Shown: one piece after another, positions 1-39,769 of the stretch
Layout: every line of letters begins with the position of its first letter
Numbering within the stretch: the stretch's first letter is position 1
DNA from: a virus
DNA: 39,769 bases
Virus record (IMG/VR): IMGVR_UViG_3300012922_000004
Span: 1-39,769 of that record
Reading direction: 5' to 3' (one strand)
Made by a program: the position numbers and the translations under genes
The notes under the pieces: generated by a model
What the model saw: the letters and a program-made list of their open reading frames with translations, nothing else
Told to the model about the DNA's origin: nothing
Databases searched by the model: none

Positions 1-123
1 CTCGCGCTCCAGGGCGGCACAGCGCCGCTCGAGTGAAACAACTTGGCCAGCGAGCGTACGGGCGCCAGAGCCGCTGACCCTCTTTGACCTCTGAACCTTC
101 ACGGGTGTCCTCCGGGTTGTCCC
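1..123. repeat. Left copy of the 123-bp terminal direct repeat
   Basis: ctcgcgctccagggcggcac...ggttgtccc is identical to 39647-39769 by direct reading. Confidence 0.95.
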
Positions 124-217
124 CCCGGCAACTACTGTAATGGGGCACCACGACATCCGATCAAGGTGGGAATTCGCACCCGGACACACACAAGCCAGAA
201 TCCAAGCTACTCAGACG

Positions 218-475
218 TTAGTCTGGATCGGCGTCCAGAATGCGGTTGGCGCTCTCGTCTAGCTCGCGATGGAGACCGATGACCAGATCTAAACCAATCG
301 GACCATTTCGCAGGGCGCGTGACACCGTTGACTCGTGCACTTTGATGCGCTTGGCGAACTCACGCTGGGTTTCGATCCGCAGTTCCCGCATCTTGAACTT
401 GATCCAGCGGACGATTCTGTCGCGTGTCTCGCGATCTACCCGGTCGCGTGGCGGCATGGACGGAGCCTGACACAT
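218..475 (-). CDS. CI-like HTH repressor (start uncertain: 475, 457 or 544)
   Basis: HTH segment QREFAKRIKVHESTVSRALRNG. Divergent from the Cro-like gene across an operator-bearing spacer. No SD precedes any candidate ATG. Confidence 0.7.
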   Translation of the reverse strand: MCQAPSMPPRDRVDRETRDRIVRWIKFKMRELRIETQREFAKRIKVHESTVSRALRNGPIGLDLVIGLHRELDESANRILDADPD

Positions 476-480
476 GGCGG

Positions 481-528
481 CTTGCAAGGGTGCCTGCCTT
501 GCGACTTGACAACTTGCATGGTTGCAAG
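481..528 (+). promoter_or_regulatory. OR/PR-like region with three CTTGC..GCAAG-type palindromes and a TTGACA -35 box
   Basis: CTTGCAAG at 481-488, CTTGCGACTTGACAAC at 498-513, and CTTGCATGGTTGCAAG at 513-528 (perfect 6+4+6 inverted repeat). TTGACA at 506-511. The same 16-mers recur inverted at 39490-39524. Confidence 0.65.
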
Positions 529-542
529 CTAAAGACTCAGGC

Positions 543-752
543 ATGCGAGGGCCCCGACTCCTGAAGCGCTACCTGACAGAGACGCAGCAGCGGGCCGCGG
601 ATTTGAGCAGGGCGGCCAGGGTGGATCAGGCGCAACTCTCCAGGTGGCTCAGCGGACAGGGGCGGCCGGACATCGACAGCGCCGCAAGGCTTGAGCGAGC
701 GACGGGAGGCAAGGTTCCCATCCTGGCGTGGGAGAACGGCAAGACGGCTTAG
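543..752 (+). CDS. Cro/YdaS-like small HTH regulator
   Basis: 69 aa from ATG 543. Contains TQQRAADLSRAARVDQAQLSRWLSGQ plus ERATGGKVPI. Divergent from the repressor. There is almost no leader downstream of the TTGACA box. Confidence 0.7.
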   Translation: MRGPRLLKRYLTETQQRAADLSRAARVDQAQLSRWLSGQGRPDIDSAARLERATGGKVPILAWENGKTA

Positions 753-757
753 TTCGT

Positions 758-787
758 GGGGAGGTGGAAACATCTCCCCTTTCTTTT
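758..787 (+). terminator. Intrinsic terminator directly after the cro-like gene
   Basis: Stem GGGGAG (758-763) pairs with CTCCCC (774-779). 10-nt loop, then TTTCTTTT. Confidence 0.75.
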
Positions 788-849
788 GCGCGGTTAGGGT
801 GCGTGTAGGTCAGTTTAACGGTGTGAAGGATTTAACCCGGAGTACTCGC

Positions 850-1248
850 ATGGCGGAACAGAGGGGTTTGCCGCTGATCAACGGACTCCAAGCCTCCTAC
901 GCCCGCGCCGGCCAGAAACTCCTCGAGGACGTGGAGCGAGTGCTCATGCTGCACGTCCCGAAGCGCCTCATCATCGCCGAGGACATCGGGATCACCGAGC
1001 AGCATCTATCCGACGCACTGAAGGGTAACGGCAAGCACTTTGCTCTGAAGTGGCTGCCGGCGGTCGCCCGGTACGATCAGGAGCACCGCCTCGCCCGCAC
1101 CATTGCCGGCTGGCACGGCCTCGAGGTGCGCGAGCGGGAGCCACTCACGGATAGCGAGAAGCTGGCTCGACTGCGGCTTCAATTGCGCGCCAGTGGTGCC
1201 GACGTGGAAGCGATCGAACGCAGAGCATACGCGGAGGAGGAAGCCTGA
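850..1248 (+). CDS. Hypothetical early protein, possibly DNA-binding
   Basis: 132 aa from ATG 850, with GGAG 7 nt upstream. IGITEQHLSDALKGNGKHF is HTH-like. High GC3 frame. Confidence 0.5.
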   Translation: MAEQRGLPLINGLQASYARAGQKLLEDVERVLMLHVPKRLIIAEDIGITEQHLSDALKGNGKHFALKWLPAVARYDQEHRLARTIAGWHGLEVREREPLTDSEKLARLRLQLRASGADVEAIERRAYAEEEA

Positions 1249-1250
1249 AC

Positions 1251-1409
1251 ATGTACGGAAAAGACGAATCGAACCGCAAGTCAGTTGAATTGGAAATGCT
1301 CGTTGCGTGCCCGACATGCGGAGCCAAGAAGGGCGAGGCCTGCGCCCGCGGGGGCCAGACCACCGGAGACCCGCACAATAAGCGGGCACTCGCGGCAGCG
1401 AAGTCATGA
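1251..1409 (+). CDS. Small zinc-finger-like protein (52 aa)
   Basis: Hand-translated because it is below the ORF-track cutoff: MYGKDESNRKSVELEMLVACPTCGAKKGEACARGG... GGAGGA lies 9 nt upstream. Confidence 0.5.
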   Translation: MYGKDESNRKSVELEMLVACPTCGAKKGEACARGGQTTGDPHNKRALAAAKS

Positions 1410-1440
1410 CCCTGGCCCGCCGCGCGAAGGGGAAGCGATC

Positions 1441-1698
1441 ATGAGGAGGCTCCCGCTGGTGTTCCCGTTTGGGGCGCAGAACCATTGGACCGACGAGCAG
1501 ATAGATCGCAACTACCCGGCGCGCAGATCGCCGCGCCGTCCCGCAGGCGTTGAGCGCCGTCACTGGTTCGGCATGCCGCGCGAATACCGGCGCGAGCATT
1601 TCTGGTGCTGCGTCGTGTCGTGGATGTACTGCCGCGACTGCGGGCGGCTTGACCCAGACATCACCTGTGTCTGCGCGCAGACGGTGGGTGTGTCTTGA
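1441..1698 (+). CDS. Hypothetical Cys-rich protein (85 aa)
   Basis: Internal ATG of ORF 1285-1698: MRRLPLVFPFGAQNHWTDEQ...CCVVSWMYCRDCGRLDPDITCVC. Confidence 0.45.
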   Translation: MRRLPLVFPFGAQNHWTDEQIDRNYPARRSPRRPAGVERRHWFGMPREYRREHFWCCVVSWMYCRDCGRLDPDITCVCAQTVGVS

Positions 1699-1823
1699 CC
1701 GGCCTCCGCGCAGCGGCCCTCCGTGCCATTGGCTACGCGATGCTCACAACCGCCATGGGCGCAGCCCTACTCCTGCTGGTGGCGGATGCGGCGTGCCAGC
1801 GGCTGCGGAGGGGGCGGGGATGA
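1695..1823 (+). CDS. Putative 42-aa membrane microprotein (TTG start)
   Basis: TTGA overlap with the upstream stop and ATGA overlap with the methyltransferase start. Hydrophobic core AIGYAMLTTAMGAALLLLVA. Confidence 0.3.
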   Translation: MTGLRAAALRAIGYAMLTTAMGAALLLLVADAACQRLRRGRG

Positions 1824-2449
1824 GCGAGCCACGCATTCATCGCGCATTCGCAATGCCGAGTGCGCTCACATTCGAGATGCCGCCCGTTCGCGAATTGCTC
1901 GATCGGTGGCTTGGCGGACATACGCGCATCGTGGACCCGTTTTGCGGGAACAGCACAATAAGCCTGCACCGCAACGACATCCGGCATCGTGGCGGCATGG
2001 ATGCTCTGGACTGGCTACGGGACATCCGCGCGCAGGGGGTTATCGCCAGCGCAGTTTTGCTAGATCCGCCGTACTCGCCGCGCCAAATCAGGGAGCATTA
2101 CAAGGCCATAGGCCGCACGATAAACATCGAGGACACCCAAAACGCTCGCCTCTATCGCCTTGCCCGCGAAGGACTGGACGCACTCCTTGAGCCTGGCGGG
2201 ATTGCTATTTCGTTCGGGTGGTCGTCCACGGGCTTCGGGGAGCGGATGGGCTACGGGCTGCGCGAGCTGCTTCTGGTCCACCACGGCGGCGCGCACAACG
2301 ATACGATCGTGCTTGTTGAACAAAAGGGGCTTACCGGAAATGCAGTCACAAACGATCGTTCTTCTGCTCTATGCGATGGGCAGTCTCTGCTTTCTGGTGG
2401 GCTCCGTATTGAGCCTCCTGACGCGGTGATTAAGCCGGAGGCCGCATGA
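1820..2449 (+). CDS. SAM-dependent methyltransferase with DPPY motif (probable DNA N6-A/N4-C MTase)
   Basis: ATG 1820 follows a GGAGGGGG stretch. Motif I-like IVDPFCGNST comes before motif IV LLDPPYSP. 209 aa. Confidence 0.7.
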   Translation: MSEPRIHRAFAMPSALTFEMPPVRELLDRWLGGHTRIVDPFCGNSTISLHRNDIRHRGGMDALDWLRDIRAQGVIASAVLLDPPYSPRQIREHYKAIGRTINIEDTQNARLYRLAREGLDALLEPGGIAISFGWSSTGFGERMGYGLRELLLVHHGGAHNDTIVLVEQKGLTGNAVTNDRSSALCDGQSLLSGGLRIEPPDAVIKPEAA

Positions 2450-2553
2450 TCTACCTCTGGTCCGCCCTCGGCATAGCCATCCTCGCCTACTTCCTCTGGC
2501 GCATCCGCAAGCGGAGTCCGCTGGACGCGGCGCAGATTAGGAGACGCAAATGA
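2446..2553 (+). CDS. Putative 35-aa membrane microprotein
   Basis: ATGA overlaps at both ends. Sequence MIYLWSALGIAILAYFLWRIRKR... Confidence 0.4.
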   Translation: MIYLWSALGIAILAYFLWRIRKRSPLDAAQIRRRK

Positions 2554-2687
2554 GTCGTAAGGCAACGAAGCAGTTATGCCCTTCGTGCGGGAAGTCCTAT
2601 GTCAGCATCCCGACGCACCGGAAGACCAAGAAGCACCTTCGCCGCACCGCTCAGCAAGCGACGCCGTTCGCGAGCGCGCCAACGTGA
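2550..2687 (+). CDS. Small basic CxxC protein (45 aa)
   Basis: AGGAG 5 nt upstream. Sequence MSRKATKQLCPSCGKSYVSIPTHRKTKKHL. GC3 is higher than in the overlapping frame. Confidence 0.45.
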   Translation: MSRKATKQLCPSCGKSYVSIPTHRKTKKHLRRTAQQATPFASAPT

Positions 2688-2965
2688 AGAAGCGCGAGCT
2701 CAACGCCTGGATCCTCGCGCGCCGAGCCGAAGGGCTCTGGGTGCAGCCGTGTGCTGGGTTCTGCGGGGTCTGGTTCGCTCAGGTACGAGAGGGCCGAAGG
2801 GCCATCCTCTGCGAGCGGCACCGTTGCCATCTCTACCGACTCTACCAGCGGATCCACGGCCGTGCTCCGCCGGAATGGATCAAAGCCAAGTGGCTCGAGG
2901 AGCATGGGAACAGCCCACGGACTGCTGGGCCCAAGATCCGGCACGATCCGGAGATGGCGGCATGA
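2684..2965 (+). CDS. Hypothetical protein (93 aa, GTG start)
   Basis: GTGA overlap with the upstream stop. Natural composition and high GC3. The competing frame 2599-2961 is R/P/A-rich junk. Confidence 0.5.
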   Translation: MKKRELNAWILARRAEGLWVQPCAGFCGVWFAQVREGRRAILCERHRCHLYRLYQRIHGRAPPEWIKAKWLEEHGNSPRTAGPKIRHDPEMAA

Positions 2966-3483
2966 GGGTGAGATGGCGGCCGGAGTGGACCACGCTTCTG
3001 GGCACCATGCCAGACAACATCCTGTCGCGTCAGATTGGGATATCCAAGACAGCCCTCGGAAGGCGGCGCCGGGAATTAGGACTTCCGGTGTTCAGCAGCC
3101 CTCGCGTCCTTCAGTGTGGCTGGTGTGGGAAAGACGTAACGCGGGCTTACGATCATTCCGGCATCTCGTGCGATGAGTGCAAGCGGGTCAACAGGAGCGC
3201 CACCGCAAAGACATACCGCAGGAAGACTCTAGCGCGGCACAGGGCGCAAATGAGGATTTGGAGAGCTGCCAATAAGGAGCGCATCAAGCAAAAGCATGCG
3301 GCGTGGCTGGCCGCGAATCCGGATCGGGTGGCGAAGATAAGGGAGCGCAGCAACACGAGGGTAAGGCTCCAGAGGGCTCGGGCCAAAGAGCGGGCCATCG
3401 CGGAGCGGGTAGAGGCAGAAGTCCGGGCCGAACGCAATCGGCTGGGGATGGAACACTACGGCTGGGCAAGGAACGCCGAATGA
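2962..3483 (+). CDS. HTH plus zinc-ribbon protein with basic coiled-coil tail
   Basis: ATGA overlap. Contains DNILSRQIGISKTALGRRRRELGL and CGWCGK...CDEC. The C-terminus is Arg/Ala/Glu-rich. Confidence 0.55.
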   Translation: MRVRWRPEWTTLLGTMPDNILSRQIGISKTALGRRRRELGLPVFSSPRVLQCGWCGKDVTRAYDHSGISCDECKRVNRSATAKTYRRKTLARHRAQMRIWRAANKERIKQKHAAWLAANPDRVAKIRERSNTRVRLQRARAKERAIAERVEAEVRAERNRLGMEHYGWARNAE

Positions 3484-3902
3484 GTGTTGGCGTCCAGCTC
3501 AGTCCGTCGGACGGACTAGTCTTTACGATCCCCCGCTTCCAGTTGGGCCGCGGAGAGAACAATCGCGAGCACCACATGGTCACCGCGAAGCGCGTCGCCA
3601 AAGAGCGCGGCCGCGTTGCGTGGGCGTGGACGGAACTTCGCCTCCGTGGGCAGCTCAAGATCCCGCCAGCTCCGTGGGCGGTGTTGATGGTGCGCTGCAC
3701 GCCGTCGTCAGAGGGTCTCGACAAAGACAACAACGTAGCCGCGTGCAAGGCGGTCCGGGATCAGGTGGCCGCAGAACTTGGACTGCCCAACGACCGAGAC
3801 GCGAAAGGGAACGAGCCAGAGCGGGCTAGTTGGGAATGCGCCCAGGAGCTACGCGCCCAATGGGCGGTGCGCATCGAGATCCGCACTAGAGGGCTCTCTT
3901 GA
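3480..3902 (+). CDS. RusA-like Holliday-junction resolvase (tentative)
   Basis: 140 aa. NNREHHMVTAKRVAKER and GLDKDNNVAACKAVRDQVAAELG resemble the RusA D-x-D-N...K...D signature. Confidence 0.5.
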   Translation: MSVGVQLSPSDGLVFTIPRFQLGRGENNREHHMVTAKRVAKERGRVAWAWTELRLRGQLKIPPAPWAVLMVRCTPSSEGLDKDNNVAACKAVRDQVAAELGLPNDRDAKGNEPERASWECAQELRAQWAVRIEIRTRGLS

Positions 3903-3903
3903 C

Positions 3904-5001
3904 ATGGGGGAACCCAGGGAGCCGGGCGACGACCAAGATACCTACGGAATCCCCGTTGCCGAGCTCTTACGGGTCGAGATTGATCCAGCGAAGTGGATCA
4001 TTCCCGGATACGTGCAGGAGCAAGCCATAGCCGTGCTGGCGGGGCCGCCCAACGTAGGCAAGACGCTCCTCGGCATTGACTGGTGCGCGCAGGCCGTGGC
4101 TGCTGGCAAGCGCGTATTCGTCGGGCAGAACGAGGGCGGGTTGCGCGGGCTGCAGGACAGGTTGCGACGTGCCTGCGCCGCAGCCGGCATTGCAGACCCA
4201 CCAGACCGATTCACCTACCGCCGCAACATGGACGTGGCGCTCTCTGATCTACGAGCCATCAAGGATATGGCCACGGAGTTGGCAAATCACGATCTGCTGT
4301 TCCTGGATTCCCTCTCGAGCTTCTGGCCTGGTCTGAACGAAAACGATCCGCAGCACATGAGCATGGTGGCGGAGGCGCTGAAGATCCTTACCGAGTACAG
4401 CGGGGCGTCCACACTCGGAAACCACCACACCACCAAGGCCACGTGGAAGCCAGGCGAGAAGCCAAGCCTCGCGGACATCCGTGGCCACGGTGCCTTGGCT
4501 GGGCGGATTGACGCCGCGTTCATCTGTGTTCCGCCGAAGGATCGAGCGGCTGGCCTCGTCAGGTTCGATCTGCATGTGGTCAAGCAGCGTGACGAGGATT
4601 GGGCGCCCCCGAAGGCGTGTGAAGTGCTGATGACCGGACCGGCGGCGATCGTCGAGTACAAGGACATTCAGAACAGGACCGAAGGAAAGGCCCCCTCCAA
4701 GGCTGACGTGCGCGAGGCGTCGTTGGTAACTGAGATTTTGAAAGTGTGTACTGACGTGGCCAGTAGCGCTAACGAAGTTTATCGAAGACTGCTCAACGGC
4801 ACGCCAGACCAGCGCCGACTCGGGGGCCACAAGCCCGACACCATGAAGGCGATCAAGGAGTGCGTCCGTAACGGAAAGTTACAGGCCCATGAAAGCGGGG
4901 GCGTGTTCAAGCCGGTACCTGAAAAACCTAATGGTTCAAGCCGGTTCAACCGGTTCAACGAAAATCAGAACCGCACAGGTTCAAATCCGGACGAGGACTA
5001 A
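3904..5001 (+). CDS. RepA/AAA_25-like P-loop replicative helicase or initiator
   Basis: Walker A AGPPNVGKT. Walker B-like LLFLDSLSS. RecA-fold pattern. The 3' end carries iterons. Confidence 0.7.
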   Translation: MGEPREPGDDQDTYGIPVAELLRVEIDPAKWIIPGYVQEQAIAVLAGPPNVGKTLLGIDWCAQAVAAGKRVFVGQNEGGLRGLQDRLRRACAAAGIADPPDRFTYRRNMDVALSDLRAIKDMATELANHDLLFLDSLSSFWPGLNENDPQHMSMVAEALKILTEYSGASTLGNHHTTKATWKPGEKPSLADIRGHGALAGRIDAAFICVPPKDRAAGLVRFDLHVVKQRDEDWAPPKACEVLMTGPAAIVEYKDIQNRTEGKAPSKADVREASLVTEILKVCTDVASSANEVYRRLLNGTPDQRRLGGHKPDTMKAIKECVRNGKLQAHESGGVFKPVPEKPNGSSRFNRFNENQNRTGSNPDED

Positions 5002-5077
5002 TGACCAATTCTCCTGCAAATAAAGCCGGTTCAAGTGGTTCTGAACCGGTTCAGAACCGCCCGGTTCATCCGGTTGG
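4931..5077. repeat. Iteron cluster (CCGGTTCA / GGTTC in both orientations), candidate replication origin
   Basis: GGTTCA at 4933, 4943, 4952, 4978, 5028, 5048 and 5063. Inverted GAACCG at 4968, 5043 and 5054. Variants at 5037 and 5072. Followed by the hairpin TACCCCCGTAGGGGGTA at 5081-5097. Confidence 0.6.
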
Positions 5078-5119
5078 TTTTACCCCCGTAGGGGGTAAAC
5101 CAGGACCGGTGGAGGGATT

Positions 5120-5755
5120 GTGATCTACTTCATCAGGGAAGGCGGCCTTGACGGAATGATCAAGATCGGGATGGCGGCGGATCCGATTCGCCGCCTAGCT
5201 TCTCTTCAAACTGCTCATCACAAAAGACTGGAACTTTTAGCGGTTGCTGATGGATCAAGAGAGCGAGAACATGAGGAGCATCAGCGATGGGGACTGCTAC
5301 GCGTCAAGGGCGAATGGTTCAGGCCGGACGAAGAACTAGTTAAGTATGTCGCAAATCTCAATTGGGTGTCTGGTGATTGTGGTGATTGTGGTGAAGAAAC
5401 AATGTATCACTTGGTTACCGATAATGAGGTATTTTCTCACGAGCCATTGTGTGAGAAATGCGAAGAAGCAGAAGCAAGACGAGTCGAACTGCATACCGCC
5501 AAGAGGCCGAAAACCAGGTTTCTTGTCTGGCTGAAGCAATTCAAAGAGGAGGATAGTCCCATGGGTGACTTAGCCAGAGACATGGCTGATGATAGAAACA
5601 AGCCGAGAAGCTTTAATACGCTTGGGTCTCTGGAGAAGTATCTGACCAACCTCGGTGCTTGCGATGAGGCACTCCAAACGGCCGAAGAAGCTTGGCATGA
5701 GTACGTTGGAATTACCGAGTACGACACGGCAAGACTACCCCTGGCATCGCCATGA
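5120..5755 (+). CDS. T5orf172 (GIY-YIG-like) domain, CxxC zinc ribbon and YozE-like SAM domain fusion
   Basis: GTG start. IYFIREGG..MIKIGMAADPIRRLASLQT...KGEWF; CGDCG..CEKC; FLVWLKQFKEEDSPMGDLARDMADD...AEEAWHEY. Visibly lower G+C. Confidence 0.6.
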   Translation: MIYFIREGGLDGMIKIGMAADPIRRLASLQTAHHKRLELLAVADGSREREHEEHQRWGLLRVKGEWFRPDEELVKYVANLNWVSGDCGDCGEETMYHLVTDNEVFSHEPLCEKCEEAEARRVELHTAKRPKTRFLVWLKQFKEEDSPMGDLARDMADDRNKPRSFNTLGSLEKYLTNLGACDEALQTAEEAWHEYVGITEYDTARLPLASP

Positions 5756-6168
5756 TCCCGTCGCAGACGTTGCGTGAACTGGGGGCGGAGACACGGACGT
5801 TCCGCACCGTGAAGGGCGCCATGCTCTGGTATGCGGGTCAGCTGGCGAATCGCTTGCGTGTTAACCGCGATTTCGAGGCCGGTGTCGTCCCGCGCAGTAC
5901 GGAATCGATCAATCGCGCCAACGCGACGTTCGCGGCGCTGGCGGGCTGCCTGCGCAGCTATCACCCGGCGGACACGGAATCTCCACTCCTCGGAGAACAC
6001 GTTCTCTGGCTTGTCGCGTGGTACGAAACAACCGAAGGGGACGGCCAATATTTGGCGGACTGGGCGGAAATGAGCCGATGGGCGTTCGTGAAGCGTTGCA
6101 GGAAGACAGAGAGGACGCTACGAAAAAGGATGGAACAGGCCGGGTTGCTCGAGGAGCGTGATGCTTAG
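5752..6168 (+). CDS. Hypothetical protein (138 aa), possible regulator
   Basis: ATGA overlap. The C-terminal WAFVKRCRKTERTLRKRMEQAGLL is HTH-like. It lies just upstream of the packaging genes. Confidence 0.5.
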   Translation: MIPSQTLRELGAETRTFRTVKGAMLWYAGQLANRLRVNRDFEAGVVPRSTESINRANATFAALAGCLRSYHPADTESPLLGEHVLWLVAWYETTEGDGQYLADWAEMSRWAFVKRCRKTERTLRKRMEQAGLLEERDA

Positions 6169-6556
6169 TCGTCGCAAAATACAGGAGTTGAAGCATGCCA
6201 TTCGCGATGACTTCGATCTGGCACGAGAGCGTCGTGGATGGCTGGAGGAAGAAAGAGGGCAGCAAGTCGTGTACTTCATCCAAATCGCCGGGAAGCTAGA
6301 TTCGCCAATCAAGATTGGATTCAGTACCGAGGGCGGCCTTGAGGACCGTTTGTTAGCGCTACAGACTGGCAACCCATACCGGCTTCGGATTCTTGCAACA
6401 ATGCCTGGCGGGCAGGAGGTAGAAGCGCGTCTGCACGAAAGCTTCGAGCATGTCCGCATGATGGGCGAGTGGTTCGAGGCGTCTCCGGCCCTATTGGCGC
6501 TGATCGACGGGCTGCCGAATTGCGTGCGCCTTGACACGCCAGAGGAGACAGGGTAA
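6161..6556 (+). CDS. T5orf172 (GIY-YIG-like) domain protein, paralog of 5120-5755
   Basis: VYFIQIAG..PIKIGFS...RLLALQTGNPYRLRILA...MGEWFE. GAGGAG lies 4 nt upstream of ATG 6161. Confidence 0.6.
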   Translation: MLSRRKIQELKHAIRDDFDLARERRGWLEEERGQQVVYFIQIAGKLDSPIKIGFSTEGGLEDRLLALQTGNPYRLRILATMPGGQEVEARLHESFEHVRMMGEWFEASPALLALIDGLPNCVRLDTPEETG

Positions 6557-6625
6557 TGGCATGTACGCTGGGTGTTGTGCCCCCGGTGTCCGATAAATCT
6601 TTGATTCTTCATCCGAGGTGCCCTC

Positions 6626-6946
6626 ATGCCACGTGGCGGTAAGCGTACTGGCGCCGGCAGACCCCTGGGCGCGAAGAACGTACTGCCGCAGGGCTGCGTA
6701 GCTGCCGTCAGGGCCGCGGGGCTTCGGGTACCGGCAACGGCCAGCGATGCAGAGCGTGCGCTGGCGGATCGTGCGCTCTGTCGCCTAGCCGATGTGCTCG
6801 AGGGTAACGTGCATCCCGCCATGGCGTTTCCGGTGCTGCAGGCTGGTCGGCTACTCCGCGAGGAGATTTGCGGGCCGGTGCCGAAGAAGCTCGAGCACGG
6901 CGGCCCGAACGGCGCTCCGCTGGAAGTCATGATCAGGGAAGTGTGA
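6626..6946 (+). CDS. terS: Putative terminase small subunit
   Basis: N-terminal MPRGGKRTGAGRPLGAKN motif. Sits immediately upstream of TerL and overlaps it (GTGA). Confidence 0.5.
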   Translation: MPRGGKRTGAGRPLGAKNVLPQGCVAAVRAAGLRVPATASDAERALADRALCRLADVLEGNVHPAMAFPVLQAGRLLREEICGPVPKKLEHGGPNGAPLEVMIREV

Positions 6947-8352
6947 GCGTCGAGTTACCGCACGACTTCACGCCGCGGGAATATCAGCGGCCGTTCATGC
7001 GGCATTTCATCGGGAACAAGCACGATGGTTCGGGCAGGCGGGCGGCGTGGGTGGTTCACCGCCGTGGCGGCAAAGACCTGGCCGGAATGCATGTGCTCAA
7101 TGTCTGCGCCCACCGGAGGACGGGGGCTTACTGGCACACCTTCCCGAGCTTTGAACAGGGCCGTAAGGCGATTTGGGAAGGATTCACGAAAGACGGGAAG
7201 CGGATCATCGACAACGTATTCCCCGCCCCGCTGATCAAGAGCCGCGATAACCAGCAGATGATGATCGAGCTCAGGTGCGGGTCGATCTACCGGATGATCG
7301 GCATGGACCGCATCGAGACGGTGGGCGCTGGACCTGTCGGTGTTCTGCACTCCGAGTACAGCATCGCGAAGCCAAAGGGCGCGGACCTGATCGCCCCGAT
7401 GTTGAGAGAGAACAACGGCTGGGAAGCGTACGTGTACACTCCTCGCGGGAACAACCACGGGAAGCGACTGTTTGACGCCTTCACCCGACTATCGAACCAA
7501 GGCAATCCAGCGTACTTCGCTGAGTTGCTCACCCTGTACGATACGCGTGCGTACGACCCGGATCTGACGCTCAAGGAGGAGCGCGAGCGCGGGCGCCCGG
7601 AAGCACTGATCCAGCAGGAATATCTCTGCGACTGGACGGCGGCGGATGTCGGGTCGGTGTTCGGGGATCTGGTTCCGGAGGCGTGCGAGTTCGAGCATCC
7701 TGCAGACGGGGTCTACACGTCTTGGGACTTAGGCGTGTCCGACGCCACCGCGATTTGGTTCTGGCGACTCGCCGGCGATGGGGTGGACTTCATCGACCAC
7801 TACGAGGCGACCGGGCAGCATGCTCAGCACTTCATCGACGTAATCGAAGGCAAGCCGTACAAGTACGTGCGGCACTATCTCCCCCACGACGGGCGCAATC
7901 GAACATGGGTAACGCAGGTGACAGCGCTGGATACTCTGGATGCGCGCTGGCCTGGTAAGGTGGAAGTGCTTCCGCAGGAAAGCCTGACCAACGGGATCGA
8001 GGCCGGGCGCTGGCTGTTGCAGCGGAAGACGCGGTTTCACTCGCGAGCTACGGCCGGAGTGGATGCGCTGAAGGCGTATCACTACGAGTGGGACGAAGAT
8101 CGCAAGGTGTTGGCGCGATTGCCGATGCATGATTGGTCGTCGCATACGGCTGACGCGTTCAGATATGCCGCCTCGGTCGTCAAATTCACAGGCTTGGTCG
8201 ACGCACCCAAGGCATCTGAACCGGAGCGGGTGCCGGGCGTGCCTCCTGGTGCCGCGTACGTCGATGAGCAAGGCCAGCCGCGCATCAACGTCACCTTCAA
8301 CGAACTGCGAACTGCGACGCTGCGACGCGCGAACAGGAGACAGAGGATATGA
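6943..8352 (+). CDS. terL: Terminase large subunit
   Basis: ATPase region VVHRRGGKDLAG. Nuclease motifs YLPHDG and HDWSSHTADAFRY. 469 aa from GTG 6943. Confidence 0.9.
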   Translation: MSVELPHDFTPREYQRPFMRHFIGNKHDGSGRRAAWVVHRRGGKDLAGMHVLNVCAHRRTGAYWHTFPSFEQGRKAIWEGFTKDGKRIIDNVFPAPLIKSRDNQQMMIELRCGSIYRMIGMDRIETVGAGPVGVLHSEYSIAKPKGADLIAPMLRENNGWEAYVYTPRGNNHGKRLFDAFTRLSNQGNPAYFAELLTLYDTRAYDPDLTLKEERERGRPEALIQQEYLCDWTAADVGSVFGDLVPEACEFEHPADGVYTSWDLGVSDATAIWFWRLAGDGVDFIDHYEATGQHAQHFIDVIEGKPYKYVRHYLPHDGRNRTWVTQVTALDTLDARWPGKVEVLPQESLTNGIEAGRWLLQRKTRFHSRATAGVDALKAYHYEWDEDRKVLARLPMHDWSSHTADAFRYAASVVKFTGLVDAPKASEPERVPGVPPGAAYVDEQGQPRINVTFNELRTATLRRANRRQRI

Positions 8353-8597
8353 AGCTTACGACAGCGGCGCGGAATGCATTGCCGAGTTCGGCGTTCGTCT
8401 TCCCGGCGCAGCGCGCCTATCCAATCCACGATGAAAATCATGCCCGCGATGCGCTCGCGAGAGTCGCGCAGAACGGCTCGCCGTCAGAGAAGGCGAAGGT
8501 GCGCGCGGCAGTGAAGAAGCGCTATCCGGGCATCGACTCGGGCGACTCCGGTGGCGTGCACGCCAACGCGGCACCGATGGCGAAGAGGCCGATGTGA
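8349..8597 (+). CDS. Conserved small phage protein of unknown function
   Basis: ALPSSAFVFPAQRAYPIHDENHARDALARVAQNGS is a pattern I recall from a widespread phage DUF. ATGA overlap. Confidence 0.55.
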   Translation: MKLTTAARNALPSSAFVFPAQRAYPIHDENHARDALARVAQNGSPSEKAKVRAAVKKRYPGIDSGDSGGVHANAAPMAKRPM

Positions 8598-8839
8598 TCT
8601 CTGTCGACTTGCCGGCCACGCTTGAGTGCGACTTCGAGAAGGGTTGCACCGAAGCGCTGTCGGTCAAGCTGGTCCTCAACGCTGGCGGGACGCTCGCCCC
8701 GCGGTTGCCTACCGGCAACGGCTGGCAGATCGGAGTGTCGCAGATCGGCATCTTCCTGACCCGCTGCCCGCAGCATCATCAACTTCTTGAGGAACCGACC
8801 GCACCGCGCCTCGGTGACTTGCGGATCGCCAAGCACTGA
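8594..8839 (+). CDS. Hypothetical protein (GTG start)
   Basis: GTGA overlap with the upstream gene. 81 aa. Confidence 0.45.
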   Translation: MISVDLPATLECDFEKGCTEALSVKLVLNAGGTLAPRLPTGNGWQIGVSQIGIFLTRCPQHHQLLEEPTAPRLGDLRIAKH

Positions 8840-9099
8840 TGGCCACCGACAACGGCAAGAGCCCGATCTGGAATCTCGTGCTGGTCCAGTGCAATAGCTG
8901 CGGCCGACTCGCTCAGGCTGCGTTCCGTACGCACCGGGAGGGTCCCGGCATCATGTACGGCAACGGTGGCGAGGGCATCCGATGGGGACAAGGACAGGAC
9001 CTTGAATGGCGCGAGCACGGAGTGCCGCTCAATGGCTGGCTTTTGCCCTACGCATCCGACAACAAGGCGCCGACCGCATTTTGCGGTGATTGCCGCTGA
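8839..9099 (+). CDS. Hypothetical CxxC...CxxC protein
   Basis: CNSCG...CGDC. TGATG junctions with both neighbours. Confidence 0.45.
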   Translation: MATDNGKSPIWNLVLVQCNSCGRLAQAAFRTHREGPGIMYGNGGEGIRWGQGQDLEWREHGVPLNGWLLPYASDNKAPTAFCGDCR

Positions 9100-11099
9100 T
9101 GGCCGACCAGTCTGCCGCGAACGAGCTCGAGCCGCCGGCCGGGTCGCTGGAGGCGTCCGCGAAGCGTTGGCAGCAGGAGTTCAAGGCGGCGAAGGAAGAG
9201 CTCAAGCCCTGGCACGACACGGCGGAGGACTGCGACCGGCGTTACCGAGACGAGCAGCGGACGAACGATGAGGGTGATACGCTGAACCTCTACGCCGCCG
9301 GCATCGACCTGAAGGAAGCCACGCTTCCTAGCGACGCGCCGACGGTCGACGTGAAGCGCCGGTACAACGATCAGGACGACGACGACGCGCGCGTAGCGGC
9401 GGAACTGCTCGAGCGGCTGCTTAACGGCGACCTGCAGCGAGACGAGGAGGAGTTCCCGAGGGCCGTAGGATCCGCCAAGCAAGACTGGTTGATCGCGGGG
9501 CTGGGCGACGTCTGGTTCCGTTACGAGCAGTACGAGGACGAGGTTCCGGGCAAGGACGCGATCGTTGGAGCCGACGGGCAGGAGCAAGCCCCTGCCGTGC
9601 CCGCGTCGACGCAGGTCGCTGACGAGGACGTGTGCTGCGACTACGTGTACTGGAAGGACACGCTGCACTCTCCCTGTCGCGTCTTCTCCGACATGCGCTG
9701 GCGAGCGCGGCTGCGGCTGCTCAGCAAGAAGAGTTTCGAGAAGAAGTTCGGGACCGACGAAATGCCGCCGTTTGCGATTGGCGGTGCGGACGAGGACAAG
9801 CGCATCCCGAAGACACCGTGGGCGCGTGTTGGGGTGTGGGAGATCTGGGAGAAGGATCCGAAGTGCGTTTGGTTCCATGTAGTGGACCACCCGCGCATGC
9901 TGGTGCCGTTGGACGCCCGGGACGTTGCGAACCCCGACGGCAGCATTCCTGACCCGCTGGGTATCCCCGGCTTCTGGCCGTTCCCGGAACCGATCGTCGA
10001 CGGCGCGACGAACAGCAAGTTCGTCCCCCGGCCGAGCTACGCGAGGTCTCAAGACCAGTACCGCGCGATCGATGACGAGACGACGCGAATCGGCATCTTG
10101 CGCGACGCGGTATCGGTTCGCGGTGTGTATGACCAGACGGTAGGTGAGCTCGCCGGCCTGCTCGACAACAAGGCCGACAACAAGATGGTGCCGGCGACGA
10201 ACTACAAGGCGCTGGCGGAGAAGGGCGGGATCGCCGCCTGCGTCGCGTGGTTGCCGCTGGAGGCTATTACGGCAGCGCTGCAGGTGTTGCGCGATCTCCG
10301 GCGGGAAGACATTGAGCTCCTGTATCAGGTCGACGGGACCAGCGACATCATGCGCGGCCAGGCGTCGGACGCTGGCGCCACCGCAACCGAGCAGGCGATT
10401 AAAGCGAAGTACGGCAGCATCCGCGGGGACAAGTCGCAGAAGCGGTTTGCGCGTTTCTGCTCGGACGGCCAGCGTATTCGCGGCTACATCATCTGCAAGC
10501 ACTTCTCGCCTGAGACGATCGCACTGCGGGCCAACGCTCAGGGGTTGCCGCCGCAGGATCAAGAGCGCGTGCCGAACGCTCTCGCACTCCTGAAAAGCGA
10601 TGCTGGCCGGTTCCGCATCTCGGTCAAAGCCGAGTCGGTGAGTCTGACGGATTACGCAGCGAACAAGCAGGAGAGCATGGACGTGGTGGGGATGATCGGC
10701 GGCTTCTTCCAGGCCGTAGCCCCGCTCGCGCAGTCGGCCCCGCAGCTCGGGCCCGCGATCCTGCAGCTATTGACGGTGTTCGTCTCCAGGGTGAAGGGCG
10801 GAGATGCGGCTGAGCCGATCCTTGACGATATGGTGAAGCAGGTCCAGGGGATGGCCCAGCAGGCGGCGCAACAGCAGGCGATGGCCGCTCAGCAAGGACC
10901 GCCGCCAGATCCGAAGATGCAGACCGAGCAGGTCAAGGCCGGGGCCGAGCAGTTCCGCGCTCGGGCCGACGTGCAGAAGACGGGCATGGAAATGCAGCAG
11001 GCGCAGGCGGAACACGCCATGGGGATGCAGAAACTCGAGGCCGAGGTGCGGGCCGACGCGCTGAAGCAAGCGCTCGGCGCGAGCGAGCCACAGCAATGA
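9099..11099 (+). CDS. Portal protein
   Basis: 666 aa, following TerL. Q/A/M-rich C-terminal coiled-coil (QQAAQQQAMAAQQ...) as in podovirus portals. High GC3. Confidence 0.75.
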   Translation: MADQSAANELEPPAGSLEASAKRWQQEFKAAKEELKPWHDTAEDCDRRYRDEQRTNDEGDTLNLYAAGIDLKEATLPSDAPTVDVKRRYNDQDDDDARVAAELLERLLNGDLQRDEEEFPRAVGSAKQDWLIAGLGDVWFRYEQYEDEVPGKDAIVGADGQEQAPAVPASTQVADEDVCCDYVYWKDTLHSPCRVFSDMRWRARLRLLSKKSFEKKFGTDEMPPFAIGGADEDKRIPKTPWARVGVWEIWEKDPKCVWFHVVDHPRMLVPLDARDVANPDGSIPDPLGIPGFWPFPEPIVDGATNSKFVPRPSYARSQDQYRAIDDETTRIGILRDAVSVRGVYDQTVGELAGLLDNKADNKMVPATNYKALAEKGGIAACVAWLPLEAITAALQVLRDLRREDIELLYQVDGTSDIMRGQASDAGATATEQAIKAKYGSIRGDKSQKRFARFCSDGQRIRGYIICKHFSPETIALRANAQGLPPQDQERVPNALALLKSDAGRFRISVKAESVSLTDYAANKQESMDVVGMIGGFFQAVAPLAQSAPQLGPAILQLLTVFVSRVKGGDAAEPILDDMVKQVQGMAQQAAQQQAMAAQQGPPPDPKMQTEQVKAGAEQFRARADVQKTGMEMQQAQAEHAMGMQKLEAEVRADALKQALGASEPQQ

Positions 11100-11311
11100 A
11101 CCCACTACTCGGCGCCATCCTCGGGCAGGCGCAACCGCCCGCCGCGCCACCACCGCAACCGCAGCAAGGCGGGAATCCGCTCGTGCAATTGCTGATGCAA
11201 CTCATCACCCGCAAGCCGAACCCGCAACCCAGCTCCTCGCCGAGCGTGTTCGATACCCGCGACGCGATGAACCAGCACAATCAGCAACTCGAACAGAGTC
11301 TCAAATACTGA
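11096..11311 (+). CDS. Hypothetical P/Q-rich small protein
   Basis: ATGA overlap with the portal stop. 71 aa. It ends 1 nt before the tRNA. Confidence 0.4.
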   Translation: MNPLLGAILGQAQPPAAPPPQPQQGGNPLVQLLMQLITRKPNPQPSSSPSVFDTRDAMNQHNQQLEQSLKY

Positions 11312-11383
11312 TGGCGGGTACCCAAGTGGCAAGGGGCGAGACTGTTAATCTCGAGGCCGTTGGTTCGAATCCAACCTCGCCAG
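11312..11383 (+). tRNA. tRNA-Asn (anticodon GUU)
   Basis: Hand-folded cloverleaf. Acceptor TGGCGGG pairs with CTCGCCA (one G-U). U8 present. D-loop AGTGGCA. Anticodon stem CGAGA/TCTCG with loop CTGTTAA. T-arm GTTGG-TTCGAAT-CCAAC. Discriminator G. U1-A72/G73 as in bacterial tRNA-Asn. CCA is not encoded. Confidence 0.9.
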
Positions 11384-11417
11384 ACTTGGCGCTGGGATCG
11401 CAGCGGGGAGCGCGGGG

Positions 11418-11753
11418 ATGAGGTTTCCAATCGAGCCAAGCTGCAAGCCGGTGGCACGCCCGAGAGGCAAAATACCGAAGGAACCGCCAGTCAGGACCAT
11501 GAACGACGGCGATCGTCTTTGGATTGAATTCGGTCCTGGCAATCGGCAGCGGTATCACGAGTGGAGGCTAAGGCGCGAGCAGCTTGAACGACATAAGCGC
11601 GTCGGGGCGTTGTGGCGTGAGTGGTGGGCTGTCTCGCAGAAATTGGCACGGCCGAACGCGTTGGAGAATAAGCGCGCCTTCGATGTGCGCCTCCGGGCGC
11701 ACTTGGCGGTCCTGAACAGAACCGCGCTTCGATCCCAGGGGGGGCCGGCATGA
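11418..11753 (+). CDS. Hypothetical protein (start uncertain; ATG 11499 also possible)
   Basis: 111-aa ORF with a basic, W-rich C-terminal half. Confidence 0.4.
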   Translation: MRFPIEPSCKPVARPRGKIPKEPPVRTMNDGDRLWIEFGPGNRQRYHEWRLRREQLERHKRVGALWREWWAVSQKLARPNALENKRAFDVRLRAHLAVLNRTALRSQGGPA

Positions 11754-11896
11754 CGCGAGCCGAGGCCCTCGAGGAACGACGGCTGCTGCTGGTCAGACTG
11801 AAACAACATAAGCGAGACGCGGCTTTGTACTACACGCTCAACGCCTTTCTTGGGGCGTGCAAGATCGGGGATCGGATGAAGAAGGCCCGGCGATGA
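11750..11896 (+). CDS. Hypothetical 48-aa protein
   Basis: Hand-translated: MTRAEALEERRLLLVRLKQHKRDAALYYTLNAFLGACKIGDRMKKARR. ATGA overlaps at both ends. Confidence 0.35.
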   Translation: MTRAEALEERRLLLVRLKQHKRDAALYYTLNAFLGACKIGDRMKKARR

Positions 11897-12330
11897 GTAC
11901 TGGTGCTGACGCCAAGACCATGCCCCAGACCAAGGCGTTCGACGAGGGGCACGAGCGCATCTTCGGCCGCAGTCGCAAGCCCGTTCGCGGGCGCTGGGTC
12001 TACCTGCCGGACGGCACCTCCGTATCGGCAGACGAGTACGTTCCGCCGTCGTCGGACGCGAGGCATGCGCCGGTAATGGTTGACCGCTTCATGGAAAACA
12101 CGGCCGCGCAGGACGGGACCGACATCGGCAGCCGAGCTAAGCGGCGCGAATACATGAAGCGCGAGCGCGTCGGGGATGCCTCGGACTACTCGAAAGAGTA
12201 CTTCGCCAAGCGCCGCGAGTCCCGCGATCGCGCACTGAGCGAGTCCACCGGTCGGACCGTCGCCGAGCTCGCAAAGGTCGACACACGTAATCTACCGAAC
12301 GCGGTGGAACACCTAAGGAGACAGAAATGA
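11893..12330 (+). CDS. Hypothetical protein (145 aa)
   Basis: Internal ATG of ORF 11857-12330. Charged, with natural composition. Confidence 0.5.
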   Translation: MSTGADAKTMPQTKAFDEGHERIFGRSRKPVRGRWVYLPDGTSVSADEYVPPSSDARHAPVMVDRFMENTAAQDGTDIGSRAKRREYMKRERVGDASDYSKEYFAKRRESRDRALSESTGRTVAELAKVDTRNLPNAVEHLRRQK

Positions 12331-12779
12331 AACGTAGTTTCATGGCGCTCGTAGCGCTCTTAGCGGTCTCCCTGCTCGAGGTGCACGTTCGCGACGCCCA
12401 CGCGCAGGCGGCATCCTCCGCTGCTCTTAGCGTCTGGGCGGTGTTTCACCAGCCGGTCGCAGCGACGCAGGCGACCATCAGCAAGGCCGCGGGCGGAACG
12501 ACGGTCAAGCACGTCGCCACGTCCCTCACTGTCTGCATCAGTGCGGTCGCCGCGCAGCCTGATATCATCTTCAACCTGCGCGATGGAGCGACCGGCGCCG
12601 GGACGATCGTGTGGACCGCACGCCTCGCGGCGCCGACAGTGGGCGATTCCAAATGCGTTGTGAGTCCGCCGCTGTACATCGTCGGATCGAGCAATACGGC
12701 GATGACACTGGAGAGTGCCGCCGCTCCGGCAGCGACCAACTTCGCTACCGTGTCCCTCTCCGGATACGACACCCTATGA
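12327..12779 (+). CDS. Secreted (Sec signal peptide) protein of unknown function
   Basis: AAGGAGA SD. MKRSFMALVALLAVSLLEVHVRDAHA-QA is a classic n/h/c signal with an AXA site. The mature part is Ala/Thr/Val-rich. Confidence 0.6.
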   Translation: MKRSFMALVALLAVSLLEVHVRDAHAQAASSAALSVWAVFHQPVAATQATISKAAGGTTVKHVATSLTVCISAVAAQPDIIFNLRDGATGAGTIVWTARLAAPTVGDSKCVVSPPLYIVGSSNTAMTLESAAAPAATNFATVSLSGYDTL

Positions 12780-13894
12780 TCGAAGAGATGACGCGCGACG
12801 TGGTCGCCGAGCAGTTCGCGAAGCTGGGCGGGTCGCTCGAAGGTACCGCAGAGCCCGCAGGAGACGCGGGCGACACGGACATAGCGGAGCCCGCATCTGA
12901 GCCAGAACGCGCGTCTCCGGGCACCGCCCGTGACGAGAAGGGCCGTTTCTCCGCAAAGGCCGCGGAAGCGCCCGGGGAGGCTGCAAAAGCGGCGGACCCC
13001 GGAACGCCTGTGGCCCAGGGAGCGGCTGCTGTGGCTGTGGCGCCCGCTACGGCTGCCGCTCCCGAATTGAAGCCGCCGCAGGACTGGCGCGCGGAGGCGC
13101 GAGCTGAGTTCGCCAAGCTGCCGCGTGTGGTCCAGGAAGAGGCGCTCCGGCTCCACGTGGAGACGAAGAAGGGCCTTCAGGACTTGGCCGAGGCACGGAA
13201 GGAAGCTGGAAGCTGGAAGGAAGCTACCGGCCCTTACGGTCATGTCTTCGGCGGCCAGCCACCGCAACAGGTCGTCGGCAACCTCCTGCGAACCTTCGCT
13301 GCGCTGCAGAGCGGACATCCGCAACAGCGAGCGGCCGTCATTGCGGACATCGTGCGCAGCTACATCGGCACCGACGAACAAGCCATCCGCATCTTGGCGT
13401 CGGCTCTTGACGGCCAGCCGGTTGCCCCCGGCCCGTCCGCCCAGCCAGCGTTGTCGCATGACCAGATTCGCCAGCTCGCGAGGCAGGAGTGGGAGACGGC
13501 GCAGCGGGGAGCGCAGAGCGATGCGGCGGTCAAGACGTGGAAGGACTTCGAGACGGCGAACGGTGAATTCCTGAACGAGCCTGGATTTCGCCAGCGGATC
13601 GCCATCGAACTTCAGGTCGCCATGGACAGTAAAGGCGGCCAGCCGACGAGAGAAGATATCCAGAGCGCTTACGATGCGGCCTGTCAGACGCATCCTGGAG
13701 TCGCCAAGATCATGAACCAGCGCAAGGAAGCGGAAGCGGTCGGGAAGGCGAATGCCTCGACCCAGACGCGCACCGCGGCAGCGATCGGGATCAAGAACGA
13801 GCCGGCTGTAGTCGGGTCGATGAACGAGCCGGCGAAGGATGTACGGGAAGAAGTCACACGGCAGTACGCGCGGCTTTCCAACAAGCGCCGCTAG
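12776..13894 (+). CDS. Scaffolding protein (positional call)
   Basis: 372 aa. Acidic, Ala/Glu/Gln-rich and helical-looking. It lies immediately upstream of the major capsid gene. Confidence 0.55.
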   Translation: MIEEMTRDVVAEQFAKLGGSLEGTAEPAGDAGDTDIAEPASEPERASPGTARDEKGRFSAKAAEAPGEAAKAADPGTPVAQGAAAVAVAPATAAAPELKPPQDWRAEARAEFAKLPRVVQEEALRLHVETKKGLQDLAEARKEAGSWKEATGPYGHVFGGQPPQQVVGNLLRTFAALQSGHPQQRAAVIADIVRSYIGTDEQAIRILASALDGQPVAPGPSAQPALSHDQIRQLARQEWETAQRGAQSDAAVKTWKDFETANGEFLNEPGFRQRIAIELQVAMDSKGGQPTREDIQSAYDAACQTHPGVAKIMNQRKEAEAVGKANASTQTRTAAAIGIKNEPAVVGSMNEPAKDVREEVTRQYARLSNKRR

Positions 13895-14024
13895 GGGACG
13901 ATCCCGAAAGGGAATCCCAACCAAGGCAGTGCCCCTCACCGCTGTGCGGGGCGTGAGCGAACGACGGTGGTCGTTGACGCGCAAAAGCCAGCGGATCTGA
14001 ACACCACACACACTGAGGGATCAC

Positions 14025-14993
14025 ATGCCGAATCCGAACGTCGGCGACCTGGTTGCGTCCACGATCAAGGCGCAGAACAGGAAGTTCGCCGACAACTTCA
14101 CCAACAACAACGCCGCGCTTTTCTGGATGCAGAAGCGCGGGAGCATCAAGCCGCTTGATGGCGGCGAGCAGATCCGCGAGGAACTGGCGTACGCCGCTAA
14201 CGGCAACGCAACCTCATTCGACGGATATGACACGCTGCCGACCGGGCAGCAGGCCGTGTTCGACGCAGCGGATTACCAGTGGAAGCAGTACGCCGTTTCG
14301 ATCACCATCTCGGGCCGCGAGAAGCGTCAGAACAACGGCAGCCCGTGGAAGATGATCGACCTGGTCACCTCCAGGATCAACAACGCGCGCGGGTCGCTCA
14401 AGAACCGCTGGTGTACCGACTTCTACCTCGACGGCACCGGCAACAACGGCAAGAACCTGACTGGCTTGAACCTGCAGGTTCCGACGGATCCGACCACTGG
14501 CACCGTCGGCGGGATCAACCGGGCGAACTTCACCTTCTTCCGTTCGCAGATCAAGACGGTCACGTTCGCGCAGGCGACCATCATCGCGAATATGAACCTG
14601 CTCTGGGTTGCGACCGTCAGAGGGACGGACAAGCCGCAGGCGATCTTGAGCGAGAACGTCGGGTACACCACGTACCTGTCGGCGTTGCAGGCGAACATCC
14701 GGTTCGTTGACGACGACACCGCGGACGCGGGCTTCGAGAACGTCAAGTTCAACTCAGCGCCCGTCATCCTCGATGGCGGCATTGGCGGAGCCTGCCCGGC
14801 CTCGCAGATGTTCTTCCTTAACTTCGACTACCTCTACTGGCGGCCGCACACGGAGTTGAACTTCGCCAGCATGGACGAGGACGAGGACGGACGGCAGCCG
14901 GTCAACCAGGACGCCACGATCAAGTTCCTTGGACTTCAGGGGAACGTCACCTCTTCCGGCCTGCAGTTCCAGGGCCGCTTCAACGGGAGCTAA
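14025..14993 (+). CDS. Major capsid protein
   Basis: 322 aa with a GAGGGA SD. It follows the scaffold gene and precedes a decoration-like gene and a strong terminator. N/T/G-rich beta-type composition. Confidence 0.75.
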   Translation: MPNPNVGDLVASTIKAQNRKFADNFTNNNAALFWMQKRGSIKPLDGGEQIREELAYAANGNATSFDGYDTLPTGQQAVFDAADYQWKQYAVSITISGREKRQNNGSPWKMIDLVTSRINNARGSLKNRWCTDFYLDGTGNNGKNLTGLNLQVPTDPTTGTVGGINRANFTFFRSQIKTVTFAQATIIANMNLLWVATVRGTDKPQAILSENVGYTTYLSALQANIRFVDDDTADAGFENVKFNSAPVILDGGIGGACPASQMFFLNFDYLYWRPHTELNFASMDEDEDGRQPVNQDATIKFLGLQGNVTSSGLQFQGRFNGS

Positions 14994-14996
14994 CCG

Positions 14997-15500
14997 ATGG
15001 CCTCAACTTTCGTTTGGGTGGATGAGCGCATTGGCGCGGTGCCCGTCACGAACGTGGACACCACGCAGCAGCACGTACTGGGTGAGCGGCGCAAGGCGTA
15101 TGACGCGCTTGGCAACCTCGGAACGTGCGAGTTTGTCTACGTGAAGGGGGTGGCGTCTGGAGCGGCTGGTCTGCTCGCGACGTACATCCCGTTCACCGGC
15201 ACGACGGCGCTGACGGTAGCCCGCAGCAAGGGCCTCGTCGGTGTCTTCATGTCGGCGCTCGTGGCCGCTACCTTCGGCTGGCTGCAGATCAAGGGCCTGG
15301 CCGAGATCCAGGTTGCCACCGCTGTTGTGGCTGGCTCGACGGTCTATCTGACCGCGACGAGCGGCAAGGTGGACGACGCGGTGGTCGCGGGCGACATCGT
15401 CTACGGGGCAAACTTCGCCACCGCGGACGGCACGCCGATCGCCAACTGGGCACGTGTCTCGATCGCTGAGCCGTACGTGGGCGACACCGACAACGCGTAA
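14997..15500 (+). CDS. Capsid decoration/cement-like protein (DUF2190-like pattern)
   Basis: 167 aa. Repeated G..V...AG..VY motifs: VVAGSTVYLTATSGKVDD and VVAGDIVYGA. Confidence 0.45.
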   Translation: MASTFVWVDERIGAVPVTNVDTTQQHVLGERRKAYDALGNLGTCEFVYVKGVASGAAGLLATYIPFTGTTALTVARSKGLVGVFMSALVAATFGWLQIKGLAEIQVATAVVAGSTVYLTATSGKVDDAVVAGDIVYGANFATADGTPIANWARVSIAEPYVGDTDNA

Positions 15501-15526
15501 TCAGCGCGGTCGGGCAATACCAAATC

Positions 15527-15560
15527 GGGCGGCCTCAGTGATGGGGCCGCCCTTCTCTCT
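15527..15560 (+). terminator. Intrinsic terminator after the capsid genes
   Basis: Stem GGGCGGCC (15527-15534) pairs with GGCCGCCC (15545-15552), then TTCTCTCT. Confidence 0.7.
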
Positions 15561-15570
15561 GGAGGCAACG

Positions 15571-16194
15571 ATGCCGAGGCGTGAACGCGACAAGAACCTC
15601 TTCGTCAAGTTCGAATCGAGGGCTGTGCTCAACGAGATCAAGAGCTACGGTGCCGAGATCCGAAACAACGACGGGGAGCTTATCGAGACGATCAAGGGCG
15701 CCGATCGCCCCATCGTCGACAACGTCGACTATGTCCACATCGAGATCCCTGGCGACCGCGGCTGCATCGCCGAGCGCCCCGTCACGGCCTGCGACAAGAA
15801 GTTGCTCGCGACCGGCGTCGACCTCAGCAGGTTCCAGACGTGCCGCGCACGCAAAGGCCTCGACGATCAGCCGATGGTCGATGAGTGCGACGTGCATCGC
15901 TTCTTCGACGAGTACGCCGCCTTCAAGTCTGGGCAGGAGGCTGCGCCGGATGGGACCGCGCTCAAGGCGTGGCCGGGTATCGATCGGGCTTCCGTGGAAG
16001 AGCTGGCCTACTTCAAGGTCTATACGGTCGAGCAGCTCGCCGGCATGAACGATTCCAACGCGATGCCGTTCATTCAACTCCGAGAACGCGCCCGCGACTA
16101 CCTGAAGAAGGCGAAGGATGGCAATGACGCTGGACTCCTGAGGCGGATCCAGGAGCTGGAGGCCAAGCTGGCCGCCAAGGAGAAGAGGCCGTGA
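15571..16194 (+). CDS. Hypothetical virion-module protein (207 aa)
   Basis: GGAGG SD and ATG 15571. C-terminal coiled coil LLRRIQELEAKLAAKEK. Confidence 0.5.
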   Translation: MPRRERDKNLFVKFESRAVLNEIKSYGAEIRNNDGELIETIKGADRPIVDNVDYVHIEIPGDRGCIAERPVTACDKKLLATGVDLSRFQTCRARKGLDDQPMVDECDVHRFFDEYAAFKSGQEAAPDGTALKAWPGIDRASVEELAYFKVYTVEQLAGMNDSNAMPFIQLRERARDYLKKAKDGNDAGLLRRIQELEAKLAAKEKRP

Positions 16195-16460
16195 ACGCGA
16201 AATTTTCCATCGGGAAGCTGACGAGGGCGGACGGCGTAGTAGTTGACATTGAGATGGTCTCGCTCTCCGGCGGCCACATGGGCAAGGACGAGATGGTGCG
16301 TCCGGCCACGGACGACGATCGCTATCTCTATGCCGAGGAGTACGCCGAATTTCTCTCCCCTCCCTTGCCGCCCGCCTCCGATGGTGCATCAAGTTCTGCC
16401 GCTGTAGCGGGCGCGGATGCGGTTGGTGCGGGCGATATGCCTCCGCCCTCGGCTGGCTGA
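16191..16460 (+). CDS. Hypothetical protein (GTG start)
   Basis: GTGA overlap. 89 aa. Confidence 0.4.
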   Translation: MNAKFSIGKLTRADGVVVDIEMVSLSGGHMGKDEMVRPATDDDRYLYAEEYAEFLSPPLPPASDGASSSAAVAGADAVGAGDMPPPSAG

Positions 16461-16468
16461 GCGAGTAG

Positions 16469-17446
16469 ATGCCGACTCCGCCGCTGGTCGCGATCGAGGC
16501 TCCGGATGGAGTGCGGTCCGTGTTCACGTTCGCGGCCGATATCGCTCTCGTGCGCACGATCGTGGTCGATCGATTCGTCGAGGGCGAGACGATCGACTTC
16601 AACGTCACTGGTACGCGCCAGATCACCTTCACCGCAGGGAACATTCCGCCTCCGAGCGGCCAAATCTGGCTGCTCAACGGCTTTCTCGCGGCCAGCGTCG
16701 GAACCAGCCTCCCGACCTGGGACACCGTAGCGAACCTGATCAGCGACGCAGCGATCGAGTTGGGGATCGCTCCGAACGCAGCCCCGATCGCCAATCCGTT
16801 TGCTGCCACCGATCCGAACATCCTGCAACTGCTCGCCTACCTGAAGTCAGGAGGACGCGACCTGGCCAAGCGGCGGCAATGGGCGCATCTCCAGAAGGAG
16901 TTCACGTTCCCAACCGTCAACGGACAAATCGCCTATCCGCTACCGAGCGATTATCGCTCATTGGTGCCGAACAGTGGGTGGAACCGCACCACGCAATGGC
17001 CTCTCGGCGGCCCAGTGGGCGCCGAATTCTGGCAGTTCAGGAAAGCGACCGTCTTCGCCGGTACGGTGTTCTTGAACGTCCGGATCTGGCAAGGACAAAT
17101 GTTCTTCGAGCCGACGCCAACCTCCGCGCAGACGATCGCGTTCGAGTATCTGAGCAGCTCATGGATCATGCCATCCGGCCAGACGGCACCGACGAGCTCC
17201 ACGCCGGCCGCCGCGACCGATACGGTGTGCTTCGAGCCTAACCTGGTGGTCAAGCGACTTAGGCTGGATTTCCAGCGAGCAAAGCACTTCGATACCACGA
17301 CCGAGCAGGACGATTACGATGACGCGCTGTATGCGGCGGAGTTGGAAGACTCGCCAGCGCGTACCATTTACTTGGGTGGCCGCGCCAACCGGACACCGAA
17401 GCGCATCGATCGCTGGAACATCCCCGACACTGGCGTAGGCCAGTAG
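16469..17446 (+). CDS. T7 gp11-like head-tail adaptor (tail tubular A-like) with N-terminal extension
   Basis: VANLISDAAIELGIAP...LLAYLKSGGRDLAKRRQW...YPLPSDY parallels my recollection of the T7 gp11 N-terminus. It lies just before the gp12-like gene. Confidence 0.45.
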   Translation: MPTPPLVAIEAPDGVRSVFTFAADIALVRTIVVDRFVEGETIDFNVTGTRQITFTAGNIPPPSGQIWLLNGFLAASVGTSLPTWDTVANLISDAAIELGIAPNAAPIANPFAATDPNILQLLAYLKSGGRDLAKRRQWAHLQKEFTFPTVNGQIAYPLPSDYRSLVPNSGWNRTTQWPLGGPVGAEFWQFRKATVFAGTVFLNVRIWQGQMFFEPTPTSAQTIAFEYLSSSWIMPSGQTAPTSSTPAAATDTVCFEPNLVVKRLRLDFQRAKHFDTTTEQDDYDDALYAAELEDSPARTIYLGGRANRTPKRIDRWNIPDTGVGQ

Positions 17447-19081
17447 ATGCTCTCCCGCGCGTCCGCCAAGAAGGTCCGGCGCAACCGGACCGAGACGGCG
17501 CACATCCCCGCGCCGACCGGCGGCCTAAACACGGTAGACCCTGGCTATGCGTTGCCAGAGTTCGACTGTCCGGTCCTTTTCAACATGATCGGCGGAGAGA
17601 ATGGCGCGCGGATCCGCCGCGGGTACAAGGAGTGGTGCACGGGAATGACGGGGGCGACCGACAACACGGTGCGGTCCGTATTGCCGTTCTTTGGCTCAGG
17701 AACGAATGGCGCGAAGGATCGACTATTTGCCTGTACCAGCAGCAAGATCTGGAGCGTCGGAGCGTCTAGCGCCGCCCCGCCGTCAGTGCTCAACTTCGCT
17801 AGCACGGCAGGGGATGCGGGCTGGGGTGTCGCGCGCGGCGTCGTGAATGCAGCCAATGCGCACTTCCTCATGCTCTGCGACGAGGAGAACGGCTATCACG
17901 TCTACACCGAGAGCACGGATCTCTGGGCCAAGATTGCCGCGGGTGCTGGCGCGACCGACATCAACGGTGTGGATCCGGCGAAGTTCGTCTTTGTCACCGT
18001 CTGGAAAAACTTCGTCCTCTTCGTTGAGAAAGACACGTCGCGGATGTGGTTCGGGACCGCGACGCGCGCCTTGTTCGGCACTGTCACCAGCTTCGACTTC
18101 GGCGCGCAGTTCCCGCACGGTGGCAACCTGGTCGGATTATGGAGTTCCACCGGAGACTACGGGATTGGCATCGATGACCACCTGGTCGCCGTCTCCTCCT
18201 CGGGCGACGTGGTGATCTACAAGGGTACCGATCCGAACGACGCGACCAAATTCTCGATTGCGGGTGTCTACTTCATCGGTGGCGTGCCCAAGGGTCGACG
18301 CATCGCCTACCCGCACGGCGGCGATTTGCTGCTCCTTGGCAGTGTGGGAATTGTGCCGCTGTCTAGGCTGTCGGCAGCGGATGGCGACTGGAGCGATACG
18401 TCGCAGTATGTGACTCGCAAGATCGGCAACGAGTTCTCGAAACTCGTCACTACCTACGGTGGCATCAAGGGCTGGTCGCTGATTCTGCATCCGGAAGAGA
18501 GCGCACTGCTAGTCATGGTTCCGGTAGCGGACGGGCAGCCCACCACGCAACTCGCGCTCAGTACTTTGACCGGCGGCTGGTCGAAGTACCGCGATCTTCC
18601 GATCCTTTCGTGCGAAGCGTGGGGTAAGAAGCTCTATTTCGGAACGGCAGATGGCCGGGTTTGCATCAACACAGACTATCTTGACAACGTGAATCTAGCT
18701 GCCACCGCGTTCAGCCTGATCAAGTTCAGCGGGATCACGGCGTTTCGGAACGGCGAGAATCCGCGGCAGAAGCAGGTCAAGGAAATCCGAGCGACCTATC
18801 TGTACGAGGGGGGGGTGCTGGCAACCACAGAGGAAGCGCGGTTCCGGTACAACCTCACAGAGGCGACAGCACCAAACCCGGTAGCTTCCAATAGCAGCAA
18901 CGTCTTCGATACGGCCCTCTTCGACTTCGCAACGTTTGGTGGCGACTTCGCCACCCAGCAGCTTCCCCGCGGAGCCTGTGGGATGGGGCCGGACGTAGCG
19001 ATCGCGTTCGCTGGATCTGCCGGCAGCCGCACGGTGCTGGTCGGGATCGACGTGGTGTTCGAAGAGGGTGGAGTGAATTAA
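17447..19081 (+). CDS. T7 gp12-like tail nozzle (tail tubular B-like)
   Basis: The N-terminal TGGLNTVDPGYALPEFDCPVLFNMI..GARIRRGY resembles the gp12 pattern GGIS....P.....N......G..KR.G. 544 aa and beta-rich. Confidence 0.5.
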   Translation: MLSRASAKKVRRNRTETAHIPAPTGGLNTVDPGYALPEFDCPVLFNMIGGENGARIRRGYKEWCTGMTGATDNTVRSVLPFFGSGTNGAKDRLFACTSSKIWSVGASSAAPPSVLNFASTAGDAGWGVARGVVNAANAHFLMLCDEENGYHVYTESTDLWAKIAAGAGATDINGVDPAKFVFVTVWKNFVLFVEKDTSRMWFGTATRALFGTVTSFDFGAQFPHGGNLVGLWSSTGDYGIGIDDHLVAVSSSGDVVIYKGTDPNDATKFSIAGVYFIGGVPKGRRIAYPHGGDLLLLGSVGIVPLSRLSAADGDWSDTSQYVTRKIGNEFSKLVTTYGGIKGWSLILHPEESALLVMVPVADGQPTTQLALSTLTGGWSKYRDLPILSCEAWGKKLYFGTADGRVCINTDYLDNVNLAATAFSLIKFSGITAFRNGENPRQKQVKEIRATYLYEGGVLATTEEARFRYNLTEATAPNPVASNSSNVFDTALFDFATFGGDFATQQLPRGACGMGPDVAIAFAGSAGSRTVLVGIDVVFEEGGVN

Positions 19082-19488
19082 TGTTCATCGTCCGCGCCAG
19101 CCAGCAGTTTCATTGGCTGGAGAAGCGGGTCGGGATCTCGTTCTCTTCCAAGGCAAAAGCGATTGCGGCTCTCAAGGAAGGAACCGATCAGATCATGGGC
19201 ATGGTCGGTTATGACCACTTCACCCAGAATTCAGCGCAGGCGCATTACGCCTTGGACACACCGATCGCATGGAGAGCGCTGGCGCAGCCCTCCTTTGACT
19301 ATCCGTTCATGGAACTAAAGCTCGGACTGCTGATCGGCATGGTGCTGTCGACTAACACCCGCAGCCTGGAACTGACCGAACATATCGGGTTCACCCCGAC
19401 CTATCGAATCGACGACGCGGTCGCGCCCGGGGTTCATTTCGTAATCTTCGAGATGCGGCGGGAGCACTGCCGCTGGTTGAAGGAGTAG
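19081..19488 (+). CDS. GNAT/RimJ-like acetyltransferase-fold protein (tentative)
   Basis: YPFMELKLGLLIGMVLSTNTRSLELTEHIGF matches the RimJ-type ...V...N..S..L.E..GF core. No clear Q/RxxGxG/A loop. Lower G+C by eye. Confidence 0.4.
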   Translation: MFIVRASQQFHWLEKRVGISFSSKAKAIAALKEGTDQIMGMVGYDHFTQNSAQAHYALDTPIAWRALAQPSFDYPFMELKLGLLIGMVLSTNTRSLELTEHIGFTPTYRIDDAVAPGVHFVIFEMRREHCRWLKE

Positions 19489-19492
19489 AGAG

Positions 19493-20494
19493 ATGGGTGG
19501 AATCAGTGTTCCCAATCCGCTGAGCAAGGGAGCTCCGGATATGCCCGACTACAAGGGCGCGTCCGAGCAGGCTACCCGCAACAGCCGACCGAATCAGAAC
19601 ACGCCTTGGGCGAGCTCGACTTGGACCTCCGGCTCGATGCCGGGTGCCCCCGGCGCTCAGAGCATGCTTGACCGGATGCTGCATCGGGCTCCTGGCGCCC
19701 CGACCGGCGACGGTCGGGACACGCAGACGATCGGACTCGCCGGACCGCTAGATGCCGCTAACCAGTCCATGATGGGCCAGCTTCAATCTGCCTGGGGCAC
19801 TCCGCTCGACAACGGGGCTGGCGCACGCCAGCACGCGGAAGACGCGATCTACGGCCGCGCCACTGCGCGATTGGATCCGATGTGGGATCAGCGCCAGCAT
19901 TCCATGCAGACCGACTTGGCCAACCAGGGGATCGACCCGAACAGCGCGGCTTACGGGAAGTCACTCGACAACTTCAGCCGCGGGCGTAACGATGCGTACT
20001 CGAGCGCGCTACAGGACGCGATCACGGGGGGCGGGCAGGAGGCGAGCAGGCAGCAGGCCATGGATCTTCAGTCTCGGCTGGCTCCGTTTTTGGGCATGCA
20101 GGGGATACAGGGGTTGTCGGGAATGCCCGGGTTCCAGACCGGAGGGAACCCGCTGCAGGCGGCGGCGCTTCATGGTCAGTATGGGATGGACGCGGCCCAA
20201 TATAATCGCGACTTCTGGAAGGACTTGATCGCTGGCGGGGCCGGTGCCGTGAAAGCGGGTGGCCTCGGCGGCGCTGCAGCAGCATCGGACGAGCGCCTCA
20301 AGACCGACATTCGCCGATTTGCTGACGTAGACTTTGCGCCCGGTGTCCCCGTCGCCTCGTTCCGGTATGTCTGGGAGCCAGTCGGTACGCGGCATCTCGG
20401 CGTCATCGCTCAGGACGTGGAAGCCGTCTGCCCTGGTCTCGTTACCTACCGTGGCGGATACCGCTATGTCCCTGTTCGCTTCCTGCTGACCTAG
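19493..20494 (+). CDS. Fibre or internal-virion-like protein with C-terminal peptidase-S74 intramolecular chaperone domain
   Basis: AASDERLKTDIRRF...VASFRYVWEP..GTRHLGVIAQDVEAVCPGLV is the S-D-x-R-L-K autocleavage signature. The N-terminal part is G/Q/M-rich. Confidence 0.75.
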   Translation: MGGISVPNPLSKGAPDMPDYKGASEQATRNSRPNQNTPWASSTWTSGSMPGAPGAQSMLDRMLHRAPGAPTGDGRDTQTIGLAGPLDAANQSMMGQLQSAWGTPLDNGAGARQHAEDAIYGRATARLDPMWDQRQHSMQTDLANQGIDPNSAAYGKSLDNFSRGRNDAYSSALQDAITGGGQEASRQQAMDLQSRLAPFLGMQGIQGLSGMPGFQTGGNPLQAAALHGQYGMDAAQYNRDFWKDLIAGGAGAVKAGGLGGAAAASDERLKTDIRRFADVDFAPGVPVASFRYVWEPVGTRHLGVIAQDVEAVCPGLVTYRGGYRYVPVRFLLT

Positions 20495-20501
20495 GAGCAC
20501 C

Positions 20502-21818
20502 ATGGATCCCGCTCTCATGCAGCAGATTATGGGGACCGCCCCTCTCGCCGAGCAGCAAGGCGAGATCGATCGGCAACTCCAAGACGTGCTTGCGCGTCGT
20601 CGCGCCTACCAGCCGGCCCAACACACCACCGGCATCGGTGCGCTTCTCGGCGGGATCGGCGACATCATCCAGGGGCGGAATTTCAATGATCAGGAGCAAG
20701 CGCTCCGAGCTCAACGCTCCGACCTCGCCCGCCAGATCGCCGGGTCGCGGAGTGCCTACGCCAATGCCTTCTCCGATGCGAATCAGCCAGTACAGGCACC
20801 GCCCGAGATGATTGCGGCTCCCGGTGTCACCCAGCAGTCGCTCGACGCCGAGCGCCAGCAGAAGCTCTCCAGGCTGCAAACGGCCGGGATGCTCTCCGGC
20901 GACCCGCTGATCTCCAACTACCTCCAGAAGGCGCCGCAGATGGCGCAGGAGCAGCAGACCCTCGAGCAGGGGGCGCAGAGGTTCCCGCTTCAGCAGGCGA
21001 TGGATCGGCTGAAGCTGGCGCAGGCGGGGCCGCAGGCTGATCTTGGTGGCAAGACGCCCGGCACGTTCGAGCTGCTGACCAAGCGGATGGAAGCGCCGAA
21101 GTTTACCGGATTGTCGCCAGGATCTGGGGTCGTCAACACCAGAACTGGCGAAGTGACTACGCCCGCCGGCGAAGACCGAGCGACCATGCGGGAGCGCAAG
21201 AAGGCCCGCGCGGCCCTCAATATCGGTCCCGATCTCGAGCCCAACGAGGATCTGGTCAACAAAGTCCTTGCCGGAGAGGCCGATCCGGGGAGCCCCGGCA
21301 TGAAGGCCCCGCTGGAGAAGTTGGGCAAGCTGAACTCCGCGGCAGCGGGCTTCTCTGATGTGGCGCAGCGGCTTAAGGACTTCCTTGCCAAGCACCCGAA
21401 CGGCTCGTTTGCCGGAACCGACGCCACGGAGGCTGAAGCCATCGCCCAGGATCTCCGCTCGCTTTACATGGAGAACCTGAACATGCAGACTTTGCGGGCG
21501 AACGACATCCCCATCCTCAACAAGGTGATCGCGGACCCAACCACGCTGTTGAACATGGCTAAGTCGTCGACCGGCGTCCTTGATCTTGGCAAGCAACTGG
21601 ATACGGCTGTGAACCTGTCCAAGCAGCGCGCCCTGAGCCAGGCGGAAGCGATCGGGTACGGACCTTCTAAGTCCGGCCGTTATGCCGGATTTCAGGGCAG
21701 GAGAGATCAGGCCTCCGGCGGTGAGAGGCAGATCTTGAAGTGGCAGCAGAACACCAGCACGGGCAAGAAGCGTCCCGTGTACTCGGATGGAAGCTATGGC
21801 CCAGAACAGCCACTCTGA
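20502..21818 (+). CDS. Internal virion / ejection-like protein (positional call)
   Basis: 438 aa, Q/A-rich, AGGAG SD. Occupies the gp14-16-equivalent position. Confidence 0.4.
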   Translation: MDPALMQQIMGTAPLAEQQGEIDRQLQDVLARRRAYQPAQHTTGIGALLGGIGDIIQGRNFNDQEQALRAQRSDLARQIAGSRSAYANAFSDANQPVQAPPEMIAAPGVTQQSLDAERQQKLSRLQTAGMLSGDPLISNYLQKAPQMAQEQQTLEQGAQRFPLQQAMDRLKLAQAGPQADLGGKTPGTFELLTKRMEAPKFTGLSPGSGVVNTRTGEVTTPAGEDRATMRERKKARAALNIGPDLEPNEDLVNKVLAGEADPGSPGMKAPLEKLGKLNSAAAGFSDVAQRLKDFLAKHPNGSFAGTDATEAEAIAQDLRSLYMENLNMQTLRANDIPILNKVIADPTTLLNMAKSSTGVLDLGKQLDTAVNLSKQRALSQAEAIGYGPSKSGRYAGFQGRRDQASGGERQILKWQQNTSTGKKRPVYSDGSYGPEQPL

Positions 21819-23103
21819 CGGCTGGACGGACATGCCGTCCGGCGGTTGGGAGGACATGCCGACCGCCCCGGCTCAGCCCGGCATGGCGCATAGGCTCCTG
21901 ACATGGGCCACAACGCCGTTCAAGGCGATGGAGCCGATCCTTGCCGAGCAGAAGGCGACCGCGGGGTCTGGGCTGATCGGAAAGGACTCCCCGGACGCGC
22001 TGGCTGGCGTTGGCGCATTCGTCTCCGGCCTTCCGGGCTTTCAGCCATCGGCCACCTCGCCGGAATTCGATGAGCGCATGAGCCGGTTTCGGCAGGAGCA
22101 CCCGATCGCCGGAACCGCGCTGCCATTCGCAGGAGGGTTTGCCGCTCCGGTGCTTCCGACGGCGGGTGCCGCCCAGCCCGGCGCTGTGGAGTCGCTGGCG
22201 AACTCGCTTGCTGCCCGCACGCTGCGCGGAACGGCGACTGAGTATAAGACGCTCGGCAAGGAGGGCGTGCAGAGCATGGGCGACATGCTCTTGCGTAGGC
22301 GCGCTGTCCGGCTTGGGTCCAGCCCGAAGGATGTGGCTGCTCGGGTCGCCGGATTGCCGGAAGCGACGGGGCAGGAGCTCGGCGGGGCCATCTCCGCTCT
22401 CGACTCGACAGGCGGCCAAGTCTCGAAGCAAGCGTTGGCACAGCGCTTCACGGATCTGGCTAACGAGGCCCGATCCGGTGGTCCTGGCGCTGCACCACTG
22501 GTCGCGAAGTATGAGAACGCCGCTGAGTCCGTGCTGAAAGACATCCAGGCCACAGGAGAGCCGATGATGTCCTTCAAGCAGGCCGAACAGTGGAAGCAGG
22601 CGTATCAGGCGCCCATCAACTACGCCAAGACGACCAACACGCCGCTAGAGATGGGCTCCAGAGAGGTTGCCAGCGCCGCACGGCAAGGCGTTGAGGATGC
22701 CGCTTCCGCTGCTGGACCCGGGACCGATTTGGCCGACGCCTTTCTGAACGCGAAGAAGGAAAGCGGGCTTGCGCAGCAGGCCGCGAAGATGACCGAGGGC
22801 GCAGAGGGCCGGAGGATGGGTCGCAACATGAGCAGCCCGACCGCCCGCGCCATGGCTATCGCAGGCGTGGCCACCGCTCTTGCCAGCGGCCATCCGGGAG
22901 CTGTTATCCCGGCACTGACGGCCGGTCCCGCGCTCGAGCAGGTACTAAAGCGTTCTCCGGCCACGCTGGCGGTGTTGCTGAAGGCCACCGCACCCGGTGC
23001 CGCCCGAACCGCTGCGCAAGGTGGCGCCGCCGATCTGTTGGCGATCCTTCGCGAGTTGCGTCAGAACCGATCGGCAGCCCCCGCCCTCGCGCAGAGCGAA
23101 TAG
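21787..23103 (+). CDS. Internal virion-like protein (start uncertain: 21787, 21796 or 21832)
   Basis: 438 aa, Ala/Gly-rich. N-terminal tandem GWTDMP/GWEDMP. Confidence 0.4.
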   Translation: MEAMAQNSHSDGWTDMPSGGWEDMPTAPAQPGMAHRLLTWATTPFKAMEPILAEQKATAGSGLIGKDSPDALAGVGAFVSGLPGFQPSATSPEFDERMSRFRQEHPIAGTALPFAGGFAAPVLPTAGAAQPGAVESLANSLAARTLRGTATEYKTLGKEGVQSMGDMLLRRRAVRLGSSPKDVAARVAGLPEATGQELGGAISALDSTGGQVSKQALAQRFTDLANEARSGGPGAAPLVAKYENAAESVLKDIQATGEPMMSFKQAEQWKQAYQAPINYAKTTNTPLEMGSREVASAARQGVEDAASAAGPGTDLADAFLNAKKESGLAQQAAKMTEGAEGRRMGRNMSSPTARAMAIAGVATALASGHPGAVIPALTAGPALEQVLKRSPATLAVLLKATAPGAARTAAQGGAADLLAILRELRQNRSAAPALAQSE

Positions 23104-23116
23104 GAGACCCATCACA

Positions 23117-24163
23117 ATGCGAAATCGTCTGCTCGTCACTGCGGGCATTATCACCATCATGCTTTTCGGGTCTGCGCTGGGCGGCTACTTCTGGCATGTC
23201 TCGCACGCAGACGCCTCCCGTAACAGCGCGGGCACCTACAGCCTGGCCACATCTCCGGTGGTTAGCGGGCAGACGATCGGGTCGGCCCTCTGGAACAACA
23301 CCTTCAACGACCTGGCTACCGGCGTCACCGACAGTCTGGATCGCAATGGCCGCGGCGGAATGCTGGCCGCGCTCCGCGGGATCGATGGCACGGTGGCCGC
23401 GCCTGCGCTGAGTTTCACGTCGGAGACGGGCAGCGGGCTCTATCGGATCGGTACGTCTGACGCGGGCTTCGCGATCTCGGGTGCGAAGGTTGGCGAGTGG
23501 ACTGCGAACGGGTATCGCGGCGCCAACGGCGCGGTGGCTACGCCGAGTTTGAGCTTCTTCAACGACACCGGCAGCGGACTCTACCGGATCGGCTCGAACG
23601 ATATCGGGTTCGCGATCAACGGCGCGATTGTGCAGGAGTGGACGGCCACCGGATCCGCGTTTACGGGAACGCTGAGCGCCGCCGTCTCCGGCACCGGATC
23701 AACCTTCCTGGCCACCTTCTTCGAAGCGTCACTGGCGAACGGGAACAGCGGCACTCTGGCGGTTGGAAAAGCCAACTCAGCGAATGCGTCGGTTGGGCTC
23801 CAGTTTAATCCGAACGCTACAGCCGCCAACTCGACCGGCTGCCTGGTGGTCAACGGCCAGACGGCAACGCTGTGCGTGGACGGGAACAACAAGACGATCG
23901 TGGGTGGGGCGATGACTGTTGCCGGCACAACCACGTCGAACGGGTTTTTCTGCAACAACTACTCAAGCGACACAGATCGCTGCGGCATCGCTACGCTAGA
24001 CGGTTCAGGAAACAAGACCGAGACTATGGCGGCCGGCGTGCATGCCTGCGTGTGTACGGACACCACCGTGGTAGCCGCGGCGGCGGTCGGCTGTAACGTC
24101 TCCGGCGGCACCCTGACGCTCAAGGGCACTGCGGCACACCTGATCAACTACTTCTGCTTCTGA
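23117..24163 (+). CDS. Tail fibre-like protein with hydrophobic N-terminus
   Basis: AGGAG SD. Two copies of the ...AP(A/S)LSF..(E/D)TGSGLYRIG..D.GFAI.G... fibre repeat. N-terminal LLVTAGIITIMLFGSALGGYFW. Cys-rich C-terminus. Confidence 0.6.
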   Translation: MRNRLLVTAGIITIMLFGSALGGYFWHVSHADASRNSAGTYSLATSPVVSGQTIGSALWNNTFNDLATGVTDSLDRNGRGGMLAALRGIDGTVAAPALSFTSETGSGLYRIGTSDAGFAISGAKVGEWTANGYRGANGAVATPSLSFFNDTGSGLYRIGSNDIGFAINGAIVQEWTATGSAFTGTLSAAVSGTGSTFLATFFEASLANGNSGTLAVGKANSANASVGLQFNPNATAANSTGCLVVNGQTATLCVDGNNKTIVGGAMTVAGTTTSNGFFCNNYSSDTDRCGIATLDGSGNKTETMAAGVHACVCTDTTVVAAAAVGCNVSGGTLTLKGTAAHLINYFCF

Positions 24164-24378
24164 CCGGCGCAGAACTTCTCGCATTCGCGCCGTTCCCATT
24201 CGCAAGTCGGCCCCGGATACCAATAGCCAACCGACAATACCATCCCGCACTCGTGGATGCAGGTGATCTCGTAGTGCAGGTTAGGGGTTTGCACGAGGGC
24301 CAGTTGTTCGCACTCAACGCCCCCGCACCCAATCAACATCGCCAACACGAGCCATCGCATGGAGGCGCAAGCTAGCAC
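24148..24378 (-). CDS. Antisense-oriented Cys-rich lipoprotein (moron)
   Basis: Lipobox LAMLIG-C. The mature peptide has 8 Cys. This is the only plausible ORF in the 254-nt gap of the plus-strand operon. Good GC3. Start is GTG 24378 or ATG 24360. Confidence 0.55.
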   Translation of the reverse strand: MLACASMRWLVLAMLIGCGGVECEQLALVQTPNLHYEITCIHECGMVLSVGYWYPGPTCEWERRECEKFCAGQKQK

Positions 24379-24416
24379 ATGGACCCCAGACTCGTCATCG
24401 AATCCGAGAAAGTCCC

Positions 24417-24623
24417 ATGATCACTGGCAAGCAGATCGCCGTCATTGCCGGGGCTGCTGGTGCCTTCGTGGGCGGCGTCGTGCTCGGCCTTGGGAGCGGA
24501 CATGCCTCGCCCCCGCCGATCGACGCGAAGATCGAGGCGCTGGCGAGGGATGTGACTGAGATGCGCGCGGACATCAAAGCGATCAAATGCAAGCTGAACA
24601 TCGACGGAACGTGTCCACGATGA
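24417..24623 (+). CDS. Single-TM protein with periplasmic coiled coil (holin or i-spanin-like)
   Basis: TM IAVIAGAAGAFVGGVVLGLG, then IDAKIEALARDVTEMRADIKAIKCKL. 68 aa. Confidence 0.5.
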   Translation: MITGKQIAVIAGAAGAFVGGVVLGLGSGHASPPPIDAKIEALARDVTEMRADIKAIKCKLNIDGTCPR

Positions 24624-24817
24624 GAGTCCTTCTTCTCCTGCTTCTGCTGACCGCCTGCGCCACCCCGACGCGGATCATGGTCCCGCATGTCTGCGTCCCC
24701 TCGCGCGATTCGCCAGCATTCCAGAAGTGCAAGGCGGACTGCGAAGGTGATGCCTTCATCGTGGAGAACGCGGCGGATACCGCCTGCTACTGCCGCAAGC
24801 CGCCGGAGGGCACATAG
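24620..24817 (+). CDS. Small Cys-rich lipoprotein (o-spanin-like or immunity-like)
   Basis: ATGA overlap. MRVLLLLLLLTA-C is a canonical lipobox. The mature peptide has 7 Cys. Confidence 0.6.
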   Translation: MRVLLLLLLLTACATPTRIMVPHVCVPSRDSPAFQKCKADCEGDAFIVENAADTACYCRKPPEGT

Positions 24818-25207
24818 ATGTGGGTCTATTCGGTCAAGCCGGAGAAGTTCTATCACGCGGTGGGCGGCGTGGAACGGTTGCTTCCGGAAACCCCGTACTC
24901 TGGATTTGGGGAAGCGAAGAACGATCCGAGCAAGCAGCAGCTAGCTGGCCTCGGGCCTATTCCGCAGGGGGTCTACTGGATCGGGGCAGAGCGCGAGGAC
25001 TCGGATTGTGGGCCGGTGGTGCTACCCCTGACTCCGCTGCGCGGAACAGAGACGTTCCAGCGTGGCTCGTTCGAGATCCATGGCGACTCGAAAGAGCACC
25101 CAGGCTCCGCCTCGCATGGCTGCATCATCCTCCCGCGCAAGCTGCGAGAGCAGATCGCGGACGGACACGACAAGCTGCTGGTAGTACTGGCCGGGATCCA
25201 GACCTAG
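24818..25207 (+). CDS. Tlde1/DUF2778-type L,D-transpeptidase-fold peptidase (endolysin candidate)
   Basis: YSGFGEAKNDPSKQQLAGLGPIPQGVYWIG and SFEIHGDSKEHPGSASHGCIILP (H-x13-S-H-G-C). GGAGGG SD. Confidence 0.75.
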   Translation: MWVYSVKPEKFYHAVGGVERLLPETPYSGFGEAKNDPSKQQLAGLGPIPQGVYWIGAEREDSDCGPVVLPLTPLRGTETFQRGSFEIHGDSKEHPGSASHGCIILPRKLREQIADGHDKLLVVLAGIQT

Positions 25208-25269
25208 ATGGCGCCTATGGGTCCAGTGGGCGTCTCCGCGCTGCCTGCAAGTATAACACGGGGTGTCGC

Positions 25270-26055
25270 TTGAATGGGCCGGCGATCGTTACGCTCGATA
25301 TCGAGACAGCGCCGCTTCAGTCCTACCACTGGGGACTTTGGGACCAGAACATCGGGCTGGATCAGATCGCGATCGAGTGGAGCATTCTTAGCTTCTCCGC
25401 AAAGTGGCTTGGCGAGCTCGGGGTCATCTACCGAGACACGGGAGGGCGTGGCAGGGCTAACGTCCGCAAGGATAGATGCCTTCTGGTTGACCTTTGGAAC
25501 ATCCTCGACAAGGCGGACATTGTGATCGCGCAGAACGGGCAAGCCTTCGATGTGAAGAAAATCAATGCCCGGATGTTGATGCACGGGATGAAGCCGTACT
25601 CACCGATCAAGATTGTAGATACGATGCTCGTTAGTCGCAGACACTTCGACTTTACGAGCAACAAACTACAATGGCTTTCCGAGCACCTGACGGAGATCAA
25701 GAAGTCTCCTCACAAGAAGTTCCCGGGCTTCGAACTCTGGGCAGAGTGCCTGAAAGACAATCCGGCCGCGTGGGCGGAGATGAAGCACTACAACTGCCAG
25801 GATACGCTGGCCACCGAACAGCTCTACCTGAAGCTGCGTCCCTGGATGGTTGGGCACCCCAATATAGCCGTCTACTCCTCGAGCGAGGATCCGCAGTGCC
25901 CGAAGTGCGGGAGCCACGAGATGCAGCGCCGCGGGAGTGCGTTTACTCAGTCTGGCGAATACCACCGCTTCCGGTGCAACAAATGCGGTGGGTGGGCGCG
26001 GTCTAGATACACCACGAACACGCTGGAGAAACGCCATGCGCTGCTGTCCAACTAG
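25270..26055 (+). CDS. DnaQ/PolB-exo-like 3'-5' exonuclease with C-terminal zinc ribbon
   Basis: ExoI LDIETAP, ExoII QNGQAFDVKKIN, ExoIII HYNCQDTLATEQLY, and CPKCG...CNKCG. The only in-frame start near the domain is TTG 25270. Confidence 0.7.
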   Translation: MNGPAIVTLDIETAPLQSYHWGLWDQNIGLDQIAIEWSILSFSAKWLGELGVIYRDTGGRGRANVRKDRCLLVDLWNILDKADIVIAQNGQAFDVKKINARMLMHGMKPYSPIKIVDTMLVSRRHFDFTSNKLQWLSEHLTEIKKSPHKKFPGFELWAECLKDNPAAWAEMKHYNCQDTLATEQLYLKLRPWMVGHPNIAVYSSSEDPQCPKCGSHEMQRRGSAFTQSGEYHRFRCNKCGGWARSRYTTNTLEKRHALLSN

Positions 26056-26126
26056 ATGGCCTGCTCAATATGGTGCGCGTGCGCACTCATGGGCGATCGC
26101 GGCCTGCGCGAATGCGAGGATCCGAT

Positions 26127-26387
26127 ATGCCTAGAAGCAAGATGGCGGGTCGCCCCTGTCAACGCTGTTCGGAGAAAGATGCGCAGCTCGCGACGCGGGC
26201 GGCGGAGAATCTGACCCTGCGTATGCAATGCGAAGCGCAGGAAAACATTCTCTCTTACTACAACGGATCGTGTGAGGAGATGGGGAAGCTGATCGACGAT
26301 ATGTCTGGAGGCTTGGTGGCTCGTTTGAAGCGCATCTTGGCCCGCCACGGGGTTGTGTTCGCACCAGAGAGGCGGCCGCTCCAATGA
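26127..26387 (+). CDS. Hypothetical soluble Cys-containing protein (86 aa)
   Basis: GAGGA 6 nt upstream of ATG 26127. Sequence MPRSKMAGRPCQRCSEKDAQL... Confidence 0.5.
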   Translation: MPRSKMAGRPCQRCSEKDAQLATRAAENLTLRMQCEAQENILSYYNGSCEEMGKLIDDMSGGLVARLKRILARHGVVFAPERRPLQ

Positions 26388-26629
26388 TTCCTCTTCTGCG
26401 GAAGCTCCTTCACGGCTTTTTCTTTGATGAGCGCGCGGCACGAAGGTGGATCCGTGGCGGGCTGATGGCATTCGCTGCGAGCGGTGTGGCCTTCGCCGAT
26501 CAGTTGGGCTCCGCCCTCGGTTCGCCAACAGCCACGAAGTGGGTCCGGGTCACGGCCATCATCGCTGGATTCGCGGCCGGCGCAATCCAGAGCTCTGCCG
26601 CCAAGCCTCGGCTCAAGGTGGTCCCATGA
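26384..26629 (+). CDS. Two-TM membrane protein (class II holin-like)
   Basis: ATGA overlap. Hydrophobic segments GGLMAFAASGVAFA and WVRVTAIIAGFAAGAI. Basic C-terminus. Confidence 0.5.
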   Translation: MIPLLRKLLHGFFFDERAARRWIRGGLMAFAASGVAFADQLGSALGSPTATKWVRVTAIIAGFAAGAIQSSAAKPRLKVVP

Positions 26630-26841
26630 GATGGCTAGTAATGGTTGGTTTACTAAGTCCTGGCGTTAGTCAAGGATCGGCTGAGCCGGGCCTGGTGATC
26701 GTCTGCGCTAGTGGCGGCGTGCTTCCAATGGGGCGCGGAGCGGTGGCGATCGGTGGAACCTGCGTGCTGCACGACGGGGCTGGGCGGGCGACCACCGTGG
26801 AGTCTTTGGGCGCGTACGACCAAACGCTGGCGGTCCCATGA
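26626..26841 (+). CDS. Small protein with signal-like N-terminus
   Basis: ATGA overlap. Sequence MRWLVMVGLLSPGVSQG... 71 aa. Confidence 0.4.
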   Translation: MRWLVMVGLLSPGVSQGSAEPGLVIVCASGGVLPMGRGAVAIGGTCVLHDGAGRATTVESLGAYDQTLAVP

Positions 26842-26930
26842 CCCTCTTCCTTCTCGGCTTCCTATCCTGTTTTGCGCTGGGCACAGGGGCGCTGTTTCTA
26901 GCCGCGTGGAAACTTGGCGTGTGGCGATGA
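26838..26930 (+). CDS. 30-aa single-TM microprotein
   Basis: Hand-translated: MTLFLLGFLSCFALGTGALFLAAWKLGVWR. ATGA overlaps at both ends. Confidence 0.3.
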   Translation: MTLFLLGFLSCFALGTGALFLAAWKLGVWR

Positions 26931-27361
26931 AGCGCCTCGCGCTTTGCGCCCTGTGCGCCGCATGCTCCATGAGCAAAAGCTCAGAATCCCAATCCTCCTA
27001 CGCGCAGAAGGTGGATACGGTGACGGAGCGGGGGGCGGTGAAGGTAACGACTACCGTGGAGGACTTTGGGCCGGCGAGTTCAGGGGCTACACCGGGTCAA
27101 GCCGTAGGGCTGTCCGGCCCGCCGCGCCCAATTCGCCGCATCACCCGCGTCACCGAGCGCGATCCGGTGGTCACGCACACGGATTCAGCGGTAGCCGCGT
27201 CGGGAGAGGCTCATGCAGCCTCGGCTAGCCGCTTCGGGATTCCGTGGTGGTTGTGGCTGGCCGGCGCGGCAGCGCTCGTGGTGGCCATCCTCGCCCTCAA
27301 GCCCCCCTGGCTACCCCCCGCCCTCACCATCCTGCAACGCATCTTCCGGAGGAGCAATTGA
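26927..27361 (+). CDS. Protein with signal/lipoprotein-like N-terminus and C-terminal TM anchor (u-spanin-like topology)
   Basis: MKRLALCALCAACS (imperfect lipobox) and a C-terminal IPWWLWLAGAAALVVAILAL. 144 aa. Confidence 0.45.
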   Translation: MKRLALCALCAACSMSKSSESQSSYAQKVDTVTERGAVKVTTTVEDFGPASSGATPGQAVGLSGPPRPIRRITRVTERDPVVTHTDSAVAASGEAHAASASRFGIPWWLWLAGAAALVVAILALKPPWLPPALTILQRIFRRSN

Positions 27362-29397
27362 AGCGCTTGCTTGCCTTGCTCGCTGTCGCGATCACCGTCC
27401 CGTTCCAGATGACGTTCAGGGCTGATGGGACCGGCGCAGTCTCCCGGAAGATCGGGAGCAAGCTGGGGGATGTGGTGAGCGTGAAGGATTTCGGGGCAGA
27501 CCCAGCGGCGTCAGCTGCGACCAACACGACTGCTATCAACGCGGCCCTGACCTACGTCGGCGGCCTAACTCAGGGTGGGACGGTCACCATTCCGGCTGGT
27601 GCCTATTCTGTCACGCCCACGATCGTGATCAACAAGTCCAATGTTTACTTGAGTGGGGCTGGGAGAGGCAATACCGTCCTGACCGGGAACGCCGCCAGTG
27701 GTGGAAGTGCGGGGGTTATCTCGATCACGGCAGCCGGGGCGTTATCGAACGTCGGGATTGCCGACCTCGGAATCACATGCACCGGCACGATCCTTACGAC
27801 CTACGCCAGCGGGAGCGGCACCTACAACAATTACGGGATCTATACAGGTGTCGATCTGACGGCCCTGGAGATTTCTGGACTCGCCGTGACCTCCTGTGGT
27901 GCGGGGATCGGAACGACCTACCCGACACCACCGAATACTCTGCTGCACGGGAGTAGCATCCATGACAATTTCTTCTACGGGCTCAGCCCATCCGTCCTTA
28001 GTACGCACATCGCGATTCAGATTATCAGCGATACCACGCTGATCGATCGCAACTGGGCGAGCGGCTTCACGGTCGCCTACAATTCTCCGCCATGGAGCAA
28101 CCGGAACCGTTGGACGAACAACACCGGGATCATGCCGGCGAACGGCAACGATGTCTGTATCTACCTCTCGGGGGCGATCCAGAGCACTGTGGCCCATAAC
28201 CACTGCATCATGACGTTGCCGATCAGTTCTACTGGCGACGGCTGTATCAAGATGGGTGCCTATAACGACCCGCACGTATCGGATAAATGGCGGGTCGATG
28301 ACAATTACTGCGAGAATGGCGGGATCAAGTTCTCCCGTTGCGCAGAGGGGTCGGTAGTTGACAACACGGTTAACGGTAGCAATAGCGCTGGCATTTTCTT
28401 CGATAACACCGCTTTCCCGGTCTGGAACATCCAGAGTATTACGGCCAGTTCTCCGATTGTCGGACAGGCGACGGTAGTCGTGGACTCTGCTACCTCTGCG
28501 TTGGCCGCCCCTGTCAATATCACCATAGCCGGCACCGGGACGGGTCACGATGGGTCGCATGCGCTGGTGGCGACCGGCACCAACTCTCTGATCATCACAG
28601 ATGCCACGGCTGGCAACGTTGGGGTTGTCGGGACGGCTACCCCGTTCGACATTGCCGGTATCTCTGAGTCCGTCACCGTCTGCCGGGACATGAAGCTCGA
28701 CGCCAACACAATCGTGGATGCTGGCCGATCGGGGGCATCAACCGGAGAGGGCATCAAGTCACTACGCACGGACCGGTGGGGGCTTAGTAATAACATTATC
28801 AAGCATCCCAACAGTGCTGGCATTGACCTACGGAACGGGACCGATGTGGCGATCAGCGGGGGGTCTATCTCCGACACTACGAATCAGGCGGTGTATCTTG
28901 ACGCGATCGTGGGCGGTGCCATTACTGGCGGCGCATACGTCCAGACCGGGACCTTCGGATCCACTCCGGCTATCCGTATTGGCAACAGCAGTAGCTATGT
29001 GAGCATAGTCGGCGTGCGAACCAATAACTACGCACGCGGGGCACAGGTGGATACCGGTACTAACGATCACATCCTCATCACTGGAAACAACTTTGTAGGA
29101 TGCGGAGGCGGCAACTGTACGAACGGGATCAACATCGACGGATCGTGTACCTTCTGCAATGCCGGCCTGAACGCTATTACCAACTTCACGAACATTCCAG
29201 GCTCGCTCGGTGGAACGTCCAGCGTTCCGGCATCGGTGGCGCTCGTAGCTGGCGCCGGGTCGGTTCAGGTGCCGGCCGGCTGCAATCCGTGGTGCACGGA
29301 CTCGACAGCAGCGGCAGCAGTGAAATGCTCCGTGAGCAGCACCACGCTGACGATCGCCGGCACGGGTACGGACACGATCAAATACGGCTGCAACTGA
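27358..29397 (+). CDS. Pectate-lyase-fold right-handed beta-helix protein (tailspike or depolymerase) with signal-like N-terminus
   Basis: VSVKDFGADPAASAATNTTAINAAL..GGTVTIPAGAYSV is the Pectate_lyase_3 pattern. Long N/G/T/I-rich repeats. TTG 27358 has GGAGGA 4 nt upstream. ATG 27409 has no SD. Confidence 0.7.
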   Translation: MKRLLALLAVAITVPFQMTFRADGTGAVSRKIGSKLGDVVSVKDFGADPAASAATNTTAINAALTYVGGLTQGGTVTIPAGAYSVTPTIVINKSNVYLSGAGRGNTVLTGNAASGGSAGVISITAAGALSNVGIADLGITCTGTILTTYASGSGTYNNYGIYTGVDLTALEISGLAVTSCGAGIGTTYPTPPNTLLHGSSIHDNFFYGLSPSVLSTHIAIQIISDTTLIDRNWASGFTVAYNSPPWSNRNRWTNNTGIMPANGNDVCIYLSGAIQSTVAHNHCIMTLPISSTGDGCIKMGAYNDPHVSDKWRVDDNYCENGGIKFSRCAEGSVVDNTVNGSNSAGIFFDNTAFPVWNIQSITASSPIVGQATVVVDSATSALAAPVNITIAGTGTGHDGSHALVATGTNSLIITDATAGNVGVVGTATPFDIAGISESVTVCRDMKLDANTIVDAGRSGASTGEGIKSLRTDRWGLSNNIIKHPNSAGIDLRNGTDVAISGGSISDTTNQAVYLDAIVGGAITGGAYVQTGTFGSTPAIRIGNSSSYVSIVGVRTNNYARGAQVDTGTNDHILITGNNFVGCGGGNCTNGINIDGSCTFCNAGLNAITNFTNIPGSLGGTSSVPASVALVAGAGSVQVPAGCNPWCTDSTAAAAVKCSVSSTTLTIAGTGTDTIKYGCN

Positions 29398-29416
29398 TTC
29401 CCAACCAGGCGGGCCG

Positions 29417-29450
29417 CGCCCCATGGGGCGGGGGTTAGGGCCTGCGGCCC
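29417..29450. terminator. GC-rich hairpins between convergent operons (candidate bidirectional terminator)
   Basis: Perfect palindrome CGCCCCATGGGGCG at 29417-29430 and GGGCC-tgc-GGCCC at 29438-29450. No clear U-tract. Confidence 0.4.
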
Positions 29451-29460
29451 GGCCAGGGGG

Positions 29461-29664
29461 CTAGGACTCAGCCTTCCGGATAGCCTCGCGGGCCTTATCG
29501 CTGTGGCTTTCGCAGTCGCAGCCGTCGGCCACCTCGCGAGCGAACCCCAGCAGCATCTCTCGTTCTTGTAGAAGGCGCGCGACTGTTTCGAGGGGAATGT
29601 CGGGACCGATCTCTAGTTGGTGTTCGACGCAACGGCGCAGCCCCTCTATCTCGCTGAGCTTCAT
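29461..29664 (-). CDS. Hypothetical 67-aa protein downstream of int
   Basis: ATGA overlap with the upstream gene. Sequence MKLSEIEGLRRCVEHQLEIGPDIPLETVARLLQEREML... Confidence 0.45.
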   Translation of the reverse strand: MKLSEIEGLRRCVEHQLEIGPDIPLETVARLLQEREMLLGFAREVADGCDCESHSDKAREAIRKAES

Positions 29665-29864
29665 TCCTGCGTCCCTTCGGGTGGCGATGGCTCGAACACC
29701 TCGGGGCGATACGACTCGATGAGTTCGCCACACCGGAAGCACCCAATCCTGTAGGCCACGATCAGCCCGATGTTGTTTCTTGCGGTTGACGAGTACCACG
29801 GGTCGTGACCGACCACCCGGCAGATGAACCGGTGCCATCGCCTCCAACCATGTCGCCTAACCAT
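29661..29864 (-). CDS. Hypothetical Cys/His protein (67 aa)
   Basis: MVRRHGWRRWHRFICRVVGHDPW...CFRCGE. A TTG 29894 start is also possible. Confidence 0.45.
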   Translation of the reverse strand: MVRRHGWRRWHRFICRVVGHDPWYSSTARNNIGLIVAYRIGCFRCGELIESYRPEVFEPSPPEGTQE

Positions 29865-30011
29865 CACAGCCACGCTCCCCGCCCGCTCCCCCAACAGGGA
29901 GGCTTTCGGTGTACGCCTGTGCAGTCATGTGCACCGCCTCGCAGAGTGAAAAGCGCAGTTCGCTCTACCGTGTAGCATAGCGGCTTCCTCTGTCGTGCAC
30001 AGCAATGAAAA

Positions 30012-31094
30012 TCACTCGCCCTTCGCCTTCCGCTCCCCGCCCGCTCCCTGCTCCAACAAGGCGATCGCGGCTTCTTTGCTCCCCTTGGACAGGTGCATGT
30101 AGCGCATCGTCGTGGTCAGGTTGGCGTGCCCGGCGAGCTCCTGGATCACCCTGGCCGGCGCTCCGCGCATCGCCAGGTGCGAGCAGAAGGTGTGTCGCAG
30201 CTTGTGCAGGTTCTTCGAGGGTGGAAGCCCAGCCTTCTTGGTCGCTCTGAACAGCCAGCTTCTCAGGGTGTGGACCCCGACCGGCTCCCCGTCATCCTGC
30301 CAGAGCAGGCGTGGCCCGCGCAGATGGCGGACGGCGGCGATCGCTTCCGCGAGGCGTGCGGTCAACGGGATGGTGCGGCCCTTGCCGCTCTTGGTGGTCC
30401 CCGTGTGGCCCTCCCACTCGTTCCGCACGACCCGCACTGATACTCGACTGACATCAGACCACTGGAGCGCAACAAGCTCGCCGCGACGGAGTCCAGCATC
30501 TCCACCGAGCAGCAGGGCACAGAGTACCATCGGCCCCGTGCGGCGCGCGCCCTCGATGAGCGCCTCCCATTCCTCGAAGTCATAGAACTCCATCTCCGGA
30601 AGCCGGACTTTGGGTTGATCGATCCGCGGTGCCTTGACGATCTCTTCCCAGCGCTCTGCGGTGCGCAGGATAGTCGCGAGCAGGGCGAGAATGCAGGCCC
30701 GCGTCTTGTCGGCGTTGCCGGCCAGGTGCAGCTTGAGCTTCTGGATCTCTGGCTCTCCGATCTCGTTCAGCCGTAGCCCTCCGAGCACCGGGTAGAGGTG
30801 CTTCCGGAGGCGCATCTCGTTCGCCTCGATGGTGGAGGGCTTGTGGCCGTTGGCGATCGTGTACTCCTTGATCCACCGGGACCCGAACTCGCGCAGTGTT
30901 GGCGCCGGCACCTCTTCCTTGGTCTCCCCGTTGTGGGCCAGGTGGCGGGCCCTGGACTCCGCCCAGCGCTTTGCCCCGCTCTGGCTGGTGATCTCCATGG
31001 GAACGTTGGAGCGCTTGCGTATGGGCCCCGCAGGGCCCTTCACGCGAATGTCTGCGACCAGCTTCCCGTTCCGGGTCTCGATTCGCACCGTCAT
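30012..31094 (-). CDS. int: Tyrosine recombinase (phage integrase)
   Basis: RRGELVALQW, HKLRHTFCSHLAMRGA, LAGHANLTTTMRYMHL (R..H-x-x-R..H..Y). 360 aa. Confidence 0.95.
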   Translation of the reverse strand: MTVRIETRNGKLVADIRVKGPAGPIRKRSNVPMEITSQSGAKRWAESRARHLAHNGETKEEVPAPTLREFGSRWIKEYTIANGHKPSTIEANEMRLRKHLYPVLGGLRLNEIGEPEIQKLKLHLAGNADKTRACILALLATILRTAERWEEIVKAPRIDQPKVRLPEMEFYDFEEWEALIEGARRTGPMVLCALLLGGDAGLRRGELVALQWSDVSRVSVRVVRNEWEGHTGTTKSGKGRTIPLTARLAEAIAAVRHLRGPRLLWQDDGEPVGVHTLRSWLFRATKKAGLPPSKNLHKLRHTFCSHLAMRGAPARVIQELAGHANLTTTMRYMHLSKGSKEAAIALLEQGAGGERKAKGE

Positions 31095-31306
31095 CGCCCC
31101 CGTAATAGATCAGCCTTGCGCCAGATCAAGCGCCGCCCCGGTAGCGGCCTCGGCATCTGCCCTCGCTGATGCCTGACGTAGACCGCCCGCGCGGTCGTAT
31201 GCAGCAGCGCCGCCGCCCCCTTGACATCCACGGTCTCGAGGGAAGTGCTGGCGCTCAGGGAAACCCCCAATGCCTCCGCCAGCGCATGCCGCACCGCCTC
31301 GCTCAC
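31091..31306 (-). CDS. xis: Excisionase / AlpA-type HTH
   Basis: VDVKGAAALLHTTARAVYVRHQRGQMPRPLPGRRLIWRKADLL. GTGA overlap upstream and ATGA overlap with int. Confidence 0.7.
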   Translation of the reverse strand: MSEAVRHALAEALGVSLSASTSLETVDVKGAAALLHTTARAVYVRHQRGQMPRPLPGRRLIWRKADLLRGR

Positions 31307-31575
31307 TCCGTCCGCTCCGTGGCGGGGCCTGCGGCCAGGAGGGCACGAAGGGGAGCGCCGGCTTCGTATCTGACACCACCCGCCGGTACGGCGATGGTCT
31401 TTCCTCCAGACCGCATGCGGATTCCGGCCGCATCCAGCGCCTTCGCCCACTCCCGATCTCGCTCCGCGATGGCGGCGCGGATGGCGTCTGCGATTAAGTC
31501 TCTATTTTGGGCGCGGGCCGACTTGCCGGGCCACAGTGCGGCAACGCAGACTTCCGCTCTTTCTTCCGACCTCAC
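31303..31575 (-). CDS. Hypothetical protein (GTG start)
   Basis: GTGA overlap, with GGAGGA just upstream. 90 aa. Confidence 0.4.
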   Translation of the reverse strand: MRSEERAEVCVAALWPGKSARAQNRDLIADAIRAAIAERDREWAKALDAAGIRMRSGGKTIAVPAGGVRYEAGAPLRALLAAGPATERTE

Positions 31576-31781
31576 GTGTCCTCCGTCTTTGGTACGGCGT
31601 GCAGCGGACCACGCCACGACACAAGACGCTTGTTGTAAATGGCGGTGTGATCGCCGCGGTGGTTCGGCGGCTTGGAGCAGAACGCCAGCCCGAACGGTCC
31701 GCGCCCCAGATCAACACGGAAACTCTCGTTGCATCGCTCGCACGCGCAGTTGTGCATGTGCGGAAAGTTAGGGCATCCCAT
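31572..31781 (-). CDS. Hypothetical Cys/His-rich protein
   Basis: GAGGA SD. Sequence MGCPNFPHMHNCACERCNESF... Confidence 0.4.
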   Translation of the reverse strand: MGCPNFPHMHNCACERCNESFRVDLGRGPFGLAFCSKPPNHRGDHTAIYNKRLVSWRGPLHAVPKTEDT

Positions 31782-31808
31782 TCAATCCTCATTCGGCCGC
31801 AGGCCGTG

Positions 31809-32006
31809 TCATTTACTTCCCCTCTGGATGGGGGTCGGTGGGGGCGGGGCCCAGACGTGGCGCACGCAGCGCGGGCACATCAAAGGCTGTAGCTTCTGAC
31901 GGCGCAGTTCGCGGGCGGATATACACGATGGAACCGGCCTGTCCTTGGTCCCGCAGCCTGGACACTTCCGCCGCCTCGGGTTGTAGTCTGGAGCAAGACG
32001 CTTCAC
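31809..32006 (-). CDS. Zinc-ribbon protein (GTG start)
   Basis: CPGCG...CPRC. GTGA overlap. Confidence 0.4.
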   Translation of the reverse strand: MKRLAPDYNPRRRKCPGCGTKDRPVPSCISARELRRQKLQPLMCPRCVRHVWAPPPPTPIQRGSK

Positions 32007-32443
32007 GTCCCCTCCTTCTCGGAAGCGGCTGCCGCGGGCATCCCATCGCTGGCGCTCGCGCTCCCTGCGGTCGCCAATTCAAAGTTGAGGGTGGCGATAC
32101 CTAATACCGCCCAATCGGGCAGGATCACATATGAGAATGAATCGATCTCCGGCGATGCGATACTTGCCACGCCAGCCCGCAGGCTAATCGGATCTTTCGG
32201 TTCCCCGACTCTGCCGCGCAGGACATACGTGATGAGCCTCCAGTCATCACGGCCGGTGAATCGCCCTTTAAGCGGGTCATACTCCATGAGCCTGATCGTA
32301 TCCCCGACCTGATAATTGCGGTCGTTACGGCGCAACTCAAATGGCTTCCGCCCGTCGCGCACGGCTTCGAAGTATTCAGGCCAGCACTTCACCTCATGCA
32401 GCGTAGCGGTGGGCGCCGCAGGCCCTCTGTCTTGTTTCTTCAC
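32003..32443 (-). CDS. DUF3850 (ASCH/PUA-like) domain protein
   Basis: LHEVKCWPEYFEAVRDGRKPFELRRNDRNYQVGDTIRLMEYD...FTGR...ITYVL. GTGA overlap start at 32443. Confidence 0.65.
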   Translation of the reverse strand: MKKQDRGPAAPTATLHEVKCWPEYFEAVRDGRKPFELRRNDRNYQVGDTIRLMEYDPLKGRFTGRDDWRLITYVLRGRVGEPKDPISLRAGVASIASPEIDSFSYVILPDWAVLGIATLNFELATAGSASASDGMPAAAASEKEGT

Positions 32444-33477
32444 CTTCCACTTCCCTTCTGGGATGAGGCCCTCCAGAACGAGCAGGTCTCTCCCTTCGGA
32501 TGAAGATCGCCGGTATTCGCTGGCGGCCCAAGATGCCCAACACACCGGCCCATCCGATCGGCCTCGCGAAAGCCGCACAACGGGCAACGCGCCCAGTTGA
32601 CCTCGCCATCGGGCGCCTTGGCGTGGGCGGCATGATGGTGGTCTAGCGGAGCATTGGCGACGGAGGGCGAGGTCGCGTCCGCGCCGGATGAATCAGGATC
32701 GCTTCCCTCGCTCTTCATAGACAGGGCGGCGCGCAGCTTCGACAGCGCTGCCTCGGCCCTGTTGATGGCGCCTCCGTCGAGATACGGGGTGCAGCCCAGG
32801 CCGGCGCCAATCTCGTCGAGCAGATCGTCGAATTCAGAATTGGGGGCCTGCGGCGCTGAACTGCCAGAGAGGGCGGCGCGCGCTGCGTTGACGGCGTCGG
32901 CAGTCTCCACGGCACCCGGATTGCCAGTCACGGCGACCAGCAACCGGCGCAGCGCCTCCAGGGCTTGGGATTTGGCTGCTTCGGCGGTGTTGGCGCGGGC
33001 TTCGGCAGCGGCGAGTCGATCGAGTAGCGGCAGATTCGGCGTGTACTTCAAAAGATGCTGCTCGTCGATCCAGTCCTCTCTGTTCTTGGCTCGCTGATCG
33101 CGCGCCCATTTCACTAGACCGACTGCGCCGTCACGCTTGACGATCTCCAGCAAGGCCGGGGCATCGATGTACTGGAAGCTCTCCGCATCGGCGCAACCCC
33201 ACGCGAATACGTCGTTCATGTTCAAGCCCAGCGTTGGAACGCCATCCTTCCAGCCCGCCAGCCCGAAGAACACGGAGCCGTCCGGCTGGCCGATGAATGC
33301 GTGCTCGTTCGCCAGCAACAGATGCGCCGCCTCAAACCACCGCAGCCGCTCTCGCAGGGAGGCGGACTCGGCACGCTCCTCGGCTAGCAGCGTGTCGAAC
33401 AGCGCCACCCCCTCGGCCTCGCGCGCGAGCACCTTCTCAAGCTCGGCCCCCAGCCTCTCCATCTCGGATGCGCTCAT
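32440..33477 (-). CDS. Hypothetical protein (345 aa) with coiled-coil N-terminus and Cys/His C-terminus
   Basis: Natural composition. C-terminal HHHAAH...CPLCG...C.GH. Confidence 0.55.
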   Translation of the reverse strand: MSASEMERLGAELEKVLAREAEGVALFDTLLAEERAESASLRERLRWFEAAHLLLANEHAFIGQPDGSVFFGLAGWKDGVPTLGLNMNDVFAWGCADAESFQYIDAPALLEIVKRDGAVGLVKWARDQRAKNREDWIDEQHLLKYTPNLPLLDRLAAAEARANTAEAAKSQALEALRRLLVAVTGNPGAVETADAVNAARAALSGSSAPQAPNSEFDDLLDEIGAGLGCTPYLDGGAINRAEAALSKLRAALSMKSEGSDPDSSGADATSPSVANAPLDHHHAAHAKAPDGEVNWARCPLCGFREADRMGRCVGHLGPPANTGDLHPKGETCSFWRASSQKGSGR

Positions 33478-33911
33478 TTCGTCCCCTTCGCGTCCCCGGA
33501 TTCAAGCTCTACACGACACCGCACGCAGACCTCCCAATGCGAGACGCCATGCGCGCACGGCGCTTCCGCGATAATTCCCTTCGCGTCCCCGGAGGGCGCA
33601 GCGGCGATGTGTTCCAGCTTCACGGCGAAGGCCCCCATGGCCGCTACGGCGGCAATTCGCGCGCCTGACGGCATCTCGGACCGCGCAAGTCTGTCCCGCG
33701 CAGCCCTCGCCTCAGTCGCCGCGTCGGCCAGCGCCTTCGCTCTCTCCTCCTCCCCGCGTCTATCTCCATAGGCCTTGATTTGCTCCGCTAGCTTCGTCCG
33801 CATGCTGGTGGACCAATGCCCATACAGGTCCGCGATCTCCTCCGGCGACTCTCCTGGCTTCAGGGGGAGGGGACCGCCTTCGGCGGGTGTGCGCCCTTCG
33901 GGAGGGGTCAT
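33474..33911 (-). CDS. Hypothetical protein (145 aa)
   Basis: ATGA overlaps at both ends. Confidence 0.5.
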   Translation of the reverse strand: MTPPEGRTPAEGGPLPLKPGESPEEIADLYGHWSTSMRTKLAEQIKAYGDRRGEEERAKALADAATEARAARDRLARSEMPSGARIAAVAAMGAFAVKLEHIAAAPSGDAKGIIAEAPCAHGVSHWEVCVRCRVELESGDAKGTK

Positions 33912-34147
33912 GGTTTCTCGCCTCGGACAGCGAGCGCAACATCGAGCGGGACTCCGTATTCGGCTGCCTCTTGCGCTGCCTCGGCTCGACGCTTCGCCTT
34001 GTTCTCAGCGGCCAATGCGTGCAGATCGCGCTGGATCTCTGGGTCGGAGTCCAAGCCGTAGCATGGGCGGCAGCGAGTGGGATCTTCCTCGGATCTGCCG
34101 GCCCAGTCGTTCCACGGAATGCCGCATCGCCAACATCTGTCGCTCAT
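33908..34147 (-). CDS. Zinc-ribbon protein (79 aa)
   Basis: GGAGGAGGA SD. CWRCG...CRPC. Confidence 0.5.
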   Translation of the reverse strand: MSDRCWRCGIPWNDWAGRSEEDPTRCRPCYGLDSDPEIQRDLHALAAENKAKRRAEAAQEAAEYGVPLDVALAVRGEKP

Positions 34148-34176
34148 CTCGATCCTCCTCCAGGGCTCCGCCCCGC

Positions 34177-34551
34177 CTAGAACGGTGCCGGCGCGGCGCT
34201 CTTACCGTCGTCCACCTGGACCCGATAGAGCTTCGAGGGCTTCAACGGATTGCCCTGCTTGTCCACGCCATCATTGGGCTGATCGCTCACGTACTCGATC
34301 CGGATCTTCGTCCCCCGCTTTACGCTGGCAACTTGCGCGAGTAAACGCTGATTTGCGCGCAGCGACTCCATCACCGGCTCGCCTTCCTGCGTGTGTCCAG
34401 TCTTGATCAGGATGTGCACCTCGGACTTGCCGAAGTTGTTCTTGCGCTCTTCGGTGCCCGCGAAGACACCCTCGATATCGTCCCCGATCAGATCCAACTT
34501 CGCGAACTGCACTCGCACCGGCTCCTCAAAAACTGTATCCGTCCAGCCCAT
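34177..34551 (-). CDS. Hypothetical protein, weak SSB/OB-fold guess
   Basis: 124 aa and beta-rich. It sits next to the Sak4-like and Cas4-like genes and ends in ...APAPF. No motif proof. Confidence 0.4.
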   Translation of the reverse strand: MGWTDTVFEEPVRVQFAKLDLIGDDIEGVFAGTEERKNNFGKSEVHILIKTGHTQEGEPVMESLRANQRLLAQVASVKRGTKIRIEYVSDQPNDGVDKQGNPLKPSKLYRVQVDDGKSAAPAPF

Positions 34552-34554
34552 TTG

Positions 34555-35598
34555 TCACTCCTTTGGTTGATATTCCTCAACACGCATTGAACGCTTCACA
34601 ACAACACCATTCGCATCACGAATCGCCTGCAAGGCTTCCCGCACCATGCCCGCGCGCTTGCCGTTAGGCGCGATCGGCTTCAGGGCGGTCTCGAGGGCGG
34701 ACTTCGTCGCTTCCATCGTCACCGCCTGACGAGCCACCGGCTCCCCATGCAGATCGCGAAGGGTCTGATAGGTGATCAACCCATCCAACTCCTCACGCTG
34801 CACCTCGTGCTCGCCCAGCACCTTCCCATTCGCCAGCGGAATCGGGTTCAGGGACGCGAATGCCCGATACGTCTTCTCGACCAACCCCAATAGCCGCTTC
34901 GCGTTGGCGAGGAACTCCCACCCTTGCGCCACCTTCGCGACCGTCAATCCGTCCGTGGGCAGCACGCCGGGCCAGAGCCCTTCGCTGAACGCGATGGCCA
35001 TCGTCAGGTGGGCGGGGCAGTTGCGAATGCACTCGCATCTCCAACAATGATCGCCCGCGACGACAGCCGGCGATGGCGCATTCACCGCTCGCCAGATGGC
35101 TCGGATACGTTCCCGAGCGGCGGCTAGGTCGAAGGCGTCGAACAGGACCGGCTTGCCCTCGCCGTCTGGCCGATCGATCGCGACTCGTACTGTCTCGACG
35201 TGCTGCGTATCCGCCACGCACAGCGCATTGTGCGCGAGCTGGAGATTGCGCTCGACGGGCGCGACCATGTACCCGAACCCGCTCTTGTAGTCCCTCACCT
35301 CGGCTACGCCGTCGACCGGCGCACGCTTCATGCGGTCGACGGTGCCGGGGATTTCGGTTGACCAGTCCACCGGATACTCGCGTTTGAGTCCTTGCCCCAG
35401 GTGCCGGGCATGGCCCAGCTCCGGGTTCAGCGCGAACGCAACCTCCGCCATCTCATCCGGCGGACACGCCGCCTCATGGTCAGCGTGTGCATCCGTCCCG
35501 GCCTCCGCGTCGGCGCGGAGCTCCCCGATGCGGGGCAGGCTGGCGCTCGCGGGGCACTTCTCGGCGCGCCAGAGGGCGCTGGCAGATAGATGAATCAT
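34555..35598 (-). CDS. Cas4-like PD-(D/E)XK exonuclease with 4-Cys cluster
   Basis: LSASALWRAEKCP; GTVDRM; EVRDYKSG; QLAHNAL; HCWRCECIRNCPAH. Confidence 0.75.
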   Translation of the reverse strand: MIHLSASALWRAEKCPASASLPRIGELRADAEAGTDAHADHEAACPPDEMAEVAFALNPELGHARHLGQGLKREYPVDWSTEIPGTVDRMKRAPVDGVAEVRDYKSGFGYMVAPVERNLQLAHNALCVADTQHVETVRVAIDRPDGEGKPVLFDAFDLAAARERIRAIWRAVNAPSPAVVAGDHCWRCECIRNCPAHLTMAIAFSEGLWPGVLPTDGLTVAKVAQGWEFLANAKRLLGLVEKTYRAFASLNPIPLANGKVLGEHEVQREELDGLITYQTLRDLHGEPVARQAVTMEATKSALETALKPIAPNGKRAGMVREALQAIRDANGVVVKRSMRVEEYQPKE

Positions 35599-36617
35599 GC
35601 GGCTCTGACCTCTTTCTGCCGAGCAACCCACGCCGCGCGCAACACCGCTCGCCGGACTTCTGGCAATCCGCTCACCTTCGGGACCAACGCATCCAGTGCG
35701 GCCTGATTGGCGGCCGAGGTGATTTCGGAGAGGAGCGGGTCAGGCATCGAGGCGGGCGCAGCCGTCGTCAACGTAGTGGCAGCGTCCGGCACGGCGGGCG
35801 TCGCCGCAGTCCCATTCCCAACCTCCTTCCCAGCGTCCGGCGCGGTCGCAAGGGGGGTGGCAACCTGCGCCGGAACGCTGGGGGGAGAAGCCTTGGCCTG
35901 AACGGCCTCGTCAGACTCCAGCCACGCCTTGAGTGTCTTCATCGGCTCAGGACCGGGCTTCGTCTTTTGGTATCCATCGAGGGCGCGGCATCGGGTACCA
36001 GCGATGGTGAGCTCGTGGTCTTGGTTGATGTCTCCGATGATGTCGAACTCGAATTCCATACCGTCGCGTTGGAGGGGCTGAAGTCCGACCTTGCGCACGA
36101 CGTTCTTGCCCGTGATCGGATCTTTCTCCATCACGTATTCCATCTTGGAGCGCATGGTGGCGATCAGGTGTCCTGGGTAGCTCAACATCGCCTCGATCAT
36201 CCGGATATGGAGCGCGGTCACTGGACCCCACGCCGTGTAATCGTTGAACTCGCGCTGTCGGCTGAACTTGTCTTTCAACTCCAGCGCGCCGCCTTTGCCG
36301 GCCCAAGCGTGAGAGAGACTATCCACGCCGACGGCATCGCAGCCGTCTTCTGCGAGCAGCCGTAGAGCTTCCACGTACTGTTCCGGCGAGAAGTTGTCCT
36401 CCATCTCGATCACGCGGAACGGCCCGAAGTCGCGCTTGTACTTGCTGGCGCTGCGGTGCTCGGTGTCGATGACGCCGATCTTGCTCGCCATGCCCAGCGC
36501 CTTCATTCCGAAAAGGAAGGTCAGCATGGTGAAGGTCTTGCCCCCCTTGGCCGGCGCAATCAGTCCGATGCGAGCTTTCAGGTTTGCCTGTACTGCGTCT
36601 CTGATCGTCAGTGTCAT
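35595..36617 (-). CDS. AAA_24 / Sak4-like RecA-fold ATPase (recombination)
   Basis: Walker A APAKGGKT. Walker B-like AVGVDSLSHAW. GGGAGGA SD before ATG 36617. Ala/Pro-rich C-terminal extension. Confidence 0.75.
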   Translation of the reverse strand: MTLTIRDAVQANLKARIGLIAPAKGGKTFTMLTFLFGMKALGMASKIGVIDTEHRSASKYKRDFGPFRVIEMEDNFSPEQYVEALRLLAEDGCDAVGVDSLSHAWAGKGGALELKDKFSRQREFNDYTAWGPVTALHIRMIEAMLSYPGHLIATMRSKMEYVMEKDPITGKNVVRKVGLQPLQRDGMEFEFDIIGDINQDHELTIAGTRCRALDGYQKTKPGPEPMKTLKAWLESDEAVQAKASPPSVPAQVATPLATAPDAGKEVGNGTAATPAVPDAATTLTTAAPASMPDPLLSEITSAANQAALDALVPKVSGLPEVRRAVLRAAWVARQKEVRAA

Positions 36618-36712
36618 TCGAAATCCTCCCAAAACAAATCTTTGAATCCGTCTTCGAGCCACGCCCATACTTGGCGTAGCCTCTCGCGCAGCCAGCGGAG
36701 GGGGCGGGTCAT
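36614..36712 (-). CDS. 32-aa microprotein
   Basis: Hand-translated: MTRPLRWLRERLRQVWAWLEDGFKDLFWEDFE. ATGA overlaps with both neighbours. Confidence 0.3.
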   Translation of the reverse strand: MTRPLRWLRERLRQVWAWLEDGFKDLFWEDFE

Positions 36713-37077
36713 GGGCGAGCCCCCTTGCGCGCAGTCTTGATCGCGGCGTTGTACTCGGCCGCTGCGGCCCTGAACTCCTCTGCGCGTTTGGCTTCGGCTA
36801 CCAGTGGGGCGACGTAAGGGTGTCCCATGTACGGCTCGGCGAGGTCGGCCTCACAACGGGTGCATTTCGGGCCATCCATGTTGCGAACGCCAAAACCACT
36901 GACAATGCGCTCATGGGCGCGATGCTTCCGGCACTGATTGCGCTTTTGACAGACCGGGCAGATGATTTTGAACTTGCGCCACCATGGAACCTCATCATTC
37001 TCCACCCACAACATAAATTGCACCATTAGGTATAGTGGGACGGCTATCGCCACTACGACAATACAGGTCCCCATCAT
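36709..37077 (-). CDS. Membrane-anchored zinc-ribbon protein
   Basis: N-terminal TM CIVVVAIAVPLYLMVQFMLWV. CPVC...CTRC. Confidence 0.5.
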   Translation of the reverse strand: MMGTCIVVVAIAVPLYLMVQFMLWVENDEVPWWRKFKIICPVCQKRNQCRKHRAHERIVSGFGVRNMDGPKCTRCEADLAEPYMGHPYVAPLVAEAKRAEEFRAAAAEYNAAIKTARKGARP

Positions 37078-37334
37078 GCCGCCTCCGGCTCCCCATCCGT
37101 CCTCACCACCCGCAACGCAGGGCTCCGCGCGTGGATCCAGCCCGGGACCAGTCGATCGAACTCCGACAGCAGGGGCGGCGGATTACCTGCGAGTTGTTCC
37201 CGGAAGAGCCCGAGCGTCAACGTAAGGCGCAATCGCAAGTCCATGTCGGATAGCTTCTGCGTCTCGAGGACGAGTCGCTCGTGCAGCTTGGAGATGATCA
37301 GGCACTGGCGGTCGTCTGGGTCCGGGAGCATCAC
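37074..37334 (-). CDS. Hypothetical protein (86 aa)
   Basis: ATGA overlaps. Confidence 0.45.
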   Translation of the reverse strand: MMLPDPDDRQCLIISKLHERLVLETQKLSDMDLRLRLTLTLGLFREQLAGNPPPLLSEFDRLVPGWIHARSPALRVVRTDGEPEAA

Positions 37335-37441
37335 ATGTCCTTTCTGAACAGCCGATGGAACGTGGCAATGGTCAGCGCCCAGTACAGCAGCAAGAACACG
37401 ACAGCGGTGACGATCGGGTGAGCGAAGAGGAGGTCAATCAT
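37331..37441 (-). CDS. 36-aa single-TM microprotein
   Basis: MIDLLFAHPIVTAVVFLLLYWALTIATFHRLFRKDM. ATGA overlaps. Confidence 0.35.
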   Translation of the reverse strand: MIDLLFAHPIVTAVVFLLLYWALTIATFHRLFRKDM

Positions 37442-37746
37442 TGGACGGCCTTGGCGAGGATGATGGCGCGGTCGAAGGCGGAGATGACTTCGGCTTGAGT
37501 GCGGCCGGGGGTGTCGTTCCACCGCACAACTCCAGGGCCGCCGATCGCACACTCAAGCAGGATAAGGGCATTGAGCGCCCCGGGGCCGAACGAGATCGCG
37601 CCCTCCGCGCACCACCGGCATGCGTTGGGTCCGTCCGCTTTTGCTTCGTTGCCGTCGGAGTCGCGCGCGAACACCTTTTGCGTCCACCCCTTCGCCACCC
37701 GCGCCCTCGCGGCCTCCAGAACCTCAACCACGCTCAGCGATCCCAT
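37438..37746 (-). CDS. Conserved phage protein (pattern I recall as DUF6197; unverified)
   Basis: ARARVAKGWTQKVFARDSDGNE...CRWCAEGAI...VVRWNDTPGRTQAEVISAFDRAI. Confidence 0.5.
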   Translation of the reverse strand: MGSLSVVEVLEAARARVAKGWTQKVFARDSDGNEAKADGPNACRWCAEGAISFGPGALNALILLECAIGGPGVVRWNDTPGRTQAEVISAFDRAIILAKAVQ

Positions 37747-37898
37747 TCCCGCTCCTTCGCTTCGTCGATCTGTTGGTCTACCCGCGCCCAATAGCGATCT
37801 TCGGCGGCTTGCCGCGCTTCGCACTCCTCGCAGTCGGGCGCGTTGCAGACGCAGGGCGGCTCCGCCGGGGGGGTACACTTCCAGCCGTCGTAGGTCAT
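37734..37898 (-). CDS. 54-aa Cys-rich protein
   Basis: Hand-translated: MTYDGWKCTPPAEPPCVCNAPDCEECEARQ... ATGA overlap with the HNH stop. Confidence 0.3.
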   Translation of the reverse strand: MTYDGWKCTPPAEPPCVCNAPDCEECEARQAAEDRYWARVDQQIDEAKEREWDR

Positions 37899-38377
37899 GG
37901 CAGCCTCCGCACGTGGTTCCAGCCCTTGCCATGCGCAATGAGCCAGATCGGCTGCCTAGAGACGCCATAACGCGCCGCGAGATCCTTCTGCCGTTCGCCG
38001 CGCCTGAGGGCCGCTAGAATCTCCGCGACCTGCTGCTCGGTCAGCTTCGCAGTTCCCGCACGACTGCCGCGCGGAGCGCTCTTCCTGCCCTTCGTAACGC
38101 TATCGATCTGATTGGCGGCATTGGATCCGGCGAACAGATGCTCGGGGCGCACACAAGCCGGCACGTCGCACCGGTGGCAGGCGAATTCATGCCGGGCCAA
38201 CGCGTAGCCTCGCCAGAGCTCCAAGGAGTAGCGGTGTGCACCGACGCGCTTCTTGCCGATGTACATGCGGCCGTAGCCATCTGCGTCGGTGGCGCCAGTC
38301 CACAGCCAGCATCCATCCGACTTAGCCACGCGCGCCCAGAACCTCGCCGGCAGCGGAAGGGAACTCAGCGCGCTCAT
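37895..38377 (-). CDS. HNH endonuclease (HNH_3 type) with C-terminal HTH
   Basis: CWLWTGATDADGYGRMY...AHRYS...CHRCDVPACVRPEHLFAGSNAAN; KLTEQQVAEILAALRRGERQKDLAARYGVSRQPI. Confidence 0.85.
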   Translation of the reverse strand: MSALSSLPLPARFWARVAKSDGCWLWTGATDADGYGRMYIGKKRVGAHRYSLELWRGYALARHEFACHRCDVPACVRPEHLFAGSNAANQIDSVTKGRKSAPRGSRAGTAKLTEQQVAEILAALRRGERQKDLAARYGVSRQPIWLIAHGKGWNHVRRLP

Positions 38378-38378
38378 C

Positions 38379-38624
38379 TCAGAGCCTTCCGGCGGCGCGG
38401 AGAGCTGCGCCTAAGCGGTAGCACCAGCATTCACCAGTCGGACAACCGCGCGTGTGTTTCCACTCGGCAATACGCGCGTCAGATGCGGCATCCGCCAACG
38501 CGCGGGTGTGGTCATTCACCGCCGCCTGAATCGCATCCTCGATCACGTCGATTCCGGTGTTGTTCGTCGGACGGGACGTGGCGATGAGGTAGGCCGACTC
38601 CGCTAGCTCGCGAATCGTGCTCAT
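38379..38624 (-). CDS. Hypothetical protein
   Basis: ATGA overlap at 38624. A GTG 38633 start is also possible. Confidence 0.45.
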   Translation of the reverse strand: MSTIRELAESAYLIATSRPTNNTGIDVIEDAIQAAVNDHTRALADAASDARIAEWKHTRGCPTGECWCYRLGAALRAAGRL

Positions 38625-38935
38625 GGCTTCCACACCTCCATCCCTGCTTCGCGTGCTCGCTCTAGTTCTGCCAACTCATCGCGGAAGACTTCCGCCAATG
38701 GCGGGAGGCGCTGGCGGATCGCTTCGCGGACGGCGGCGCGGGTGGCGATACTGGGGCAGCGGGCACCGACACCCAACGCTCCGGTCCATGCAATGAACCA
38801 TTGCCGGTCATCATCGATAACAGCTAGCCAAGCCTCCGGATCGCCCCGCATCTGACGCGCGATCCGTGCAACGCGATCCCGCTGCGCTTCCGCTCTCATG
38901 CGTGATGCCAGCGCCTCGCGATCGGCGGGGGTCAT
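38621..38935 (-). CDS. Hypothetical protein (104 aa)
   Basis: ATGA overlaps. Natural composition. Confidence 0.5.
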   Translation of the reverse strand: MTPADREALASRMRAEAQRDRVARIARQMRGDPEAWLAVIDDDRQWFIAWTGALGVGARCPSIATRAAVREAIRQRLPPLAEVFRDELAELERAREAGMEVWKP

Positions 38936-39129
38936 GGCGACACCCGATGCTCGGCGTCATGGGCCTCAGCCAGATCCAGCGCGGCCGTGGCCAGGGCAAA
39001 CCTGGCCAGCACGAAGGCGTCGCACCTTGCGCGAATGTCCTTGTTCCCGGCTTGATGGAACCGCTCTCGCGCCCGAGCGAACGCCAACGCCGCCATCCGG
39101 AGCTCCGTCTCTGCTTGGTGGAGGGTCAT
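38932..39129 (-). CDS. Hypothetical helical protein (65 aa)
   Basis: Internal ATG of ORF 38932-39366, with an ATGA overlap. Confidence 0.4.
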   Translation of the reverse strand: MTLHQAETELRMAALAFARARERFHQAGNKDIRARCDAFVLARFALATAALDLAEAHDAEHRVSP

Positions 39130-39434
39130 GAGGCGCTCCGCGCGACGGAGGGTTTCGGGTGGAACTCGACGGACACCACGTCCGTGACGCCGGACCCGTC
39201 CTCGCGCACCTTGCACAGCACGCTCATGTAGACGGGGCCGTGATTGTCCTTTGCGCCGATCGGGTCCATCGAAAGGAGAATCCGATCCAGCGCCGTGAGC
39301 GGCTTGCCTCTGAGCGACAGCGCCTCGCGCAAATCCTCGCGGCGCGTTTCGATGCACGGCCTGCACAAACAGTTGCCGTTGTGCTGCAACCTGCGCGGCT
39401 TACGGAGTCGATCAACCTGCCTCTGCGTCGCCAT
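39126..39434 (-). CDS. First gene of the leftward operon; Arg-rich N-terminus
   Basis: The second ATG is preferred because GGGGAGG lies 6 nt upstream. Sequence MATQRQVDRLRKPRRLQHNGN... Confidence 0.5.
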   Translation of the reverse strand: MATQRQVDRLRKPRRLQHNGNCLCRPCIETRREDLREALSLRGKPLTALDRILLSMDPIGAKDNHGPVYMSVLCKVREDGSGVTDVVSVEFHPKPSVARSAS

Positions 39435-39440
39435 GACCAT

Positions 39441-39486
39441 CCTCCCCTTCTTCGGCGGCCCTGGGTGCCCGCCGTCCTCGGGGAGG
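39441..39486 (-). promoter_or_regulatory. Leader stem-loop that sequesters the SD of the first leftward gene
   Basis: Minus-strand RNA is CCUCCCC-GAGGA-CGGCGG-GCACCCAGGG-CCGCCG-AAGAA-GGGGAGG. It forms a 7-bp outer stem and a 6-bp inner stem. The 3' arm is the SD. Confidence 0.5.
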
Positions 39487-39489
39487 ATC

Positions 39490-39524
39490 CTTGCATGGTC
39501 GCAAGTCGCTTGTCAAGTCGCAAG
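39490..39524 (-). promoter_or_regulatory. OL/PL-like region, an inverted copy of the OR cassette
   Basis: The reverse complement reads CTTGCGACTTGACAAG-cga-CTTGCGACCATGCAAG. TTGACA lies at 39516-39511 on the minus strand. Confidence 0.6.
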
Positions 39525-39535
39525 TCGACCGAGCA

Positions 39536-39562
39536 GGAAAAGCCCCGGATCGACTCGGGGCT
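39536..39562 (-). terminator. Terminator ending the repressor operon
   Basis: Minus-strand stem AGCCCCG pairs with CGGGGCU. 8-nt loop, then UUUCC. It lies 6 nt after the stop of the 59-aa ORF. Confidence 0.55.
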
Positions 39563-39568
39563 TCGGTC

Positions 39569-39748
39569 CTACTGGCGGTTTTCTTCCAGTCTCGCGATGC
39601 GGGCGAGAGCCTTGTCTAGTGCGGTGCTGAAGGCGAGCAGGCCTATCTCGCGCTCCAGGGCGGCACAGCGCCGCTCGAGTGAAACAACTTGGCCAGCGAG
39701 CGTACGGGCGCCAGAGCCGCTGACCCTCTTTGACCTCTGAACCTTCAC
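39569..39748 (-). CDS. 59-aa coiled-coil protein downstream of the repressor (GTG start)
   Basis: Hand-translated: MKVQRSKRVSGSGARTLAGQVVSLERRCAALEREIGLLAFSTALDKALARIARLEENRQ. GGAGGA 5 nt upstream. It spans the terminal-repeat boundary. Confidence 0.5.
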   Translation of the reverse strand: MKVQRSKRVSGSGARTLAGQVVSLERRCAALEREIGLLAFSTALDKALARIARLEENRQ

Positions 39749-39769
39749 GGGTGTCCTCCGGGTTGTCCC
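39647..39769. repeat. Right copy of the 123-bp terminal direct repeat
   Basis: Identical to 1-123. It lies inside the small ORF 39569-39748. Confidence 0.95.

Follow-up and report, generated by a model that had tools for sequence, protein, structure and literature searches.

A Tlde1-like Cys-His enzyme with a YkuD-type fold is the probable endolysin of a temperate Mx8/Mx9-like podovirus

The 129-aa product of a late gene in the virus described here is probably its endolysin. Sequence comparison, a structural model and gene context point to a peptidoglycan peptidase of the Cys-His type that has the YkuD/Tlde1 fold and resides in the cytoplasm, and several hundred other viral sequences most likely use a Tlde1-related enzyme for host lysis as well. 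The stretch of DNA analysed (39,769 nucleotides, referred to below as the window) is the complete genome of a 39.6-kb temperate, Mx8/Mx9-like podovirus with a 123-bp terminal repeat. Its kinship with Mx8 and Mx9 hints at a host among the Myxococcota; a 10-kb part of the window had no megablast match among deposited phages. A preliminary description of this DNA had reported three tightly packed open reading frames around the enzyme gene, and all three are present as described, the first two overlapping in ATGA (24620-24623) and the second and third meeting at TAG-ATG (24815-24820). They are listed in Table 1 together with three downstream genes considered below.

Table 1. Features of the probable lysis region and the basis of their assignment.
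Coordinates	Strand	Feature	Evidence
24417..24623	+	68-aa protein with N-terminal TM and coiled coil; candidate holin, antiholin or very short i-spanin-like protein	
24620..24817	+	65-aa Cys-rich lipoprotein, lipobox LLLTA-C, 6 Cys	Lipobox and hydrophobic segment
24818..25207	+	129-aa Tlde1_dom/YkuD-fold Cys-His enzyme, predicted probable endolysin	Pfam, PHROG, AF2, lysis-cassette context in relatives
25270..26055	+	261-aa DnaQ/RNase_H_2-type exonuclease between the enzyme and the membrane partners	phrog_403 (E 7.5e-103), Pfam RNase_H_2
26384..26629	+	81-aa protein with two Gly/Ala-rich, moderately hydrophobic segments; candidate holin conserved with the enzyme	
26927..27361	+	144-aa protein with N-terminal lipobox-like signal LCAAC and C-terminal TM; unimolecular-spanin architecture	

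The assignment of the enzyme to Tlde1/DUF2778 and to a YkuD-type fold, proposed in the preliminary description, is supported by profile matches and by structure prediction. Against the Pfam model PF10908 (Tlde1_dom, DUF2778) the protein scores 45.1 bits, above the gathering cut-off of 30.1 (E 1.7e-11), with residues 27-112 aligned to model positions 6-103 of 120, and phrog_24118, a family of "unknown function", matches over the full length (E 1.2e-30). The YkuD model PF03734, also put forward at the outset, stays under its gathering cut-off (14.5 versus 23.4 bits, E 0.053), and neither the enzyme nor any of the small proteins could be assigned to an NCBIfam family. The catalytic signature had been given as H-x13-S-H-G-C; the histidine and the SHGC are indeed there, but the motif reads H88-x10-S99-H100-G101-C102, x13 being the spacing from His to Cys. 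Across 57 homologues, H88, G89, D90, S99, G101 and C102 are invariant, position 100 is His in 46 and the x13 spacing is kept in 52. In the AF2 model (pLDDT 93.5, pTM 0.88) the predicted fold is that of an L,D-transpeptidase: the ten best PDB matches found with Foldseek are all YkuD L,D-transpeptidases, five of them with E <= 1.6e-3, and the top seven have a probability of 1.0 and a TM-score of about 0.5-0.6 on the query.

Compared with these YkuD-family enzymes (for example 5BMQ, 4LPQ and LdtMt2), the phage enzyme has a shorter His-Cys spacing and is without signal peptide, lipobox or wall-binding domain, and its role would be destructive rather than synthetic. A profile of the enzyme family aligns with 4LPQ over HGD...ASHGC (E 0.014). 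The N-terminus of the phage protein contains no hydrophobic segment, and C102 is the only conserved one of its two cysteines, so that conserved disulfides are absent. Phage-type homologues likewise begin with MWxY, have no signal sequence and contain 1-2 Cys each, features that suit a cytoplasmic enzyme released by a holin.

The T6SS effector Tlde1a (Tae5) of Salmonella Typhimurium (173 aa, PDB 7UMA) belongs to the same Pfam family, PF10908; a preprint distinguishes three families within DUF2778 and names them Tae5-7. Tlde1a, the one relative that has been characterised, combines L,D-carboxypeptidase with exchange transpeptidase activity and even forms 3-3 cross-links, cleavage of cross-links not being among its reported activities; E. 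coli cells with Tlde1 in the periplasm lose the integrity of their envelope. Tlde1a and the phage enzyme have in common the Cys-His motif, a His-Cys spacing shorter than that of YkuD, and a site of action, known for the one and proposed for the other, on the periplasmic side of the wall. They differ in this spacing (x13 in the phage enzyme, x9 in Tlde1a from H121 to C131), in length, and in the two conserved disulfides that Tlde1a has in addition to a capping subdomain and that the phage enzyme lacks. The genetic setting differs too, since Tlde1a is found in a T6SS context with an immunity gene of the DUF2195 family, whereas the phage gene lies in a late operon beside holin-like and spanin-like genes and no DUF2195 gene. 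In the structural comparison suggested at the outset, the YkuD L,D-transpeptidases were matched as described above, but 7UMA was absent from the 50 Foldseek matches listed, and searching PDB sequences with phmmer or with a profile did not retrieve it either; phmmer with the enzyme and two homologues found no relative among these sequences, leaving Tlde1a without a direct alignment. The activity of Tlde1a is therefore not simply transferable to the phage enzyme.

The endolysin reading is favoured by gene order in other phages, among them the related temperate podovirus contigs L001/L002 (enzyme 59% identical). There, the enzyme gene is followed by a gene for a two-TM protein and then by one for a protein that combines a lipobox with a C-terminal TM. 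The genes overlap, and each of the two membrane proteins has a homologue in the window. The 81-aa candidate holin is 40% identical (E 2e-13) to a 68-aa ORF of L001, which overlaps the Tlde1-like gene there at its stop codon, and also has a match downstream of the enzyme gene in L007; it is weakly hydrophobic, one of its two segments passing a relaxed hydropathy threshold. The 144-aa protein, with its C-terminal TM at about residues 106-124, shares 30% identity (E 5e-7) with the protein encoded at 6581-7078 in L001 (lipobox LLLAC and C-terminal TM), whose gene comes after the holin-like gene. Its own lipobox is non-canonical, and neither Pfam nor PHROGs linked it to any named spanin family; by architecture, an N-terminal lipoprotein signal and a C-terminal TM in one polypeptide, it resembles gp11 of phage T1, a unimolecular spanin. 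The same architecture is present in L001 and, beside the enzyme, in the related temperate phage L171 (enzyme 56% identical), where a two-TM protein, a protein with signal and C-terminal TM and the enzyme follow one another next to an integrase gene. In the window about 1.2 kb lie between the enzyme and its conserved partners, with the exonuclease gene in between; the orthologue of this exonuclease in L001 (70% identical) sits after the three-gene cassette, and the exonuclease has no part in the lysis function.

Such an arrangement is reminiscent of the canonical cassettes (SRRzRz1 of lambda, Y-K-lysABC of P2, gp11 of T1), in which a soluble wall enzyme without signal likewise lies beside small membrane proteins at the end of the late operon, with a lipoprotein bearing a C-terminal TM or an Rz-like protein as neighbour. 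Canonical lysins, however, are lysozymes, transglycosylases, amidases or peptidases of the M15, M23, CHAP and NlpC-P60 types, and the phage enzyme is none of these. The window further differs in that the cassette is split by the exonuclease gene and in the extra pair of TM protein and Cys-rich lipoprotein. A scan of positions 23800-27600 for sigma-70 promoters and terminators gave no match and is uninformative for this kind of host.

Phage P2 carries its lysis genes in the slot between X and gpR. In the P2-like contig L073 the order is GPL, an X-like gene, a 117-aa membrane protein, the enzyme, GpR and GpS, and in L033 the enzyme gene lies between GPL and GpR. Two other loci suspected to be P2-like (L050 and L009) were rejected as such. 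A homologue also occurs in a 4.4-kb Citromicrobium microvirus, whose gpB/ORF2 (39% identical, E 1e-17) is one of only six ORFs and is encoded between the capsid and Rep genes, where a related amoyvirus has an M15 peptidase. Membrane proteins are neighbours of the enzyme gene in the window, L001, L171, L073, L003 and L168, and curated models recognise some of the neighbours at viral loci as holins (GTA_holin_3TM; Phage_holin_4_1; phrog_34682, E 1e-4) or as an Rz-like spanin (E 9e-5). At 50 of 67 non-identical, non-jumbo viral loci, a TM protein no longer than 200 aa is encoded on the same strand within two genes of the enzyme, compared to 23% at other positions (p = 4e-19), figures that are approximate because ORF calling is crude in GC-rich loci, the flanks of L001 being an example of miscalling. 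By these crude calls, 25 of the 67 loci are without a holin-like small membrane protein within three genes.

Outside the enzyme, no conventional lysin domain was recognised by Pfam (E <= 0.01) or PHROGs (E <= 1e-3) among the approximately 74 called or candidate ORFs of the window. The earlier view of the enzyme as the sole lysin candidate thus holds for these scans, except for a single label, "phrog_5107 amidase", on the protein encoded at 17447-19081. This candidate was rejected as a conventional lysin: it has no Pfam amidase match, follows an SU10-type adaptor and is 48% identical to a "head closure" protein of Mx9, and its homologues in deposited phage records are called tubular tail B or structural protein, one record saying "amidase".

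Many ORFs of the window are without annotation or family match and could hide an unrecognised lysin. In that case the enzyme might be an accessory lysis factor, trimming stem peptides or cutting tethers between outer membrane and peptidoglycan. The envelope would thereby be weakened or the outer membrane set free, and the unrecognised protein would carry out the bulk of wall degradation. The activities of Tlde1a, which is no cross-link hydrolase, are in line with such a role, as are viruses in which the domain is additional to a conventional lysin. In Burkholderia phage JC1, a DUF2778 gene beside the terminase coexists with a complete and separate holin-lysozyme-Rz/Rz1 cassette, and Erwinia phage Y3 has a putative glycosyl hydrolase near its DUF2778 gene. 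In jumbo phages of Erwinia and Dickeya, whose DUF2778 proteins are 40-44% identical to the enzyme, the gene likewise lies outside the lysis cassette and has no membrane-protein context. These contexts indicate that the domain is not always the lysin. Conventional muralytic domains are nevertheless rare near the enzyme gene, with five matches among the 145 neighbouring proteins scanned (SLT, GH108 or lysozyme, at few loci) and no conventional lysin recognised among the scanned neighbours at most loci, and there is hardly any room for another lysin in the P2-like contig or in the microvirus. Considering also that no second muralytic domain was detected in the complete genome at the thresholds given above, we regard an accessory function as unlikely.

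If the enzyme is the endolysin, it would accumulate in the cytoplasm late in infection, as expected from its lack of a signal peptide and of conserved disulfides, and a small membrane protein acting as holin, for which the 81-aa and/or the 68-aa protein are candidates, would give it access to the wall. Cys102, activated by His88, would then attack the carbonyl at the L-centre of meso-diaminopimelate (mDAP) in stem peptides. The way in which this leads to lysis is inferred, since the characterised Tlde1a trims stem peptides and does not cut cross-links, and carboxypeptidase or exchange activity alone would not quickly dissolve the sacculus. Rapid lysis would require that load-bearing bonds are severed, beyond the trimming of free tetrapeptides. 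Candidates are 3-3 cross-links, the bond from mDAP to D-Ala in the donor stem of a 4-3 cross-link, and tethers between outer membrane and peptidoglycan. The 144-aa lipoprotein with C-terminal TM may subsequently disrupt the outer membrane as a unimolecular spanin.

The preliminary description had combined the idea of an unconventional endolysin with spanin-like partners placed upstream. Comparative genomics supports the former, whereas the partners conserved with the gene in L001/L002 have their counterparts in the window 1.2-2.1 kb downstream of the enzyme and the spanin nature of the upstream pair is doubtful. The first gene of this pair does encode a single-TM coiled-coil protein as described, with one hydrophobic segment (residues 7-25) followed by about four heptads in which 8 of 9 a/d positions are hydrophobic, and no significant family match in Pfam, PHROGs or NCBIfam. 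Its predicted periplasmic part comprises only about 42 residues, much less than in characterised i-spanins. As to the second gene, the lipobox stands as described, but the product has six cysteines, not seven; translation could also start at 24587 instead of 24620. In Rz/Rz1-type pairs the i-spanin has an N-terminal TM and a long periplasmic coiled coil, and the o-spanin is a small outer-membrane lipoprotein from an overlapping or following gene. The upstream pair shows a lipobox, a 4-nt gene overlap, an N-terminal TM and a short coiled coil, and Rz-like PHROG matches to the lipoprotein are confined to its signal peptide (E 0.055-0.087). O-spanins of the Rz1 type are proline-rich and largely unstructured, whereas the mature lipoprotein is a conserved domain with five cysteines, modelled as a helix plus a beta-hairpin (core pLDDT about 83), for which the model (pLDDT 70) gave no meaningful fold match. 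A predicted folded, Cys-stabilised mini-domain on the one side and a periplasmic part of about 42 residues on the other thus make the spanin label questionable. The lipoprotein may be a partner or regulator of the enzyme, an outer-membrane factor or an exclusion protein.

Lipoprotein and enzyme occur together in four phage contigs. Homologues of the lipoprotein are encoded adjacent to, or one gene away from, Tlde1-like genes in L170, L172 and L173, and the two are the sole genes common to the window and L172. This association raises the alternative that the pair is a toxin-immunity moron, in which a Tlde1-type antibacterial toxin and its lipoprotein immunity partner would serve competition or exclusion and not the release of phage. 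A small periplasmic protein encoded upstream of the enzyme mirrors the Tldi1-Tlde1 order, and the domain has close homologues at the C-terminal end of much larger polypeptides (1815 aa and 602 aa), in the style of polymorphic toxins. Yet no T6SS, VgrG, PAAR or Rhs domain was found in Pfam and PHROG scans of the complete phage genome, the enzyme has no secretion signal and as a toxin would have lysis as its one exit from the cytoplasm, and the lipoprotein has no family match in Pfam or NCBIfam, be it to DUF2195 or to another immunity family. The gene is translationally coupled within a late same-strand operon after the tail genes, and most phage homologues of the enzyme are without this lipoprotein but have holin-like or spanin-like neighbours. 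Between the window and L172, moreover, the lipoprotein is more conserved (75% identity over 56 residues of the mature part) than the enzyme (48%); a cognate immunity protein that is more conserved than its toxin would be unusual. Given the missing secretion-system context and the many homologues without lipoprotein, we consider this alternative quite unlikely. It is highly improbable that the enzyme is instead packaged in the virion to remodel the wall locally during DNA injection: its gene directly follows the tail-fibre genes, and in L050 a homologue lies just upstream of the major tail protein gene, but it is a stand-alone 129-aa domain not fused to a structural protein, its recurrent neighbours are membrane proteins and not virion proteins, and in the Citromicrobium microvirus with a homologue the proteome of the virion revealed the capsid protein alone.

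The usual classification of endolysins distinguishes glycosidases, amidases and peptidases of the metallo or CHAP/NlpC types. An enzyme of the L,D-transpeptidase (LDT) fold with a Cys-His active site would add a class to these, if its proposed function is correct, and would provide a lysis function for phrog_24118 and for the unannotated ORF2/gpB of the Citromicrobium microvirus, as well as an evolutionary link between phage lysis enzymes and the domains of T6SS effectors and polymorphic toxins. Members of the family in phage records are so far labelled "hypothetical" or "DUF2778". [quoted passage not shown] How a relative of a stem-peptide trimmer could bring about lysis is a biochemical question whose answer would reveal load-bearing bonds at the L-centre of mDAP. 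It is tempting to speculate that this LDT-fold clade is a widespread, unrecognised class of endolysins, found in microviruses as well as in tailed phages of the Mx8-like, P2-like and other kinds. Unlike Tlde1a, its members would be L,D-endopeptidases acting at the mDAP L-centre carbonyl, where they would cleave 3-3 cross-links, 4-3 cross-links on the donor side and perhaps outer membrane-peptidoglycan tethers. In a subset including the present phage, a dedicated Cys-rich lipoprotein of the periplasm, itself highly conserved, might control or complement the enzyme, and an effector/immunity-like pair would thus have been turned to lysis. We regard this wider scheme as rather unlikely and put it forward very tentatively.

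A scan of bacterial genomes for homologues of the enzyme found no close relative, the best identity being 55%. Alphaproteobacteria, Acidobacteriota, Burkholderiales and Enterobacterales account for most of the homologues. L,D-cross-links are abundant in some of these groups, and the enzymes could therefore serve as reagents or enzybiotics for L,D-cross-linked walls.

Judged from its sequence and gene surroundings, the 129-aa enzyme is quite probably the endolysin of this phage, one whose catalytic fold would be unusual for that role. The preliminary description had left two readings side by side, an endolysin with spanin-like partners upstream and a toxin with a lipoprotein immunity partner; the former is favoured, with the conserved partners lying outside the region then delimited. 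All three ORFs described there are present at the positions given and are closely coupled, the TAG stop of the lipoprotein gene directly abutting the ATG of the enzyme gene. The proposed membership of the Tlde1/DUF2778 family, which like its L,D-transpeptidase ancestry was already known, is borne out by profile: the enzyme is assigned to Pfam PF10908 (Tlde1_dom), scoring 45.1 bits where the cut-off is 30.1 (E 1.7e-11), while PF03734 (YkuD), the second profile put forward, gave 14.5 bits, under its cut-off of 23.4. The enzyme also matches phrog_24118, labelled 'unknown function', across its full length (E 1.2e-30). In an alignment of 57 homologues Y27, G29, G46, P47, P49, G51, G65, R82, H88, G89, D90, S99, G101, C102 and R110 are invariant, and position 100 is His in 46. 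The motif, first written as H-x13-S-H-G-C, actually reads H-x10-SHGC, x13 being the spacing between His and Cys. The suggested YkuD-type fold is recovered by an AlphaFold2 model built on this alignment (a confident one: pLDDT 93.5, pTM 0.88), and every one of the ten PDB structures that match it best is a YkuD-type L,D-transpeptidase (5BMQ first, with E 5e-4 and TM 0.60, followed by 4LPQ and LdtMt2 among others).

Some 74 ORFs of the window, either called or candidate, were scanned against PHROGs and Pfam, and none has a lysozyme, transglycosylase, amidase, CHAP, NlpC/P60, M15 or M23 domain, one phrog_5107 label excepted; as far as these profile searches can tell, the enzyme is indeed the sole lysin candidate in the genome. 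The label, 'lysis; amidase', falls on a 544-aa protein which was rejected as a lysin: a Pfam amidase match is absent, the gene comes after the adaptor gene, and deposited homologues are named tubular tail B, structural protein or head closure protein, with 'amidase' in one Sulfitobacter phage record only. It is 48% identical to the Mx9 'head closure protein' and appears to be a tubular tail B/nozzle protein, and the phrog_5107 label seems to derive from one deposited record.

Coordinates of features in the window and in two other viral loci
Locus	Feature	Position	Strand	Remarks
Window	Terminal direct repeat, exact, 123 bp	1-123 and 39647-39769
Window	T5orf172/MUG113 paralogue	5120-5755	+	GIY-YIG-like
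Window	T5orf172/MUG113 paralogue	6188-6556	+	GIY-YIG-like
Window	tRNA-Asn (GTT)	11312-11383	+	between portal module and next small ORFs
Window	544-aa protein	17447-19081	+	phrog_5107
Window	Acyl-CoA N-acyltransferase-like gene	19081-19488	+	phrog_4470
Window	Tail fibre	23117-24163
Window	76-aa ORF	24148-24378	-	lipobox MLIGC counted from Met7; 8 Cys
Window	68-aa TM protein	24417-24623	+
Window	Cys-rich lipoprotein	24620-24817	+	start possibly 24587
Window	Enzyme, 129 aa	24818-25207	+	PF10908
Window	Exonuclease, with 26112-26387	25270-26055	+	phrog_403, E 7.5e-103
Window	Holin-like protein	26384-26629	+
Window	Interval of ~300 nt	26630-26926
Window	Spanin-like protein	26927-27361	+
Window	Integrase	30012-31094	-	PHROGs/Pfam scan
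L001	Cys-rich lipoprotein	4114-4380	opposite
L001	Enzyme	6001-6390		after tailspike
L001	Two-TM protein, 68 aa	6378-6584		after enzyme
L001	165-aa protein, lipobox LLLAC and C-terminal TM	6581-7078		then exonuclease
L085	gpB (ORF2)	1328-1738		enzyme homologue
L085	gpE, 58 aa	4014-4190		one TM segment

The gene neighbourhoods of homologues point to an endolysin. In a related temperate podovirus (L001/L002), whose tail fibre and exonuclease are orthologous to those of the window, the enzyme (59% identical) heads a cassette of three genes which overlap at every junction. The window keeps all three, but with the gene of the exonuclease and an ORF of 91 aa in between: its holin-like protein is a homologue of the two-TM protein (40% identity, E 2e-13) and its spanin-like protein of the 165-aa protein (30% identity, E 5e-7). 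Another viral locus, L171, has at the end of its late operon, adjoining the integrase, genes in the order tailspike, two-TM protein of 113 aa, protein of equal length with N-terminal signal and C-terminal TM, and enzyme (56% identical). In a P2-like contig (L073) the order is GPL (head completion), X-like ORF, 117-aa membrane protein, enzyme (its start overlapping the preceding gene), GpR and GpS, and in L033 the enzyme gene likewise lies between GPL and GpR; the slot between the X-like gene and gpR is the one that carries holin, endolysin and lysABC in P2. The Citromicrobium microvirus vB_Cib_ssDNA_P1 (L085; 4,360 nt, six ORFs), a cultivated virus, encodes between capsid and Rep genes a homologue, gpB (39% identity, E 1e-17; motif HGD...ASSGC), published in 2018 as without match; in a related amoyvirus it is the gene of an M15 peptidase that stands between Cap and Rep. 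By sequence, gpB and gpE together are possible lysis genes of the microvirus.

Among neighbours of the enzyme, curated models recognised GTA_holin_3TM, a phrog_34682 holin (E 1e-4), Phage_holin_4_1 and an Rz-like spanin (E 9e-5). Of 67 viral loci, all non-identical and non-jumbo, 50 encode on crude ORF calls a TM protein of at most 200 aa on the same strand and no more than two genes away, against a background of 23% at other positions of the same loci (p = 4e-19). Conventional muralytic domains in 145 larger neighbours amounted to five matches (three SLT, one phage tail lysozyme, one GH108). The split lysis region of the window is of lower G+C (0.59) and contains the exonuclease, a DnaQ/RNase_H_2-type 'DNA polymerase exonuclease subunit' with a Cys4 zinc-ribbon-like C-terminal tail, whose orthologue in L001 comes after the intact cassette. 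The interval between the holin-like and spanin-like ORFs is without a convincing gene, the ORFs in it all overlapping and being of low coding quality; it could hold a regulatory element.

Two further genes lie upstream of the enzyme. The 68-aa ORF ends in ATGA, overlapping the lipoprotein start, and its product (an N-terminal TM, about four coiled-coil heptads, two C-terminal Cys) had no significant match in a family search; it could be a holin or antiholin, or else an i-spanin-like protein of very small length. The lipoprotein has 6 Cys rather than the 7 first counted, and the alternative start is suggested by the N-terminal MQxEHRxN shared with its nearest relative, although two other homologues are without it. 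Its family is small (seven sequences), with a strongly conserved mature domain of five Cys, of which four do not vary in any homologue; the model, a helix and a beta-hairpin (core pLDDT ~83, overall 70), gave no match in a fold search. A homologue lies directly upstream of a Tlde1-like gene in L170 and one gene upstream in L172 and L173. Between L172 and the window the lipoproteins are 75% identical over 56 mature-part residues and the enzymes 48%; since nothing else is common to the two, these genes travel together, the lipoprotein being the better conserved, which argues for a functional link. The lipoprotein may disrupt the outer membrane, control the enzyme, act in an immunity-like manner, or block a conserved host envelope component, but is unlikely to be a classical o-spanin, because it is predicted to be folded and is not proline-rich. 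It is absent from L001, L171 and L073, and is therefore dispensable for the enzyme's place in a lysis cassette.

Relatives of the enzyme are numerous. A word-indexed search gave 137 proteins; the profile, run in full against 1.84 billion cluster representatives, gave 3,508 (E ≤ 1e-3), of which 2,151 reach E ≤ 1e-10; and 360 stretches of IMG/VR viral contigs encode a relative. Among the best-scoring 150, stand-alone proteins of some 118-135 aa are the majority; a few are tandem duplicates, and a few are C-terminal domains of large proteins. Deposited phage records name homologues 'DUF2778 domain-containing protein', PhaLP lists 10 phage lytic proteins under a 'YkuD' class, one of them with PF10908, and no paper proposing or testing an endolysin role for the family was found in the searchable literature.

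The Tlde1-type module probably also serves as a toxin. Close relatives of the phage-type domain (P0128-P0130, P0266, P0267), with E down to 1e-70, are found duplicated in tandem (262-325 aa) and at the C-terminus of proteins of 602 and 1,815 aa, an architecture that suggests employment of the same clade in polymorphic toxins. Nor does every phage with the domain have it as its lysin, as seen from Burkholderia phage JC1, where the DUF2778 gene adjoins the terminase and a separate full cassette (two holins, lysozyme, Rz, Rz1) is present; from Erwinia and Dickeya jumbo phage proteins (40-44% identity), which are without membrane-protein context; from L050, where the gene comes just before that of the major tail protein; and from a longer form of ~170 aa with an N-terminal extension, found in cellular context. 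Erwinia phage Y3 encodes a putative glycosyl hydrolase at a distance of 2.7 kb from the DUF2778 gene. The label of T6SS effector was rejected for the window enzyme, the features that define such effectors having been looked for and not found.

As an endolysin, the enzyme would fold in the cytoplasm and depend on a holin, which fits its lack of a signal peptide, the 1-2 Cys per protein of phage-type enzymes, and the absence of the disulfides conserved in periplasmic Tlde1a. By analogy with L,D-transpeptidases and Tlde1a, Cys102, activated by His88, would attack mDAP at its L-centre carbonyl and be acylated there. The action of Tlde1a is confined to removing or exchanging D-Ala4, and even includes forming 3-3 cross-links; this kills growing cells, but quick wall dissolution would not be expected of it. 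For an endolysin we therefore propose an endopeptidase specificity at the same mDAP L-centre, directed possibly at the mDAP-D-Ala bond in the donor stem of 4-3 cross-links, or else at 3-3 cross-links or mDAP-linked outer-membrane tethers. That a bulky substituent at this position can be hydrolysed has a precedent in E. coli, where an amidase of the YkuD family detaches Lpp. Tlde1a was not recovered by sequence or fold searches with the enzyme, whose clade is therefore distant enough to have another specificity.

The genome is complete (39,769 bases, 63% G+C), and with its terminal repeat is a circularly assembled or terminally redundant genome of ~39.65 kb; a metagenome contig of 39,787 nt on record encodes an identical protein. 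Repressor-type regulators and a replication module were found in the PHROGs/Pfam scan, and the late operon runs through terminase, portal, capsid, SU10-type adaptor, 544-aa tail protein, acyltransferase and tail fibres. With a portal 39.5% identical to that of Myxococcus phages Mx8 and Mx9, a 544-aa protein 48% identical to its counterpart there, and the same gene order, the phage is classed by sequence as a temperate Mx8/Mx9-like podovirus. The acyltransferase-like gene, within the tail module, is in a position equivalent to that of Mx9_p87. The 76-aa ORF, with its canonical lipobox, overlaps the end of the tail-fibre gene by 16 nt, and the Cys-rich lipoprotein of L001 is placed alike; this placement is reminiscent of receptor-blocking/exclusion lipoproteins such as T5 Llp, to which no homology was found. 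One of the T5orf172/MUG113 paralogues is a fusion with a YozE_SAM_like domain, and their region is of lower G+C (0.54).

What the first reader, a model, noticed from the sequence alone, without database searches (positions are those of the whole stretch)
26127..29397. Coupled chain of five small membrane or exported proteins feeds directly into a beta-helix protein that lacks a tail-binding N-domain and starts with a signal-like peptide
Six consecutive ORFs are joined by 4-nt start/stop overlaps: ATGA at 26384, 26626, 26838 and 26927, and TTGA at 27358. In order they are:
- a soluble CxxC protein;
- a 2-TM protein;
- a protein with a signal-like N-terminus;
- a 30-aa TM peptide;
- a protein with a signal/lipoprotein-like N-terminus plus a C-terminal TM anchor (u-spanin topology);
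- a 679-aa pectate-lyase-fold beta-helix protein.

The only SD-supported start for the beta-helix protein (TTG 27358, GGAGGA 4 nt upstream) gives the N-terminus KRLLALLAVAITVPF. The lyase-type motif VSVKDFGADP follows only about 40 residues in. That leaves no room for a virion-attachment domain.

This could be a displaced holin/antiholin/u-spanin cassette that merely abuts a tailspike. It could also be an undescribed export or anchoring module for a secreted depolymerase.
Basis: partly seen in the sequence, partly recalled or inferred. Interest (0 to 1): 0.68.

Follow-up and report, generated by a model that had tools for sequence, protein, structure and literature searches.

The report
Phage lysis genes beside leader-bearing depolymerase
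The small genes are most likely the membrane half of a myxobacterial phage's host-lysis cassette, and the large beta-helix gene beside them is a sugar-cutting receptor enzyme that, like this phage clade's tail fibre, begins with a secretion-type leader, which hints that these phages export their receptor-binding proteins.

Summary
Six ORFs (26127-29397) are chained by ATGA/TTGA overlaps, and TTG 27358 is the best start for the 679-aa beta-helix protein F. The window is a temperate podophage distantly related to Myxococcus phages Mx8/Mx9.

Comparative genomics gives these readings:
- **B** belongs to a small 2-helix family that follows the peptidoglycan-hydrolase gene in almost every relative, directly in four of the five hydrolase families seen. 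This is the holin slot.
- **E** belongs to a family with an invariant lipobox Cys and a C-terminal TM helix, the unimolecular-spanin architecture. It sits where relatives carry N-TM coiled-coil proteins.
- **C** has homologues. **D** resembles 30-33-aa TM peptides in relatives. **A** is an orphan.

B-E are therefore lysis genes, split from their Tlde1-like endolysin (24818-25207) by an exonuclease gene and A. They are not an export machine for F.

F-like helices with a hydrophobic N-terminal leader recur in five related phages, before or after the holin/spanin genes. One relative has the same TTGA junction. None of 74 unrelated viral homologues has such a leader.

The phage's own tail fibre (23117-24163) and at least 57 homologues carry textbook Sec signal peptides. 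Their A-x-A site abuts the canonical mature N-terminus, and their mature parts are Cys-rich. Export of receptor-binding proteins is inferred, not shown.

The parts
23117..24163 (+). Tail fibre (348 aa). Residues 1-33 are a Sec-type leader (MRNRLLVTAGIITIMLFGSALGGYFWHVSHADA|SRN). A conserved tail-binding N-domain follows, then a Cys-rich C-terminal part.
   Evidence: The N-domain is 45-77% identical to Mx8 p64, Mx9 p14, L005 and L181. Leader survey.
24148..24360 (-). Convergent small lipoprotein gene (MRWLVLAMLIGC|GG, 7 Cys) directly after the fibre gene. Candidate receptor-masking or superinfection-exclusion protein.
   Evidence: A minus-strand lipoprotein occupies the same position in L005, L010, L181, L182 and L185.
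24417..24623 (+). u1: 68 aa, N-terminal TM helix plus a short periplasmic helix with 2 Cys (i-spanin-like topology, unusually short).
   Evidence: Homologue in L185, 39% identity.
24620..24817 (+). u2: 65-aa lipoprotein (LLTAC lipobox), Pro/Cys-rich (o-spanin-like). ATGA overlap with u1.
   Evidence: Homologues in L184 and, by position and similar sequence only, L087 and L185.
24818..25207 (+). Tlde1_dom / YkuD-fold protein (129 aa, H...SHGC motif). Endolysin candidate.
   Evidence: Pfam PF10908 E=1.7e-11; phrog_24118 E=1e-30. It occupies the slot filled by Amidase_2, Amidase_3, Hydrolase_2 or Phage_lysozyme in relatives.
25270..26055 (+). DnaQ-like exonuclease with a Zn ribbon. It interrupts the lysis cassette.
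   Evidence: phrog_403 E=2e-103. In L182 its homologue (70% identity) lies after E instead. It is absent between endolysin and B in L005, L087 and L094.
26127..26387 (+). A: 86-aa soluble CxxC protein. Orphan; first gene of the coupled chain, with its own GAGGA SD.
   Evidence: No homologue in any fetched locus and no family hit.
26384..26629 (+). B: 81-aa holin-like protein. It has an N-terminal amphipathic helix with a conserved D-E-x-A-A-R-R-W-[LI]-R-G motif and two Gly/Ala-rich helices.
   Evidence: Family alignments A2/A3. AF2 helices at 2-14, 16-45 and 48-72. Position next to endolysins.
26626..26841 (+). C: 71-aa small protein with a short hydrophobic N-terminus and 2 Cys. Accessory envelope protein of unknown role.
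   Evidence: Homologues lie between the holin-like gene and E in L088 (78%) and L184 (46%).
26838..26930 (+). D: 30-aa single-TM peptide with a basic C-terminus. Its ~90 nt are absent from L088.
   Evidence: Similar 30-33-aa TM peptides occur in the lysis regions of L181, L185 and L010.
26927..27361 (+). E: 144-aa lipoprotein-signal plus C-terminal-TM protein (unimolecular-spanin architecture).
   Evidence: Family of 9 representatives with an invariant lipobox Cys; window E has no periplasmic Cys. Homologues in L088, L010, L182, L184 and L185.
27358..29397 (+). F: 679-aa right-handed beta-helix (pectate-lyase-like) protein. Residues 1-17 are a hydrophobic leader (27358-27408). Residues 18-49 are the beta-helix cap motif. 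Residues ~638-678 are a Cys module shared with the fibre (29269-29394). 16 Cys in total.
29410..29451 (.). GC-rich inverted repeats between the stop of F and the convergent gene. Likely bidirectional terminator at the end of the late operon.
30012..31094 (-). Tyrosine integrase. It marks the end of the late region.
   Evidence: PF00589.

Best explanation
**Setting.** The region is the distal end of the late operon of a temperate Mx8-like podophage of a myxobacterium.

**Small genes.** B-E are the membrane part of its lysis cassette.
- B is the holin-type protein. It lets the cytoplasmic Tlde1-like peptidoglycan enzyme (24818-25207) reach the wall.
- E is a unimolecular-spanin-type protein. It is tethered to the outer membrane by its lipid and to the inner membrane by its C-terminal helix, and it disrupts the outer membrane last.
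- C and D are small accessory envelope proteins.
- A and the exonuclease gene are insertions that split the cassette.

**F.** F is a polysaccharide-depolymerase-type receptor-binding module. It lacks this clade's tail-binding N-domain and instead carries a short Sec-type leader or signal anchor. It is probably inserted into or through the inner membrane late in infection and folds with disulfides outside the cytoplasm. It then acts on, or is released to, the cell-surface polysaccharide (and possibly the virion) only when the holin and spanin fire.

**Why F sits next to B-E.** In this clade the fibre, depolymerase and lysis genes all sit at the end of the late operon. The adjacency does not reflect a dedicated export device.

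**Shown:** gene structure, family membership by sequence, conserved neighbourhoods, leader conservation.
**Inferred:** every function, export, and timing.
For: **Phage identity.**
- Portal is 39.5% identical to Mx8/Mx9.
- Adaptor, nozzle and other tail genes are syntenic with Mx8 p51-p54.
- A B homologue lies in an Anaeromyxobacter prophage.

**B as holin-type.** B-family genes lie immediately downstream of:
- Tlde1_dom in L005, L087, L094-96 and L182;
- Amidase_3 in L085/86;
- Amidase_2 in L100;
- Hydrolase_2 in L090.
In L010 they lie one gene after Phage_lysozyme. ATGA coupling is frequent.

**E as spanin-type.**
- The E slot after B holds either an E-family protein (window, L088, L010, L182) or an N-TM coiled-coil protein of 211-275 aa (L085, L090, L094-96, L100).
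- All E-family members have a lipobox Cys and a C-terminal TM helix, and window E has no Cys beyond its signal peptide. This matches the u-spanin definition and the 'no periplasmic Cys' feature in PMC6139136.

**F as a receptor-binding module.**
- PF12708 scores above its cut-off.
- The same cap plus helix is fused to the fibre's tail-binding N-domain in L067.
- F shares a C-terminal Cys module with its own fibre and with the L182 fibre and helix.

**Leader on F.**
- The junction has an SD plus TTG and the leader codons have high GC3.
- Hydrophobic leaders of 12-25 aa precede the cap in L010, L182, L184, L185 and the L181 523-aa protein.
- None of 74 other viral cap-motif proteins has one.
- L185 has the same E-TTGA-helix junction with GGAGG upstream.

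**Export plausibility.**
- Among 57 leader-bearing fibre homologues, -1 is Ala in 49 and -3 is Ala in 46. In 51 of 57 the junction obeys the -3/-1 rule exactly at the conserved mature N-terminus, against 38% background.
- 93% of them have a positive n-region.
- Mature Cys median is 6 against 1 in leaderless fibres (p=3e-13), and the count is even in 49 of 57.
Against: - No SignalP, LipoP or TMHMM was run. Topologies rest on hydropathy and rule reading.
- F's own leader is the weakest of the set: a 13-residue h-region and no acceptable A-x-A site.
- B has no match to any described holin family, and its helices are only weakly hydrophobic.
- The window also has a two-component-spanin-like pair (u1/u2, 24417-24817), so E may not be the functional spanin.
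- A and D have no homologues.
- The leaderless L067 tailspike also has 14 Cys, so Cys-richness of a helix is not specific to exported ones.
- An exported fibre or spike could not meet cytoplasmic virions before the holin fires, and no such pathway has been described.
- The AF2 model of F failed (pLDDT 34), so the fold rests on sequence only.
Confidence: 0.6

Rival explanations
1. F is an ordinary cytoplasmic second tailspike. The short hydrophobic N-terminal peptide is a docking peptide that plugs into the fibre or tail hub. The lysis genes are just neighbours.
For: - Short N-termini before the cap are common in phage homologues (18 of 74).
- The F-like helix is a bona fide tailspike module in L067.
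- F shares a C-terminal module with the fibre.
- F's h-region is only 13 residues with no cleavage site.
- In L182 the orthologue sits right after the fibre gene.
Against: - Leaders in the five relatives are conserved in hydrophobic character and position but not in sequence or length (12-25 aa, Gly/Ala-rich in L184 and L010). That is the signal or anchor pattern, not a docking-peptide pattern.
- The short N-termini of other phages are polar.
- The same clade's fibres carry unmistakable signal peptides.
Confidence: 0.22
2. C-E, or the whole B-E set, form a dedicated partner, export or anchoring module for the beta-helix enzyme. u1/u2 would be the real spanin.
For: - In all six loci where an E-family gene has context (window, L088, L010, L182, L184, L185), a beta-helix gene lies within 0-2 genes. 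It carries a leader wherever its N-terminus is visible.
- The E-TTGA-helix junction recurs in L185.
- The window and L185 also carry a u1/u2 pair that could be the spanin.
Against: - The B family occurs with five endolysin families and without a beta-helix gene in L085, L090, L094-96 and L100.
- The E slot is filled by i-spanin-like proteins there.
- The helix gene lies before the holin-like gene in four loci and after E in two, so no fixed order exists.
- A Sec-type leader needs no extra exporter.
- The 6/6 co-occurrence may simply reflect one sub-clade.
Confidence: 0.08
3. F is a lysogenic-conversion or superinfection-exclusion enzyme. It would be made from the prophage and sent to the periplasm, where it trims nascent O-antigen or exopolysaccharide so the lysogen loses its receptor.
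For: - F is the last gene before the terminator-like hairpin and the integrase, a classic moron position.
- Its GC (codon positions 0.50/0.55/0.71) is below the genome mean.
- A leader would put it where polymers are assembled. An exported bacterial tailspike-like enzyme, WceF, is a precedent (PMC7949094).
Against: - F's start overlaps the stop of E and no promoter-like site lies upstream.
- Orthologues sit mid-operon between fibre, endolysin and holin genes in L182, L010 and L184.
- The convergent lipoprotein next to the fibre is a better exclusion candidate.
Confidence: 0.07

Closest known systems
Unimolecular spanin, prototype phage T1 gp11 (Kongari et al. 2018, PMC6139136)
   Same: E has an N-terminal lipoprotein signal with a lipobox Cys, a C-terminal TM helix, no periplasmic Cys, and a position at the end of a lysis cassette after the holin-type gene.
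   Different: E has no sequence similarity to any described u-spanin family (no PHROG, Pfam or NCBIfam hit). The window also encodes a two-component-like pair (u1/u2). In two phages E is followed by a translationally coupled beta-helix gene. Function is untested.
Class II holins / pinholins (e.g. phage 21 S68; from my own knowledge)
   Same: B is a small (68-93 aa) protein with two helices. The first is Gly/Ala-rich. It is encoded next to the endolysin and has a basic C-terminal tail.
   Different: B has a 25-residue N-terminal amphipathic segment with a conserved DExAARRW[LI]RG motif. It has no dual-start motif and no membership in a described holin family. The partner endolysins lack SAR domains.
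SAR (signal-anchor-release) endolysins such as P1 Lyz and R21 (from my own knowledge)
   Same: A cell-envelope-degrading enzyme encoded in or next to the lysis cassette, with an N-terminal, weakly hydrophobic, uncleaved-looking anchor. This is seen especially in L184 and L010.
   Different: F is a polysaccharide-type beta-helix, not a muralytic enzyme. F's own leader is Leu/Ala-rich and short. Release has not been tested.
Phage tailspike / capsule depolymerases with short N-termini that ride on a primary receptor-binding protein (Klebsiella KP32-type systems; from my own knowledge)
   Same: Beta-helix with the GTGAV..R...KL.D.VSVKDFGA cap close to the N-terminus. A second receptor-binding protein gene lies near a primary fibre gene.
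   Different: The N-terminal peptide is hydrophobic and signal-like rather than polar (0 of 74). There is a shared Cys-rich C-terminal module.
Pantoea stewartii WceF, a bacterial exported tailspike-like exopolysaccharide hydrolase (PMC7949094)
   Same: A tailspike-fold beta-helix enzyme made with an N-terminal export signal. It acts on the producer's own exopolysaccharide.
   Different: WceF is chromosomal, uses a Tat signal and keeps a P22-tailspike-like head domain. F is phage-encoded, has a Sec-like leader and has no head domain.
Myxococcus phages Mx8 (p64, p66-p72) and Mx9 (p14-p20)
   Same: Same virion module. The fibre carries a signal peptide (…PASA|TRN). It is followed by leader-bearing accessory proteins (p66; SGNH-like p67/p15) and then a lysis cassette that includes a signal-plus-C-terminal-TM protein (p71/p19).
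   Different: A-F have no sequence homologues in Mx8/Mx9. The endolysin there looks NlpC/P60-like (read from the sequence, not tested against Pfam). The accessory enzymes are not beta-helices.

Membership tests
Unimolecular spanin (T1 gp11 type) | N-terminal outer-membrane lipoprotein signal with a lipobox Cys | tested here: met
   MKRLALCALCAAC|S. The Cys is invariant in 9 family members, with lipoboxes LAAC, LLGC, LVAC, LIAC, LAGC and FCGC. This is rule reading only; LipoP was not available.
Unimolecular spanin (T1 gp11 type) | C-terminal transmembrane domain | tested here: met
   KD 2.04 at residues 103-127. Conserved in all members.
Unimolecular spanin (T1 gp11 type) | No periplasmic cysteine; beta-rich periplasmic domain (PMC6139136) | tested here: inconclusive
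   The Cys of window E are at positions 7, 10 and 13 only, inside the signal peptide. Secondary structure was not predicted.
Unimolecular spanin (T1 gp11 type) | Encoded in the lysis cassette with holin and endolysin | tested here: met
   E follows the holin-like gene, sometimes with C between, in six loci. An endolysin lies in the same operon in five of them.
Unimolecular spanin (T1 gp11 type) | Disrupts the outer membrane / complements Rz-Rz1 | not testable with these tools
   Needs a genetic test. A rival spanin-like pair, u1/u2, is present.
Holin | Small membrane protein with at least one TM domain and a charged C-terminus | tested here: inconclusive
   AF2 gives helices at 16-45 and 48-72 (pLDDT 68). 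Hydropathy is below 1.6 with a 19-residue window. The C-terminal KPRLK is basic.
Holin | Gene adjacent to the endolysin gene across relatives | tested here: met
   Five peptidoglycan-hydrolase families lie upstream of B-family genes, directly in four of them. In the window itself, the exonuclease gene and A intervene.
Holin | Membership of a described holin sequence family | tested here: not met
   No Pfam, PHROG or NCBIfam hit.
Holin | Lethal hole formation that releases the endolysin | not testable with these tools
   Needs an expression experiment.
Pectate-lyase-like beta-helix (tailspike / depolymerase) | Match to a beta-helix family model | tested here: met
   PF12708, 34.8 bits against a cut-off of 27, residues 40-122. 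PDB 7chu_A E=5.5e-7. TIGR03805 is weak.
Pectate-lyase-like beta-helix (tailspike / depolymerase) | Predicted three-dimensional beta-helix fold | tested here: inconclusive
   Single-sequence AF2 gave pLDDT 34. No fold search was possible.
Pectate-lyase-like beta-helix (tailspike / depolymerase) | N-terminal virion-binding domain | tested here: not met
   F has no similarity to the clade's fibre N-domain, which L067 fuses to the same cap. Only 17 residues precede the cap.
Sec signal peptide (on F) | Positive n-region and hydrophobic h-region | tested here: met
   K2 and R3, then LLALLAVAITVPF. Analogous leaders occur in five relatives.
Sec signal peptide (on F) | Small residues at -3 and -1 (signal peptidase I site) | tested here: not met
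   F has no acceptable site after the h-region (VPFQ|M). Only A-V-A at residues 9-11 fits, which is too early. By contrast, 51 of 57 leader-bearing fibres obey the rule.
Sec signal peptide (on F) | Actual translocation | not testable with these tools
   Needs PhoA or BlaM fusions or fractionation.
Anti-phage defence systems (PADLOC) | Match to a defence-system protein model | tested here: not met
   No hit for A-F, u1, u2 or the flanking small ORFs.

The most novel reading that the evidence does not exclude
A whole clade of Mx8-like temperate podophages of Myxococcota sends its receptor-binding proteins through the Sec pathway.

- The tail fibre carries a cleavable signal peptide. Removing it regenerates the canonical tail-binding N-terminus.
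- The accessory beta-helix and esterase enzymes, F among them, carry leaders or signal anchors.
- These proteins would fold with disulfides in the periplasm.
- They could then reach the cytoplasmic particles, or the surface polysaccharide, only after the holin and spanin act.

This implies either post-lysis arming of virions, or a holin-released 'depolymerase lysin' that clears slime and receptors. Neither is a described step in tailed-phage assembly or lysis.
Probability: 0.4. Interest if true: 0.85.

Novelty: new variant of a known kind. Interest (0 to 1): 0.63.

Why it matters
If the leaders work as they look, tailed-phage fibres and depolymerases can mature outside the cytoplasm. That would change how virion arming, disulfide-dependent receptor-binding proteins and progeny release from slime-covered hosts are understood. 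It would also add a 'depolymerase' step to the holin-endolysin-spanin scheme.

The question is directly testable. Mx8 and Mx9 are cultured phages whose fibre (p64/p14) carries the same signal peptide.

Independently, the work defines:
- a new holin-like family (B);
- a new u-spanin-like family (E);
- a Tlde1/YkuD-fold protein in the endolysin slot.

All three are useful for annotating myxobacterial and soil phages, where these genes are currently 'hypothetical'.

Tried and rejected
**Searches that found nothing useful**
- Megablast of 20-32 kb and tblastn of F against 50,697 phage records: no match.
- Direct scans of IMG/VR with F and with E: no relatives.
- Metagenome scan with the E alignment: nothing.
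- Metagenome scan with the B alignment: one short contig.
- Genome scan with the B alignment: one Anaeromyxobacter prophage only.
- Alignments A2 and A4 were too divergent for pattern scans.
- tblastn of A-F against Mx8/Mx9: no homologues, so those genomes give only topological analogies.
- NCBIfam and PADLOC: nothing meaningful for A-E.
- Papers: nothing on signal peptides on tail fibres, Mx8 fibre proteins or Tlde1-type endolysins.

**Analyses that failed or were uninformative**
- AF2 of F without an alignment gave pLDDT 34, so no fold search was run.
- The promoter/terminator consensus scan found nothing above shuffles. Only GC-rich inverted repeats lie after F.
- A first motif scan for cap proteins was too strict and missed L010.

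**Ideas considered and dropped**
- An upstream GTG 27244 start for F. That segment is the 3' end of E in another frame, and read by eye it has low third-position GC in F's frame.
- Tat or lipoprotein signals on F. It has no twin-arginine motif and no lipobox Cys.
- Cys-richness of the beta-helix as proof of export. The leaderless L067 spike has 14 Cys.

Full report
**What the window is**

The window matches, almost end to end, one 39,787-bp ENA metagenome contig.
- Its portal is 39.5% identical to those of Myxococcus phages Mx8 and Mx9.
- Its adaptor (SU10_adaptor), nozzle, a 135-aa protein and a Peptidase_S74-ended protein are syntenic with Mx8 p51-p54.
- Its fibre N-domain matches Mx8 p64 and Mx9 p14.
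- An integrase lies at 30012-31094 on the minus strand.

It is therefore a temperate podophage of the Mx8 type. The host is probably a member of Myxococcota. A B homologue lies in an Anaeromyxobacter oryzisoli prophage, and one fibre homologue is named from Corallococcus.

**Check of the observation**

The five 4-nt overlaps and all coordinates are correct.
- TTG 27358 has GGAGGAG 3 nt upstream. ATG 27409 has no SD.
- The 17 leader codons have GC 0.59/0.35/0.88 by codon position.
- An independent gene call uses the same start.
- 4-nt overlaps join about half of all gene pairs in this genome, so the chain itself is ordinary operon packing.

Topologies were judged by hydropathy and rule reading only.
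- A is soluble with CxxC.
- B has two weak Gly/Ala-rich helices. AF2 with six homologues gives helices at 2-14, 16-45 and 48-72, pLDDT 68.
- C has a short hydrophobic N-terminus.
- D is a 30-aa TM peptide.
- E has MKRLALCALCAAC|S plus a TM helix at 103-127.
- F matches PF12708 above its cut-off.

**The small genes are lysis genes**

B has homologues. In nearly every case with context, they sit directly after a peptidoglycan hydrolase gene:

| Upstream hydrolase | Loci |
|---|---|
| Tlde1_dom | L005, L087, L094-96, L182 |
| Amidase_3 | L085/86 |
| Amidase_2 | L100 |
| Hydrolase_2 | L090 |
| Phage_lysozyme, one gene away | L010 |

One conserved small membrane protein paired with interchangeable endolysins is the classic holin signature.

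The next slot holds one of two things:
- an E-family protein (window, L088, L010, L182);
- an N-TM coiled-coil protein of 211-275 aa, i-spanin-like (L085, L090, L094-96, L100).

A full HMMER scan found nine E-family representatives.
- All have a lipobox Cys, which is invariant in alignment A4.
- All have a C-terminal TM helix.
- Window E has no Cys beyond its signal peptide.

This is the architecture that defines unimolecular spanins, and it includes the reported lack of periplasmic Cys (PMC6139136).

The remaining small genes:
- C has homologues between the holin-like gene and E in L088 (78%) and L184 (46%).
- D is about 90 nt absent from L088. Similar 30-33-aa TM peptides occur in the lysis regions of L181, L185 and L010.
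- A has no homologue anywhere.

In the window, the endolysin candidate is the Tlde1_dom protein at 24818-25207, which carries an H...SHGC motif. The exonuclease gene (phrog_403) and A separate it from B. In L182 the homologous exonuclease lies after E instead, so this is a rearrangement. No defence-system model matches any of these proteins.

**F and its leader**

The segment F 18-49 (MTFRADGTGAVSRKIGSKLGDVVSVKDFGADP) is the conserved beta-helix cap. It occurs in three contexts:
- after a 100-aa N-domain in P0002;
- after the clade's fibre N-domain in L067, which is a true tailspike;
- after 25-36 polar residues in 18 of 74 other viral homologues.

A short N-terminus is therefore not unusual. 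None of those 74 has a hydrophobic leader. In contrast, F-like helices in the window's relatives all do:

| Locus | Leader |
|---|---|
| L182 | MLNLLALLLLAAPV |
| L185 | (M)RVRNHLVLGAVGALFLALPLIGAAI |
| L184 | MTRWRLVVAGTVAAIAVTTGVGAAGGLGLL |
| L010 | MRRETLLGGLVAALIVAGGVVAV |
| L181, 523-aa protein | present |
| L088, truncated minus-strand ORF | present |

The leaders differ in sequence and length. That pattern fits targeting signals, not docking peptides. F's own leader is the weakest of the set, with 13 hydrophobic residues and no A-x-A site.

The position of the helix gene varies between phages:
- after E, with the same SD-TTGA junction, in L185;
- before the holin-like gene in L184, L010, L088 and L089;
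- before the endolysin in L182.

The helix gene thus belongs to the same end-of-operon neighbourhood but has no fixed coupling to E. It is absent next to B in L085, L090, L094-96 and L100. This argues against B-E being an export module for F. However, a helix gene lies close to every E-family gene that has context (6 of 6), which keeps a small probability alive for that idea.

F shares a C-terminal Cys module with its own fibre (57% over 35 aa) and with the L182 fibre and helix. F has 16 Cys, whereas core virion proteins have 0-1.3% Cys.

**The fibre signal peptide**

The window's fibre (23117-24163) starts MRNRLLVTAGIITIMLFGSALGGYFWHVSHADA|SRNSAGTY. Most homologues in IMG/VR start directly at M[PSA]RN..GTY.

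A subset carries a leader that ends exactly at that conserved residue. It includes Mx8 p64, Mx9 p14, the Anaeromyxobacter prophage and many metagenomic relatives.

Among the 102 closest database homologues, 57 carry the leader:

| Feature | Leader-bearing fibres (n=57) | Comparison |
|---|---|---|
| -1 is Ala | 49 | |
| -3 is Ala | 46 | |
| Obey the -3/-1 rule at the junction | 51 | 38% background; binomial p about 1e-15, not corrected for relatedness |
| Net positive start | 93% | |
| Median mature Cys | 6 | 1 in 39 leaderless fibres (p=3e-13) |
| Even Cys count | 49 | |

This is what cleavable Sec signal peptides on disulfide-bonded extracytoplasmic proteins look like. Cleavage would regenerate the canonical tail-binding N-terminus. 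I found no paper describing this.

How an exported fibre would reach a cytoplasmic particle is unknown. Attachment after the holin fires is the only route I can propose. It is inference only.

**Verdict**

| Claim | Estimated probability |
|---|---|
| B-E are lysis genes (holin-like, accessory, u-spanin-like) | about 0.8 |
| F is a leader-bearing depolymerase-type module that is exported or membrane-anchored | about 0.5 |
| F is an ordinary cytoplasmic second tailspike | about 0.2 |
| B-E are a dedicated export module for F | about 0.08 |
| F is a prophage-expressed conversion enzyme | about 0.07 |

The lysis cassette is a new member of known kinds. The leader-bearing receptor-binding proteins are the part that would surprise a specialist, and they can be tested directly in Mx8.

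Noticed in passing
window 23117-23215 (leader of the fibre gene 23117-24163); also Mx8 p64 (L004 36781-), Mx9 p14 (L002 5383-), L005 5541-, L010 9983-, L090 ~8316-: The tail fibre carries a textbook Sec signal peptide whose A-x-A site abuts the conserved mature N-terminus [STA]RN..GTY. 57 of the 102 closest database homologues have it. Their mature parts have a median of 6 Cys (even in 49 of 57), against 1 in leaderless fibres.
   Followed up: yes
window 24148-24360 (-): A small Cys-rich lipoprotein gene lies convergent to, and immediately after, the fibre gene. A minus-strand lipoprotein sits in the same place in L005 (two of them), L010, L181, L182 and L185. The position recalls receptor-blocking lipoproteins such as T5 Llp (from memory).
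   Followed up: partly
window 24417-24817 (+): u1 (N-TM plus short helix, 2 Cys) and u2 (LLTAC lipoprotein, Pro/Cys-rich) overlap by ATGA and look like a miniature two-component spanin upstream of the endolysin. The phage may therefore carry two spanin-type systems. Homologues in L185 (u1) and L184 (u2).
   Followed up: partly
window 24818-25207 (+): A Tlde1_dom / YkuD-fold protein with an H...SHGC motif occupies the endolysin slot. In relatives it is interchangeable with Amidase_2, Amidase_3, Hydrolase_2 and Phage_lysozyme. Its PHROG (24118) is annotated 'unknown function'.
   Followed up: partly
window 24055-24160 and 29269-29394; L182 10901-11023 and 12738-12896; L185 C-terminus of 13384-15048: The fibre and the beta-helix protein end in the same ~40-aa Cys-bounded module (C.CTD.T...A.V.C.....TLT......I.Y.C[FN]). 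It often ends in an aromatic residue. Its role is unknown; it could be receptor binding, folding or sorting.
   Followed up: partly
L181 13726-18096: In the closest full-length relative (nozzle 78% identical), four translationally coupled proteins of 559, 257, 120 and 523 aa lie between the lysis genes and the integrase. Each starts with a short hydrophobic leader. The last has the cap region and a weak Phage_depo_C hit.
   Followed up: partly
L088 1729-2046 (-): A 105-aa minus-strand ORF next to the integrase region encodes a hydrophobic leader plus the start of a beta-helix cap (IDVRDFGAKCDGETDDT) and then stops. It is possibly a remnant of a displaced helix gene.
   Followed up: no
L181 12483-13052; L098 2830-3336; L099 4961-5467: A different protein type fills the slot after the holin-like gene. 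It has an N-terminal TM helix, a periplasmic part (with an E-family-like EEGAWSVKTWEYAP motif in L181), and a C-terminus ending ...GVRMDF or ...TLGFEF that resembles an outer-membrane beta-signal.
   Followed up: no
window 25270-26055 (+): The exonuclease gene (phrog_403) sits inside the lysis cassette here. In L182 it sits after E, where its TTG start overlaps the stop of E. That is the same junction style as E-F in the window.
   Followed up: partly
window 11312-11383 (+): A tRNA-Asn (GTT) gene lies between the portal gene and the next structural genes.
   Followed up: no
window 19493-20494 (+): A Gln/Gly/Ala-rich 333-aa protein ends in a Peptidase_S74 (intramolecular chaperone) domain. It is homologous to Mx8 p54, annotated 'virion structural protein'. 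It may be a second fibre or needle of this tail.
   Followed up: no
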